NCBI GenBank assembly: GCA_016176295.1
Contig: JACOXN010000007.1
Span: forward strand, 1 to 53,787
Length of the DNA stretch: 53,787 bases
Direction: 5' to 3'
Source of the DNA: Candidatus Giovannonibacteria bacterium
GTDB taxonomy: Bacteria; Patescibacteriota; Minisyncoccia; UBA11713; 2-01-FULL-45-33
Part shown: in pieces, positions 1 through 53,787 of the stretch
Layout of the letters: every line of letters starts with the position of its first letter
How positions within the stretch are numbered: the stretch's first letter is position 1
Program-made: the position numbers and the translations under genes
Notes under the pieces: generated by a model
Seen by the model: only the letters and a program-made list of their open reading frames with translations
Databases searched by the model: none
Told to the model about the DNA's origin: nothing

Positions 1-139
1 ATGGCCATGTTGATGAGATGTTTTATGCTGGTAATCACCCTTTAATTCTACTGGCGACGGCGCCGCAGGGGTATTACCGATGTATCTCATCTTCTGCAGT
101 TTTATGTACTTTAGGGCAAAAAAATGCCATAAATAAAGC

Positions 140-859
140 ATGTACCAACTCTCGTTGGAAAAATTTTCAGGCCCGCTGGATATGCTGCTTTCCATGGTGG
201 AAGAGGAGAAACTTTCGATAAACGAAATATCGCTGACCGAAGTCGCCGACCAATACATAGGTTATTTGAAATCCCAGGAAATGATAACTAAAGAAGAGCT
301 CGCCGCTTTTCTTGTAATCGCGGCCACGCTCATGCTCATAAAATCGCGCTCGCTCATACCGTCGCTAAAATTGACCGACGAAGAAGAAACCGACATACAA
401 GAACTGGAAAAAAGATTAAAAGAATACAAATTCTTCAAAGAGTTGGCGCTTCTTATCCGGGAACTTAACAAAAAGGAGCGGCATCTTTTCGGCAGGGAAG
501 CCTATGCCGGGATGCAGGCGGTTTTTCTTCCCCCCGAAAAATTGAAGATAGCCATGCTCAAGAAGGTGATCGAAGAACTTATCGCCGCCATTCCGAAAAA
601 AGACGAACGGCAGGGCGAAGCGATAAAAAAAGCCATATCAATGGAAGAAAAAATGATGGAACTCAAATCCCGCCTGGAAAGCGCGATGAAAGTCACGTTC
701 GACGAAATAAAACGTTCAAGCAAAAATAAAGTAGAAGTAATCGTCAGTTTCCTCGTGGCTTTGGAACTGATCAAGCAGGGATTCGCAATATTTGAACAAA
801 GCAAATTATTTGGTACGATTGAGTTTAAAAGACAACAAAACAATGGAGGACTTACCTAA
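140..859 (+). CDS. scpA: Segregation and condensation protein A (kleisin)
   Basis: N-terminal FSGPLDMLLSMV motif, C-terminal SFLVALELIKQG winged-helix motif, directly upstream of scpB. Confidence 0.9.
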   Translation: MYQLSLEKFSGPLDMLLSMVEEEKLSINEISLTEVADQYIGYLKSQEMITKEELAAFLVIAATLMLIKSRSLIPSLKLTDEEETDIQELEKRLKEYKFFKELALLIRELNKKERHLFGREAYAGMQAVFLPPEKLKIAMLKKVIEELIAAIPKKDERQGEAIKKAISMEEKMMELKSRLESAMKVTFDEIKRSSKNKVEVIVSFLVALELIKQGFAIFEQSKLFGTIEFKRQQNNGGLT

Positions 860-1412
860 AAAAATAGAAGCGCTGTTATTTGTATCGGGTGAGGGGCTTT
901 CTGCGGAACGTCTGGCTTCGCAATTAAAAAAAAGCGACAAAGAAATAAACGATGCCATAGCTTCCCTCAAATCCCATCTTGAAGAGGCGCACGAACTTAC
1001 CGTTTTGCAGGGCGGCAACAGATTTTCGTTGGTGACTTCCCCGGCTGTTTCCAAGCTGGTGGAAGAGTATGCCAAAGAGGAGTTCGCGGGCGAGCTCAGC
1101 AAAGCTTCTCTTGAAACGCTTGCGATTGTGGCTTACAAAGGCCCCATCAAAAGGTCCGAGATAGATTTCATCAGAGGGGTCAACTCGTCATTCATGCTCC
1201 GGAACCTGCTGATGCGGGGCCTCATAGAGCGCTCCCAGGACCCTAAGGACGCAAGATCATATATCTACAGGGTTTCCGTGGATTTCCTTAAATTTTTGGG
1301 GGTTACTTCCATATCTGATCTTCCGGAGTTCGGTTCGTTCGCCGAAAAACTCGATGAATTCCTAAAGACCGCGGAGGCGGCGTCACACGAAGAGAAAAAT
1401 GCCGAAACCTAA
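843..1412 (+). CDS. scpB: Segregation and condensation protein B
   Basis: IEALLF, LSKASLETLAIVAYKGPIKRSEIDFIRGVNS and T/S-x-DFLKFLG motifs; start moved to ATG 843, overlapping the scpA end. Confidence 0.9.
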   Translation: MEDLPKKIEALLFVSGEGLSAERLASQLKKSDKEINDAIASLKSHLEEAHELTVLQGGNRFSLVTSPAVSKLVEEYAKEEFAGELSKASLETLAIVAYKGPIKRSEIDFIRGVNSSFMLRNLLMRGLIERSQDPKDARSYIYRVSVDFLKFLGVTSISDLPEFGSFAEKLDEFLKTAEAASHEEKNAET

Positions 1413-2289
1413 ACTTATAATTTCATTTGCGGTCGTCGTGCTCATGGCGGCGCTTTTCCTGCCCGCACAATCGGTAAAAAAATTGGCCGGAGCGGAAACT
1501 CAGCCTGCGCAGGTTTACGACGAAAATCCGCCGCCCGCGATAGAAGCAAAAGGCGGACTCGCTGTGGATTTTGTGACCGGAAAAACTTTGTACGAAAAAA
1601 ATAAGTCCGACAAACTTCCCTTGGCCAGCGTTACGAAAATAATCTCGCTGCTCGCGATAATGGATAGGGTCGGACCGGATGAAGCCGTTGAAATTTCAGA
1701 GAACGCAGTCTTAACTCCGGAACCGAGCAGCTTGCGTGCGGGGGAGCATTTAAAAGCAAAGGATTTGATAGCCATGGCCATGACGGAGTCTTCCAACGAC
1801 GCGGTTTCCGCCCTCGTTGAGCATACGGCCAAAAAATATTCCGTGCCTCCCGAAGACATGGATGAGTGGTTTTTGGGCCTCATGCGGGCAAAAGCCGCAT
1901 CACTGGGCTCGCCCAATATGATTTTTTATGACCCGACCGGGCTCGATGTGGATGAATCGCTCTCCGGAGCTTACGGCTCGGCGGAAGAGCTTTTAAGCTT
2001 TGCCAAAGCCGCGCTTTCATCCCCGCTTTGGCAATTCGGCGATTTGAAAGCAGTTATTTCAGCCGAAGGTTTTGAACACAACCTGATTACAACCAACGAA
2101 CTTTACCCGAAGCTCACGAACTTTGTGGGCGCAAAAACCGGCTACACCGACCTCGCCGGCGGGAACCTGCTTACGATAATCGAATATCCGCTTGGAAACC
2201 CAGTCGGCATTGTGGTGCTCGGCTCCTCCAAAGACGGCCGCTTCCTCGACACGCAAAGAATTTTGGAATGGATTAAAACTTCCCGCTAA
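1399..2289 (+). CDS. D-alanyl-D-alanine carboxypeptidase (peptidase S11)
   Basis: N-terminal membrane anchor; SxxK (ASVTK), SxN (SSN), PTGLD and KTG (AKTGYT) motifs. Confidence 0.85.
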   Translation: MPKPKLIISFAVVVLMAALFLPAQSVKKLAGAETQPAQVYDENPPPAIEAKGGLAVDFVTGKTLYEKNKSDKLPLASVTKIISLLAIMDRVGPDEAVEISENAVLTPEPSSLRAGEHLKAKDLIAMAMTESSNDAVSALVEHTAKKYSVPPEDMDEWFLGLMRAKAASLGSPNMIFYDPTGLDVDESLSGAYGSAEELLSFAKAALSSPLWQFGDLKAVISAEGFEHNLITTNELYPKLTNFVGAKTGYTDLAGGNLLTIIEYPLGNPVGIVVLGSSKDGRFLDTQRILEWIKTSR

Positions 2290-2303
2290 GTTATATTTAG
2301 ATT

Positions 2304-3587
2304 ATGAGTATGAAAACAAATCACAGTCTCACTCGTCGGGCATTCAAAGTAACAAATTCTTTTATGAGAGGAATACGCCGCCTAGCAAGCCAAAAAAACA
2401 AAGACGCATCAAAACCGGGAAATGGCATGAGGGTGGCGATGATTCACAATGAAAAACGCATCGCAACCGGAGCGCATCATATAAACCAGATTATAGCGAC
2501 TGCGCTCAAGGAGCGGGGCGCTGCCGTCCGCAATTTCTATCCGCGCTGGAAACTTACCGATGCGCCAATACATATGCGCGGGTTTTCAAAAATTCTTTTC
2601 TTTCATTCTTTGCTTGAGCATAAAAATGAGATTTTGCGGTACCACGTCATACAAGGGACCACATACACGCCTTTACCGTTTCTCTCTTTTAAAACACCGC
2701 TTGTCAGCCATTTCGGTTCGACAACCATCGGATTTTTAAGGAACACGCCAAAAACGTCCATGCTTTTGCCGAGTGAGATAGCGATTTGGCACGAGCTGCG
2801 CAATCTCGGCATTATTTCCGGTCTTGAGCTTGAAACCTTTCGCCCGCTCCGGGATATAGCCGATATGGAAAAGTTGGTAGCCACGAGAGTCACGAGATGT
2901 ATAGCGACATCAGAGCATGTAAGAGATGAGCTCTTAGACATGGGAGTACCACACGAGAGAATCAGAGTTGTTCATAACGCGATTGAGAATTACTGGTTTG
3001 AGAGAAAAGAGCCACCGATTGTGTCCGATCCCCACATCGTCTTTCTTGGCCGTCTCGGCAGAGATGTATTTACACTCAAACTCAAAGGCCTTACTCGCCT
3101 TATAGGGCTTTACCGAGCCTTTCCGAACATTCCAAAGACGACGATTTGCATGACGACAAATAAAAAATTAAAGGAGTGGCTCCGTGTCGCTTTCCCGGTC
3201 CACCATATGCATGCCAACATACGCAAAGATCTCATTCCCAATGTTCTGTCGCGCCGCTATGGAAGTATTCTTTTCATCTCCTCTCGATACGAAGGATTTT
3301 CTCTTAGCCTCATCGAAGGCATGTCACAAGGCCTTGTGCCGATATCCTATGCAGTTGGGGTAGCTCCTGAGATTATAAAGAATGGAGAAAACGGATTTTT
3401 GGTTTCTTCAAACGAAAAGGCGCAGGAAAAAGTGAAAGAACTTATTTCGAACCCCAAGAAACGACTTGCCATGGCTGGAGCAGCGCGCAAAACGGCTGAA
3501 CAATTTCGCAGCGGTATAATTGCAGATAAGTTGCTCGGGCTATATCGGGAGATAAAAATTGAGCATGATCAGAGAGCGATCTTATAA
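2304..3587 (+). CDS. Glycosyltransferase family 4 (GT-B fold)
   Basis: SSRYEGFSLSLIEGMSQG E-x7-E motif and GENGFLV; start codon uncertain. Confidence 0.8.
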   Translation: MSMKTNHSLTRRAFKVTNSFMRGIRRLASQKNKDASKPGNGMRVAMIHNEKRIATGAHHINQIIATALKERGAAVRNFYPRWKLTDAPIHMRGFSKILFFHSLLEHKNEILRYHVIQGTTYTPLPFLSFKTPLVSHFGSTTIGFLRNTPKTSMLLPSEIAIWHELRNLGIISGLELETFRPLRDIADMEKLVATRVTRCIATSEHVRDELLDMGVPHERIRVVHNAIENYWFERKEPPIVSDPHIVFLGRLGRDVFTLKLKGLTRLIGLYRAFPNIPKTTICMTTNKKLKEWLRVAFPVHHMHANIRKDLIPNVLSRRYGSILFISSRYEGFSLSLIEGMSQGLVPISYAVGVAPEIIKNGENGFLVSSNEKAQEKVKELISNPKKRLAMAGAARKTAEQFRSGIIADKLLGLYREIKIEHDQRAIL

Positions 3588-3599
3588 AAAATTTATATT

Positions 3600-4673
3600 A
3601 TGCCGGACAGGGATCTAGTTTTGAATATCTATAAAATTTTGGGGCTTGCGGGAGCCGCTTTTTTTGTGGGGATAATGCTTACTCCGCTGCTCACGCATTA
3701 TTTATATAAATACAAACTCTGGAAAAAAAACAGCGTAGCTAAAACCATCACCGGAGAGCTCGCTCTAATTTCCCAAAAATTACACAATGATGAAGCGAAA
3801 AAAACCCCGCGCATGGGGGGCATTCTCGTCTGGGGCACTACATTGCTCGTGGCTCTTTTTTTCTGGCTTCTGCAAATGCTGTTTCCCGACCCGATATTCA
3901 GCAAACTGAATTTTCTTTCCAGAAACCAGACCTGGGTGCCGTTGGGAATATTGCTCGCGGGCGCTTTAGTTGGACTTGTGGATGATGTTTTGGTAGTTAC
4001 AAATAAAGGAACCTACAACGGCGGCGGACTTACCGCGACGCGCAGAATACTGCTTGTCGCTGTTATCGCCATTATGGGCGCCTACTGGTTCTATTTTAAA
4101 TTAGGAGTGAACACAGTTTTCATTCCGGGGTTCGGCGAAGTGACGGTCGGGCTTTTGTTCATACCTATTTTTATAATTGTGATGCTGGCTGTTTTTAGCG
4201 GGGGAGTGATAGACGGACTGGACGGACTTTCGGGCGGAGTATTGGCTTCCATTTTTGCCTCATATTCCGGCATTGCTTTCTTCCAAAACCAAGTCGATAT
4301 CGCGGCCTTTTGCGCCGTGATAACCGGAGCCATTCTTGCTTTTTTGTGGTTCAATATCCCTCCGGCCAGGTTTTACATGTCCGAAACCGGCATCATGGGG
4401 CTGATGACGACTCTCACCGTGGTCGCCTTCCTTACCGATGCCGTGGCCGTACTCCCCATCATCGCTTTTCCTCTCGTTATCGAATCAGCCTCCGTAATAA
4501 TCCAACTTCTCTCAAAGAAATTCCTCAAACGCAAAGTTTTTTTGGTGGCTCCTATTCATCACCATTTCGAAGCCTTAGGCTGGCCGTCCAGCAAAGTCGT
4601 CATGCGCTTCTGGATCATAGGTTTCGTTTTTTCCATCCTCGGCCTCATCATCCACCTGATAAGCAGAATCTAG
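3600..4673 (+). CDS. mraY: Phospho-N-acetylmuramoyl-pentapeptide transferase
   Basis: KTPRMGG, GLVDD, DGLDGL, WFNIPPARFYMSETG and APIHHHFE motifs; multi-pass membrane protein. Confidence 0.92.
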   Translation: MPDRDLVLNIYKILGLAGAAFFVGIMLTPLLTHYLYKYKLWKKNSVAKTITGELALISQKLHNDEAKKTPRMGGILVWGTTLLVALFFWLLQMLFPDPIFSKLNFLSRNQTWVPLGILLAGALVGLVDDVLVVTNKGTYNGGGLTATRRILLVAVIAIMGAYWFYFKLGVNTVFIPGFGEVTVGLLFIPIFIIVMLAVFSGGVIDGLDGLSGGVLASIFASYSGIAFFQNQVDIAAFCAVITGAILAFLWFNIPPARFYMSETGIMGLMTTLTVVAFLTDAVAVLPIIAFPLVIESASVIIQLLSKKFLKRKVFLVAPIHHHFEALGWPSSKVVMRFWIIGFVFSILGLIIHLISRI

Positions 4674-4674
4674 C

Positions 4675-4697
4675 TGGTCAACCTGGCAGGTTGACCA
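4675..4697. repeat. 23-bp palindrome TGGTCAAC-N7-GTTGACCA
   Basis: Perfect 8-bp arms (extend to 10 bp) right after the mraY stop; related copies at 14049 and 30917. Confidence 0.6.
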
Positions 4698-4710
4698 GAA
4701 GTGGTAAAAT

Positions 4711-4741
4711 AAAAAACCTGCTTCGAATTTCGAAACAGGTT
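4711..4741 (-). terminator. Intrinsic terminator of the 4740-5375 gene
   Basis: AACCTG-CTTCGAATTTCGAAA-CAGGTT hairpin with A-tract 4711-4716 (U-tract on the minus strand). Confidence 0.55.
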
Positions 4742-5375
4742 ATTTTAAGTATGCTTCCTCGATTGTGAGGACCTTGAAAGTTCCGTCTTCCATTTCCTTT
4801 ATGACGAACCTGTACGCCCCATTTTTGAGGTAAAACACTTCCACAAAATTATTATCAATGAGCCGCTTAACCTTGCCTCGCCGGCTGATGGCTCCTTCAA
4901 AACTGGCTTTGCTCAAGAGATCAAAAGCAAGCAGATAATAATTTCTAACTTTTTTCTGAAAACGTTTCTGTAGTTGTTCGATTGAATGACGGCTAAAACG
5001 AACTTTATCAAGGGGAACAGGAGAAGCTACCTCCATTAAATCATCAGGCAAACGGAAAAATTCCGTAATGATTTCCACCCTTGTTACTACCGGATCGCAT
5101 TCTTTTTCTGCTTCAGCGGCATACCTCACAATGAACATGATTTGTGGGATTCCCCTTGCCCACATAAAAAATCTATAGCCTGGACCTTTTTCGAAGTCTC
5201 TTAGGTACGTCTGAAGTTTATTGGCGCTAATTTCTCCGGCCCGCTTGAACAATCTGCGAGCAGTTCGCTGTGGATTTTCCGGACTCATGCCAACGTACAA
5301 AGCTGAGGCAATTTTACCAAGCTCTACTATGGCCTCATCCGAAAACTTGGGTACTTTGCAAATTTGCACTTCCAT
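4740..5375 (-). CDS. Hypothetical protein; C-terminal half has an FSxH-x3-KRF motif reminiscent of small RNase-toxin-like folds
   Basis: Open frame antisense to the dcw genes; ATG 5375 preceded by AAGGAG (ORF track start at 5399 is a GTG); fold assignment is speculative. Confidence 0.65.
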   Translation of the reverse strand: MEVQICKVPKFSDEAIVELGKIASALYVGMSPENPQRTARRLFKRAGEISANKLQTYLRDFEKGPGYRFFMWARGIPQIMFIVRYAAEAEKECDPVVTRVEIITEFFRLPDDLMEVASPVPLDKVRFSRHSIEQLQKRFQKKVRNYYLLAFDLLSKASFEGAISRRGKVKRLIDNNFVEVFYLKNGAYRFVIKEMEDGTFKVLTIEEAYLK

Positions 5376-5431
5376 TCTGTAAAATTCTCCTTTCTCCACT
5401 AAGAGTTGATATGTGCCCCAATCCGAGTTAT

Positions 5432-5461
5432 ATAATAGAACAATATTGACACAATGTCAAT
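5432..5461 (-). promoter_or_regulatory. Sigma70-type promoter TTGACA-N17-TATTAT inside palindrome ATTGACA-CAA-TGTCAAT
   Basis: -35 at 5460-5455, -10 at 5437-5432; palindrome at 5445-5461. Confidence 0.6.
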
Positions 5462-5523
5462 TTTTTCGCTCTTAGAACCAACATCATTTGGCATAAAACC
5501 TCTTTAATTGCTATAATTTAGTC

Positions 5524-7071
5524 ATGGCATATTCTGTATTGATAAAAAACGGCACCATACTCGACGGCACCGGAGGGGACCTGTATAAAGCGGATATCGG
5601 CATTGTCGGCGACAAAATAAAAGATATCGGCGACCTTAAAAAATCGAGCGCCGAAAAAGTAATAGACGCTTCCAATCTTTATGTGACCCCCGGCTTCATA
5701 GACCTGACAAGCCATTCCGATACTTACTGGACGCTTTTTTCCGCGCCCGGACAAGAAAGCATGCTTATGCAGGGTGTGACGACGATACTTCTCGGAAACT
5801 GCGGAGAATCTTTGGCGCCTATTATAAAAAAAGAATCTTTCGCTGCGCTTGAACGCTGGTCGACCGCGCCGTCTCTCAACGCCAACTGGAATACCGTAAA
5901 AGAATATCTGGAAACTATAGAAAAAATAGGCATCGGGGTAAACACGGCGACAATGGTGGGACAGGAGACGCTGAGAAGGGGAGCCCAAAATCTGGAGGAA
6001 ACGACCCTCCTCTTGACCAGAGCGATAAAGGACGGGGCTTGGGGGCTTTCCAGTAATTTTTCGTTTGTGGAATGGTCCGGAAAACTGGACAACGAAACGG
6101 TTTCGCTTTTAAACACCATCGCCGCTTTCGACGGCATTTACAAAGTGCATCTGCGGGACGAGGGAAAAGATTTTCTTCCTGCGATCGCATCCGTAGTTAA
6201 CCTGATAAGAAGGTCGAAAGTAAAGACTGTTCTCTCACATTTCAAAGGCGTGGGTAAAAGCGCGTGGCGTGATTTCGATAAAGCAGTAACCATGGTACGT
6301 TCCGCGCAGCAGGACGGCCTTCCGATTTATTTTGATTTTTCTCCATACCTGCGTACCGGCTCGATGCTGGTTTCTCTACTGCCTCAATGGGCGCGAACTG
6401 GAGACAGCCAGGTGATCCTCGAAAGGCTTCATAATCCGATAACAGCGGAAAAAATTATCTCCAATTTGCGTTCTTTCACTCTTCATCCGGAGCGGTATCT
6501 CATTGCCTCCGCCGTAAACGACAGGTCTATGGTCGGAAAAACGCTTGAGGAAATAACAAATGGCTCGGGCCGCAGCCTAGAAGAAAATATCGTTGAAATT
6601 CTCAAAATAAATAATCTCTCGGTGAACATACTTGGGAAGACGGTTAGTGGGAGAAATATCCTCCAGGCAGCCAAAGAACCATGGGCGGTGGTTGCAACCG
6701 ACGGAGCCGGATTGAACATAGAGATGGAAAAATCGGGCAATCTGACACATCCAAGATCTTTCGGCACGTATGCCAGGTACTTCAGCAAAATAGGCCCCAA
6801 AGCAGGCGTTTCTCCTCAAGTCGCCATTCGACAGTCGTCTCTACTGCCGGCGGAGCTTACCGGCATTCCAAAGCGCGGAAAAATAGCAAAAGGATTCTTC
6901 GCCGATATTGCCGTATTCCACCCGGAAGAATTTAAAGACAACGGAACTTATAAAAATCCGTACCACTATGCCTCCGGGATGATACATGTGCTTGTCGGCG
7001 GAAAGCACGCCGTGGAGAACGGAAAAATATCCGGGAAAAGGTTCGGGAAAGTTATCAAGAAAACAGCATGA
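5524..7071 (+). CDS. N-acyl-D-amino-acid deacylase family amidohydrolase
   Basis: GTILDGTG, PGFID, GNCG, HLRDE, SHFK, TDG, HPRSFGTY and GFFADIAVF motifs. Confidence 0.85.
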   Translation: MAYSVLIKNGTILDGTGGDLYKADIGIVGDKIKDIGDLKKSSAEKVIDASNLYVTPGFIDLTSHSDTYWTLFSAPGQESMLMQGVTTILLGNCGESLAPIIKKESFAALERWSTAPSLNANWNTVKEYLETIEKIGIGVNTATMVGQETLRRGAQNLEETTLLLTRAIKDGAWGLSSNFSFVEWSGKLDNETVSLLNTIAAFDGIYKVHLRDEGKDFLPAIASVVNLIRRSKVKTVLSHFKGVGKSAWRDFDKAVTMVRSAQQDGLPIYFDFSPYLRTGSMLVSLLPQWARTGDSQVILERLHNPITAEKIISNLRSFTLHPERYLIASAVNDRSMVGKTLEEITNGSGRSLEENIVEILKINNLSVNILGKTVSGRNILQAAKEPWAVVATDGAGLNIEMEKSGNLTHPRSFGTYARYFSKIGPKAGVSPQVAIRQSSLLPAELTGIPKRGKIAKGFFADIAVFHPEEFKDNGTYKNPYHYASGMIHVLVGGKHAVENGKISGKRFGKVIKKTA

Positions 7072-8165
7072 GCGCGGTTCGTTCATACGACAATGTGTTT
7101 TTCATTCTTTCATCCCTGCTGGTCATTGCGGGCCTTTTCATTTTAGCCTCTTCTTCGATGGGCATTTCCATATCGCAGTTCGGCCAGCCCTATTATTTTT
7201 TTCTCCATCAAATACTTTTCGGTTTCATTCCTGGAGTAATCCTGTTTTACATCGCCTTAAAAATTCCGTACAAATTTTGGCGCAAATGGTCCCTACCGCT
7301 TTTTTTGCTTTCCATGGGGCTTATGATACTGGTCTTTATTCCACAATTCGGGTTTTACCACGGAGGAGCGAAGCGTTGGCTGGATTTGGGACCGATTTCT
7401 TTTCAGCCTTCTGAACTTTTAAAATTCTCTTTCGTTATCTATCTGGCCGCATGGCTTGAGACCAGGAGCAAAGAAGTAAGCTCGTTTAAATTCGGCCTGC
7501 TTCCTTTTGCCATCATGAGCGGACTCATCGCGATTTTTTTGATAATGCAGCCTGACATTGGAACTCTCCTGGTTCTTTTGGCTTCGGCCACCGCGCTTTT
7601 TTTTATTAGAGGAGGGGATCTGTACCAGATGGGAGCTTTGGTTCTCATAGCCGCGGTTATTCTGGGGGCCCTCGCTATATATGAACCTTACAGAATGGAA
7701 AGGATAAATGTATTTTTGCACCCGGAAGCCGATCCGCAAAACAGCGGCTATCAGATAAATCAAGCTCTTATAGCCGCCGGCTCCGGGGGAGTTTGGGGGC
7801 GGGGCTTCGCGCTCTCGCGCCAAAAATTCAGCTATTTGCCGGAGCCGATAGGGGACTCTATTTTTGCCATAGTTGCGGAAGAAATGGGATTTGTCGGAAG
7901 CATTGCGCTGGTCGCGCTTTTTATTTTATTTTTTTTACGTGGTATCCTTATCTCAAAAAACGCTCCCGACCTTTTTGGGAAGCTTCTGGGGGCGGGCTTG
8001 ATTTTGCTTATAATATTCCAGGCATTCATCAACATGGCTTCGATCCTCGGCATGATGCCTCTTACCGGAATCCCGCTTTCATTTGTGAGCTACGGAGGCT
8101 CGGCACTCGCAATAATGATGCTTCAACTGGGAATTATTCTTAATATATCAAAAAACAGAGCATGA
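7068..8165 (+). CDS. ftsW: SEDS peptidoglycan polymerase FtsW
   Basis: GAKRWL, SFQPSELLK, QPDIGT, GYQINQALIA, YLPE, DSIFAI and PFVSYGGS-like motifs; adjacent to murG. Confidence 0.9.
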   Translation: MSAVRSYDNVFFILSSLLVIAGLFILASSSMGISISQFGQPYYFFLHQILFGFIPGVILFYIALKIPYKFWRKWSLPLFLLSMGLMILVFIPQFGFYHGGAKRWLDLGPISFQPSELLKFSFVIYLAAWLETRSKEVSSFKFGLLPFAIMSGLIAIFLIMQPDIGTLLVLLASATALFFIRGGDLYQMGALVLIAAVILGALAIYEPYRMERINVFLHPEADPQNSGYQINQALIAAGSGGVWGRGFALSRQKFSYLPEPIGDSIFAIVAEEMGFVGSIALVALFILFFLRGILISKNAPDLFGKLLGAGLILLIIFQAFINMASILGMMPLTGIPLSFVSYGGSALAIMMLQLGIILNISKNRA

Positions 8166-9280
8166 AAATTTTATTCATTGGGGGCGGCACGGGAGGGCAT
8201 TTTTATCCGATAATCGCGGTCGCACGAGCCATTCATAAAATAGCCGAAGAAGAAAGGATTGTGAACACCGAGCTTTATTTCGCGGCGGATAAACCGCTGG
8301 ACAAATCTCTTTTGGAATCGGAATCCATCGAGTTCATTACCGTCCCCGCGGGCAAGATACGCCGGTATATTTCGCCCCTCCATCTTATAGACGCGATAAA
8401 AACCCTGTCGGGCATAATTTGGGCTCTTTGGCGGCTCTATTTCCTGATGCCCGATGTTGTCTTTTCAAAAGGCGGATATTCAAGCTTCCCGGTACTGGTC
8501 GCCTCGCGTTTCCTAAAAATTCCAGTCGTCATCCACGAGTCCGATGTGATTCCCGGCATGGTCAATAAATGGTCAGGAAAATGGGCGGACAGGATAGCCA
8601 TATCTTTTTCAGACACCGTGCAATATTTTCCGGGAAAGAACGTAGCTCTTACCGGAAACCCCATCCGCTCGCAGGTGGTGGGAGGAAATCTTTCCGAAGC
8701 TATTCAAACGTTTAATCTTGAGGAAGGACTCCCGACCGTGCTTTTTTTGGGAGGTTCGCAAGGCTCCGAAAAAGTGAATGAGACGCTCATGTCCATCATT
8801 AAAGAAATGGTTGAAAATTTTCAGATAATACACCAGACGGGCCCCAAGAATTTCGACGATATTTCTGGAGTTGCGGCCGTTATCCTGGAGAAAACCAAAT
8901 TGAAGCACCGCTACCACGTTTATCCGTTTTTGGACGAAGGACTTCTAAGAAGCGCGTCGCGGGCGGCGTCCGTCATCGTGGCGAGAAGCGGCAGCATGCT
9001 TTTTGAAATAGCGGCCTGGGGGCTTCCATCCATCCTTATTCCGCTTCCGGGCTCGGCGCAGGACCACCAAAGAAAGAATGCATACGCTTACGCCCGCACC
9101 GGCGCCTGCATGGTTATCGAAGAAACCAACCTGACCCCGCATCTTCTTTTGGAGGAAATAGCCAATATTGTGAACAGCCCGGAAAAGATTAAAAAAATGC
9201 AGATGGCCGCTCAAACTTTCTCAAAGCTCGATGCCGCGGAAAAAATAGCGCGCGAAATACTGAATCTAGGGGTACACTAA
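8162..9280 (+). CDS. murG: UDP-GlcNAc:lipid I transferase
   Basis: GGGTGGHFYP, GGYSS, HESD, TGNPIR, GGSQG and DHQRKNA motifs. Confidence 0.93.
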   Translation: MKILFIGGGTGGHFYPIIAVARAIHKIAEEERIVNTELYFAADKPLDKSLLESESIEFITVPAGKIRRYISPLHLIDAIKTLSGIIWALWRLYFLMPDVVFSKGGYSSFPVLVASRFLKIPVVIHESDVIPGMVNKWSGKWADRIAISFSDTVQYFPGKNVALTGNPIRSQVVGGNLSEAIQTFNLEEGLPTVLFLGGSQGSEKVNETLMSIIKEMVENFQIIHQTGPKNFDDISGVAAVILEKTKLKHRYHVYPFLDEGLLRSASRAASVIVARSGSMLFEIAAWGLPSILIPLPGSAQDHQRKNAYAYARTGACMVIEETNLTPHLLLEEIANIVNSPEKIKKMQMAAQTFSKLDAAEKIAREILNLGVH

Positions 9281-9290
9281 AAAAGTTTCC

Positions 9291-10613
9291 ATGACCGGCC
9301 AAATTAAAACCAGATTCGCACCGAGCCCGACAGGCTTTCTTCATGTGGGAGGAATCCGCACGGCCCTCTATAATTATCTTTTCGCGAAGCAGCATGGCGG
9401 CAAATTCATTTTGCGCATTGAGGACACGGACCGGGCGCGCTTGGTGGAAGGAGCGGAGGAAAACATCGTCGGAACTTTAAAAGATTTCGGACTTGATTTT
9501 GACGAGGGACCAAACCGGCAATCCGAAAACCTCGAAAAATACAAAAAACTTGCGGAAGAACTTGTAAGCAAAGGTCTGGCCTACGCCGACGAAGGAGCCA
9601 TCCGCTTCAAAATGCCAAATGAAGGGACTATCGAGTTTACCGACATCATCCGCGGGAAAATAGAGATAGAAAATAAATTGCAGGAAGATTTTGTCATATT
9701 AAAATCCGACGGCTATCCAACTTACAATTTAGCCCACTTAGTGGACGACCACGAGACGGGAGTTACCCATGTCATCCGCGGTGAGGAATTTATATCTTCC
9801 ATGCCCAAATATATCGCGCTCCATCGCGCGTTCGGCTGGGAGCTTCCGCAATACGCGCACTTGCCTCTGCTTTTAAACAGCAAGCGGGCCAAGCTTTCAA
9901 AACGCGAAGGGGACGTAGCGGTAAAGGATTTTTTGGAACAGGGCTACCTTAAAGAGGCTATCATCAATTTTGTTGCGCTTTTGGGATGGCACCCGAGCCA
10001 GTCGGACCGGGAACTTTTTTCATTGGAAGACCTTATTAAGGAATTCAGACTTGAAGACGTGCAAAAAGCCGGCGCGGTCTTCGACCTTCAGAAATTGGAC
10101 TGGATGAACGGAGAGTATATACGAAAAACATCGCCTCGAAAAATTCTAGAACTGGTACGTCCCAATAATAAATATATAGACGACCAACTCGACGATATGA
10201 TAAAAAACAAACCGGCGTTTTTATCTGACGAAAAGATTGAACAAATCATTGCTTTGGAACAGCCGCGCCTGAAAAAACTCTCAGAGATAGGGGATAAAAT
10301 TGATTTCTTTTTCCGCACGCCGGAATACGATAAAGAACTGCTCCGCTGGAAGACAATGACGGATGACGAAATCAAAAAATCTTTGAACTCTGCGATCCAG
10401 ATTTTACAGGAAGTCTCTGAAAAGAATTTCACAAAAGAAGAGTTGGAAAAGCTGCTGCTGAAAAAAGCGGAAGAAATAGGGGATAGAGGTACGCTTTTGT
10501 GGCCGCTCCGAACAGCGCTTTCCGGCAAAAAAGCCTCCCCCGGCCCGTTTGAAATAATGGATATTCTGGGAAAAGAGGAAACCCTTTTGAGACTCAATAA
10601 AGCTCTGCTATAA
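9291..10613 (+). CDS. gltX: Glutamate--tRNA ligase
   Basis: TRFAPSPTGFLHVGG (HIGH), RIEDTD, THVIRGEE and KLSKR (KMSKS) motifs. Confidence 0.93.
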   Translation: MTGQIKTRFAPSPTGFLHVGGIRTALYNYLFAKQHGGKFILRIEDTDRARLVEGAEENIVGTLKDFGLDFDEGPNRQSENLEKYKKLAEELVSKGLAYADEGAIRFKMPNEGTIEFTDIIRGKIEIENKLQEDFVILKSDGYPTYNLAHLVDDHETGVTHVIRGEEFISSMPKYIALHRAFGWELPQYAHLPLLLNSKRAKLSKREGDVAVKDFLEQGYLKEAIINFVALLGWHPSQSDRELFSLEDLIKEFRLEDVQKAGAVFDLQKLDWMNGEYIRKTSPRKILELVRPNNKYIDDQLDDMIKNKPAFLSDEKIEQIIALEQPRLKKLSEIGDKIDFFFRTPEYDKELLRWKTMTDDEIKKSLNSAIQILQEVSEKNFTKEELEKLLLKKAEEIGDRGTLLWPLRTALSGKKASPGPFEIMDILGKEETLLRLNKALL

Positions 10614-10683
10614 GCTATAACATATGTCAAGTTTTAGAGCTATTTTCTTAGTATCAGCTTTTTTTATGATACAATGCAAGCAC

Positions 10684-11961
10684 ATGAACCGAAGGGGAAA
10701 AATCGGGTTTTTGGTGCTTTTTAGCCTTATCACGCTGTTTTTTTCCGACGGCTTAAGGTTTAACTATCCGCAAAGCTTGGCCGCGACTCAAAATGAATTA
10801 AAACAACGCATTGAAGAAAGGAACAAAGAGATTCAAAAACTCGAGGAAGAAATAAAACAATATCAGACAAGCCTTGAAGCAACATCGGATGCGGCTTCTT
10901 CACTAAAGGGCGAAATAAGCCGAATCAACGGACAAATAAAAAATCTAAACAGCCAGATATTCCTCGCGCAAAAACAAATATCGAAAAAAGAACTGGAGAT
11001 CGGCGGGCTGGAACAGGATATTTCCGACACATCGCTGCAACTTGATGAACGTCAGGAAACTCTAAAAAAAATACTTCGCAAACTGAACGAAACTGAATCC
11101 GAAAGCACCATGGAAGTACTACTCAAATACCGAAACATCTCCGATTTTTTCGGAGTTTTAGAATCCTTTAAGATATTGAATGACAATATAAAAAATAACT
11201 TCGAAACATTAACGGTATTAAAAACCGATTTTGAAGAAAAAAAGACCGAAGCGGAAACCGCGCAAAAAAAACTGGCCAGTTACAAAGTTGAGCTGGCCGA
11301 TACGCGAATGATAGAAGAGCAAGGCCGAGCCGTCAAAGATAATCTTCTAAAAGCCACCAAAAATCAGGAAGCACAGTACCAAAAACTCTTAAAAGACCGC
11401 GCAGCCCAAAGGGATGCAATATTAAAAGAGATACAAGACACTGAAGACGAACTTCGGAAACTTATTGACCCCAATAAAATTCCGGAAGGGCGTCCCGGAG
11501 TTCTTGCCTGGCCGATCGAAGGAGCCGTGCTCACTCAAAGTTTCGGAGCCACTCCCGAATCGAAGATACTTTATAACGGCAAACCCCATAACGGAATAGA
11601 TATAAAGGCTAAAACCGGTACTCCCGTAAAGGCAGCCGAAGACGGCATAGTTTTGAACACGGGAAATACCGACGCGTATCCGCGCTGCCTTTCTTACGGA
11701 AAATGGATCCTGATAAAACATCCCAATAACCTGGCTACGCTCTATGCACACCTATCTTTGATAAAAGTCAATACCGGTGATATGGTTAGTAGAGGAGATT
11801 TGATAGCTTATTCCGGAAGCACCGGCTACGCCACCGGCCCGCATCTGCATTTTACAGTCTATGACGCGAGTACAGTCGAATTTAAAGCTTCCGGGCTTGC
11901 AAATAGCACCTGCAAGCTATTGCCATTTGGAGGTTATTTAAACCCATTAGCGTACCTATAA
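10684..11961 (+). CDS. Coiled-coil plus M23 peptidase (EnvC-like murein hydrolase or activator)
   Basis: Signal/TM segment, long coiled coil, HNGID (HxxxD) and HLHF (HxH); start placed at ATG 10684 after an extended -10. Confidence 0.85.
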   Translation: MNRRGKIGFLVLFSLITLFFSDGLRFNYPQSLAATQNELKQRIEERNKEIQKLEEEIKQYQTSLEATSDAASSLKGEISRINGQIKNLNSQIFLAQKQISKKELEIGGLEQDISDTSLQLDERQETLKKILRKLNETESESTMEVLLKYRNISDFFGVLESFKILNDNIKNNFETLTVLKTDFEEKKTEAETAQKKLASYKVELADTRMIEEQGRAVKDNLLKATKNQEAQYQKLLKDRAAQRDAILKEIQDTEDELRKLIDPNKIPEGRPGVLAWPIEGAVLTQSFGATPESKILYNGKPHNGIDIKAKTGTPVKAAEDGIVLNTGNTDAYPRCLSYGKWILIKHPNNLATLYAHLSLIKVNTGDMVSRGDLIAYSGSTGYATGPHLHFTVYDASTVEFKASGLANSTCKLLPFGGYLNPLAYL

Positions 11962-11965
11962 AAAC

Positions 11966-12208
11966 ATGCCTAAACAGGGTTTTATACAAATTTTAATAAT
12001 AATAGCCCTTCTCGTAATAATATTAAGCCTTTTAGGGGTTTCTTTAAAATCGCTGTTCACAGACACTTTGCTTAAAGATAATTTCAAATACTTAGGCGGA
12101 TGGATGCTTAAACTGTGGGATAAATCATACGCCTACGTTAAAGATAAATTTGCTACGGTACTGGAAGAAAAAGCTCCCAGCGAAGCGAACGCAACGACTA
12201 CCCAATAA
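11966..12208 (+). CDS. Small membrane protein with pilin-like N-terminus (GFIQILIII)
   Basis: 80-aa ORF 4 nt after the M23 gene, hydrophobic N-terminus. Confidence 0.65.
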   Translation: MPKQGFIQILIIIALLVIILSLLGVSLKSLFTDTLLKDNFKYLGGWMLKLWDKSYAYVKDKFATVLEEKAPSEANATTTQ

Positions 12209-12217
12209 CAGGCATAC

Positions 12218-12245
12218 ACGTCGCAAAATAGTTATTGTGCGAACT
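12218..12245. repeat. dif-like 11-6-11 palindrome ACGTCGCAAAA-TAGTTA-TTGTGCGAACT
   Basis: Imperfect inverted arms with AA|spacer|TT boundaries, as in Xer sites. Confidence 0.45.
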
Positions 12246-12248
12246 TTA

Positions 12249-12773
12249 TTATAGAGCTGAAGACCTGTTTCCTACCCATTTATGGGGCTTCAGTATCTGC
12301 CTGAGACCTATTAGTTCTTGATTAATAGATTCCAATCGTTCTAAATCTTCTTTTATCCAATTTGTTTTTACAAATCCCGAAACACCTGGGCGTGCATTGA
12401 TTTCTTTTCTTTTAGTTCTAAAAATAATTTCCAACGCCTCCTTCCACAATTCGAAATCAAATCGTTTTTTAGCCTGTAAGTTATTTTTTTCAAAAAAGGG
12501 CATTATTTTTTCATATAACTCTCTTACATCGGTAACCTGATATCTCGCAAATCCTCTTTCACCAATACTTATGCTACCGCAATCTAGGGTTGCTCTGATC
12601 CTTTTAAGAATTTCAATATCATCTTTTCGAAGAACGATACTGAACTGAATCTTCCAAGAATAATATATCGGTTTATTAGTGCGTTCGTGACGAACATCTT
12701 TTCTGAAATTAATAGAAAAACACCCTTCTCCGTCCACAAATCCCACTATATATTCTTCTGGCAATATATCCAT
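12249..12773 (-). CDS. Free-standing single-motif LAGLIDADG homing endonuclease
   Basis: EYIVGFVDGEGCF motif, F-x-I-x-L-x3-D-x3-L, and LQAKKRFDF-like tail; AT-rich. Confidence 0.9.
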   Translation of the reverse strand: MDILPEEYIVGFVDGEGCFSINFRKDVRHERTNKPIYYSWKIQFSIVLRKDDIEILKRIRATLDCGSISIGERGFARYQVTDVRELYEKIMPFFEKNNLQAKKRFDFELWKEALEIIFRTKRKEINARPGVSGFVKTNWIKEDLERLESINQELIGLRQILKPHKWVGNRSSAL

Positions 12774-12792
12774 TTTTTAATTAAATTGATTG

Positions 12793-12819
12793 ATGTCGCA
12801 CAATGATATTATACGACAA
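12793..12819. repeat. dif-like 11-5-11 palindrome ATGTCGCACAA-TGATA-TTATACGACAA
   Basis: Resembles the 12218 site in both orientations. Confidence 0.4.
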
Positions 12820-12858
12820 ACACTTTCTAAATTCAAGAAAGCAAGATAAAATTTTTCT

Positions 12859-14040
12859 ATGCGTACTTCGTATTCTGCAATCCAAACGTACAATCAGTGC
12901 CCGCAGAAATTCAAATTCCAAGTGCTGGATAAAATTCCTTCAAAGCCGAGCCCCGAAGCCACCTTCGGCAATTCAGTCCACAGCGCTTTAAATTACATGT
13001 TTTCCAGAAGCCCGGTTTATCCAACCATGGACGAGATCCTTTCGCATTTTTCGGAAAAATGGAAAAGCGCTTCCATTAAGCTTCCCGACCTTGCGATACA
13101 ACTAAAAGACACCTACGAAGAAAGCGGCAAGAAACTTATTAAGGAATTTCATAAAAAAAATCCGCCATGGAATTTTTCCACAGTGGATACCGAATCACAT
13201 TTCGAAGTCCTACTGCCGGACCCGGAAAACGGCCAAAACCACGTTCTGGCCGGCATTATAGACCGCATCGATAAGATCGGCGAAGGCTCTTACGAAATAA
13301 TCGATTACAAGACGGGCCGACGCCTCCCCTCGCAGGACCGGATAAATTCCGACCTACAGCTTTCCGTATACCATCTGGCGCTTCTTAAACGCTGGCCGCA
13401 CGTTAAAGCCGCTGATGTAAAGCTTAGTCTTTATTTTTTAAAGCACGCGGAAAAACTTTCGTCTTCCAGGACGATGGCGGACCTGGAAGAAACCAAAAAA
13501 ACCGTACTCAAAACCATCCGCGATATCCAGGGACAACAGGCCGAAAATAATTTTCCCGCGATTCCCTCGCCTCTTTGCGAATACTGCCCGTATAAGCAAA
13601 TCTGCCCCGCCTGGAAACATCTCTACAAGAAAACCGCGGCCTCAGCGCCGAATGAATCCCAGCTTCAGCAGGCGCTGCAGGAATATTTTGCCATAAAAAG
13701 CGATGACAATAAAAATAAAAAAAGGCTTTCAGAGCTCCAAGGAATTATCACCGCTTATATGGAAGCCTACGGGCTGGACCGAGTTTTTGACGACCGCGGC
13801 TACTACATATCGCAAAAACTCCAGCAGCGCTTTAAGTTTGATTTTGAGCAAATAAAGGCCATCCTCTGCTCCGCGGGACTTGAAGAAAAATGGAGCCAGC
13901 TTTTGGAAGCCGACGAAAAGAAACTCAAAATAATATTGAAAGAACTTCCTCCGGAACTCCAAGTCAGGATCATGGAACAAAAAACCCTCTCCAAAGAATT
14001 TAAAGTTTTGGTTGCTTCGTCAAAACCTGTAAAAAAGTAA
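12859..14040 (+). CDS. PD-(D/E)XK nuclease, RecB/AddB/Cas4-like
   Basis: SYS...CPQKF, FGNSVH, GIIDRID, IIDYKTG, QLSVY and CEYCPYKQIC (four-Cys Fe-S staple pattern). Confidence 0.85.
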   Translation: MRTSYSAIQTYNQCPQKFKFQVLDKIPSKPSPEATFGNSVHSALNYMFSRSPVYPTMDEILSHFSEKWKSASIKLPDLAIQLKDTYEESGKKLIKEFHKKNPPWNFSTVDTESHFEVLLPDPENGQNHVLAGIIDRIDKIGEGSYEIIDYKTGRRLPSQDRINSDLQLSVYHLALLKRWPHVKAADVKLSLYFLKHAEKLSSSRTMADLEETKKTVLKTIRDIQGQQAENNFPAIPSPLCEYCPYKQICPAWKHLYKKTAASAPNESQLQQALQEYFAIKSDDNKNKKRLSELQGIITAYMEAYGLDRVFDDRGYYISQKLQQRFKFDFEQIKAILCSAGLEEKWSQLLEADEKKLKIILKELPPELQVRIMEQKTLSKEFKVLVASSKPVKK

Positions 14041-14048
14041 ACTATTTT

Positions 14049-14071
14049 TGGCCAACCTGCTAGGTTAGCCA
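14049..14071. repeat. Palindrome TGGCCAAC-N7-GTTAGCCA
   Basis: Between convergent stop codons; same family as 4675 and 30917. Confidence 0.55.
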
Positions 14072-14084
14072 AAACGTCATTTTT

Positions 14085-14321
14085 TCAACTTTCCTCAATG
14101 CTTATCGGCTCTTTTGGCGGGCTAAGCTCGTAGAGCCTCCAGAGACCTATTAGAGCTGAAATTGTGAGAAAAACGAACAAAAATAGGGTCAAATCAGCCC
14201 TATTTCTCAAGTACCACTGATGTGCCTTATACCAAACAGAAGACTTGCCTACCGGTAAGGCAGGCTTGCCTACCGATGAGGCAGGCTTGCTTCCTTTTGT
14301 AGAATCTGATATATTATCCAT
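14085..14321 (-). CDS. Small single-TM hypothetical protein
   Basis: 78-aa ORF with TM segment LTLFLFVFLTISALIGLW. Confidence 0.6.
   Translation of the reverse strand: MDNISDSTKGSKPASSVGKPALPVGKSSVWYKAHQWYLRNRADLTLFLFVFLTISALIGLWRLYELSPPKEPISIEES
14244..14290. repeat. Tandem 21-bp REP-like repeat (CTTGCCTACCG-N4-GGCAGG) x2.2
   Basis: Units at 14244-14264 and 14265-14285 plus partial CTTGC; in frame within the 78-aa ORF. Confidence 0.75.
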
Positions 14322-14368
14322 ATCTTATTTAGGAATTAGATATTAGATGTTAGAAATTTGCAACTGAT

Positions 14369-14641
14369 ATGGCACATACAAAAGCCGGCGGGTCTACGCA
14401 AAACAACCGAGATTCACAGCCCAAATATCTGGGGATAAAACTTTTTGCCGGTGAAAACGCCAGGCCGGGTTCCATTCTTGTACGCCAACGCGGCACTAAA
14501 TTCGTGCCCGGAGGCGGCACCAGGATAGGCAAAGACGATACTATCTACGCGGTAAAAAATGGAACAGTTAAATATTCCGACAAAAGAGCGATAGGTTTCG
14601 ACGGTTCCAACAAGCGACTTAAAGTAGTTTCGGTCAATTAA
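14369..14641 (+). CDS. rpmA: 50S ribosomal protein L27
   Basis: [33 protein letters not shown]. Confidence 0.96.
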
Positions 14642-14682
14642 ATAAGGAAAAGAAAAAAACCTATTTTTCTTTTCCTTATTTT
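14641..14682. terminator. Bidirectional hairpin between rpmA and rplI
   Basis: Perfect 18-bp inverted repeat 14641-14658 / 14665-14682 overlapping the rplI stop. Confidence 0.6.
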
Positions 14683-15197
14683 TTAGCGGTTTTTTTAGTT
14701 TCCGCTTTTTTATGCTTTGCTTCCTCTTTTTTAGCGTCGGCTGTAACTTCTAGCCTCAAAGTAAAAGATGCGCCTCCGCTTCCGGTGACTTTAACTTCAT
14801 GTGTGCCAATCACCTTGATGTGCTCGGTAAAACTTATCAATTCCTGAATGTTTTCAGGAATATGCGCGATTTTGAGACCTCTTAAGGCATGCGCCACGTC
14901 TTCGGCTGAGATAGCCGCGTATAGATTCCCCTTTTCATCCGCTTTTTTTGAAAGCCTCAGCACACCGGCTGTTTTTTCACGCGTTTGTTTTTCAAACCCA
15001 CCGAACTTTTCCGTTTCCGCGGCTTCTTTCGCCTTTTTTTCGGAAAGCTCTTTATCGCGTTCCGCTATGCCGGAAGAAGTGGCTAATTTGGCGAGGTTAT
15101 TGGGTATCAGGAAATTCCTGGCGTATCCGTCGGAAACATCCTTCACATCGCCTCTTTTCCCCACATTCAAAACGTCTTTAAGTAAGATTATTTTCAT
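14676..15197 (-). CDS. rplI: 50S ribosomal protein L9
   Basis: MKIILLKDV..VGKRGDVKDVSDGYARNFLIP; C-terminal domain with IKVIGTH. Confidence 0.95.
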   Translation of the reverse strand: MKIILLKDVLNVGKRGDVKDVSDGYARNFLIPNNLAKLATSSGIAERDKELSEKKAKEAAETEKFGGFEKQTREKTAGVLRLSKKADEKGNLYAAISAEDVAHALRGLKIAHIPENIQELISFTEHIKVIGTHEVKVTGSGGASFTLRLEVTADAKKEEAKHKKAETKKTAKK

Positions 15198-15289
15198 ATT
15201 GATTTGTATACTAACGCGTTTTTTTATTATTACACAAGAGACGTTTCGCGTACAGTTGACAGAATAGGGTAGCTGTGCTTTTTATTAGA

Positions 15290-15457
15290 CAGAAAAGAAA
15301 AAGTTTGAAAAGGAATAATAGCTATGAGCTTCATTGTAGTCGTCTGCCAGTTTACACAGTAATTCAGTGCTTATGCCTTTCAAACTGGCGTCGGTGAGTG
15401 AGCAAATTGGTTCCATCATCTACATCGATGAATACAATACTATTCATCGATTTTTTT
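15290..15457 (+). ncRNA. Candidate small RNA or short-peptide transcript
   Basis: TTGACA at 15256, internal inverted repeats, and + strand terminator ATCGATGAATA/TATTCATCGAT-T6 (15424-15457) with no + strand gene to terminate. Confidence 0.3.
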
Positions 15458-15458
15458 G

Positions 15459-16736
15459 TTACATTGTCTTCAAAATTTCCAGTGCCTTTTCCATATAAAG
15501 GTCCCGGCCGGACGCTTCGTCTTTTTCCGAAACTTTCACCTCATAATCAGGAGCTATCCCCTCCTTTGAAATGTCAACGCCGTTGGGAGTAAGCCATTTG
15601 GCTATGGTGACCTTGATGGAGGAATCTCCGGTCAATGGAACGATTTCCTGCACCGAGCCTTTGCCGAAAGTTTTTTCTCCCACGAGTTTGGCTATGCCAT
15701 TATCATGCAAAGCGCCCGAAACTATCTCCGAAGCGGAAGCGGAGCCGCGGTTCACCAAAATTACCATGGGAAGATTTCTAAAAATGTCATAGCCTTTGCT
15801 CCGGTGCACCTCTCTGTCTTTCCCCTTGTCCTTCCCGAAGTCTTCCTGCACGACGATTTTTCCCTGCGGCAGGAACCAGCTCGAAATATCCACGGCGGCT
15901 TCAAGATAACCCCCCGGATTGTTCCTTAAGTCGAGAACGAGCTTGGTATAACCGCCCTCCGTCATTTCTCTCAAAGCCTGTCTGAACTGGGAAGAAGAGC
16001 CCTCGGAAAAATTATAGAGTTTTATGACGAACACGTCTTTCGGAATATCAGTTTTTTTCTCCGGAGTCTTGCCGTTCGCGTCGGCAACTTTGGTATTGGT
16101 CTCCGTATCCAGAACAGGAATATTTATTATGTCTCTCGTCACCTCGATGACCCTGGGCGAGTCTTCTGTGCCGCGTAAAATTGTAAGCTTGACTTTGGTT
16201 CCGTGCGGGCCGCGGATAAGTTTTACGGCATCGGCCACCGTGAGGTCCTGCGTCGTTTTATCGTCCACCTTCAAAATCTTGTCTCCGGCTTTAAGCCCCG
16301 CCCGCTCGGCTGGCGTATTTTTTAAGGGAGCCACGACGGTTAAAATTTCATCTTTTATTCCTATCTCCATTCCCACGCCTTCGAATTTTCCGCTTATTTC
16401 TATCTCCAGTTCTTTCAGGTCCTCCGGAGGCAAATAAACGGTGTACGGGTCGCCCATGGATTTAACCAAACCCGAAATCGCCCCGTCAACCATTGCGCTC
16501 CTCTCTATCTTCCCTATATCGACATATTTTCTCTCCAGAATGCTCCAGGCGCCCCAAAAAGCCCCAAAATCGGTCTGGGATGCGCTCAAAGACGCGTTCG
16601 GCTCCATGTTGATTACTCCCGCAACCTTGCTTTCACCCGGCATCTTCGAACCGATATATATCCCCCCGAAAAAAACGGCGCCCAGTAAAATTACGGCGCT
16701 TGCGATGTAAATTATTTTCTTCCAAATATTCCGCAT
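15459..16736 (-). CDS. ctpA: Carboxy-terminal processing protease, S41 family
   Basis: DPYT, GVGMEI PDZ domain, LDLRNNPGG, SASASEI, GEKTFGKGSVQ. Confidence 0.92.
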   Translation of the reverse strand: MRNIWKKIIYIASAVILLGAVFFGGIYIGSKMPGESKVAGVINMEPNASLSASQTDFGAFWGAWSILERKYVDIGKIERSAMVDGAISGLVKSMGDPYTVYLPPEDLKELEIEISGKFEGVGMEIGIKDEILTVVAPLKNTPAERAGLKAGDKILKVDDKTTQDLTVADAVKLIRGPHGTKVKLTILRGTEDSPRVIEVTRDIINIPVLDTETNTKVADANGKTPEKKTDIPKDVFVIKLYNFSEGSSSQFRQALREMTEGGYTKLVLDLRNNPGGYLEAAVDISSWFLPQGKIVVQEDFGKDKGKDREVHRSKGYDIFRNLPMVILVNRGSASASEIVSGALHDNGIAKLVGEKTFGKGSVQEIVPLTGDSSIKVTIAKWLTPNGVDISKEGIAPDYEVKVSEKDEASGRDLYMEKALEILKTM

Positions 16737-16840
16737 AGGACTATGTTATCCCATAAACATAAATCGTGCAAAATGTGCGTGCCATGAAGAAAAAATAAAA
16801 AAATTGAAAAAACGGCCTTTTTCTGTCATAATTAAACTCA

Positions 16841-18226
16841 ATGTCCATGGAATTTTGGAACACGCTCACGAAGAAAAAAGAAACTTTCAAGCCGATCACA
16901 AAAAACCAGGCCGGCATTTATACGTGCGGACCCACGGTGTATGACCGCGCTCATATCGGCAACCTTCGCTCGTATGTTTTTTCCGACACATTGCGCCGCA
17001 CTCTGGAGTACGCGGGATTCAAAGTAAAACAAATCGTAAATATCACGGATATCGGACACCTGACTTCCGACGCCGATTCCGGGGACGATAAAATGGTAAA
17101 AGGCCTAAAACGCGAAGGATTGCCTCTCTCTTTGGCGGGACTCAAGCAATTGGCGGACAAATATGAAAAACTATTCAAAGAAGATCTGGAAAAATTAAAT
17201 ATCGAAACTGCCGATGCTTTTCCCAGAGCCACCGAATACCTGCCGGATGAGATCGCGCTTGTCGAAGAACTGGAGAAAAAAGGATTCGCCTACGGGCTTC
17301 CGGACGGAATTTATTTCAACACGGGCAAACTTGATGGATACGGCAAATTGGGCGGTTTGACCCCGGCCGGCGAAGGCCGGGCCCGCGTTGAATCGGGAGA
17401 AAAAAAGAATCCGCGCGATTTCGTTCTCTGGAAACTTTCCCAAGATGAACACCTGGGATTTGAGAGCAAATGGGGGCGGGGCTTCCCGGGCTGGCACATT
17501 GAGTGCTCGGCCATGTCTAGAAAACTTTTGGGCCAGCCTTTCGATATACATACGGGCGGCATAGACCACATTCCGGTGCACCACAATAACGAAATTGCCC
17601 AGTCCGAGGCAGCTTACGGAACGCCGCTCGCGAATTATTGGCTGCATAATGAATTTCTTACTTTATCTGATTCCAAGATGGCGAAATCGGACGGGAACAT
17701 TATTACTTTAGGCGCGCTGGAAGAAAAAGGTTTCTCCCCGCTCGCCTACCGATATTTTCTGCTTCTTTCGCATTACCGGACCCAGACCAGCTTCTCATGG
17801 GAAGCGCTGAAGGCCGCGGAGACCGCGTACAGGCGCATTAAGGAAGCTATCGCCGATATTACTGAAAGCGGCGGCGAGATAAGCGAAATATACAAAAAAG
17901 AATTCAAAGAAGCTATTGAAAACGACTTAAATACCCCCGAAGCCCTGGCGGTTGTCTGGAAACTAATAAAGGACGAAAAGCTCCCCCCCAAAGACATACG
18001 CACGACTATCCTGGATTTCGACCGCATACTCGGCCTCAAGCTTGACCTCAACGAATTCGCAATAGTTGAAATTTCTGAAGAAGTGAAAAAACTTATCGAG
18101 CAAAGGGAAAAGGCCAGGGAAGAGAAAAACTGGGAGGAGGCCGACAGATTAAGACGGGAAATAGAAAAAAACGGCTATTTTGTTGAGGATTCCACCCGGG
18201 GCCCCGTGCTGAAAATGTTGAAATAG
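16841..18226 (+). CDS. cysS: Cysteine--tRNA ligase
   Basis: YTCGPTVYDRAHIGN, PGWHIECSAMS, DIHTGGIDH and KMAKS motifs. Confidence 0.95.
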   Translation: MSMEFWNTLTKKKETFKPITKNQAGIYTCGPTVYDRAHIGNLRSYVFSDTLRRTLEYAGFKVKQIVNITDIGHLTSDADSGDDKMVKGLKREGLPLSLAGLKQLADKYEKLFKEDLEKLNIETADAFPRATEYLPDEIALVEELEKKGFAYGLPDGIYFNTGKLDGYGKLGGLTPAGEGRARVESGEKKNPRDFVLWKLSQDEHLGFESKWGRGFPGWHIECSAMSRKLLGQPFDIHTGGIDHIPVHHNNEIAQSEAAYGTPLANYWLHNEFLTLSDSKMAKSDGNIITLGALEEKGFSPLAYRYFLLLSHYRTQTSFSWEALKAAETAYRRIKEAIADITESGGEISEIYKKEFKEAIENDLNTPEALAVVWKLIKDEKLPPKDIRTTILDFDRILGLKLDLNEFAIVEISEEVKKLIEQREKAREEKNWEEADRLRREIEKNGYFVEDSTRGPVLKMLK

Positions 18227-18257
18227 CCTGCCTGCCGGCAGGCAGGTTTTCAACATT
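18214..18257. repeat. REP-like palindrome CCTGCCTGCCGGCAGGCAGG nested in a larger hairpin
   Basis: 20-bp perfect palindrome 18227-18246 inside AATGTTGAAA / TTTCAACATT arms. Confidence 0.7.
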
Positions 18258-18322
18258 ATTTCCACCGGTTCCCCCATATAGCGTATTTGCTATCGCTACT
18301 TTGAAGTTTTAAACTGAAAGTA

Positions 18323-19708
18323 ATGGCTGAACACTCCCCTTTTTCATCGCTCAATACTTCGCCCTCCCCAAGCATCGTTCGTATGCCTCCGCAAAACATT
18401 GAAGCGGAAATTTCGGTATTAGGTTCCATTCTGCTTGAAGGAAAAGTAGCCGACAAGGTGATCGACATCATCAGTGCCGATGATTTTTATAAAACGGAAC
18501 ACCAGATGATTTTCGATTCTATACTTACGCTTTTTTCCAAACAAAAACCCATCGATGTAGTTTCCATCGCGGATTCTCTCAAAGAAAAGGGACTCTTGGA
18601 AAAAGTCGGCGGCTCCAGCTACATAACAAATCTTGTAAACAGCGTGCCGACCTCTTCCAACGCCGCTTATTACGCTGAAATTGTGAGGAAAAACAAGATT
18701 TTGAGGGAGCTTATAAGCACCTCGCACGAAATCTCCCACCTGGGTTATCAGGGCCAGGATGACGTTGATTCTCTTCTCGACCAGGCCGAGAAAAAAATAT
18801 TCGCCATCTCGCAAAAATCTTTGACGGAAGGCTTCGCGCCTATCTCCGATGAGCTGGAAAAAGCTTGGGAGAGAATTGACAAACTTCACAAAGGAAGCGG
18901 CACGGGCATCCGCGGAGTCGCTACCGGGTTCAGAGACCTGGACAACACGCTCTCCGGGCTGCAAAGATCCGACCTGGTTATTTTGGCGGCGCGGCCGTCT
19001 TTGGGAAAAACTTCTTTCGCCATGGATATCGCGCGGCACGTCGCGGTAAAAGATAACGTGCCGGTGGGAATTTTTTCCCTTGAAATGTCATCGGAGCAGT
19101 TGGTGGACCGGCTTATCGCGGCCGAGGCAAGCGTCAGCCTCTGGCACCTACGCACCGGAAGACTCTCCACGGCGGATGACGGCGAGGACTTTTCGAGAAT
19201 ACGCGATGCTTTAGCCCGTCTATCCAAAGCCCCGCTTTATATTGATGATGAATCTTCCACGAATATTCTCCAAATGCGTGCCAAAGCGAGAAGACTCAAA
19301 GCGGAAAAGGGTCTTGGGCTTATCATAGTAGATTACCTGCAGCTGATGGTCCCCAGAGTCGCCTCCGACAGCATGGTGCAGCAGATAACGGAGATATCCC
19401 GCTCCTTAAAAGGACTAGCCAAGGAACTCGACGTGCCTGTTTTGGCGCTTTCCCAGCTAAACCGTGCCGTGGAGCACCGGAACGACAAAAAGCCGCAGCT
19501 GGCGGACCTCCGCGAATCCGGAGCTATTGAGCAGGATGCGGATGTGGTAATGTTCATTTACCGCGAGGATAAAATAAAGGAAAATTCCGAGCGGAAGAAC
19601 CAGGCCGACATATTGATAGAAAAACACAGGAACGGACCCACAGGCACTGTGACGCTTTATTTCAATCCGGAGCAGGCCAGCTTTACGACCCTTGAGAGAA
19701 CGCTGTAA
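18323..19708 (+). CDS. dnaB: Replicative DNA helicase
   Basis: PPQNIEAE, AARPSLGKT, FSLEMS, IVDYLQLM, LSQLNR, DLRESGAIEQDAD, KHRNGPTG. Confidence 0.96.
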   Translation: MAEHSPFSSLNTSPSPSIVRMPPQNIEAEISVLGSILLEGKVADKVIDIISADDFYKTEHQMIFDSILTLFSKQKPIDVVSIADSLKEKGLLEKVGGSSYITNLVNSVPTSSNAAYYAEIVRKNKILRELISTSHEISHLGYQGQDDVDSLLDQAEKKIFAISQKSLTEGFAPISDELEKAWERIDKLHKGSGTGIRGVATGFRDLDNTLSGLQRSDLVILAARPSLGKTSFAMDIARHVAVKDNVPVGIFSLEMSSEQLVDRLIAAEASVSLWHLRTGRLSTADDGEDFSRIRDALARLSKAPLYIDDESSTNILQMRAKARRLKAEKGLGLIIVDYLQLMVPRVASDSMVQQITEISRSLKGLAKELDVPVLALSQLNRAVEHRNDKKPQLADLRESGAIEQDADVVMFIYREDKIKENSERKNQADILIEKHRNGPTGTVTLYFNPEQASFTTLERTL

Positions 19709-20319
19709 TGGAATCTAATTTTTTTGCGGAACTAAAAAAATATTTCGAAAAATTTCCCGGAATAGGCCCCAGGCAGGCTTCGCGTTTTATCTGGGCACTA
19801 TCCGATTTCCCGCAGGCCGACCGCGAAAATTTTGGCAAACTCATTGCTTCCCTGGGGAACCACTTGGCAAGATGCGCGGAATGCTACCGTATTTTTTCCC
19901 CCGCCGCCCCTGAAAAAAAACTCTGCTCTTTTTGCGCTCCCGGTTCAAGAAGGGACCAATCGTCGCTTATGGTGCTGGAAAAAGACAGCGACCTTTTGAA
20001 CATAGAAAAAGCCTCATTCTACAGGGGTCTCTACCATGTTTTAGGGGGCACACTGGACGCTCTTAATGAAGATAGCCTGGCCCGAGAACGCATTAAAGCT
20101 TTGCATGCGAGGCTCGCAAAAAGAAATTCCGCTAGCCTGGAAATCATCCTGGCTCTCCCGCCGACAAAGCTGGGAGAATTTACTTCCGAATACATAAAAA
20201 AGGTTTTGGAACCCCTGAACATAAAAATAACCCGCCTTGGCCGCGGGCTCTCTACCGGAGTGGACCTAGAATACGCGGATGAGCTTACCTTAAAACAGGC
20301 CATTGACAATAGGAAATAA
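19708..20319 (+). CDS. recR: Recombination mediator RecR
   Basis: FPGIGPRQA, C4 zinc finger, YRGLYHVLGG, ITRLGRGL and LEYADELTL motifs. Confidence 0.92.
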   Translation: MESNFFAELKKYFEKFPGIGPRQASRFIWALSDFPQADRENFGKLIASLGNHLARCAECYRIFSPAAPEKKLCSFCAPGSRRDQSSLMVLEKDSDLLNIEKASFYRGLYHVLGGTLDALNEDSLARERIKALHARLAKRNSASLEIILALPPTKLGEFTSEYIKKVLEPLNIKITRLGRGLSTGVDLEYADELTLKQAIDNRK

Positions 20320-20340
20320 AACAACCCTGCGGGAGCGGGG

Positions 20341-20652
20341 TTATTTTATTTCCAGGATTTTTACGATGCTTACTTCCTGCCGGTGGCCTTTTTTGCGGCG
20401 GCGGCGGGTTTTGGAGTGATAACGGAAGATTTTAATTTTTTCCCTTCTTGTCTGTTCCACAAGCTCGGCGCTCACTTTTTATCCTGAAATATTCGGATTA
20501 CCAATATCAACTTTGCCATCCTCAGAAACAAGCAGGACTTTTTCAAAATCAAATTTATCCCCCGCTTTCTGCGGAAGCTTTTCTACCTCTATTTTTTTGC
20601 CTTCGGAGACGACATACTGCCGCCCTCCAGTCTCAATTACTGCTAATTTCAT
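20341..20652 (-). pseudogene. rplU: 50S ribosomal protein L21 with in-frame TAA at codon 58
   Basis: MKLAVIETGGRQY...GNPNISG, TAA at 20481-20479, then same-frame KVSAELV...FRYHSKTRRRRKKGHRQ...EIK-TAA; may be a sequence error. Confidence 0.85.
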
Positions 20653-20761
20653 ATGGAATATAGTGTAACTCATCCTCGAATATCTTTCAAGGTTGTAATG
20701 CGTTCCACAGCTGTATACCATAAAGATGGCTAGACAACGCAGCTTGACAAAGGAGCGCAAA

Positions 20762-22063
20762 ATGAGCATTTTATCAGACGCACAAAAAAGAACCGACGTT
20801 GCGGCGAAATTATACGGAGCCCCTGCTTGGCTAAGGAGTGAGCTTAAAATGGGCAACCCGCGAAGAGTCGAAAAGCTCAAAATCAAAGCTATGACCAAAA
20901 GCGGGGAAAAAGTTTTTCAAGGCGCAGTGGTAAACGATATGAACCCGTATACGATCGGTATACCGCATCCCTATAAAGGCGGCATAAGATACAAGTGCTA
21001 TGCCTCACCAAAATCCATGCTGGATGTTCTCATGGTATTGGCACGCGACATGACATACAAATGCGCGCTATTCGGCCTGCCATTCGGCGGTGGAAAAACG
21101 TGCGTCAATGTCGATCCTCTACCTCTTACAAGCGCCGAGCGCAAATACATTACCCAGGGGCTAGCGCTGGAAATGCTCGGAGCCAACATTCTGGGTTACG
21201 ATATTTACGTCCCGGGCCCGGACATGGGAACCGACGAAGAAATAATGAAGTATTTCTACTTGTTTTGCGCGAAGGTAAACAGAATTATCCACCGACCCAA
21301 TATCGCCGCCATCTGCACCGGAAAGCCTGTGGAATTCGATGGAATACCCGGACGCAGCGATGCAACTTCCCGAGGAGGTCTCATCATATATTCAACAATG
21401 ACCGAACGCGCAACAGAGACTCCGACCTTCACGATACAGGGAGCCGGAAACGTCGGAATGAACGTTTTCAAGCTCTTAAGCTCACCCGATTTCGAAGTCA
21501 ACGGCAAAGTTATCGCCATCAGCGATGTATCCGGCGGTCTTTACGATCCGAATGGTTTGAATTTCGGGGAAATAAATGAGCACTATACAATAAACCGCAC
21601 GTTTGAGGGATATAACAATGCCCGCCACGTAACGAAAGACGAAGTGCTCCGGTACAAAACCGATGCCTTGTTTTCCGCGGCAGCAGAAGGCTTGATAAAC
21701 AAAGACAATGCCGCAGACATCGAAACCTCTACGCTCGTAGAACTGGGCAATGCGGCCGTTACGGATGAAGCGGAGCAGATCCTCGAGGCGAGAGGAATAA
21801 AAATTATCCCCGACATCTTTGCCAACGCAGGCGGAGTCATTGTTTCTTCTTTCGAATTTAGAATTAATCTGGGAGACGTGCCGCATTATGTGGACCGCAA
21901 GGACCTGAAAACTTGGGTGCACGACGAACTAAGGGAAATCATGAAAAGCACGGCCGAAAATGTCCGTGAAGCCCAGTTAAAATACAAAACGAACCTTCGA
22001 ACTGCCGCATACATCATCGCGCAGCAACAGCTGGAATTTGTGATGAAAAAAAGGAACGCTTAA
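20762..22063 (+). CDS. Glu/Leu/Phe/Val dehydrogenase (glutamate dehydrogenase-like)
   Basis: KGGIRY, MTYKCA, GGGK, PGPDMGT, QGAGNVG, PDIFANAGGV; start placed at ATG 20762 after AGGAG. Confidence 0.88.
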   Translation: MSILSDAQKRTDVAAKLYGAPAWLRSELKMGNPRRVEKLKIKAMTKSGEKVFQGAVVNDMNPYTIGIPHPYKGGIRYKCYASPKSMLDVLMVLARDMTYKCALFGLPFGGGKTCVNVDPLPLTSAERKYITQGLALEMLGANILGYDIYVPGPDMGTDEEIMKYFYLFCAKVNRIIHRPNIAAICTGKPVEFDGIPGRSDATSRGGLIIYSTMTERATETPTFTIQGAGNVGMNVFKLLSSPDFEVNGKVIAISDVSGGLYDPNGLNFGEINEHYTINRTFEGYNNARHVTKDEVLRYKTDALFSAAAEGLINKDNAADIETSTLVELGNAAVTDEAEQILEARGIKIIPDIFANAGGVIVSSFEFRINLGDVPHYVDRKDLKTWVHDELREIMKSTAENVREAQLKYKTNLRTAAYIIAQQQLEFVMKKRNA

Positions 22064-22086
22064 ACCCCGGCTAAACCGAGGTTTTT

Positions 22087-23133
22087 TTATTCGAGGTCAT
22101 CGGGTTTTTCCAAAAGTTCCACTGTAGACTCCATGCCGGTGCCGGTGATGCGCAGCACGTCTTTATCTATTTTTTTAAATTCCTTTGAGGCGCCATTGTA
22201 GGCGTTAACTGCGGCTCCCAGGTTTTTGCCGATCTTTCCCATAAAATCTTCGTAGCTCATCAGGTGCTTGCCGAGTTCCTCGACCCTTTTTCTTATTTCT
22301 TTCGCGGATTCTTCTATCTGCAAGGCCTTCAAACCCTGAAGCACAGTCTGAAGATAAGCCAAAAATGATGTGGGAGAAACGATAATAACCCTCTTTTCCT
22401 TGAATGCGTACTCGATGAGGTCGCGGGTATTCACTTTAACGGCTCCCACCTGCGCCACAAGAAGATCGTAATAAATGGCTTCGTGAGGAATGAACATAAA
22501 TGCGAAATCCATTGTCCCCTCCGAGGGTTTAACGTACTTGGCCGTCTCATCTATGCGGTTCTTCAAATCCTGCTTGAAGGCTTTTTCCAGACGTTCCCTC
22601 TCAAGCGGGTCTTTTTCTTCCGTCAGGCGGTTATAATTCTCAATTGAAAATTTTGAATCTATCGGAATTATTTTTTCTTTAACAAAAACAACGGCATCTA
22701 CTATCGTCCCGTCCGCGAACGGATACTGCATCTGGAAGCTCCCGGGCGGAAGCACATTTTTCAGCAAAGTTTCCAGATAGTACTCGCCCAAAATCCCCCG
22801 CTGTTTCGGATTTTTGAGTATATCCTGTAAATTCTGGAGCTGGTCGGTAAACCCTATCACCTGCCGGTTCGTCTCGTCGAGCTTCGTGAGGCGCTCCGTC
22901 ACGTCGCGCACGAGCTTGGCTGATTCACCGAACTGATGCTGCATTATTTTCGTAGACTCCCCCATTTTGCTATCCACTGCGCGCATAAGCTCGTTTATCT
23001 GTTGCTGAAGCATTAAAAAGGCCTGCGATTGTTCCTCTCCTGCATTTTTTCTTTTTCCCCAGAAAAAATAAAAAGCCAGCCCCCCAAAAAACAAACCTAA
23101 TATAAGTACCGCAAAATCGACTGCATAACCCAT
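22087..23133 (-). CDS. rmuC: DNA recombination protein RmuC
   Basis: N-terminal TM, PKQRGILGE, IPIDSKF, DFAFMFIPHE and VSPTSFLAYL motifs. Confidence 0.92.
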   Translation of the reverse strand: MGYAVDFAVLILGLFFGGLAFYFFWGKRKNAGEEQSQAFLMLQQQINELMRAVDSKMGESTKIMQHQFGESAKLVRDVTERLTKLDETNRQVIGFTDQLQNLQDILKNPKQRGILGEYYLETLLKNVLPPGSFQMQYPFADGTIVDAVVFVKEKIIPIDSKFSIENYNRLTEEKDPLERERLEKAFKQDLKNRIDETAKYVKPSEGTMDFAFMFIPHEAIYYDLLVAQVGAVKVNTRDLIEYAFKEKRVIIVSPTSFLAYLQTVLQGLKALQIEESAKEIRKRVEELGKHLMSYEDFMGKIGKNLGAAVNAYNGASKEFKKIDKDVLRITGTGMESTVELLEKPDDLE

Positions 23134-23227
23134 AATAACAGTTTAACAGGCATAAACCCAAAAAGCTATTGACGTATTTTCTTACAAATGCTAGAACATA
23201 ACTAAGTTAAAGAAAGAAAAGGGCAAG

Positions 23228-23292
23228 GCTTTCAAAGGCTGTCGACTCTATTCCTACCAACGGATAGTTCGACGTTCTTTGAAAGCTTTTTT
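23228..23292 (+). promoter_or_regulatory. Leader hairpin with U-tract (possible attenuator)
   Basis: GCTTTCAAAG (23228-23237) pairs with CTTTGAAAGC (23277-23286), inner stems, T6, then SD and GTG at 23307. Confidence 0.45.
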
Positions 23293-23306
23293 GGAAGGAG
23301 AATTTC

Positions 23307-23726
23307 GTGGAAAATTTAATTTTTGCTTTATTGGCCTGGCTTGGCACCAACACTTCTTATGATATTAGCGCGCCTCCGCCCAGGATAGAATATAAAACCA
23401 TGCGGGAATTGTCGGACATGATGTACGGCGACATTCCCATGAAAAACCGCACTGAAATTTTAGCGGTTTACAGTGTCAAAACCGACACGATACATCTTGG
23501 CGACGGATTTGCTGTAAGCGATAAACAACATCAGGCTATATTATTGCACGAGCTCACCCACCATCTCCAGAATAAGAACAACGTCAAAGTCAGGTGCTCC
23601 TTGCTTTATGAGCCGGAAGCTTACCGGTTGATGAAAAAATGGTCAGAAGACTCCGGCATCCCCTATCAAGGGCCCGGCGAATTAACAATCCAGATTAGAT
23701 TTTCATCATGCCCCGAAGATGATTGA
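23307..23726 (+). CDS. Small HExxH zincin-like protein (DUF6647-like)
   Basis: LLHELTHHLQ...EPEAY motif; GTG start after GGAAGGAG. Confidence 0.7.
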   Translation: MENLIFALLAWLGTNTSYDISAPPPRIEYKTMRELSDMMYGDIPMKNRTEILAVYSVKTDTIHLGDGFAVSDKQHQAILLHELTHHLQNKNNVKVRCSLLYEPEAYRLMKKWSEDSGIPYQGPGELTIQIRFSSCPEDD

Positions 23727-23739
23727 CATTTTGGGAAAC

Positions 23740-23770
23740 AAAAAAGGCATCCGACAGGACGCCTTTTTTT
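23740..23770. terminator. Bidirectional intrinsic terminator
   Basis: AAAAAAGGC...GCCTTTTTTT between convergent genes. Confidence 0.65.
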
Positions 23771-23785
23771 CTTTTGCGCTCCCAG

Positions 23786-23923
23786 TTATTTTTTGGAGAT
23801 ATGCTGCCAGAGCCAGATACCTAGGAGAATTAGATCAATGGTCACCGCGAGCCAAGTTATGACCATGAATAAACCTCCTCCATAGCCCCCCATCATTCCT
23901 CCATAACCGTAATTATTCATCAT
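23786..23923 (-). CDS. 45-aa Gly/Met-rich single-TM small protein (not in ORF track)
   Basis: Hand translation MMNNYGYGGMMGGYGGGLFMVITWLAVTIDLILLGIWLWQHISKK; followed by the terminator. Confidence 0.7.
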   Translation of the reverse strand: MMNNYGYGGMMGGYGGGLFMVITWLAVTIDLILLGIWLWQHISKK

Positions 23924-23978
23924 TTGTTTATATTAGCGCACAATTTGTTAAGATTTCGTTAATAAACCAGAAATTCAC

Positions 23979-24254
23979 TTATTTTGCGCCATGTTTTTTG
24001 CTTTTCCTTCTCCGCTCCATGTCCGGCTTCAGGAAAAAAGAAAGAATGGGGATATTCATCAATTTATGAATGATGTCTTTCAGCAACTCCTCGGTCTCTT
24101 CTGAAAATTCCGAAAGAGCTTCGGCAATCTTGTGGAGGCTTCTGGCAATCCCGACGAGATGGTAAGCCACCAGCGCAACCATAAAGCCGACCACGATTAT
24201 GGCGATTGAGGCTACGATATAAAATACTGTCTGGGCGTATATCAAAATATCCAT
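23979..24254 (-). CDS. Small membrane hypothetical protein
   Basis: 91 aa, N-terminal TM, extended -10 TGCTATAAT 6 nt upstream. Confidence 0.7.
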   Translation of the reverse strand: MDILIYAQTVFYIVASIAIIVVGFMVALVAYHLVGIARSLHKIAEALSEFSEETEELLKDIIHKLMNIPILSFFLKPDMERRRKSKKHGAK

Positions 24255-24300
24255 ACGTATATTATAGCATAAACAATGTTCGGGGGGTTCTGGTTCGAGG

Positions 24301-24375
24301 CGCCCCCGCCGGGATTTGAACCCGGGTTACATGGATGAGAACCATGTGTCCTAGACCAGGCTAGACGACAGGGGC
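24301..24375 (-). tRNA. tRNA-Glu, anticodon CTC
   Basis: Acceptor GCCCCTG/CGGGGGC, anticodon arm CATGG-TTCTCAT-CCATG, T-arm GGTTCAAATCC; CCA not encoded. Confidence 0.93.
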
Positions 24376-24400
24376 ATTAACGTTATTTTTGCACAAAAAG

Positions 24401-25789
24401 TCAAGGTTTGCCAGTGTTTTTCAGGGCCATGCGTTTTTTTGCTTTCCCACCGCAGGCGAGGATAAAACGGTCATGCATTGAAAGCATTTCTGTTTCTCCC
24501 AATTGATTAAATGCCAGGAGAGCATCTTCCGACCGCAGCCGGAACTCTTCGTCTTCCGCGAGCACTTCCGGATGCACCTGGAAAGCCAGCTCATTCCAGC
24601 CCAAAATATGCAAACCGGAAAGCTTTCGCACTCTTGATAAAGCTACATAGCCCTGCCCGAATTCAAAGACCTCGCTCAAGTCGGCAACAGCCTCGTCCAA
24701 ACTCATCCCCTGGCTTTTGTGCACCGTCATCGCCCAGGCGAGCCGCAAAGGCAGCTGCATTATCCAGGCCAGGATCTTCCCGCCCTCTTCCATAGCCCAG
24801 TCAGCTTCGCCCACCACTATCCTTTTTCCATTCCGGATCTTTACAACAGGCCGCCCGTCATCATCGAATTTTTCCACAGTTCCAAGGGTCCCGTTAACAA
24901 ATCCGTCCGGCGGGCTGTTCTTTGTGAACATAACGGCTGAGCCGGTCTTAAGGCGCAGAATTTCAGGAGAAAGGCACCCACGCTTGAGAGCCGCCACATA
25001 CGACCCGGGCCCGCGCGATGACATATTATATATGCGCTCCACCCCGGGAAGCTTTTCAAGTATTTCATTGTTTACACGGTCCACATCGGCATTATGCGAA
25101 AATAATTTCGGCGCGTCTTTCGGAGCATCGCCGAGACCAATCTTTCTTTTTTGAATGTGCCTCAAATGTTCATCGGAAAAAATATTTTGCCTGATGGCAT
25201 TTAGAAGTTTGATAAAATCCGGGTCCTCCTGGCGGTGCTGCTCGGTCAAATAACAGACAATGGGGCTCATCTTCTTCCAAACCGGAGAAGAATATGCAAA
25301 CCGGTGCGGCGCCTCTCCAAGGAGTTGCTCGAAATGTTCCAAATTTCGCTTCTCAACCGGAGGCAGCTGGAAAAAATCGCCGACTAAAATAACCTGCATT
25401 CCGCCGAAGGGCTCCTGACTCTGTTTGATCTCTCGGCAGACGGCATCGACCATGGAAAAAGTTTCCGGCAGCAGCATAGATACCTCGTCTATTACAAGAA
25501 CTTTCGCGAGACCTACGCGCCTCGCGATATTTTTGGTAGAAGCGATCCTGTCCAGATCGTATTTATCAAGTTTTGCTTTAATTCCAATGCCGCTCCAGGA
25601 ATGGAGCGTCATGCCGCCGATGTGCGTTGCGGCAATGCCGGTCGAGGCAGTGATCGCGGGCTCAACCGCTCTTCTACGCAAATACGAAACGTATTTGTTT
25701 ATCACGTAAGTTTTTCCGGAACCGGGTTCTCCGGTCAAAAAAACATTTGCGCCGGTTTTAAGAATATCTAAAGCTTCCGATTGGGTCAT
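24401..25789 (-). CDS. Pif1-family SF1B helicase
   Basis: GEPGSGKT, GGMTLHSW, IDEVSM, GDFFQLPPV, QLPLRLAWAMTVHKSQG, GQGYVALSR. Confidence 0.92.
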   Translation of the reverse strand: MTQSEALDILKTGANVFLTGEPGSGKTYVINKYVSYLRRRAVEPAITASTGIAATHIGGMTLHSWSGIGIKAKLDKYDLDRIASTKNIARRVGLAKVLVIDEVSMLLPETFSMVDAVCREIKQSQEPFGGMQVILVGDFFQLPPVEKRNLEHFEQLLGEAPHRFAYSSPVWKKMSPIVCYLTEQHRQEDPDFIKLLNAIRQNIFSDEHLRHIQKRKIGLGDAPKDAPKLFSHNADVDRVNNEILEKLPGVERIYNMSSRGPGSYVAALKRGCLSPEILRLKTGSAVMFTKNSPPDGFVNGTLGTVEKFDDDGRPVVKIRNGKRIVVGEADWAMEEGGKILAWIMQLPLRLAWAMTVHKSQGMSLDEAVADLSEVFEFGQGYVALSRVRKLSGLHILGWNELAFQVHPEVLAEDEEFRLRSEDALLAFNQLGETEMLSMHDRFILACGGKAKKRMALKNTGKP

Positions 25790-25806
25790 CTTCAGACTTT
25801 ACCTTA

Positions 25807-27069
25807 TTACTCCTTTTTTTTCCAAAAGTCATCCTGTCTCGCGAGCAGTCCGAAAGCCTCTTCGGGATGTGCCATTAGCGCTTCGGAAACACGCTCCATG
25901 CGCATTGATTGCGACCCTTTAACCAAGATCAGATCCCCTTCTTTAATCAGATCCTCCAAATATTTCGCCGCTTCGCGCGACGTCGAAAAGCTCGCAATTT
26001 TTTTTTCTGTCATGCCGTGGGCCAGCGCTTCTTCGGCTGTAAATTTCGTGCGCGGCCCCACGGTTATCAGATGGTCCGCCACTTTCGCTATTTCCTGCCC
26101 GACAGCTTTGTGCTGCGGCACCGTGTGCTTCCCCAGCTCAAGCATGTCGCCCAAAACCACTATCTTTCTTTTGGCCTGAAGCGATTCCAATACATCCAAC
26201 GCGGCCGTCACAGCCAAAGGAGATGCATTATACGAATCATCCAATATGCGAGTGCCTTTCAGTCCTTCAATCATTTTTAAGCGGCCCGGGGGGGATTTAT
26301 AGAGAGAAAGCGCTTCGGACATCTCAATCAAGTTCATATCGAAAGCTGAACCCACTGCAATGGCCGCCAGAGCCGCGTAGACGTGCTGTTTACCGTAGGC
26401 GCCATGCAATCGCACCGGAACATTTGCTCCGTCCATGCTAACTTTGAACGAAATTCCGTCGTCGGAAATTTTATAGTTGGATGCCGATATATCGGCATTC
26501 TCACTGAAACCGTAGCTGATGACAGCGGCGCCGGTGAGTTCGCGCATGTCCCAGCAAATTTCATCATCCCGATTCAAAATAGCTTTTCCGGAAGCCGGCA
26601 CGGCTTTTATTATTTTAGATTTTTCGCGGACTACATCTTCCGGCCCCGGAAAAAATTCGACGTGCACCGGAATAAAACCCAGCATAGTAACCACTCCGAT
26701 ATTCGGCTTCGCCACTTTGAGAAGCCTGTCCAAGTCATTGGGCCTGTCCACACCCATTTCCAAAACCAGAACTTCCGGGAACTTTTTACCCCAAAAAACT
26801 TTAAGCCCCGCCCAAAGATTTTTCATCCACCCCAGAGGACTGTGCCACGCCGTTTCGAGGTCAAGCACAGCAAGCGACAAGCCGAGCTCGCTGTTATAGC
26901 TTTTCATGCTCTTTCTAACATTGAACCGGCTTCCCAGAACGGCCGCAATGGCCTCTTTTGTCGAAGATTTGCCGACAGACCCCGTGACTCCCACGATTCT
27001 CGGCTTAAAACGCCTAATTGCGATTTTGGCTTCCAAAGAGAATATTGCTGTTATTATTTTTTTGATCAT
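25807..27069 (-). CDS. murF: UDP-MurNAc-tripeptide--D-Ala-D-Ala ligase
   Basis: GVTGSVGKSSTKE, YNSELG, VLEMG, DDSYNASP, LGDMLELG and KGS motifs. Confidence 0.9.
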   Translation of the reverse strand: MIKKIITAIFSLEAKIAIRRFKPRIVGVTGSVGKSSTKEAIAAVLGSRFNVRKSMKSYNSELGLSLAVLDLETAWHSPLGWMKNLWAGLKVFWGKKFPEVLVLEMGVDRPNDLDRLLKVAKPNIGVVTMLGFIPVHVEFFPGPEDVVREKSKIIKAVPASGKAILNRDDEICWDMRELTGAAVISYGFSENADISASNYKISDDGISFKVSMDGANVPVRLHGAYGKQHVYAALAAIAVGSAFDMNLIEMSEALSLYKSPPGRLKMIEGLKGTRILDDSYNASPLAVTAALDVLESLQAKRKIVVLGDMLELGKHTVPQHKAVGQEIAKVADHLITVGPRTKFTAEEALAHGMTEKKIASFSTSREAAKYLEDLIKEGDLILVKGSQSMRMERVSEALMAHPEEAFGLLARQDDFWKKKE

Positions 27070-28763
27070 AATGGCTGCCTATCAGGCGGAATTGTATAAT
27101 AATTTATCAAAAATTCAACTATTTTTTTGAAAGGATCGGTCAAAGTGTGGGAAGCGTAATTTACTTCCTGCGGCTTTTCCAGCATAAGATAAATAAGAAA
27201 TTGCGGATCATACGCCGGCAAATAACCGAAGAACGAGTGCAGATATTCGCCTGAATAGCCTTTCCCGTCCGTCTTGGGAATTTGCGCCGTGCCGGTCTTG
27301 GCCGCAATGCTGTAGCCGGGAATTTTCGCAGCACCTCCGGCAAGGGAAGTATCCACCACGTTTACAAGCATTTGCGTTATCGTGTGCGATGTTTCTTTTT
27401 TTAAGACCTGCCTTATCACCTGCGGCGTATAGTCCTCCGTTATGACCGGCCGCATGAGCTTCCCTCCGTTTCCCAGCGAGGAAAGCGCCATCGCAAGCTC
27501 AAGCGGAGTCACCGCTACTCCCTGTCCGAAAGAGGCCGTGGCATATTCGATTTCCCGGCCCGAATCAAGATTTGAAAGGTCGCCGTAAATCTCTCCCGGC
27601 AAGTCCAAGCCCAGAGGTTCCTCCAAACCGTATTTTCTAAAATATTCGTAAAGATTTTCACCGCCCAACTGTCGCATTGCGAACACGGCGCCGGTATTCA
27701 AAGATTCCGAAAGCACGCGCTGCATGTCCACTTCCCCTCTTCCTTTGCCGTCGAAATTCCTGATAGTGGAAGGCCCTATCTTCAGAAAACCGTAATCCAT
27801 ATATTTTGTTTCCGGAGTTATTACGCCTTTATCAAGAGCGGCGGCGACGGTGAGCGGCTTAAAAACAGAGCCGAGTTCATAGATCTTTTCCACCATCGGA
27901 TTTAAAAAAACGGAAAGGTTCTTTTCTTTGTTATATTCGTTCGGATCGAAAACCGGCACCGCGGCCAGAGCCCGGATCTTGCCCGTCTTGGGCTCCAATA
28001 CCATGATGGCTCCGCTCGTGGCATGCCATTTTTCAAAAACTTCCTTCAATTGAGCCTCGGCGAACCTTTGGAGCTCAGGCTCAATGGTAAGCACCACATT
28101 GCCTCCTTCCCGCGCCGGGTTTGTGAACTGATCGCTTAAAGCAATTAAAATTCCTTTGGCATCCTTTTCCCCCCTTTCAGTCCCGAGGCTTCCCTTGAGC
28201 GTCGTCTCGTAGTATTTCTCGATGCCATATTTGCCTTCGGGCTCGCCGGAAAGAGTGGATACGAATCCAAGCACGTGCGAAGCCATGGTTCCGCCAGGAT
28301 AGTACCGCCAGCCTTTTTCCACAAGTTCCACCCCTTTCAGCTCCAGGGCCCGTATTTTATTTCCCTCCTCCTCCGATATCTGCTGTTTCAATACTTCGTA
28401 GGGGTCATCCTTTTTTTTTGAAATTGCAAAAAAAAGGTCTCGGTCAACAGGAGTTATTTTATTCAATTTTACGAATACTTCTTCAGGGTTCTCCAGAGAC
28501 CGCATATCCAGGTACAAAAGATACCCCTGCTGGGTCGTGGCGGCGGTAAAAAGACTTCCGTCTTTGTATCTTAAAGAAATATCCCCGCGCTTGGGCGCAA
28601 GCTCCACGTTGTATCCCTGCTGGCGCTGCGCCATGGCTTTATACCATGAGTAATTTACGACCTGCAGAAAAAAAAGGCGAACTATTATCGCCGCCGAAAC
28701 TAAAAGCACAAAAAAAACGACTACATATATTCTAGTAGAAAAGTGAGCTGATACCCGCGACAT
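27066..28763 (-). CDS. ftsI: Class B penicillin-binding protein (FtsI-like)
   Basis: PKRGDI, ELGSVFKP (SxxK), SLN (SxN), AKTGT; located in the mraZ-rsmH-ftsL cluster. Confidence 0.88.
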   Translation of the reverse strand: MSRVSAHFSTRIYVVVFFVLLVSAAIIVRLFFLQVVNYSWYKAMAQRQQGYNVELAPKRGDISLRYKDGSLFTAATTQQGYLLYLDMRSLENPEEVFVKLNKITPVDRDLFFAISKKKDDPYEVLKQQISEEEGNKIRALELKGVELVEKGWRYYPGGTMASHVLGFVSTLSGEPEGKYGIEKYYETTLKGSLGTERGEKDAKGILIALSDQFTNPAREGGNVVLTIEPELQRFAEAQLKEVFEKWHATSGAIMVLEPKTGKIRALAAVPVFDPNEYNKEKNLSVFLNPMVEKIYELGSVFKPLTVAAALDKGVITPETKYMDYGFLKIGPSTIRNFDGKGRGEVDMQRVLSESLNTGAVFAMRQLGGENLYEYFRKYGLEEPLGLDLPGEIYGDLSNLDSGREIEYATASFGQGVAVTPLELAMALSSLGNGGKLMRPVITEDYTPQVIRQVLKKETSHTITQMLVNVVDTSLAGGAAKIPGYSIAAKTGTAQIPKTDGKGYSGEYLHSFFGYLPAYDPQFLIYLMLEKPQEVNYASHTLTDPFKKIVEFLINYYTIPPDRQPL

Positions 28764-29088
28764 TTTGAGTTCGTTTTATTACATCGAATACATTAAGCTT
28801 CCCCGCGGCATTGGCTTCAATGAAGCTCCTCGATTTGCCGTCTTCGGCAATTAAAGCATGTTCGGCTTCCTGCATCAATAAATTTTCTTTCTCGAGCGTG
28901 GATAAGATATCTTCGCGCTGCAGATTTTGCGAAACTACCGACCCCGCGAGATAAAGATAAAATGATGCGGTAATTACAAACAGTGCGATGCCGGATTTAA
29001 AAAGCGCTTTTCTCTGCTGTAAAGACAAAGAAAAAATAGGTTCCGTGTAAGTATTCGTGTATGAAATTGCGAGTTGCAAAACGCTCAT
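28732..29088 (-). CDS. FtsL-like single-TM coiled-coil protein
   Basis: Position between rsmH and ftsI; TM followed by heptad segment. Confidence 0.6.
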   Translation of the reverse strand: MSVLQLAISYTNTYTEPIFSLSLQQRKALFKSGIALFVITASFYLYLAGSVVSQNLQREDILSTLEKENLLMQEAEHALIAEDGKSRSFIEANAAGKLNVFDVIKRTQNVAGISSLFY

Positions 29089-29981
29089 AAAATTTTTATT
29101 TTTTTTATTAAAATTCTCAATTTCGCACTGTTTGCACTGGGATTCCTTTTTAGTTCTTCTGCGGATGCCATTATCGGTTTTTTCGCCCCCAATTCAGCGC
29201 CGTCTTCGTCTTTCATTTTCCTGAAAAAATTTTTCACAATCCTGTCCTCCAGCGAATGGTATGATATTACGGCCATTTTCCCTCCGGCTGGTAATATTTC
29301 ATATGCTCCCCTTATCCCCTCCTCTATGGCACCCAATTCATCGTTGACCACTATGCGCAGCGCCTGAAATGCCTGGGCGATGTGTCGGCGGTTCAAAATT
29401 GCTCCTTCCGCGACGATTTTTAGATCTCCCACAGTAAGAATCTTGTTATGCTTTCTGAAGTTGACGATCGCTTCAGCCAATACTCTCGATGCTCTCCGGT
29501 CCAGTTCGCCATAATCTGAAAATATTTCCAAAAGACCGTCTTTGGGATAGCTGTTCAGTATCTGGGCGGCGCTTCCTTCTTCTTTTCCGAAATTCATCAT
29601 CAGAGGCTCATCTTCGCGCTTGAAAGAAAATCCTTTACCGCTAGCTTCGAAATGCCATCTTGAAACCCCGAGGTCGAAAAGTATCGCGTTGGGAGCTAAA
29701 AATTTTTCTTTCAGAGCAACCGACCTGATGTCGCGGAAATTCTCATTCACAATGCGCAGATTTTTCCAGATGCCCCCCTCCTCTTCCTTTCTGGCGCTTA
29801 TTATCTTGAACATTTCCGGGTCGCGCTCGATACCCAAGACCGCTCCGCTCTTTCCCACCGCTTCCAAAAAAACTCTTGCATGCCCTCCGCCGTCCAAAGT
29901 CGCATCTATCACTTTATCCCCTTCTTTGAGATTTAAATGTGCCTTTATTTCCTCTACTAAAACCGGAGTGTGAATTTCCAT
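29085..29981 (-). CDS. rsmH: 16S rRNA m4C1402 methyltransferase
   Basis: HTPVLVEE, DATLDGGGH, FDLGVS, FQALRIVVNDEL, ISYHSLEDRIVK. Confidence 0.94.
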   Translation of the reverse strand: MEIHTPVLVEEIKAHLNLKEGDKVIDATLDGGGHARVFLEAVGKSGAVLGIERDPEMFKIISARKEEEGGIWKNLRIVNENFRDIRSVALKEKFLAPNAILFDLGVSRWHFEASGKGFSFKREDEPLMMNFGKEEGSAAQILNSYPKDGLLEIFSDYGELDRRASRVLAEAIVNFRKHNKILTVGDLKIVAEGAILNRRHIAQAFQALRIVVNDELGAIEEGIRGAYEILPAGGKMAVISYHSLEDRIVKNFFRKMKDEDGAELGAKKPIMASAEELKRNPSANSAKLRILIKKIKIL

Positions 29982-30047
29982 CTCAATATTTCAAAAATAA
30001 ATAATTCATTAGGCGAGCACTTTTCATAGCTTCAGAGACATTCGTCT

Positions 30048-30120
30048 AAAATTTCCTTAGCCCCACCGCGGACAAGGTCGGAATTTAAATTCCGCGGTGG
30101 CCGCCCCCGCCTGGAAATTT
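30048..30120. repeat. Nested intergenic hairpin
   Basis: CCACCGCGGA (30063-30072) / TCCGCGGTGG (30091-30100) inside AAATTTCC / GGAAATTT. Confidence 0.5.
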
Positions 30121-30153
30121 TATCCGTATGTTTCTGAAGCTGTTTTTCCATCT

Positions 30154-30588
30154 CTAGTAAAGTCCAAGCTCTCCTAATTTTTCGGCGATCAGTTCGACAT
30201 TTCCTTGAGCGCCCTCGCTGAACTTGTGCCAGTCGCCGGGATTCCATATCTCAACGCGATTGTAGAGTCCGACAATAATGGCGGCTTCGGAAAGATTGGC
30301 ATGGACTTTCAGATAATCCGGCAAAAGAATTCTTCCTAAAGAATCAATCTCAACATCGGTTGCTCCCGCTATCATCATGCGGACGAATGTCCGCGTCTCG
30401 GATTTTCCCCATGGAAGCTTTGCTAATTTATCCGCCAAAATTTTCCATTCGGAAGCAGTGTAAAGAAACAAACATTTATCCAGTCCTCTGGTCACAATGA
30501 CGTTTTTCCCGAGCTCCTTGCGAAATTTTGAAGGAACGGAAAGGCGGTTCTTGTTATCGATCGTGTGGAGGTACTCCCCTATCAGCAT
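30154..30588 (-). CDS. mraZ: Transcriptional regulator MraZ
   Basis: MLIGEYLHTIDNKNRLSVP, VTRGLDKCL, IDSLGRILLP. Confidence 0.95.
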   Translation of the reverse strand: MLIGEYLHTIDNKNRLSVPSKFRKELGKNVIVTRGLDKCLFLYTASEWKILADKLAKLPWGKSETRTFVRMMIAGATDVEIDSLGRILLPDYLKVHANLSEAAIIVGLYNRVEIWNPGDWHKFSEGAQGNVELIAEKLGELGLY

Positions 30589-30620
30589 TTTTTTCTAAAA
30601 TTAGGACTAAATTAGTAACG

Positions 30621-30659
30621 TTATCCACACTATCCACAGCTTTATCCACCTTTTCCCAC
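30621..30659. promoter_or_regulatory. Cluster of GTGG(A/G) MraZ boxes that also match DnaA boxes
   Basis: TTATCCACA 30621, CTATCCACA 30630, TTATCCACC 30642, TTTTCCCAC 30651, just upstream of mraZ. Confidence 0.6.
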
Positions 30660-30836
30660 TTCGTTTTAATTGTATCCCACCGGTGAAACTACTTCAAGTG
30701 AAACAAAAAACGTTAAATATATTAACGGTTTTAAATAAAATCCTTTATCTACAACGTTTTTTATAATACTCCTATATTTATTTCCACTGGTTATTCACAC
30801 TGTTTCCCCTCACCTCTTCAACAAGTTCTCGAATGC

Positions 30837-31042
30837 TTGACATTTTCATGAAGTTTGATACTATAATAACGTTGAAATAGCGAGTTCGCTTCTCTCGGGT
30901 CCGCAGGGAAAGCAAATGGCCAACATTCAATGTTGACCAATTTGCCTTCAGACCCGAGGGAGGCGGCCGATAATAGCAATGGCCACCCTGCGTTCCGCAA
31001 GTCGAAGAACGCGCCTCGGATTATAAGCTGTAAAAAACAGCC
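30837..31042 (+). promoter_or_regulatory. Promoter and ~170-nt structured 5' leader
   Basis: TTGACA 30837, TGaTACTAT 30856-30864 / TATAAT 30862, long stem CTCTCGGGTC / GACCCGAGGGAG and further hairpins. Confidence 0.5.
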
Positions 31043-31204
31043 ATGAAGATTTTTCGAGTAATCGGGTTGGCCATGGCTATACTTGTTCTGCAATTCCTGA
31101 CCCCACAAATTTGGGCAGGTTTCCAGAGCGCTTTGCTGACTTTTTTCAAAGTCTTCGAAAGCACTCTGCAAAATGGACAAGCCGGCATTCCGCTCGGCCG
31201 CTAA
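31043..31204 (+). CDS. 53-aa small membrane protein (not in ORF track)
   Basis: Hand translation MKIFRVIGLAMAILVLQFLTPQIWAGFQSALLTFFKVFESTLQNGQAGIPLGR; promoter upstream and terminator downstream. Confidence 0.65.
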   Translation: MKIFRVIGLAMAILVLQFLTPQIWAGFQSALLTFFKVFESTLQNGQAGIPLGR

Positions 31205-31207
31205 CCC

Positions 31208-31239
31208 TCAAAACCAGATGAATCTTCATCTGGTTTTGA
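31208..31239. terminator. Bidirectional hairpin
   Basis: Perfect 15-bp inverted repeat TCAAAACCAGATGAA-TC-TTCATCTGGTTTTGA between convergent genes. Confidence 0.65.
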
Positions 31240-31273
31240 ACTTTTAGAAATCAAATTCGGACAAAAATAAAAA

Positions 31274-32746
31274 CTATTTCGGTTTCATTGTCGGAAAGAG
31301 GATGACTTCTTTGATATTTCTGGTATCGGAAAGAAGCATAGTGAGCCGGTCGATGGAGAGGCCGAGACCGGCGGCCGGAGGCATGCCGTATTCCAGCGCT
31401 TCAATAAAGTCTTCATCCAGAGGCTCCGCTTCTTTGTCTCCCGCTTTTCTGAACTTCTCTTGGGCTTCCATCCGCTTTTTCTGTTCCTCGGGATCATTTA
31501 ACTCAGAAAATCCGTTCATTAGTTCGATTCCGCCGACAATCAAATGAAATCGCTCCACAAGAGTAGGGTCGTCCCTTTTGTTCTTAGCGAGCGGCGAAAC
31601 CTCCACCGGCTCTTCCGTAATAAAGGTGGGCTGAATAAGCCTTGGACGGCAGACTTTTTTAAAAACCTCATCCGCTACTTTAGCCTTGGACGCGCCCGGT
31701 TCAACTTTTATGCCGAGCTGGGAGGCGCGCAGGAGAAATTCTTCATCCGAAAGTTTTTCAGGCTGCAGTATCAGCGCGTGCCTTTCGATGACGCGCCAGA
31801 ACTGAACCGACGGAACTTCTTTTTTAAAAAAAATATCGTTTTCCTCAAATTTAAAAACTGTGTCTCCGGTGACTTTTTTGATAAGCGATCCCAGAATTTT
31901 TATAATGAATTTTTTCAGCTCCTCGGCATCGATATACGCCGAATATAACTCAACGGTTGTGAATTCCGGATTATGAGTGGCATCAATCCCTTCGTTCCTG
32001 AAATTTTTTCCAATCTCGTAAACCTTGCTGAAACCGGCGACAAGCAGTCTTTTTAAATAAAGTTCCGGAGCTATCCTTAAATACATTTCCATATCGAGCA
32101 TCCGGTGATGGGTCTTGAAAGGCTCGGCCAAAGCTCCTCCGTACAAAGGCTGCAGAACGGGAGTCTCTGCCTCCACGAATCCTTCCTTATCCAGGAGAGC
32201 CCTTAACTCGCTTACGATCTTCGAGCGCAAAAGGAACCGTTCTTTAACATCAGAGTTCATCAAAATATCGAGATAGCGCTTGCGGAAGCGTTCCTCTACA
32301 TCGGTCAAGCCATGCCATTTTTCAGGAAGAGGCAGAAGCGATTTGGAAAGTATTTCCCATTTTAATACTTCAAGCGTCGGCTCATTCCTTTTTGTATTAA
32401 AAAGTTTTCCCGAAAGCGCCACAAAATCGCCCGTATCAATATTGTCGCTAAAAAGTTTAAAACTGTCCGCACCGACACGATCCTCCGCTAAAAAAGCTTG
32501 AAATTTTCCGGAACCGTCAAATACATCCAGGAATATTGAGCCCCCGTGCCCGCGGCTGGCCATAACTCTGCCGGCAATTCCTACGTTCTTCTTGCTTTTG
32601 GAGAGCTTGCTGAAATTCTTATGCAGCGCGGCTATCTCGGCTACTGCAAAAGAAAGCGAAGCGGGATACGGGTCAACGCCGCTTTCTTTCAAAGCCTTCA
32701 ACTTTCGAAGACGAAAATCTCTTATATCCTCGAGCGAAGAACCCAT
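31274..32746 (-). CDS. lysS: Lysine--tRNA ligase (class II)
   Basis: OB fold, RFRKRYLD, FRNEGIDATHNPEFT, GMPPAAGLGLSIDRL. Confidence 0.96.
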   Translation of the reverse strand: MGSSLEDIRDFRLRKLKALKESGVDPYPASLSFAVAEIAALHKNFSKLSKSKKNVGIAGRVMASRGHGGSIFLDVFDGSGKFQAFLAEDRVGADSFKLFSDNIDTGDFVALSGKLFNTKRNEPTLEVLKWEILSKSLLPLPEKWHGLTDVEERFRKRYLDILMNSDVKERFLLRSKIVSELRALLDKEGFVEAETPVLQPLYGGALAEPFKTHHRMLDMEMYLRIAPELYLKRLLVAGFSKVYEIGKNFRNEGIDATHNPEFTTVELYSAYIDAEELKKFIIKILGSLIKKVTGDTVFKFEENDIFFKKEVPSVQFWRVIERHALILQPEKLSDEEFLLRASQLGIKVEPGASKAKVADEVFKKVCRPRLIQPTFITEEPVEVSPLAKNKRDDPTLVERFHLIVGGIELMNGFSELNDPEEQKKRMEAQEKFRKAGDKEAEPLDEDFIEALEYGMPPAAGLGLSIDRLTMLLSDTRNIKEVILFPTMKPK

Positions 32747-32755
32747 GGATCGAAT

Positions 32756-33238
32756 TTAGTTAATATCTATAATTTTGTATTTGATGTTCCCCTTTGGAGT
32801 CCGCACATCCACTATTTCTTCTTTTTTGTGCCCCAAAAGCGCCCGTCCCAGCGGAGATTCATTGGATATTTTATTATCCGAAGGTGAAGTTTCCTGCGAG
32901 CCCACAATGTTGAAAGTCACCTCTTTGCCGCTTTCTGTCGCAACGACAACCTGTGAGCCGACATTCACTTTGTTTTTCTGGCCGTTTTTGCCCACTAAAA
33001 CTGCGCGCCGCAGTACATCTTCCAGCTCGACTATTTTCGACTCGTTCATCATCTGGGATTCTTTGGCCTCTTGGTACTCTGAATTTTCGGAAAGATCTCC
33101 CAAACTTTTTGCGAATTCCAAGCGGTCAGCTATTTCCCGTCTAACCTTGGTTTTACGCGAGTTAAGCTCGTCTTTAAGCTTAGCTAGCCCTTCTTCGCTA
33201 AAATATTCAGTTTCTTGATCTGTCATAGTAACATTCAC
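32756..33238 (-). CDS. greA: Transcription elongation factor GreA
   Basis: GDLSENSEY, ISNESPLGRALLG. Confidence 0.95.
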   Translation of the reverse strand: MNVTMTDQETEYFSEEGLAKLKDELNSRKTKVRREIADRLEFAKSLGDLSENSEYQEAKESQMMNESKIVELEDVLRRAVLVGKNGQKNKVNVGSQVVVATESGKEVTFNIVGSQETSPSDNKISNESPLGRALLGHKKEEIVDVRTPKGNIKYKIIDIN

Positions 33239-33261
33239 TATACAATAAATCCTTTAAAAAA

Positions 33262-34929
33262 TCAAAGCTTTGTTAGCCAATCAGTAGCCGTCATCCAGCG
33301 AAGCACTTCGCTCGTAACAAACGTAGCTCCCACAAGATTATGTTCGGAGCCGTTCTCCATGAGCACCGCGAAAGCCACTTTGGGTTTCTCGTATGGAAAA
33401 AATCCTATGGACCATGAATCTACGCGCCCGGTTTTTCCAATTTCAGCCGTTCCGGTTTTGGCCGCAACTTCGACAGGCAGACCGGAAAGCCCTTTGGCCG
33501 TGCCGTATAATACGGCATCGCGCATGCCGGCTTTAACCACCGCCAAATCCTCTTTTGGAACGATATCCGTGCGCACAATTTCAGGCTCGATATTCTTCAC
33601 AACTTTGTTGTTTTCATCCAGGACTTCTTTCCCTACGTGAGGCACTTTTAGAACTCCGTCGGAAGCGATTGCCGCCACATAAGCCGCCATTTGAAGAGGC
33701 GTCACCTGCAAGAAACCCTGCCCGATGGAAAGGTTGTACGTATCCCCCACATTCCAGCGCCGGCCGCCCAATTTTTCAGGGTCAGTATCCGGAAGATTTC
33801 CTTTTCCTTCTCCCGGAAGATCAACACCCGTGGGCGAACCCCAACCGTAAAGCGCTAAATATTTATTGATGAGGCTGACTCCCAAACCTTTCTGCCCCTC
33901 AAAGCCTCCGCCTATAGTATAAAAATAAACGTTGCTCGACATGGCAAGCGCCTCTCTCATATCGACCCATCCATGGGCTTTCCAGTCAAGAAACCTGCTG
34001 GGTTTGGAAGGATCATATGGGTTGGGAACGATAAGAACTCCGGAACTGAATATTTGTTTGGATGGATCAATAATATCTTCGTTCAGCGCGGCTGAAGCAA
34101 TTGCCGGTTTGATAATGGAACCCGCAGGATAAAGTCCGGCGATGGCGCGATTAAAGAACGGCTTCCCGGGATCGGAAATAAGTTCGGAAAGCGTATTTTG
34201 GGATGGTTTGGAAAGAAGAACATTCGGATCGAATTCTGGAGAACTTGACAGCGCCAAAATACCTCCGTCTCTCACGTCTATAAACACTCCCGCTCCGCCC
34301 GAAAAACCATGGGCTTTAGCCGCTGCGGCAATGGATTCGGAAAGTTTTATCTGAAGATCCCTGGAAAGATTCGTCTTTAAATTCATTCCCGGGCTGCTTT
34401 TCACGCTAATTCCCGAATCTATGACATTTCCTTTTGCGTCCACTTCTTCTATAAATGTTCCCGGAGTTCCTTTTAGGATGTCATCATAGTGTGCTTCCAC
34501 ACCGCTAACGCCTTTAACCTCTCCGGAGCGGGACAAAAATCCGAGAACATGCAAAAAACCGTAAGTCGGGTAACGCCGCACCCATTTTATTTCTTCCGTA
34601 AATCCAAAAAAATTATTCCCCGCCAGAATATTCCCCTCCCGGTCGTAGATTATCCCGCGCGCCGGAGAAAGACTGACGGTACGTAAATGGTTGTACTCTC
34701 CACGCGCAAAATATTTATCACCTTCGTAGACCTGGAGAAAAAAAATGCGCAATAAAAAAACGAACCCGGCAATAAAAAACACCAGCCCTACGTATAAAAA
34801 AACGTTTTTTTTGATGGGTTCTTCCAAAGACCCTTCGAAATTTTCGCGGTTATAGCCGGGAGAGTTGTAAGAGTCGAGAAATATCTCGTCGACCTCGAGG
34901 AAATCGCTATTTTTTCTTCTCAAACGCAT
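33262..34929 (-). CDS. mrdA: Penicillin-binding protein 2 (elongasome)
   Basis: PARGIIYDR, YPAGSIIKP, SSN, SIGQG, AAKTGT; follows mreBCD. Confidence 0.88.
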   Translation of the reverse strand: MRLRRKNSDFLEVDEIFLDSYNSPGYNRENFEGSLEEPIKKNVFLYVGLVFFIAGFVFLLRIFFLQVYEGDKYFARGEYNHLRTVSLSPARGIIYDREGNILAGNNFFGFTEEIKWVRRYPTYGFLHVLGFLSRSGEVKGVSGVEAHYDDILKGTPGTFIEEVDAKGNVIDSGISVKSSPGMNLKTNLSRDLQIKLSESIAAAAKAHGFSGGAGVFIDVRDGGILALSSSPEFDPNVLLSKPSQNTLSELISDPGKPFFNRAIAGLYPAGSIIKPAIASAALNEDIIDPSKQIFSSGVLIVPNPYDPSKPSRFLDWKAHGWVDMREALAMSSNVYFYTIGGGFEGQKGLGVSLINKYLALYGWGSPTGVDLPGEGKGNLPDTDPEKLGGRRWNVGDTYNLSIGQGFLQVTPLQMAAYVAAIASDGVLKVPHVGKEVLDENNKVVKNIEPEIVRTDIVPKEDLAVVKAGMRDAVLYGTAKGLSGLPVEVAAKTGTAEIGKTGRVDSWSIGFFPYEKPKVAFAVLMENGSEHNLVGATFVTSEVLRWMTATDWLTKL

Positions 34930-35209
34930 AAGTAAGAGCGCTAATCAGTAATGTGAAAAAAAATAAATGCAGAACGTATTTATACGATGGCCATGCCGGA
35001 TATGTAAGAACAAAAGACCAAATGAGCATCGCGAAAAATCCGGCGGACCATGCCAGCACCGCGTTGTATATAATATTGGTAAAAGAAAAAAAATCGAATA
35101 ATGCCACCATCATAAAAACGGGGAAAACATAGAACCCGGGATCGGGTGACGCTATACTTTCCCATAACGCGGCAAGAAAAATAGCCGTGAATATAGCGGT
35201 AAGTCTCAT
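34907..35209 (-). CDS. MreD-like membrane protein
   Basis: Hydrophobic 100-aa ORF between mreC and pbp2. Confidence 0.55.
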   Translation of the reverse strand: MRLTAIFTAIFLAALWESIASPDPGFYVFPVFMMVALFDFFSFTNIIYNAVLAWSAGFFAMLIWSFVLTYPAWPSYKYVLHLFFFTLLISALTYAFEKKK

Positions 35210-35937
35210 GGCCGTGAAATCATAACTTCACGGAGGTTTCCCAAAGACACAGGTATTTTTATATAAAATTCACGGAGCTGGCTTCCTGAATGGCTTTCCG
35301 CGCGTCCAATCATACCGAGAACATAGCTGCTTCCTTCCCCCCACCAAACGATATCCCCGACTTTGAGCTCTACTTCGCTCGGTAGCTCGGTGCGCATCTC
35401 TCCTCCGCCTACTCCTACAGCCTCAAAAACGATACTTTTGTCTTTTCCGCTCCTAAGCACGGTTTTTTGGCCCACCACCGAAAAAGGCACAGCCTTGCTC
35501 CAATTATTCCCTGTTTCGGATATTTTTCCCAAAATTTCCGGACCTTGCGCCGCTCCAAAAAAAACAAGACTTCCCTCTTCTATTCCGGAATCGGATCCTT
35601 CGTCCAGCATCAGAACATCGGAATACATAAAACCTCCCCCGACGACTACCTTTGCGGGCACCGTGCTGCCGTCTGCATTTTTCATCCGAAGAGATCCGCG
35701 CAAGCGCTCATTTTCTTCGGTCAGGTCAGATATTCTCGCCATAAGCAAAAGAGAATTTTCCGAATCCGCCTTTTGCGTGCGTTCCGGCAAAATAGAATCC
35801 GAAACGCGCACCGCACCGCCTTCAAAAGCCCGTCTTACCGGGGTAAAAAAAACTAAAACTCCCGAAATAACCGCGAGCAATATCCAAAAAAACGCGAAAG
35901 TGTTATTTTTTTTAATCTGGTGGAATATCATATTCAT
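35206..35937 (-). CDS. mreC: Rod shape-determining protein MreC
   Basis: TM, L..ENERLR coiled coil, LDEGSDSGI, GDIV; start uncertain (35931/35937/35967). Confidence 0.8.
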   Translation of the reverse strand: MNMIFHQIKKNNTFAFFWILLAVISGVLVFFTPVRRAFEGGAVRVSDSILPERTQKADSENSLLLMARISDLTEENERLRGSLRMKNADGSTVPAKVVVGGGFMYSDVLMLDEGSDSGIEEGSLVFFGAAQGPEILGKISETGNNWSKAVPFSVVGQKTVLRSGKDKSIVFEAVGVGGGEMRTELPSEVELKVGDIVWWGEGSSYVLGMIGRAESHSGSQLREFYIKIPVSLGNLREVMISRP

Positions 35938-36964
35938 CTTCGACAAGAACGTCGCGCAGCCTTTCAACGTCTTCCAAAATAATCCCGGTGCCGCGCACCA
36001 CCGCGCTCAAAGGATCTTCCGCCAAAAAAACCGGCATTTTAGTTTCTTTTTCGATGAGCTTATCGAGACCCCGCACGAGTCCTCCTCCTCCGACAAGCAG
36101 GATCCCGCGGTGCATTATGTCGCTTACCAATTCGGGCGGCGTGTCTTCCAGTGTGTCGCGCACGGCGCCCACCAATGATTTTACGGATTTAGAGAGAGCC
36201 GTGCGGATATCGGCGTCCGTAACAAGTACCTCCCTTGGAAGACCGGTCACCAGATCCCTCCCCCGAAGCGTGCCCTCAAGAACTTCGTTGGTCTTCCATA
36301 CGGAACCCACCGAAATCTTCACGTCCTCCGCAGTTCTTTCACCCACGAGCAGCTTGAACTCATCCCGGGCGTAGTTGATTATATCGTCGTTGAAGCGGTC
36401 CCCGGCTATTCTCAAATTTCTTGAAGTAACTATACCTCCCAGCGAGATCACGGCGATATCGGCAGTACCGCCCCCGATATCTATAACCATGTTCCCCACG
36501 GCTTCCTGGACAGGAAGCCTCACGCCGATAGCTGCGGCCATCGGCTCCTCCACGAGATAAACTTCACGCGCTCCGGCATCTTTTGCCGCGTCGCGAACGG
36601 CTCGCCGCTCAACTTCAGTGATGCCGGAAGGAATTCCGATGACGACCCGCGGCCGGGCGAAGAACTGCGTGGTCGGCGAATGTACTTTTTTTATAAAATA
36701 ATTCAGCATGTGGGCTGTTACCTCGAAATCAGAAATGACTCCGTCCACAAGCGGACGCATCGCCGTTATATGTGCGGGCGTGCGGCCAATCATGCGCTTG
36801 GCTTCCCCGCCGACGGCCACCACCTGCCCGGTTTTTTGATTGACCGCGACGACCGAGGGCTCGTTTATGACGATCCCTTCCCCGCGCACATACACCAAAG
36901 TATTCGCGGTGCCGAGGTCTATCCCCAGGTCTTTTGAAAATGTTCCGAATATCTTGTTAAACAT
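35912..36964 (-). CDS. mreB: Rod shape-determining protein MreB
   Basis: DLGIDLGTANT, EEPMAAAIG, DIGGGT, GGGG, CVV/AVVRGTG. Confidence 0.95.
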   Translation of the reverse strand: MFNKIFGTFSKDLGIDLGTANTLVYVRGEGIVINEPSVVAVNQKTGQVVAVGGEAKRMIGRTPAHITAMRPLVDGVISDFEVTAHMLNYFIKKVHSPTTQFFARPRVVIGIPSGITEVERRAVRDAAKDAGAREVYLVEEPMAAAIGVRLPVQEAVGNMVIDIGGGTADIAVISLGGIVTSRNLRIAGDRFNDDIINYARDEFKLLVGERTAEDVKISVGSVWKTNEVLEGTLRGRDLVTGLPREVLVTDADIRTALSKSVKSLVGAVRDTLEDTPPELVSDIMHRGILLVGGGGLVRGLDKLIEKETKMPVFLAEDPLSAVVRGTGIILEDVERLRDVLVEDEYDIPPD

Positions 36965-38177
36965 GCAGTTCCTTTATTTTAACCAGTTTTGTTTCCCTAG
37001 AATCCCGTCTTTTTAACTCAACAGAATCTTCTTTTAAAGTCTTTTCGCTGACGACAATCCTTAATGGTATACCAATCAGGTCGGAATCTGCAAATTTTTC
37101 TCCCGCGGAGCGCGGAGAATCGTCAAAAAGCACCTCGCTTACTCCCAAAATGGCATAAATTTCTTCGGTTTTTTGCCTGGCTTCCGCGGAATCCCCGAGA
37201 ACAATTAAATGCGCTTTGAAGGGAGCCAGGTTTTCCGGCCAAATAAAACCTTTTTCATCATGGTAAATTTCAGCCACCGCGCCCAAAAGCCTCGTCATTC
37301 CTATCCCGTAGCATCCCATTACGACGGGCTTATTCGCTCCGCTTTCGTCTTTATACGTCAGACCAAAAGGATCGGAATATCTGGTTTTAAGCGGGAAAAT
37401 ATTGCCGACCTCAATGGATTTTTCCTTGCGTAAATCGCTGTTGCCGCAAGTCTGGCATTTTTTAAAATCATTTATCACTTCGTCGTTTATTGCAGTGTGG
37501 CATTTGTCGCAAACATAAATCATGTCTTCTCCTGATTCTGTCAAAGTCTGGAATTCATCCGAGTACTTCGAGAACGTTCCTCCGGAGGCGCGCGTCAGAT
37601 AGGTCCTCTCCCCCAGCCCGACACGTTTAAAAACTTCAGAATAAACTTCCTGCATTTTTGCATAGTAGTTCTCAAAATTTTTTTCATCGCGGTGGAAAGA
37701 ATACATATCTTTCATCCTGAATTCGATGCCGCGGAAAAGCCCGGACTTGGCGCGAAGCTCATTCCGAAATTTCGTCTGGATTTGGTAGACCGAAAGCGGC
37801 AGATCGCGATAGGAAGATATGAAGTGTTTAACCAAGGGAACCACGATTTCTTCGTGGCTCTGGCCCAGCACCATTTTTTTACCGGTGGCCGATTCGATGT
37901 GGAAAAGCACATCGATGTTCTCTCGGCCGGTTTTTATGTAGTTGTCCTGCGGATGCAAAGCAGGCATCAGCACTTCCTGCCCGCCGGCCTTGTTCATTTC
38001 TTCCCTTACGATGTTCTCAATTTTATTTAAAACGCGAAGTCCCAGCGGTAAAAAGGTATAAACACCCGCCATTAATTTCTGCACGAAACCGGCCTGCTCC
38101 AAAAGCTTGGCATTGACACTTTCTTCATTTTTTGGCGGAGTTCTTAGCGTTTTTACGAATAGTTCGGAATGACGCAT
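36957..38177 (-). CDS. proS: Proline--tRNA ligase, short form lacking the INS editing domain
   Basis: LLEQAGFV, YQIQTKFRNE, F.MKD.YSFH, IEVGNIF, MGCYGIG. Confidence 0.92.
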   Translation of the reverse strand: MRHSELFVKTLRTPPKNEESVNAKLLEQAGFVQKLMAGVYTFLPLGLRVLNKIENIVREEMNKAGGQEVLMPALHPQDNYIKTGRENIDVLFHIESATGKKMVLGQSHEEIVVPLVKHFISSYRDLPLSVYQIQTKFRNELRAKSGLFRGIEFRMKDMYSFHRDEKNFENYYAKMQEVYSEVFKRVGLGERTYLTRASGGTFSKYSDEFQTLTESGEDMIYVCDKCHTAINDEVINDFKKCQTCGNSDLRKEKSIEVGNIFPLKTRYSDPFGLTYKDESGANKPVVMGCYGIGMTRLLGAVAEIYHDEKGFIWPENLAPFKAHLIVLGDSAEARQKTEEIYAILGVSEVLFDDSPRSAGEKFADSDLIGIPLRIVVSEKTLKEDSVELKRRDSRETKLVKIKELHV

Positions 38178-38266
38178 ACGCTAATAATAGCCTGAAAATA
38201 TCGCCAAACGCAAATAAAAAACCCCGAATCCATAGGATTGAGGCACAGCATGCTTTCTTTATGAAA

Positions 38267-38632
38267 TCAGAGGAGTTCGAGAAGGCCCGTGACTTCGTTG
38301 GCGGTGCGTTCGGCGCTGTCTGCGTTCAATTTTAAACGATAAACCTCACGGTCGCCGTCGTTTTTTACGTTTGATATCTCGGCCTGCAGTTTGCTAACCT
38401 GATCCGCAGTATCCTGCTTCACGGCCGGGATCTTCTCTTAAGCCATTTTGGCCCGGGTCTTCTGTCTCTCTATTTCTACCTTGCCCTCTTCGCGGACAGT
38501 GACGCGTACGCCGACCGCTTCCAAAGCAGCAAGAGTTAAAACCATGGCGTCGCGCGTAGGTGCGACGCCGCGCGATGCCACCTTAGCAACCGTGCGCCTG
38601 AGTGCGTATAACCCGAACTTTCTTGAGAACAT
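38267..38632 (-). pseudogene. Coiled-coil hypothetical protein with in-frame TAA at codon 65
   Basis: SD AAGGAGG-N5-ATG; 64 codons, TAA 38440-38438, 56 more sense codons to TGA 38269-38267, then a terminator hairpin. Confidence 0.6.
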
Positions 38633-38742
38633 AGAATCCTCCTTCTTTTTTTTACCATAAACTAACCCTAAAAATAGCCTAACAAATCAAGAAAAAAAAT
38701 CAATAGGTGAAATTTTAATAAAAACCTAAACCTCTAAGAAAG

Positions 38743-39822
38743 TCAGAAAAATCTCCTGATGTCCTGCTTGGTGACGAATATTATTAGAAGTAGAAGCAAA
38801 ACCCAACCTGCGAGAGCCATTGAATTCTGAACTTTCATTGAAAGCGCCCGGCCGCGGATCTTTTCAATCAGGATCAAAAGCTGCCTGCCACCGTCCAACG
38901 GGACGATGGGAAGCGCGTTTAAAACCGCGAGCGCCACGGATATCTGCGCGGCAAAAGCCAAAAGCGTGCCCAACCCCAATTGAACCAATTGCCTCGTCAA
39001 AAAATAAATTCCTACGGGCCCGGCTACATCCTTTGAAAGCCTGGTTTCAACAAAGAGCAGCCTAAAAAATTCTACGAGCCCCATGACCACGGCAATGATA
39101 AGATTCTTAGTCATTAAAAGCGCGCGCCATATAGATTGAAAAAACGGATAGCGGATAATTCCTGTCGTATCCAAAGCGATGCCGACCGGGCCCTCGCCCT
39201 CCGGAGGAGTCTCGCGCGAAACCACTGAAATTTCCTTGACCTCGCCTCCTCTCATTAGAGTAAATCCAATCTCTGTGTCTTTGTGCGATGTTATGAAATT
39301 CTGAACATCTTCCGTGGTTTTGGGCGCTACTTCATCCTTGCCAGCCTTCAACCCGGTTATTTCGTCAAGCAGCATCAGGTTCGCATTTTCAGCGGGCGAC
39401 CCGGGAGCGATTCCCAATATTTGCACTTTTACATCGGAAGCCGAAAGAGCCATCTCAGCATCGAGAGTTGTTCTCATCCCCGCGAAATTCGCGAAAGACA
39501 AAAGCACGAATGCAAGGACAACGTTCATGAGAACCCCGGCCATGATTACTTTGGTTTTCGGCCAGGCGCCCTGTCCGGAGAAACTTTTTTTGTCTTCAGT
39601 TCCTTTCCCATCCTCACCATAAATGCGGACAAACCCTCCCAAAGGAATCATGTTCAATGAATATATGGTATCCCCAATTTTTTTGCCGATAACACGCGGC
39701 GGAAATCCGAATCCGAATTCGTCCACCTGCATTCCCGCGCGCTTCGCCATTATAAAATGCCCGCCTTCGTGCACGAAAACGCAAACGCTAAGAATGGCTA
39801 AAAAAATTAAAAATTCGATCAT
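38743..39822 (-). CDS. rseP: Site-2 membrane metalloprotease RseP
   Basis: HEGGH, FGFGFPP, PLGGFV, PDZ domain, NALPIVPLDGG. Confidence 0.92.
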   Translation of the reverse strand: MIEFLIFLAILSVCVFVHEGGHFIMAKRAGMQVDEFGFGFPPRVIGKKIGDTIYSLNMIPLGGFVRIYGEDGKGTEDKKSFSGQGAWPKTKVIMAGVLMNVVLAFVLLSFANFAGMRTTLDAEMALSASDVKVQILGIAPGSPAENANLMLLDEITGLKAGKDEVAPKTTEDVQNFITSHKDTEIGFTLMRGGEVKEISVVSRETPPEGEGPVGIALDTTGIIRYPFFQSIWRALLMTKNLIIAVVMGLVEFFRLLFVETRLSKDVAGPVGIYFLTRQLVQLGLGTLLAFAAQISVALAVLNALPIVPLDGGRQLLILIEKIRGRALSMKVQNSMALAGWVLLLLLIIFVTKQDIRRFF

Positions 39823-39838
39823 AATTTTCTATTAAGCT

Positions 39839-39923
39839 AATCATCCTGAAAATAAATTTTTTAACGGCCTGTAGCCGAGGCAGCAGCGTAGGCGCTGTTA
39901 AAAAAATTATTTTCAGGATGATT
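39839..39923. repeat. 85-bp hairpin with 27-bp arms and GC-rich core
   Basis: 39839-39865 vs 39897-39923 match 26/27 as an inverted repeat. Confidence 0.8.
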
Positions 39924-39925
39924 GG

Positions 39926-40477
39926 TTAAATCTCCATGATTTCCCTTTCTTTCTTTTCCGCGACTGCGGCGATCTTCCCGTTCACCTCGTCCACAAGCTT
40001 TTCGAGTTTGCTCTTTAAAGAGAATTTTTGGTCTTCCGAAATGGTTTTCGCCTGGTGCTCATCCTGAATGGTTTTCCAAAATTCATCCCTTAGCTTGCGG
40101 ACCGTGATCCTCGCTTCCTCCATCTTTTTTCCCAAAAGCTTCACGGTTTCTTTCCGTCTTTCCTCCGTCATCGGCGGGAAAGAAATGCGCACGCTGTCCG
40201 TTTCGGCAACAGCCGACGTGCCCGGATTCGCTTTTTCCAAAGCGGACTGAATGGCCGGCAAAAGAGATTTGTCCCAGGGTTTCACCAATATACTCCTGGG
40301 ATCCGGCATTGAGAGGGATGCCAAATGGGAAAGCTGGTCTTTGGCGCCGTAAGCTTCCACCAGCGTGTCTTCCACCATACTGATATGCGCCCGCCCGGTA
40401 CGGAGATTTTTAAGCTCCGCTTCAAAGTGAGCCGCCGCTTCGCCGAACTTTTTTTCCGCAATTCCTATATCCATCAT
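39926..40477 (-). CDS. frr: Ribosome recycling factor
   Basis: LRTGRA, VEAYG, PWDKS, P.MTEERRKE..K. Confidence 0.93.
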   Translation of the reverse strand: MMDIGIAEKKFGEAAAHFEAELKNLRTGRAHISMVEDTLVEAYGAKDQLSHLASLSMPDPRSILVKPWDKSLLPAIQSALEKANPGTSAVAETDSVRISFPPMTEERRKETVKLLGKKMEEARITVRKLRDEFWKTIQDEHQAKTISEDQKFSLKSKLEKLVDEVNGKIAAVAEKKEREIMEI

Positions 40478-41160
40478 ATTATCATCATAAAATATTCTCC
40501 CAATAAACGCTTGCTCATGGTCGGGTCCCGAAGAGCTTCTTTAATTCTAAGCAGCTCTTGGGTTTTGTAAATAGCGTCCGCTGAATGTTCTTTTTTCAGC
40601 TTCGTTCCGAATGAACAAAGCGCCCTGGAAACCAGAGTTTCAAGCCCGCCGTCCTCCGCCAGTTTCGCCGCCCTGGAAAAACGCTCGCTGTAGGAAAGTT
40701 TTTGGATTTTCAAAAGCTCCTCACTGTCTTTCGGCTCAGAATTTGACCAGAAGCGAAGATGCGAGAACCGCGACCTTATTGTGGAGAGTATTAGATTGAA
40801 ATTCTGTGAAGTTGCGATAAACAGTGAACTGTCCGAAGGATCCTCCAAAAGTTTAAGTAAAATAGGCGCCGCGTCTCTGGTTAAATTTTCGATGTTCCTT
40901 ATCAGGAAAACATTCTTCTTGGCGCTTATCGGAGACCTTCCGGCGGAGGCTCTCAATTCCCGCACTTCCTTTATTGAAATACTCGGGCTAGCCAATTCAT
41001 AAAAATCCGGCTCACGCTTGTAATCTGCGCCGATGGCCGAGCAAATTAAAAACTCAAGCGCCGTATTTTTCGCTTCTTCGTCCCTTCCGGAAAACAAATA
41101 AGCGTGCGGGAGCACGCCCCGCTCTACCTGTTTTTTTAATATTCCGAAAGGTCTCTGCAT
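40474..41160 (-). CDS. holB: DNA polymerase III delta-prime-like subunit (short)
   Basis: LPHAYLFSG, ISIKEVREL, LLKLLEDP, ILSTIRSR. Confidence 0.8.
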   Translation of the reverse strand: MQRPFGILKKQVERGVLPHAYLFSGRDEEAKNTALEFLICSAIGADYKREPDFYELASPSISIKEVRELRASAGRSPISAKKNVFLIRNIENLTRDAAPILLKLLEDPSDSSLFIATSQNFNLILSTIRSRFSHLRFWSNSEPKDSEELLKIQKLSYSERFSRAAKLAEDGGLETLVSRALCSFGTKLKKEHSADAIYKTQELLRIKEALRDPTMSKRLLGEYFMMII

Positions 41161-42174
41161 TTAACGCTTGGCTATGATGCTTTTTTTATAGGCATCGAGG
41201 TGTTCCAGAGCGATGCCCGTGCCTTTGGCTACGCAAAAGAGCGCATCTTTGGCTACATTGGCGGGCACACCTGTTGAGCGCGAAACCAAAACATTGAGAT
41301 TGCGCAGTAACGAACCGCCGCCGGTCATGGTTATTCCTCTTTCAATGATATCGCTCGCCAGCTCCGGCGGGGTCTGGTGCAAAACCTGCTTAATTGCTTT
41401 TATCATATCTCTCAGTTCATTCTCGATCGCTTTTACAACTTCGTTGGTATGGATGTCCACGGCGCGCGGCAATCCTGTAAGAAAATCACGCCCTTTTATC
41501 GTATGTGTAAGCTCCTCCTCCATTGGTATTGCGGAACCGATCGCTATTTTTATTTCTTCAGCGGTTCTGTCTCCAATGGCGAGATTGTAGTGTTTTTTTA
41601 TGTAATCGGCGATGGCCTGGTCGATCTTATTCCCAGCCACTTTTACCGAAATAGAACTTACGATTCCTCCCAGCGAAATTACAGCGGCATCAATTGTTCC
41701 TCCGCCAATATCCACCACCATGTGTCCCTGTGGCTCATGGATGGGAATCCCCGCGCCGATGGCTGCCAAGATCGGTTCCTTTACGACATATGCCGCTTTG
41801 GCGCCGGCTTTCACGGCCGCCTCAACTACGGATCTTCTTTCCGTAGATGTAACTCCGGCCGGCACCGAAACCAAAACTTCCGGTTTTAACAAATTATATT
41901 TGCCGGTGGATTTTCCGATAAAATATCGGAGCATTGCTTCGGTCACGCGGTAATCCGCGATAACCCCGTCCTTCATCGGACGATACGCGACTATGGTTTC
42001 GGGTGTGCGCCCTATCATCACTTTAGCTTCGTTCCCCACGGCTAAAACTTTATTGTCCGGAAAAGAAACCGCCACAACCGATGGTTCATTGATAACCACT
42101 CCTTTGCCGGGTTTGTACACCAAAGTGTTGGCGGTTCCCAGATCTATTCCTATTTTTTTTACGAAAAAAGACAT
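41161..42174 (-). CDS. Second MreB/Mbl-like actin homolog
   Basis: IGIDLGTANT, KEPILAAIG, DIGGGT, TGGGSLL, CVAKGTG. Confidence 0.92.
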   Translation of the reverse strand: MSFFVKKIGIDLGTANTLVYKPGKGVVINEPSVVAVSFPDNKVLAVGNEAKVMIGRTPETIVAYRPMKDGVIADYRVTEAMLRYFIGKSTGKYNLLKPEVLVSVPAGVTSTERRSVVEAAVKAGAKAAYVVKEPILAAIGAGIPIHEPQGHMVVDIGGGTIDAAVISLGGIVSSISVKVAGNKIDQAIADYIKKHYNLAIGDRTAEEIKIAIGSAIPMEEELTHTIKGRDFLTGLPRAVDIHTNEVVKAIENELRDMIKAIKQVLHQTPPELASDIIERGITMTGGGSLLRNLNVLVSRSTGVPANVAKDALFCVAKGTGIALEHLDAYKKSIIAKR

Positions 42175-42199
42175 TATGATTGGATATTTACGCTTAAAT

Positions 42200-43429
42200 C
42201 TAAATCCTTTCGATGTCCGCCCCCAGAGAGCGAAGCCTTGTATCTATTCTTTCATATCCGCGGTCAATTTGATAGATATTGCCGATTTGTGATTCACCTT
42301 CCGCCACCAGCGCGGCCATAACATAAGCCAGACCCGCTCTTAGATCAGGGCTTTCCAAAACTTTCCCTCTCAGCTTTGAGGGGCCGCTAACTATGGCCCG
42401 GTGCGGATCACACAAGGCTATCTTAGCACCCATTCTATTTAAATCTTCAATATGATTCAAGCGACCTTCAAAAATTGTCTCATGGATAAGTCCCTGACCT
42501 TCGGCCTGTGTGAGAAGCACCATAAATGGCGCCTGAAGATCAGTCGCGAATCCCGGATAAACCTGTGTTTTAACATCAACCGCATTTAAATGCTCGGACT
42601 TGCCGACAACAATATAATTCGTCCCTGTCTCGAGATAAGCGCCGGCGTTCTGAAGAACCGAAAGCAGGGAAGATATTTCGTGTGTATTGCAATTTTTGAT
42701 CTTCAATTTTTTTGCAGCCAGCGCTCCTAAAATAGCGAAGCTTCCCGCTTCTATCCTGTCAGGAGGATCAATGAAAGGTTCTTTGGGGATAAGAAGCTCA
42801 CCTTCCCTTCCTTCCACAATGACAGTGTGAGTTCCGGCTCCGGTAATTTTCGCGCCGTTCCTGTTTAAAAATTCTTCGAGGTAAGCAATTTCAGGCTCCA
42901 TGGCCGCGTTCCTGAGAACAGTCGTGCCGCGCGCCAATACGGCCGTCATTATAAGTCCCGCGGTTCCCGTAACACTGGGGACGCGTAAAGTGTGGTCGCA
43001 CCCCCTCAACCCGTGCGGAGCTTTAATATTATAAACTTCCGTGCCATGCGCGGTTTGTCCGGCCGCTTCAATTTCCGCTCCCATATTTTCCCAACCTTCA
43101 AGAAAAACATCGATGGGCCGCGCTCCTATTACGCATCCGCCCGGATGCGGAAAAACTGCTTTGCCGAAACGGGCCAGCGCGGGCCCCACCGTAAGTATGG
43201 AAGCCCGAAAGCGCTTTGCAATATCCAAATCTATCTCCCCCTTTGCTTCTATACCCGAAAGAAGTTCGCGCATTCTTTTGATGTCTTCTATTTCCGGAAG
43301 GTTTAGAAAATCAATTTTGCCTTTGAATAATAATGAAGCCGGCATAGCGACCAAAGCCGCGTTCTTCGAGCCGGATACCTCGATTTCTCCTTCAAGAATG
43401 TTCCCCCCACGCACCAGAAATTTATCCAT
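42200..43429 (-). CDS. murA: UDP-GlcNAc 1-carboxyvinyltransferase
   Basis: GSKNAAL, FRASI, PGGCVIGARPID (catalytic Cys), PDRIEAG, YPGFATDLQ, DLRAG, IDRGYE. Confidence 0.95.
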   Translation of the reverse strand: MDKFLVRGGNILEGEIEVSGSKNAALVAMPASLLFKGKIDFLNLPEIEDIKRMRELLSGIEAKGEIDLDIAKRFRASILTVGPALARFGKAVFPHPGGCVIGARPIDVFLEGWENMGAEIEAAGQTAHGTEVYNIKAPHGLRGCDHTLRVPSVTGTAGLIMTAVLARGTTVLRNAAMEPEIAYLEEFLNRNGAKITGAGTHTVIVEGREGELLIPKEPFIDPPDRIEAGSFAILGALAAKKLKIKNCNTHEISSLLSVLQNAGAYLETGTNYIVVGKSEHLNAVDVKTQVYPGFATDLQAPFMVLLTQAEGQGLIHETIFEGRLNHIEDLNRMGAKIALCDPHRAIVSGPSKLRGKVLESPDLRAGLAYVMAALVAEGESQIGNIYQIDRGYERIDTRLRSLGADIERI

Positions 43430-43508
43430 CCCGTTAGAAATTATGCCAATAATCTCCGTGGATTATCCCAGCCATCAATAACCAGTTTTTGGTTATTTCT
43501 AACGGGAT
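43428..43508. promoter_or_regulatory. 14-bp inverted repeat enclosing the murA translation initiation region
   Basis: ATCCCGTTAGAAAT (43428-43441) / ATTTCTAACGGGAT (43495-43508) with two inner hairpins. Confidence 0.55.
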
Positions 43509-43601
43509 CCATGCATCAAACTTACGGCATTTTCCGTAAAGAATCAAATATTGAATAATATTGGAATTTTTGATACTTTATTACAAGGAAGGAGAGTACA
43601 A

Positions 43602-43802
43602 ATGGAAACGATAATCTGTGAAAGCAGCACATCATTACAATTGCCGGACGGCGCCACCATTGAAATCAGCATTTTCCGGCATATGACCAAAATCGAAGTA
43701 CAAAAAGACAATGCAAATGTACATATAATCATAGGCAGAGAAAAAAACAATAACATTCGGGTCGAGACAGAAGGGCTGTATCAGAACAGAGACCGGATAT
43801 AA
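43602..43802 (+). CDS. 66-aa hypothetical protein
   Basis: ATG 43602 after AAGGAAGGAG; followed by the terminator at 43850-43874. Confidence 0.6.
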   Translation: METIICESSTSLQLPDGATIEISIFRHMTKIEVQKDNANVHIIIGREKNNNIRVETEGLYQNRDRI

Positions 43803-43849
43803 TCCCTTCGAACAGATGGCCTTATCCCGAATGACCTTACCCAGAAGGT

Positions 43850-43874
43850 AAACCGTCGTAAAGACGGTTTTTTT
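43850..43874 (+). terminator. Intrinsic terminator
   Basis: AAACCGTC-GTAAA-GACGGTTT-TTTT. Confidence 0.65.
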
Positions 43875-43906
43875 ACTAGAGCTATAAATAAAGTTCATAA
43901 ATTTCG

Positions 43907-43931
43907 ACAAAAAAAGCGCTTTAGCGCTGTG
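43907..43931. repeat. Direct repeat copy 1 (ACAAAAAAAGCGC-TTTAGCGCT-GTG)
   Basis: Nearly identical to 44598-44623; reads as a short terminator on the minus strand. Confidence 0.6.
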
Positions 43932-44025
43932 TGGATATCATTGACTTTTCATCTTTTATTTGATATATTGAGAATATTCATACGAAAAAGCACCTCTCTG
44001 GGTTCCGTCCCTTAGCGGTGTTTTT

Positions 44026-44514
44026 TCATTTATATTCCAGTTTTTGTCGAAGATTGCTCATAAAGACTATTCTCTCTTTAGCTTCTTTTTTAAGAAGCGA
44101 TGAGCAAGTATCAATATAGGGGCTCATAACAAACCGCAGCTTTTTGTTCTGATAGAGATGCTTAACCAACGAATAGAAATCTCCATCACTAGACACGATA
44201 ATCGCCTGATTAAAATTAGAAATATCTAACATTGTTTGGAGCACGAGGTCTGCATCAACGTTTCCTTTGATGTTTCCATTTCCATCTGGGATGGTTGGCT
44301 TCAAAATCAGAACATAGCCCGCTTTCTGAAGTTCAGAGTAAAGCGGCTGGTTGCCCGGTACATATCCAACAAAATAATAAGCTGTGGTTACACAATATTT
44401 TTCTCGTAAATATTTTCTGAATCGAGCAAAATTTAATTTCCAACCCAAGCTCTGAATACCGAGATTGAGATTTTGCCCGTCAATGAATGCGAAATTATTT
44501 ATATTTTGTTGCAT
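44026..44514 (-). CDS. NYN domain protein (LabA/DUF88, PIN-like fold)
   Basis: NFAFIDGQNL, KGNVDADLV, IVSSDGDF motifs. Confidence 0.88.
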   Translation of the reverse strand: MQQNINNFAFIDGQNLNLGIQSLGWKLNFARFRKYLREKYCVTTAYYFVGYVPGNQPLYSELQKAGYVLILKPTIPDGNGNIKGNVDADLVLQTMLDISNFNQAIIVSSDGDFYSLVKHLYQNKKLRFVMSPYIDTCSSLLKKEAKERIVFMSNLRQKLEYK

Positions 44515-44597
44515 TTATATTGAGTATATTCTCATAAATCATGCCATTTCACAACTCAAAAAACAGCTTGGTTAAGCCACGGGCATGAACATTAAAC

Positions 44598-44623
44598 ACA
44601 AAAAAAGCGCGTTTAGCGCTATG
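44598..44623. repeat. Direct repeat copy 2 (ACAAAAAAAGCGCGTTTAGCGCTATG)
   Basis: One insertion and one substitution relative to copy 1. Confidence 0.6.
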
Positions 44624-44633
44624 TTTTACTAAT

Positions 44634-44867
44634 TTATGATTCTGGATCAAAAAATCTTGACCAAATGTACATCAGAATAACCAACGAAATTATGGCCAAA
44701 AGGCCCATACTGCCCCCTACAATAAAAATATTGGTGTGGTTTGGCGTAAAACCCAATACAGGTTCGATCCGCGAAGTAGGAAACCGCGACCAAATCCAGT
44801 TGAGTGTAATAACATCGAAAAACAATATGACAATAACACAAAAGGAGTAAAGTGCGTTAGCTCTCAT
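44634..44867 (-). CDS. 77-aa two-TM hypothetical protein
   Basis: SD GAGGAGG upstream; two hydrophobic segments. Confidence 0.6.
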   Translation of the reverse strand: MRANALYSFCVIVILFFDVITLNWIWSRFPTSRIEPVLGFTPNHTNIFIVGGSMGLLAIISLVILMYIWSRFFDPES

Positions 44868-44910
44868 TCTGCCTCCTCAATTCTACAGGTGAGGATAGCA
44901 TCTTCCCAAT

Positions 44911-45390
44911 TTAAAGCAAAATGATGCCGAGGATGGGAAGCACCTGCCACCAAATGGCATATGGATCGGAGAAAAATTTTAAATTGTCGGGAGGAACGCC
45001 GGTAAGATCAGAATTTAAAGCCCCTGCTGGCGCGGTGCCAACCAGAAGAACCGTAAAAAACCCGGCGTAAAGCGCCGAAAGCAAGAGTACTTCCCACCAG
45101 ACGCTGTCGTCATCCCGCACGAGATATTTTCTTGAAAGTAAAAAAGAAAGAATTATCCACAGGAGAGCCAAAACCCCTCCTTTGATAAGGAAAGCTTCTT
45201 CGGGAGCCCTTCCGGCGCCCAAAAGCAGTTCGGAAGGAATAAGCGGGAAAAGCAAAGCCAGTACATAAAGCGCCATTATCATGCCTTTTAAGACGTATTT
45301 GCCTTTTTGAATTCCCAAAAAAAACCCTGCCGAAACAAGGAACAAAAGAAAAATATACCCCCAGCCGATGGATGACAAAACTTGCTGCAT
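44911..45390 (-). CDS. Multi-pass membrane hypothetical protein
   Basis: ATG 45390 (MQQVLSSIGW) lies 7 nt after the duplicated dnaJ stop; host-like composition. Confidence 0.7.
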   Translation of the reverse strand: MQQVLSSIGWGYIFLLFLVSAGFFLGIQKGKYVLKGMIMALYVLALLFPLIPSELLLGAGRAPEEAFLIKGGVLALLWIILSFLLSRKYLVRDDDSVWWEVLLLSALYAGFFTVLLVGTAPAGALNSDLTGVPPDNLKFFSDPYAIWWQVLPILGIILL

Positions 45391-45397
45391 GTATATA

Positions 45398-45427
45398 TTA
45401 TAGCCCCTCTTTCTCCAATTCGGAAAG
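45398..45427. repeat. 30-bp direct repeat, copy of the dnaJ 3' end (att-like)
   Basis: TTATAGCCCCTCTTTCTCCAATTCGGAAAG, identical to 48469-48498; flanking bases differ on both sides. Confidence 0.92.
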
Positions 45428-46057
45428 AATAAGGGCCCGTTCTTCAACAGGAAGTGATTTGAAGCTGTTTCTCGTATTTTTATGCGCAATATCAGCATTC
45501 AATAAAACTTCGTTTGGGTAGGCATTGCGCAAACTGATTACTTTCTCATCAGTTTGGCTCAAAGCACTTAATTCATCAACGCCCAATGAGTTATCTTTGC
45601 TAAGAATTTTCCATCCATTAGAATGTCCGTTAAGAGAGTACCACTTATATTTTTCGTTATATCTTGCAGTTAATAAATATGTTATTCCAGGTTCAAGTAA
45701 GGGCATCTTGCCTTCTGTGTAAAGTGTAGAGTTATTGAAGCCGCCGAGTTGATCGACTGTCACCAATCCATTCAAATCTCCCTTAATATTCGATATGACT
45801 TGAACTTCGAATTGTGTTTTGGGTACCCCTAGGTGACTTTCACTGCCAACCTGCTTAATAACCTTACCCACAAATATATTATGTGATGCTCCTATAAGCA
45901 CTTTATCATCTGAGTAATCGGCGGCATACGATAGGTGCAATTCGACTGTTTTAACAGGAATTAGATGTATATTCAAGTTTAATAAATATATGCTTGTTAT
46001 AATCCCAATCATTAAACCGCCACCTGCCAAAGAATATTTTAAGTTTTTTTTATTCAT
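45398..46057 (-). CDS. Membrane-anchored hypothetical protein; last 9 codons and stop come from the dnaJ repeat
   Basis: N-terminal TM; ends LSELEKEGL like DnaJ. Confidence 0.75.
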   Translation of the reverse strand: MNKKNLKYSLAGGGLMIGIITSIYLLNLNIHLIPVKTVELHLSYAADYSDDKVLIGASHNIFVGKVIKQVGSESHLGVPKTQFEVQVISNIKGDLNGLVTVDQLGGFNNSTLYTEGKMPLLEPGITYLLTARYNEKYKWYSLNGHSNGWKILSKDNSLGVDELSALSQTDEKVISLRNAYPNEVLLNADIAHKNTRNSFKSLPVEERALILSELEKEGL

Positions 46058-46086
46058 AATTATTTACTATTAAACAATAATTATTG

Positions 46087-46410
46087 TTATTGAATTAATA
46101 AGCTAATATTGATATTACATTTTTTTGATGCCGCAATAACGACCTTACTTAATTCTTGTACTGAAGAGATTTTTTTGGCTAATCTAACGGACCGCCCATC
46201 AATAAAGTAAATAACAGTTTCCGAGTTATAAAATCTGACAGATTTGACTACACATTTTTCAATTAATGGAATTGCCTCATCTGTTGTTTTAGGAAGCAAA
46301 AAAGAATCTGTGTTTTGATTTGTCTTTATATAATATATAGTAGCACCAGCCAGGCTAACCACTGTTATCACTATTAGTAAATACTTTAAGAATTTCGAAA
46401 ACATAGACAC
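46087..46410 (-). CDS. Single-TM hypothetical protein
   Basis: 107-aa ORF 3 nt after the protease stop. Confidence 0.65.
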   Translation of the reverse strand: MSMFSKFLKYLLIVITVVSLAGATIYYIKTNQNTDSFLLPKTTDEAIPLIEKCVVKSVRFYNSETVIYFIDGRSVRLAKKISSVQELSKVVIAASKKCNINISLLIQ

Positions 46411-46413
46411 TTA

Positions 46414-48345
46414 CTACGGATATAAATACGCATAATCTGAAACATCTTGACTACCTAAACTTGTTTGGGAAGTAACGCCCGCATGCATTATATTTCCGTC
46501 ATAACTATGATCTAAGCCAAGTGCATGACCAAGCTCATGAGTAGCAACAAATTGTCTTTGATTAGAAGTATAATTGCTGAAAGGATAAGAATTTAGATAA
46601 ATCACATCGATTCCGCCAAAATCTTCGCAGTCATAGTAACAATACAAGCCATCCCAATATTCGCTGGGTTCGTAGGCATCTGTGACTCCAAGGTCTGCTG
46701 TTGTATCTACAGTATCGGTAGCAACGTTTATTTGATTTTGAGCATTCCACGTATCTACAGCACTATACCAGGCAGATGCATATTGCGTTGAAGCTATATA
46801 GCGAATTTCATTAGTATTTTGATTTACCGATGAATACCCCAAAACGTAATGAGGACCTCCCACCCAAGGATTAAAATCAACATTATTTGAAACCTTACTA
46901 TTTTGATTACCTGATGGATTTGATGTCGCATGGTAAGGACCCGAAGAGCTTCCCCAGTAATTATTTAAAGCATTTATATTTGCGCCTGAACTATTAAAAG
47001 CCCCGTAAGAAGTAAAGTTTTCAATTGTGCTTGAAGCCACAGAAATAACACCATCATTTTGATACAATCCATACGTTCCATTATGTAAGTAGGAATAGGT
47101 AATAGTCGTGGTGCCAGTTGAAGTTTGCAATATCTGCGTACTGGATGTCGCAGCCTCAGAATTAATAAATTCCAAATCACCGCCATAATTTAACAGCATT
47201 GGATATGTATAACCGCCATAACGCACTACAGTGTGGGATAGCGTGCCAGTGGACCCCGAGTTGAACTGAATCGTGTCCCAGTTTCCGGCAGCCGGTGTTG
47301 TGGCTGAGCCGTCATTATTCGTGTCCCCGCCAATTGAATCATCCTTTAAAGAAGTAAAGAAAATATTTACTTCGGGGTTACCTAAAGCTTGCAATGTTCC
47401 ATTAACTGTAAGACCGGCAGAGGTGCCGTCGAATTTTACTATGACGCCCGGTTTTAAAGTTAATGTTTTTCCAGACCCTATAGAGAAACCCTGGAGAATA
47501 TAGGGTATATCTGCGGCCCAGGTTTGATTATTAGCCATACCGCCTGTGATGATAAATCCGTTCTTCCCATTTCCTGAGGCTGAATTGTTGGTGGAAGAAG
47601 CGACTAGACCATATGTAAGTATAAAACGACCGGCTGCGGTCGTATTTCCATTTAAGGTGGAATTTTCTACAAAAATGCTTCCAGAATCATTGCTATCAAT
47701 GCCGTAGTTTGTATTGTCGCGTATCGTGCTTGAATCGACATGGACATAGCCGTTGTTTTGATAAACGCCGTAGGTTCCGTGGTGAATTACGGAGGAAATA
47801 ACAGTTGTTGTGCCTGTATAATTATATATAACCTGCGAGCTCGATGTTGCGACTTCTGAATTAGACACAGTTAAATTGCCGCCGTAAGTAAAAAAGATGG
47901 GATATGTGCTGCCGCCGTAGCGAACGACTGCATGTGATATCGTACCGACTGAACCGGAATTGAACTGAATCGTATCCCAGTTTCCAGCGGCGGGTGTTGT
48001 GGCTGAGCCGTCGTTATTCGTATCACCACCCACAGCATCATCTTTGAACGAGGTGAAATAAATTGTGCTTGTGGACGTGCCTTGCGCATCCAGTGTTCCG
48101 CTGACGGTAAGAGCGACACCGGATTTGAATTTAACAACAACACCCGGTTCAATAGTTAAAGTTACGCCTGAATTTATTGAAATTGAATTTTGAATTATGT
48201 AGACACTGCCTGAAGTATCCCAAGTAGTGTTAGATGATACATTGCTGGTTATCGTCGTATCCGCATGCGCGAGAAAAGAAAAACCTGCGAAGAATATTAA
48301 AACAAAGCTGAAAATTAATAACCGATAATGAAAAGGTGATCTCAT
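46414..48345 (-). CDS. Secreted beta-helix repeat protein with C-terminal metzincin (matrixin-like) protease
   Basis: Signal peptide, two LT(I/L)xPGV(V/I)VKF...WDTIQF repeats, HELGHALGLDH (HExxHxxGxxH) and Met-turn NIMHA. Confidence 0.85.
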   Translation of the reverse strand: MRSPFHYRLLIFSFVLIFFAGFSFLAHADTTITSNVSSNTTWDTSGSVYIIQNSISINSGVTLTIEPGVVVKFKSGVALTVSGTLDAQGTSTSTIYFTSFKDDAVGGDTNNDGSATTPAAGNWDTIQFNSGSVGTISHAVVRYGGSTYPIFFTYGGNLTVSNSEVATSSSQVIYNYTGTTTVISSVIHHGTYGVYQNNGYVHVDSSTIRDNTNYGIDSNDSGSIFVENSTLNGNTTAAGRFILTYGLVASSTNNSASGNGKNGFIITGGMANNQTWAADIPYILQGFSIGSGKTLTLKPGVIVKFDGTSAGLTVNGTLQALGNPEVNIFFTSLKDDSIGGDTNNDGSATTPAAGNWDTIQFNSGSTGTLSHTVVRYGGYTYPMLLNYGGDLEFINSEAATSSTQILQTSTGTTTITYSYLHNGTYGLYQNDGVISVASSTIENFTSYGAFNSSGANINALNNYWGSSSGPYHATSNPSGNQNSKVSNNVDFNPWVGGPHYVLGYSSVNQNTNEIRYIASTQYASAWYSAVDTWNAQNQINVATDTVDTTADLGVTDAYEPSEYWDGLYCYYDCEDFGGIDVIYLNSYPFSNYTSNQRQFVATHELGHALGLDHSYDGNIMHAGVTSQTSLGSQDVSDYAYLYP

Positions 48346-48468
48346 TAGGATTATAAAATTAATTATTTAATAAAATAGCTTTAATTTAAGTTTAACACAG
48401 CAGATAAAGACCCAAAAAAAAGTTATACACTGGTTGCATAAAAATGTATAAAGTTATTTCTTTGGTCT

Positions 48469-48498
48469 TTATAGCCCCTCTTTCTCCAATTCGGAAAG
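48469..48498. repeat. 30-bp direct repeat, dnaJ 3' end
   Basis: Identical to 45398-45427. Confidence 0.92.
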
Positions 48499-49545
48499 GA
48501 GGTCGCGGGCGCGCGAGCTCAATTTTTTAGGCAGCCTGGGGAAAATCCTTATCAAAAGGTCGCCTCTTCCTCCGCGGAGCTTCGGAACTCCTTTGCCGCG
48601 GATGCGCAAAAAGTCTCCGGCCTTGGAAAGCTCCGGAATGCGCACTTCTATTTTTCCTTCAAGCGTTTCTAAAATTTCTTTGCCTCCCAAAAGCATTTTA
48701 CTGGGAGAAACATTGAGGTCTGTCAAAATATCCTGTCCTTCGCGGCGGAATATCGGATGCGGCATCACTCTTATCTTTACATAGAGGTCCCCGGAAACTG
48801 CGCCGGGAGCGGCTTCTCCCATGCCGGAAAGTTTTATCGCCTCGCCGTCGCGGATCCCCGGAGGGATTTCAATATCGATATTTTCCTGCTTCCGCAGAAC
48901 GCCGACGCCTCTGCAAACCTGGCAGACTTTTTCCGGAATTTCCCCGCGTCCGCCGCAGTTGGAGCACTCGGCGAGTGAAGTGAAAGTGCCGAAAACCGAG
49001 CGGCGGCTTTCCCTGATGGTTCCCGTCCCCTGGCAGTGCGCGCACTTATTGGCTTTGCTTCCCGGCTCCCCTCCTTCGCCTCCGCAATGTTCGCAGGTTG
49101 AAGTTTTTTCAAGCACGATGCTTCGTCTGATGCCGAATACCGAGTCCGAAAACGCTATATCGATACCGATGGAAATATCCCTGCCGCGCTTCTGCCTTCT
49201 TTTGCCGTGCCCGCCGTAAAAATCACCGCCGAACCCCGCGAAAATATCCTCAAAAATATCTCCGAAATCGGCGTTGCCGAAAGGCGAGGCGCCGGCAGAG
49301 CCGGAGCCGGATGAAAAACCCGAAAAATCCCGGCCCTGGAAAGAGGACCCGAACTGGTCGTACTGCCGTCTTTTATTCTCATCCTCCAGAACCTGATAGG
49401 CTTCATTTATTTCCTTGAACCTTTTTTCATCGCCGCTTTTTTTGTCCGGATGATATTGGTGCGCCAATTTGCGGTAGGCGCGTTTTATTTCATCGCGCGT
49501 GGCGTTCCTCGGTATCCCCAAAATTTCGTAATAATCCTTGCTCAT
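48469..49545 (-). CDS. dnaJ: Chaperone DnaJ
   Basis: J domain with HPD, G/F region, four CxxCxGxG repeats. Confidence 0.96.
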   Translation of the reverse strand: MSKDYYEILGIPRNATRDEIKRAYRKLAHQYHPDKKSGDEKRFKEINEAYQVLEDENKRRQYDQFGSSFQGRDFSGFSSGSGSAGASPFGNADFGDIFEDIFAGFGGDFYGGHGKRRQKRGRDISIGIDIAFSDSVFGIRRSIVLEKTSTCEHCGGEGGEPGSKANKCAHCQGTGTIRESRRSVFGTFTSLAECSNCGGRGEIPEKVCQVCRGVGVLRKQENIDIEIPPGIRDGEAIKLSGMGEAAPGAVSGDLYVKIRVMPHPIFRREGQDILTDLNVSPSKMLLGGKEILETLEGKIEVRIPELSKAGDFLRIRGKGVPKLRGGRGDLLIRIFPRLPKKLSSRARDLLSELEKEGL

Positions 49546-49555
49546 TAAAATATAT

Positions 49556-50383
49556 TTAAACTAATATCTCCCGGGAGGCGGGTATTTTCGTCTTCACAAA
49601 TAAACCCGCGACTGTGAATATCTTAATAAATAAAAACATAAAGAGCAACGCCCCGTACATAAATATGATACTCACGAATTTTAGCGCCAGGAAGTAACTG
49701 GCCGCCGCTATCACCGGAATGTAGAACCGGTATGGCCCGGTATATTCGTTCAATTTGGCGATAGAGAGCTTATAAAGAGCCCGCGAGACATTCTCGTCTC
49801 CTTTAATACTGATGCCGAGTTCCGCCGAAAACTGCTCGATCTGCTCCGATATGGCCACGTCCTCTATTTTACTGTCTGCGGTTATGCCGGGAAAATATTT
49901 TTGAAGCGGGACTTCCAAAAATTTGAAAATTCCGTGGAAAATATTTTCCGGCAGAAGAAGCGAAGCGGAGGACTGCTCGAAAATGCTGCCGTAATAGGAA
50001 AAAGCGACGACAACCGCGAGGGAAGTAAAAAACATTTTCAGGCTTTTCCCGACTATCTTTTTTGAAGAAAAAGCGACGGACGCATTGTACTCGCGCTCCG
50101 AATCCCAGACAGAGTAAAGCAGAATGGCTAGCGCCAAAAGGAGCCCGGAGAGCGTGAACTTGCTTTGCCCCAGAGAAACGGCGAAAAGCATCAGCGATAA
50201 AATTGGAACTCCCCACCGGAGCCAAAGGTTCTCGGTAAAAATGAGGAAAAAACCGTATATGACCGCATAAGCCAGAATAACCAACGAAACAATAGGATAA
50301 TCCGGTATCTTGCCCCAAAAATATCCTCCGATAAATCCGGCCGCCGTAAGCAAGATGCCAAAAATTATTTCCTTATTTTTCAT
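49556..50383 (-). CDS. Multi-pass membrane hypothetical protein between dnaK and dnaJ
   Basis: 275 aa, several TM segments, overlaps the dnaK stop. Confidence 0.7.
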
Positions 50384-52256
50384 TATTTTTGTCGTTCCCG
50401 ATATCTTTGTATTCCGTGTCTTTTACATCCTTATCTTTATTTTCCTCCTTGGGCTTTTGTTTGTAAAGCTCCTCTCCTATTTTTGAAATCTCTTGTGAAA
50501 GTTCTTTTTCCGCTGCTTCCAGCCGTCCCAGGTCGCTTCCATCTTTTACATTCTTTAGCTCCGCTATTTTTGCTTCAACACCTTTTTTAATCTCATCGCT
50601 TATCTTGTCCCCCGCATCGCGGAGTGATTTTTCCGCGGAGTAAACCAGTGAGTCCGCCCGGTTCTTGGCATCTATCAGATCGCGGGCTTTTTTATCTTCT
50701 TCCGCATGTAAAGCCGCGTCCTGCTTCATTTTTTCCACTTCTTCTTTAGAAAGACCGGAAGAAGCTTCAATACGGATGCTTTGTTCTTTTCCCGTGGCCT
50801 TGTCCTTGGCTTTGGCGGAAAGTATGCCGTTGGCATCTATGTCGAAAGAAACTTCCACCTGCGGCATTCCGCGGGGCGAAGGAGGAATACCGTCCAAAAT
50901 GAACGTGCCCAAAGTTTTATTGCCGGAGGCCATTTCGCGCTCTCCCTGGAGAACGTGTATTTCCACGGAGGTCTGATTGTCCGCGGCGGTGGAAAATACC
51001 TGGCTCCTCGAAACCGGTATCGTGGTATTTTTTTCGATAAGCTTGGTCATCACTCCTCCCAGAGTTTCAAGACCCAGGGAAAGCGGGGTCACATCCAGCA
51101 GTAAAACGTCCTTTACGTCTCCCTGCAGAATTCCTCCCTGGACCGCGGCTCCCACTGCCACGACTTCGTCGGGATTGATGGTCAGGTTGGCGTTCTTGCC
51201 GAAAAGTTTCTTGATTCCCTCGACAATCGCGGGCATCCTGGTCTGCCCTCCCACGAGGACTATTTCGTCAATCTCGGATATTTCAAATTTTGCCTCCTTC
51301 ACCACATCACGAGTGATGTCGAGAGATTTCTGTATGAAATCACCAACCAATTCTTCTAGCTTTGAGCGCGAAAGCTTCATAAGCAGATGTTTCGGGCCGG
51401 AAGCGTCCGAAGTAATAAAAGGAATGTTTATCTCGGTTTCGGAAACCGTAGAAAGCTCATGCTTCGCTTTTTCGGCCGCCTCTTTTAAACGCTGAAGCGC
51501 CAGCATATCCTTTGAGGTGTCTATGCCCGACTCTTTCTTAAACTCAGTGACAATGTAGTTCATTACTCTCTGATCGAAGTCATCCCCTCCCAAATGCGTG
51601 TCCCCGCCCGTCGCACGCACTTCTATAGTATCTTCGCTTATTTCAAGCACCGAGAGATCGAATGTTCCTCCGCCGAAATCGTACACCACTATCTGCTCGT
51701 TCTTTTTGCGATTCAAACCGTAAGCCAAAGCAGCCGCCGTAGGCTCGTTGATTATTCTTCTCACGGTAAATCCGGCTATCTCACCTGCGTCTTTCGTAGC
51801 TTTTCTTTGCGAATCGTCGAAATAGGCGGGCACGGTGATTATGGCTTCGTCGATTTTTTCCCCGAGCTTGGCTTCCGCATCGGCCTTCAATTTTGAAAGC
51901 ACCATCGCCGAAATTTCCTCCGGTCGGTACCATTTTTCATTTATTTTTATCTCCACCCCGCCGTTCTTCGATTCGCGCAGCTCAAAAGGGAAGAGCGCTT
52001 TGTCCCGCTGAACTTCGGCATCCGTAAACTTGCGCCCGATAAGCCGTTTTGCGGAAAATATAGTATCGCGCGGATTGGTCACTGCCTGGCGCTTCGCCAA
52101 AAGCCCAACAAGGCGCTCCCCGGTTTTGGAAAAAGCCACAATGGAAGGAGTAGTGCGCGCCCCCTCGGCGTTCTCCAAAATTTTGGGGACTCCCCCTTCG
52201 ACCACCGCCATCGCGGAATTAGTTGTTCCTAAATCTATTCCTATTATTTTTCCCAT
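50373..52256 (-). CDS. dnaK: Chaperone DnaK
   Basis: [46 protein letters not shown]. Confidence 0.97.
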
Positions 52257-52267
52257 TTTTTTATTTA

Positions 52268-52828
52268 TTAATTTTTAATCTCTTTGCCCCCGGAATATTT
52301 CCCGGTCTTTACTTTTGCCGGCCGGAGGACTTTGCCGTGTATCAGATAACCCTTTTGAAGCTCATCAAGTATCTCGCCGTCCTTTGAGCTCTCGCTCACA
52401 TCCGCCGTCTCCCACGCTTCATGGAATAACGGATCAAACTTCTTACCCTTGCTTTCCAGCTGCTCCACGCCGTGCTTTCTCAAAATGTCCAGAATCTGAC
52501 GGTATATCCTTTCGGCGCTTTCAAACCCGGGATCGTGCTTAACGGCCATATCAAGCGAATCCGCGACAAACAGCAATTCCAGCAAAATATTCTCTTCCGC
52601 AAATTGGACAAACGCTTTTCTGGCCTTTTCATCGTCTTTCCTGGCATTTATGAAATCCGCTTTCGCTCTTTGCCATCCTGCCAGATATTCATCGCGTTCC
52701 TTTCTTAACCGGGCTGTTTCATCTTTAAGTTTTCTTATTTTCTTTTCCGGTTCGTTACCGAAGCCGTCCTCGTCGGCGAACTCAGTTTCTTCTTCAATTC
52801 CTGGCTCGCTCTCGTCGTCTTTTTTCAT
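52268..52828 (-). CDS. grpE: Nucleotide exchange factor GrpE
   Basis: [25 protein letters not shown]...RPAKV. Confidence 0.94.
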
Positions 52829-52829
52829 A

Positions 52830-53540
52830 TTATTGATTTAATAAGTCTATAATCTTTGAAATGGCTTTTTCATAATCCATGCGCTTGGGGCCGAAAGCGA
52901 AAAAAACAGCCTCATCCCCGCTCCGTAATCTAACGCTGGCCGCGAGCGAGCTGCCGCATCGGGCATCACGCGAAATATTTTCCTCACCTATCCAAATATC
53001 GAAGCCCCCGGAATCTTTCCCGCTGAGCACTCTTCTGTATTTTTCCATAACGTTCTCCAGATCATCCACCAACCTGCCGAAATGAGCAAGCATGGAAGAC
53101 TCCTGGAATTCCGGCTCGGAAAAAATATCCCCGAATCCGGCCTGCTCATGAAAAATTTCTTCCCCGAATGAAATCGCGCTGGCAAAAAGCTTAAGTTCTT
53201 TTGCGAATTCATGGACCGCTCCGCACATTATATCTTTGTCAAAATCTTCCCTGGGACTCTTTCTCCCAAACCCTGCACTCGGCCGGCTTAACCCATCCAC
53301 AAAATGCCTGTAGCCGCTGTCGGTCGGGATCCTTCCTCCCGAAGTGTGCGGCTTGCGGATAAGCCCGGAATCCTCCAAATCCATCATTATGTTCCTTATC
53401 GTGGCGGGGCTTATACCCAAACGGGACATTTTAAATATGCGCTCCGAAGAGACCGGCACGGCGGTCCGTCCGAAATCCTTCACAATAAAGCGCAAAATAT
53501 CGCCTTTTCTCTTATCTAGTGTTCCGCTTCCCTGAACCAT
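52830..53540 (-). CDS. hrcA: Heat-inducible repressor HrcA (shortened)
   Basis: SPATIRNIM.DLE..GLI.KPHTSGGRIPTD.GYR.FVD and GPKRMDY; start moved to ATG 53540 downstream of the -10. Confidence 0.9.
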   Translation of the reverse strand: MVQGSGTLDKRKGDILRFIVKDFGRTAVPVSSERIFKMSRLGISPATIRNIMMDLEDSGLIRKPHTSGGRIPTDSGYRHFVDGLSRPSAGFGRKSPREDFDKDIMCGAVHEFAKELKLFASAISFGEEIFHEQAGFGDIFSEPEFQESSMLAHFGRLVDDLENVMEKYRRVLSGKDSGGFDIWIGEENISRDARCGSSLAASVRLRSGDEAVFFAFGPKRMDYEKAISKIIDLLNQ

Positions 53541-53547
53541 ATATCCT

Positions 53548-53584
53548 ATTATAAAAATTAGCACTCTAATGTCAAGAGTGCTAA
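53548..53584 (-). promoter_or_regulatory. CIRCE operator overlapping the hrcA promoter
   Basis: Perfect TTAGCACTC-N9-GAGTGCTAA at 53558-53584; minus-strand TTGACA (53575-53570)-N16-TATAAT (53553-53548). Confidence 0.95.
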
Positions 53585-53624
53585 TCAGTGCTAATAGCAG
53601 TCCTTATGCCCCGCCCCCATTATA

Positions 53625-53787
53625 CTAGACACAGGCTACGTAGTAATTGGTGTTGGCAAGTTCCGTGGCAGTCATGTTCCTGGTGAAATTGGCGTTCCCT
53701 ACGCACCAGGCGCTGGAAATCAGGTTATTGCAGGAGAAAGTAAAAGGAGACCAGGCTGTTCCCGTCCAGTAATATCCCTGGTTGTAG
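53625..53787 (-). CDS. 3' end of a 5'-truncated Cys/Trp/Asn-rich extracellular protein
   Basis: Open frame YNQGYYWTGTAWSPF...NYYVACV-TAG running off the window edge. Confidence 0.5.
   Translation of the reverse strand, partial: YNQGYYWTGTAWSPFTFSCNNLISSAWCVGNANFTRNMTATELANTNYYVACV

Follow-up and report, generated by a model that had tools for sequence, protein, structure and literature searches.

The 3-kb piece of DNA that follows dnaJ in this Candidatus Giovannonibacteria genome is a real insertion of foreign DNA, of a broadly known type. It lies within the window (the whole stretch of 53,787 nt analyzed here), which belongs to a metagenome-assembled genome of ~0.8 Mb (828 kb, 85% complete). 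Two copies of a 30-bp sequence, TTATAGCCCCTCTTTCTCCAATTCGGAAAG, bound it with no mismatches (Table 1). The identity is exactly 30 nt long, with a period of 3,071 bp, because the bases bordering the two copies differ on both flanks (A/T before, A/G after). Read on the minus strand, the 30-mer gives L-S-E-L-E-K-E-G-L-stop, the final nine codons and the stop of dnaJ, and it terminates both dnaJ and the 219-aa cassette ORF, c219. The initial annotation had described a perfect, sharply ended duplication of the dnaJ 3′ end, and sequence comparison agrees with it in each of these respects. It had also advised a search for additional copies of the 30-mer; a scan of the whole genome (827,836 bp in 25 contigs) returned the same two in total, and no third copy occurs at up to three mismatches either there or in the window, for which 100 shuffles gave an expectation of 0. 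An exact scan of JGI metagenome contigs gave 0 matches to the 30-mer, and hence no empty-site or other context there.

Table 1. Features at the dnaJ cassette (positions in the window)
Feature	Position	Strand	Description
159-aa membrane protein gene	44911..45390	-	Ancestral next gene after dnaJ, in 9/17 family relatives
Distal repeat copy, attR-like	45398..45427	-	Gives c219 its last 9 codons and stop; downstream side is the native junction
c219, membrane-anchored, 219 aa	45398..46057	-	Patescibacteria-wide family; last 9 residues from the dnaJ-derived repeat
c107, 107 aa	46087..46410	-	N-terminal TM helix; no family match
c643, secreted, 643 aa	46414..48345	-	N-terminal signal/TM segment; repeats; C-terminal M10/matrixin-like metzincin domain
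Leader, AT-rich, non-coding, 123 nt	48346..48468	-	Long imperfect hairpin from the dnaJ stop
Proximal repeat copy, attL-like	48469..48498	-	Last 9 codons of dnaJ and TAA stop; upstream side is native dnaJ
dnaJ, target gene	48469..49545	-	Last chaperone gene of the hrcA-grpE-dnaK-(275-aa membrane gene)-dnaJ row

The Empty Site in Related Genomes

The minus-strand row that ends in dnaJ covers 48469-53564. After deletion of 45428-48498 in silico, just 7 nt (TATATAC) separate the dnaJ stop from the start codon (ATG, at 45390) of the 159-aa membrane gene, a tidy junction that had been predicted from the sequence and that occurs naturally in relatives. A homologue of the membrane gene stands directly after dnaJ in nine of 17 genomes of the same family (L034, L035, L039, L040, L042, L045, L046, L047, and L048), and the rebuilt junction, GGGGCTATAA joined to TATATACATG, agrees with those found naturally in L047, L046, L039, and L040. 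From these relatives we infer the empty site. The claim that the cassette is an insertion therefore agrees with the layout in the family, as does the expectation that the dnaJ 3′ end was regenerated: dnaJ keeps LSELEKEGL-stop, and the downstream gene keeps its ribosome-binding context as well, its GGAG/GAGG region lying in the distal repeat copy.

The Interior and Its Cargo

The interior (45428-48468, 3,041 bp) holds three co-oriented minus-strand ORFs of 643, 107, and 219 aa and is as AT-rich as it had first appeared, its GC content being 0.380 where the genome averages 0.457 ± 0.029. This places it in the lowest 1.2% of 3-kb windows; by tetranucleotide distance it ranks in the top 1.3%. None of the three ORFs matches a recombinase, relaxase, or transfer gene in Pfam, NCBIfam, or PHROGs, which upholds the earlier description of the cassette as recombinase-free. 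The hairpin arms of the leader (48404-48430 and 48446-48472) begin at the dnaJ stop; folding of the 161-nt leader was no better than that of shuffled sequences (z = -1.07). Neither a consensus promoter nor a T-tailed terminator was detected between dnaJ and c643, so that transcription of the cargo may come from dnaJ, as the heat-shock read-through suggested in the initial annotation would have it, or from a promoter of the cassette. Rfam returned no RNA families over 43000-50000 at a permissive threshold.

The protein c643 carries two beta-helix-type repeats of ~230 aa each, visible in the DNA as a repeat (47174-47419 and 47873-48118), and the motif HELGHALGLDH, of the HExxHxxGxxH zinc-binding type. 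Against PF00413 (Peptidase_M10) it scored 28.9 bits (cut-off 24), the aligned part being the C-terminal third of the profile only; motif and match together place it in metzincin family M10. An M10-domain gene lies immediately upstream of the c219-family gene in 13 of 15 related module loci, among which no homologue of c107 was detectable. The AF2 model of c219 (pLDDT 80) found its best Foldseek PDB matches among TIMP/NTR folds; the top 16 were nearly all TIMP-1/2, agrin NtA, and PCOLCE NTR, with a probability of about 1.0 and marginal fold scores (E ~1e-3; TM 0.3-0.55, with 0.3 query-normalised and 0.5 target-normalised), and c219 has no sequence-level similarity to TIMPs. Judging from this model, c219 is a likely candidate for a TIMP-like inhibitor or immunity protein of the c643 protease. 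The arrangement resembles MMP/TIMP pairs in that an M10 metzincin motif stands beside a protein modeled closest to TIMP-1/2 and other NTR modules, and differs from them in that the cassette partner is membrane-anchored, lacks the TIMP N-terminal Cys arrangement, and shares no sequence similarity with TIMPs. Such a cargo of metzincin and probable inhibitor plausibly serves an episymbiont at its cell surface. The initial annotation had proposed that the cassette might be a satellite, and this found no support: c219-family relatives are absent from IMG/VR viral contigs, and PHROGs returned nothing for c219 or c107 and a weak metalloprotease match for c643. A phage or satellite origin was dropped on these grounds.

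The Same Slot and the Same Module Elsewhere

The slot after dnaJ had been thought variable, and one independent case bears this out. In G018, a genome of another genus, an unrelated two-gene cargo follows dnaJ, and on its flanks the dnaJ 3′ end is repeated over 85 nt with 82% identity. When 401 genomes of the class were scanned for another DnaJ tail close by, G018 alone emerged, the scan being blind to repeats as short as nine codons; most of its second matches were the internal repeat of DnaJ C-terminal domains. In G015, a 28-nt repeat of the 3′ end of the neighboring membrane gene flanks a 4-kb island.

The pair formed by the protease and its c219-family partner is conserved across Patescibacteria, at unrelated places in the genomes, and is repeatedly bounded by duplicated gene ends. 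The module is flanked in L055/L069 by a duplicated tRNA-Ile 3′ end (52 nt), in L065 by a duplicated rpmB 3′ end (34 nt), and in L062 by a duplicated trmD 3′ end, where a 64-nt core lies in ~200 nt of diverged similarity (83% over ~215 nt). In species-representative genomes, 10 of 16 module loci have such repeats on their flanks, against 9/300, 11/300, and 8/127 control positions. A second, metagenome-derived sample tells against site-specific integration, with repeats at six of 20 module loci and about half of these being paralogue repeats. Elsewhere the repeats are unrelated in sequence, with lengths between 24 and 125 nt. About 12 repeat-flanked cassettes yielded no integrase in cis, and 55 loci with a c219 homologue neither an integrase remnant nor an integrase-bearing relative.

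Probable Site-Specific Integration at Conserved Gene Ends

Gene 3′ ends and tRNAs are the classic type of target of tyrosine-integrase islands. A genome search for an integrase, proposed with the first description of the cassette, did return recombinases, none of them linked to the site: a single PF00589 match of the Xer type on contig C2, two large serine recombinases at contig ends, and one rve-type transposase. Integron-integrase models scored far below their cut-offs against the sole tyrosine recombinase. Serine integrases normally leave just a few bp of identity; the two serine recombinases were set aside as helpers given their position at contig ends, their lack of linkage to the site, and this short identity. 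The complete chromosome G041 (696 kb), which carries a module flanked by tRNA-Ile, encodes only an Xer-type enzyme and neither a serine recombinase nor rve.

We regard the cassette (the interior plus one repeat) as probably a horizontally acquired, att-flanked islet of the CIME kind, left by site-specific integration at the 3′ end of dnaJ. The incoming DNA would have carried a 30-bp stretch identical to the last nine dnaJ codons and stop, and recombination between this stretch and the chromosomal site would have produced the attL/attR-type repeats. The reaction would most likely have been site-specific and carried out by a tyrosine-type integrase encoded outside the cassette; an integrase-bearing partner may have been excised or decayed and left its cargo behind, or the recombinase may have acted in trans. 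The outcome is functionally scarless, dnaJ keeping its C-terminus and stop and the membrane gene 30 nt of upstream context and the 7-nt spacer; the last cassette gene, c219, runs into the repeat and borrows nine DnaJ codons and the stop. Two further observations weigh against this reading. Nearly all of the cassette is coding, and 123 nt of non-coding DNA leave little space for arm-type sites. Moreover, the distal border lies inside coding sequence and the closest c219 homologue has a different, longer tail, which would fit a non-specific breakpoint too.

[quoted passage not shown] The cassette is bounded by attL/attR direct repeats and has no integration or transfer genes inside, and it is because no integrase is encoded within it that we speak of a cargo-only islet of this type. 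Like the CIMEs of streptococci and other Firmicutes, it consists of cargo between attL/attR repeats that take in a conserved gene's 3′ end; tandem accretion at one site, another feature of CIMEs, is seen in the module loci L059 and L061, each with three repeat copies. Unlike CIMEs, the cassette has no known or detected ICE or IME relative whose integrase would match, is tiny at 3 kb and coding throughout, and resides in a patescibacterial host of ~0.8 Mb with Xer alone as tyrosine recombinase. Tyrosine-integrase islands, IMEs, and tycheposons likewise target and regenerate a conserved 3′ end between direct repeats of tens of bp, as happened at dnaJ, but their defining integrase, expected beside the att site, is found neither in the cassette nor adjoining it. 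In such islands, cargo blocks are separated by partial target copies from successive integrations (bioRxiv 10.1101/2020.12.28.424599). Integron cassettes are likewise small cargo units, poor in promoters and recombinase-free, that are sometimes arrayed, and differ in their flanks: here these are the duplicated target and not attI/attC, there is no attC-type site at the 3′ end, where the coding sequence continues into the dnaJ-derived repeat, and the sole hairpin is at the 5′ end.

Alternative Routes of Acquisition

Integration may have needed no dedicated recombinase. A circle that looped out of a donor through a crossover between the repeats flanking the cargo, and so carried the cargo and a short conserved gene end, could have been taken up and inserted at the matching gene end by a single Campbell-type crossover, through RecA or through a RecA-independent short-repeat route like that of the H47 island. 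The lack of a cis integrase in the repeat-flanked cassettes, with just Xer in the complete G041, speaks for such a route. So do the targets, which are always highly conserved (the dnaJ tail, trmD, rpmB, tRNA) and would offer cross-species homology, and the repeats, which vary from 24 to 125 nt and are in several cases imperfect with an identical core (82% over 85 nt in G018; 83% over ~215 nt with a 64-nt core in L062), although such repeats are equally expected for integrase elements that bring their own version of the target 3′ end. There is a precedent in the repeat-flanked, recombinase-less H47 island of E. coli, which encodes microcin H47 and needs for its excision neither RecA nor any of the 16 site-specific recombinases of E. 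coli K-12 (PMC3191183, PMC5426353). That island is small, flanked by direct repeats, encodes no recombinase, and depends on host functions for its mobility. Its repeats, however, are extensive, imperfect, and not a gene 3′ end, and its excision and integration were shown experimentally, whereas the present-day mobility of the cassette is putative. Furthermore, 30 bp without similarity beyond lies at the very bottom of the length range for homologous recombination, and the model leaves the origin of the first 30-bp copy on the cargo unexplained. We consider this route unlikely.

Alternatively, the 30-mer could be no recombination site at all but the by-product, as a long target-site duplication, of an insertion of unknown kind, either transposition-like or by replication-based template switching. 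The sharp borders, the differing lengths of the duplication among loci, and the distal border in coding sequence could be read this way, and an rve-type transposase is present in the G015 island with 28-nt repeats, as is an rve fragment beside the module in L058. The cassette itself, however, contains no transposase and no terminal inverted repeats that join its two ends, and with a duplication of 30 bp it does not conform to an insertion sequence or transposon. The recurrent use of conserved-gene and tRNA 3′ ends, with replacement ends that keep the frame (G015, L062, G018), is a hallmark of site- or homology-directed integration, and we find insertion with such a duplication quite improbable.

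Capture by the host's single Xer enzyme, in the manner of IMEX elements or pdif modules, appears more doubtful still. Like those elements, the cassette brings no recombinase along with its cargo and has Xer as its host's sole tyrosine recombinase (as in G000, G015, G018, G041, and G042), and its 30-bp repeat is near the 28-bp size of a dif site. The repeat is not dif-like, however: read from the sequence, it shows no pair of symmetric inverted arms, it does not resemble the dif-like palindromes found in the same window (12218-12245 and 12793-12819), and the repeats elsewhere vary in sequence and length as described above.

Gene gain and loss in the tiny genomes of symbiotic CPR/Patescibacteria are poorly known, and the present case offers borders resolved to the base pair, an inferred empty site, and a second event at the dnaJ end of a genome from another genus. 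One type of cargo, a secreted metzincin with a probable inhibitor, recurs in repeat-flanked units without an integrase. We raise, as a speculation with the odds against it, that Patescibacteria harbor an undescribed class of cargo-only cassettes of ~1-5 kb, often with an MMP-like protease and a TIMP-like partner, that would move among the 3′ ends of conserved genes and tRNAs (dnaJ, trmD, rpmB, tRNA-Ile) without a recombinase of their own, by host Xer or by looped-out circles and short-homology Campbell integration. If so, conserved gene ends would be portable landing pads in genomes otherwise without integrases. A helper recombinase or a recombinase-free route, if true, would explain gene flux in Xer-only genomes; if neither operates, the cassette would be an ordinary fossil of an integration event.

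Ancestry and Assembly

The three genes might instead be old residents lost in relatives, with the 30-mer a local duplication. Gene order after dnaJ is indeed not fixed in the family, the membrane gene being absent from that position in eight of the 17 relatives. Against such residence, none of the three cargo genes was found in the dnaJ region of any of the 17 relatives, the composition is strongly deviant, the rebuilt junction has the same layout as natural ones, and other genomes carry the cargo module at unrelated loci. These relatives, with their empty layout, and G018, with its different cargo, answer the comparison of dnaJ downstream regions that the initial annotation had called for, and they make an ancestral position very hard to credit.

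A mis-join through the common 30-mer, or the erroneous assembly of a free 3.07-kb circle into the chromosome, would be conceivable in a metagenome-assembled genome with a repeat length equal to k-1 for k=31, and is largely refuted by independent, 100%-identical Logan contigs, one of them across both junctions, and by the return of no empty-site contig for the exact DnaJ or membrane proteins. All contigs matching these proteins carry the cassette, and those of the four other runs hold the integrated form alone, with no empty site or circle among them, contigs of this kind showing the presence and not the absence of forms. The structure is not an assembly join, because contigs of these four runs reproduce both junctions at 100% identity: that of SRR12113430 covers both, those of SRR12113424 and SRR12113420 the distal one, and that of SRR12113384 the proximal one.

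A Foreign Cassette at the dnaJ 3′ End

The exact 30-bp duplication described in the initial annotation was recovered as two mismatch-free copies of TTATAGCCCCTCTTTCTCCAATTCGGAAAG (Table). No third copy at up to three mismatches was present in the window, which is the entire contig C13 (0 expected by chance), and no further copies were found in the whole assembly (827,836 bp, 25 contigs, 85% complete). Because the neighbouring bases differ on either side, identity is exactly 30 nt. Translated on the minus strand, the 30-mer reads LSELEKEGL-stop, the common end of DnaJ and the 219-aa ORF c219. As read from the sequence, dnaJ is intact despite the insertion, the 159-aa membrane gene retains its 7-nt spacer as well as the preceding 30 nt with GGAG/GAGG, and c219 has gained nine DnaJ codons. 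Only 123 nt of the cassette are non-coding. Its leader forms a long AT-rich hairpin from the dnaJ stop onward, with unremarkable folding energy, and neither terminal inverted repeats nor Rfam RNAs were found in the cassette. Since no terminator-like site was found between dnaJ and the first cassette ORF, c643, read-through from the hrcA-controlled row may be possible.

Features of the dnaJ region and of related loci (window positions unless a contig or locus is named)
Feature	Position	Strand	Remark
hrcA	52830-53564	-	start of gene row
grpE, dnaK, 275-aa membrane gene	between hrcA and dnaJ, in that order	-	
dnaJ	48469-49545	-	ends in proximal repeat
Proximal 30-mer	48469-48498		dnaJ end
c643 (643 aa)	46414-48345	-	first ORF after dnaJ
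c643 internal repeat	47174-47419 / 47873-48118		246 nt
c107 (107 aa)	46087-46410	-	second ORF after dnaJ
c219 (219 aa)	45398-46057	-	third ORF after dnaJ; ends in distal repeat
Distal 30-mer	45398-45427		c219 end
Protease/c219 pair	45398-48345		
159-aa membrane gene	start 45390	-	next after c219
Second low-GC stretch	43430-44910		
NYN-domain gene	44026-44514		
dif-like palindromes	12218-12245 / 12793-12819		
G018 cargo	L037 (G018:C29) 2684-3985		
G015 island	L035 (G015:C10) 4029-8013		
tRNA-Glu and copies	L055 10404-10665		
8-kb island	C15:34850-42915		
Serine recombinase loci	C1:25993-26436, C21:315-752, C11:3902-4117		

The interior is an insertion, as proposed initially, on four lines of evidence (synteny, junction sequence, composition and independent assemblies), and we hold its horizontal acquisition at exactly this site to be highly probable. 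Among dnaJ regions from 17 genomes of the same family, in which the same genus is not represented, a homologue of the 159-aa membrane gene directly follows dnaJ in nine, and none carries any of the three interior genes; their ancestral residence here is largely excluded and has very little probability. With the interior removed in silico, the flanks read ...GAGAAAGAGGGGCTATAA followed by TATATACATGCAGC, and the natural dnaJ/membrane-gene junctions read ...GGGGCTATAA followed by TATATTTATGGC (locus L047) and ...GGGTTATAA followed by TATAACTATGCA (L046), with similar junctions at L039 and L040. Interior GC is 0.380 vs 0.457 ± 0.029 for the genome (lowest 1.2% of 3-kb windows), and its tetranucleotide distance lies in the top 1.3%. 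In four other runs, Logan contigs match the window at 100% identity; one covers both junctions, two the distal and one the proximal. As these contigs reproduce the junctions exactly, the assembly join considered in the initial annotation is very unlikely, and an artefact, the least probable explanation of all, is largely excluded. No empty-site contig was returned among the Logan contigs, which show presence and not absence.

Beyond the 159-aa membrane gene, away from the cassette, lies a second low-GC stretch (0.375) that holds an NYN-domain gene, a 77-aa TM ORF and a 66-aa ORF. No flanking repeat was found around this stretch, which may be a further acquired segment. In several relatives, including L014/L038 (G014:C23), the contig ends within ~130 nt past dnaJ or gene order changes, making the downstream border of dnaJ a synteny breakpoint within the family.

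A Protease and Its Putative Partner

In the c643 protein, a signal/TM segment at the N-terminus is combined with two beta-helix-type repeats and, at the C-terminus, a metzincin domain (motif HELGHALGLDH; Peptidase_M10 match above its cut-off). The two repeats correspond to an internal DNA repeat of 71% identity and 699-nt period, and contigs C25 and C14 encode paralogous repeat proteins. The second ORF, c107, encodes a small TM protein that has no relatives. The family of c219 comprises at least 58 members in Parcubacteria/Paceibacteria-type genomes, with a conserved NSYQSL motif a few residues before the C-terminus; because the family ends shortly past this motif, the last nine c219 residues represent read-through into the dnaJ-derived repeat.

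In species-representative genomes, 13/15 loci have, directly upstream of the c219 homologue, a gene for the same M10-like domain, which either stands alone or follows beta-helix repeats; protease and partner therefore constitute a conserved two-gene module. The pair is adjacent across many Patescibacteria lineages (this window; L053, L055, L056, L058-L070). AlphaFold2, given 18 sequences, modelled c219 (mean pLDDT 80) as a TM helix with a beta-barrel and a helical tail. Nearly all of the best PDB matches to this model are TIMP-1/TIMP-2 and other NTR modules, with a probability of about 1.0 but E ~1e-3 and TM 0.3-0.55, and no sequence-level match lies behind the resemblance. The model is suggestive: anchored in the membrane, c219 is probably the inhibitor or immunity protein that goes with the secreted protease, and the module may be a bacterial MMP/TIMP-like protease-inhibitor (or effector-immunity) pair.

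Recurrence of the Slot and of Repeat-Flanked Modules

The idea of a variable slot at the dnaJ end gained support from G018, a genome of another genus in the same family, where a different cargo of 1.1 kb (a HTH_17/MerR-type 239-aa protein and a DUF4325 STAS-like 96-aa protein) comes after dnaJ, then a second dnaJ 3′-end copy (85 nt, 82% identical) and mnmA. The G018 cargo represents an independent second case of insertion at this gene end, and the only one returned by a class-wide scan for dnaJ-end duplications (353 genomes with dnaJ; repeats of about 15 codons up). G015 has a 4-kb island behind its membrane-gene homologue, with an exact 28-nt repeat of that gene's 3′ end on either side; the proximal copy runs on into a similar, non-identical replacement end, and the left flank is partly masked (N). 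The island encodes an rve-type transposase and a PemK toxin (Pfam), and further ORFs, read by eye, appear to encode a radical-SAM protein and a methyltransferase.

Flanking repeats (E <= 1e-6) accompany 10/16 module loci from species representatives, compared with control positions at 9/300 in this genome, 11/300 in relatives' dnaJ regions and 8/127 elsewhere in the same loci. A second sample, of metagenome contigs, was weaker (6/20 loci, about half explained by paralogues). The association is real, though not universal. On the complete chromosome OY764332 (L055/L069), the module has an intact tRNA-Ile on one side and a 52-nt copy of the tRNA 3′ end on the other; at L062 it stands after trmD and before a second, diverged copy (~200 nt) of the trmD 3′ region, in which a 64-nt core is nearly identical; at L065 the repeat is, judged by eye from its translation, probably the 3′ end of the ribosomal protein L28 gene (rpmB). 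Intergenic repeats of 24-125 nt occur at L056, L061, L070, L059, L060, L068 and L101, three-copy in three. L055 also has a tRNA-Glu beside its tRNA-Ile-flanked cassette; behind this tRNA, only 120 nt apart, stand two 94-nt copies (99%) of the tRNA-Glu 3′ end, which could be an empty scar or mini-insert. A further unit of this kind, if not more, occurs in the genome under study: on C15, 51-nt direct repeats (98%) flank an 8-kb island that adjoins tRNA-Ser(cga). No integrase was found inside this island, and its genes, read by eye, seem to encode restriction-modification functions, a Vsr-like endonuclease, a Dcm-type methyltransferase and large Z1/helicase-like proteins.

Recombinases and Origin of the Cassette

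The cassette is without a recombinase, as first described: its three ORFs gave no recombinase match in Pfam, NCBIfam or PHROGs. The genome's sole tyrosine recombinase (contig C2) is of XerD/XerC/XerA type; its serine recombinases are two large ones (544- and 589-aa frames) and one fragment, all at contig ends, a position expected for mobile elements breaking the assembly, and there is one rve-type transposase. None of these enzymes is linked to the site. Since the assembly is 85% complete, a helper could be missing from it. G041 (the complete chromosome with the tRNA-Ile-flanked module), G015, G018 and G042 each carry one Xer-type tyrosine recombinase, no serine recombinase or rve was found in G041, and none of the recurrent cassettes, the G015 island included, contained an integrase.

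Duplicated 3′ ends of conserved genes or tRNAs, with element-supplied replacement ends, are the hallmark of integrase-mediated islands. A site-specific recombinase from outside the cassette would join incoming DNA to the dnaJ 3′ end and thereby duplicate the gene end, a mode of insertion that we narrowly favour. Overall, the cassette is probably an integrase-less, att-flanked islet arising from site-specific integration, like the cis-mobilizable elements (CIMEs) of streptococcal literature in being att-flanked without integration genes. CIMEs arise by decay or by partner excision after tandem accretion, and an incoming element whose specificity matches can move them (PMC5704250). Integrase-less att-flanked islets are a known kind; distinctive here are the host phylum, the dnaJ 3′ end as a new target and the recurrent protease/inhibitor-like cargo.

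The main rival, a looped-out circle integrating Campbell-type through the short shared gene end with no recombinase, is improbable. The H47 island of E. coli, repeat-flanked and without a recombinase, is a precedent, its excision being independent of RecA and of all known K-12 site-specific recombinases (PMC3191183, PMC5426353); the complete genome without any integrase and the variable, sometimes imperfect repeats also speak for this rival, whereas the bare 30 bp of identity, with similarity absent beyond, argues against it. An unknown transposition or template-switch process that made a long target duplication is unlikely, given the consistent choice of conserved 3′ ends, and Xer capture more so, the 30-mer being unlike dif. 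Elsewhere in the window, two dif-like imperfect palindromes (ACGTCGCAAAATAGTTATTGTGCGAACT and ATGTCGCACAATGATATTATACGACAA), whose sequences bear no relation to that of the 30-mer, lie on either side of a small minus-strand gene.
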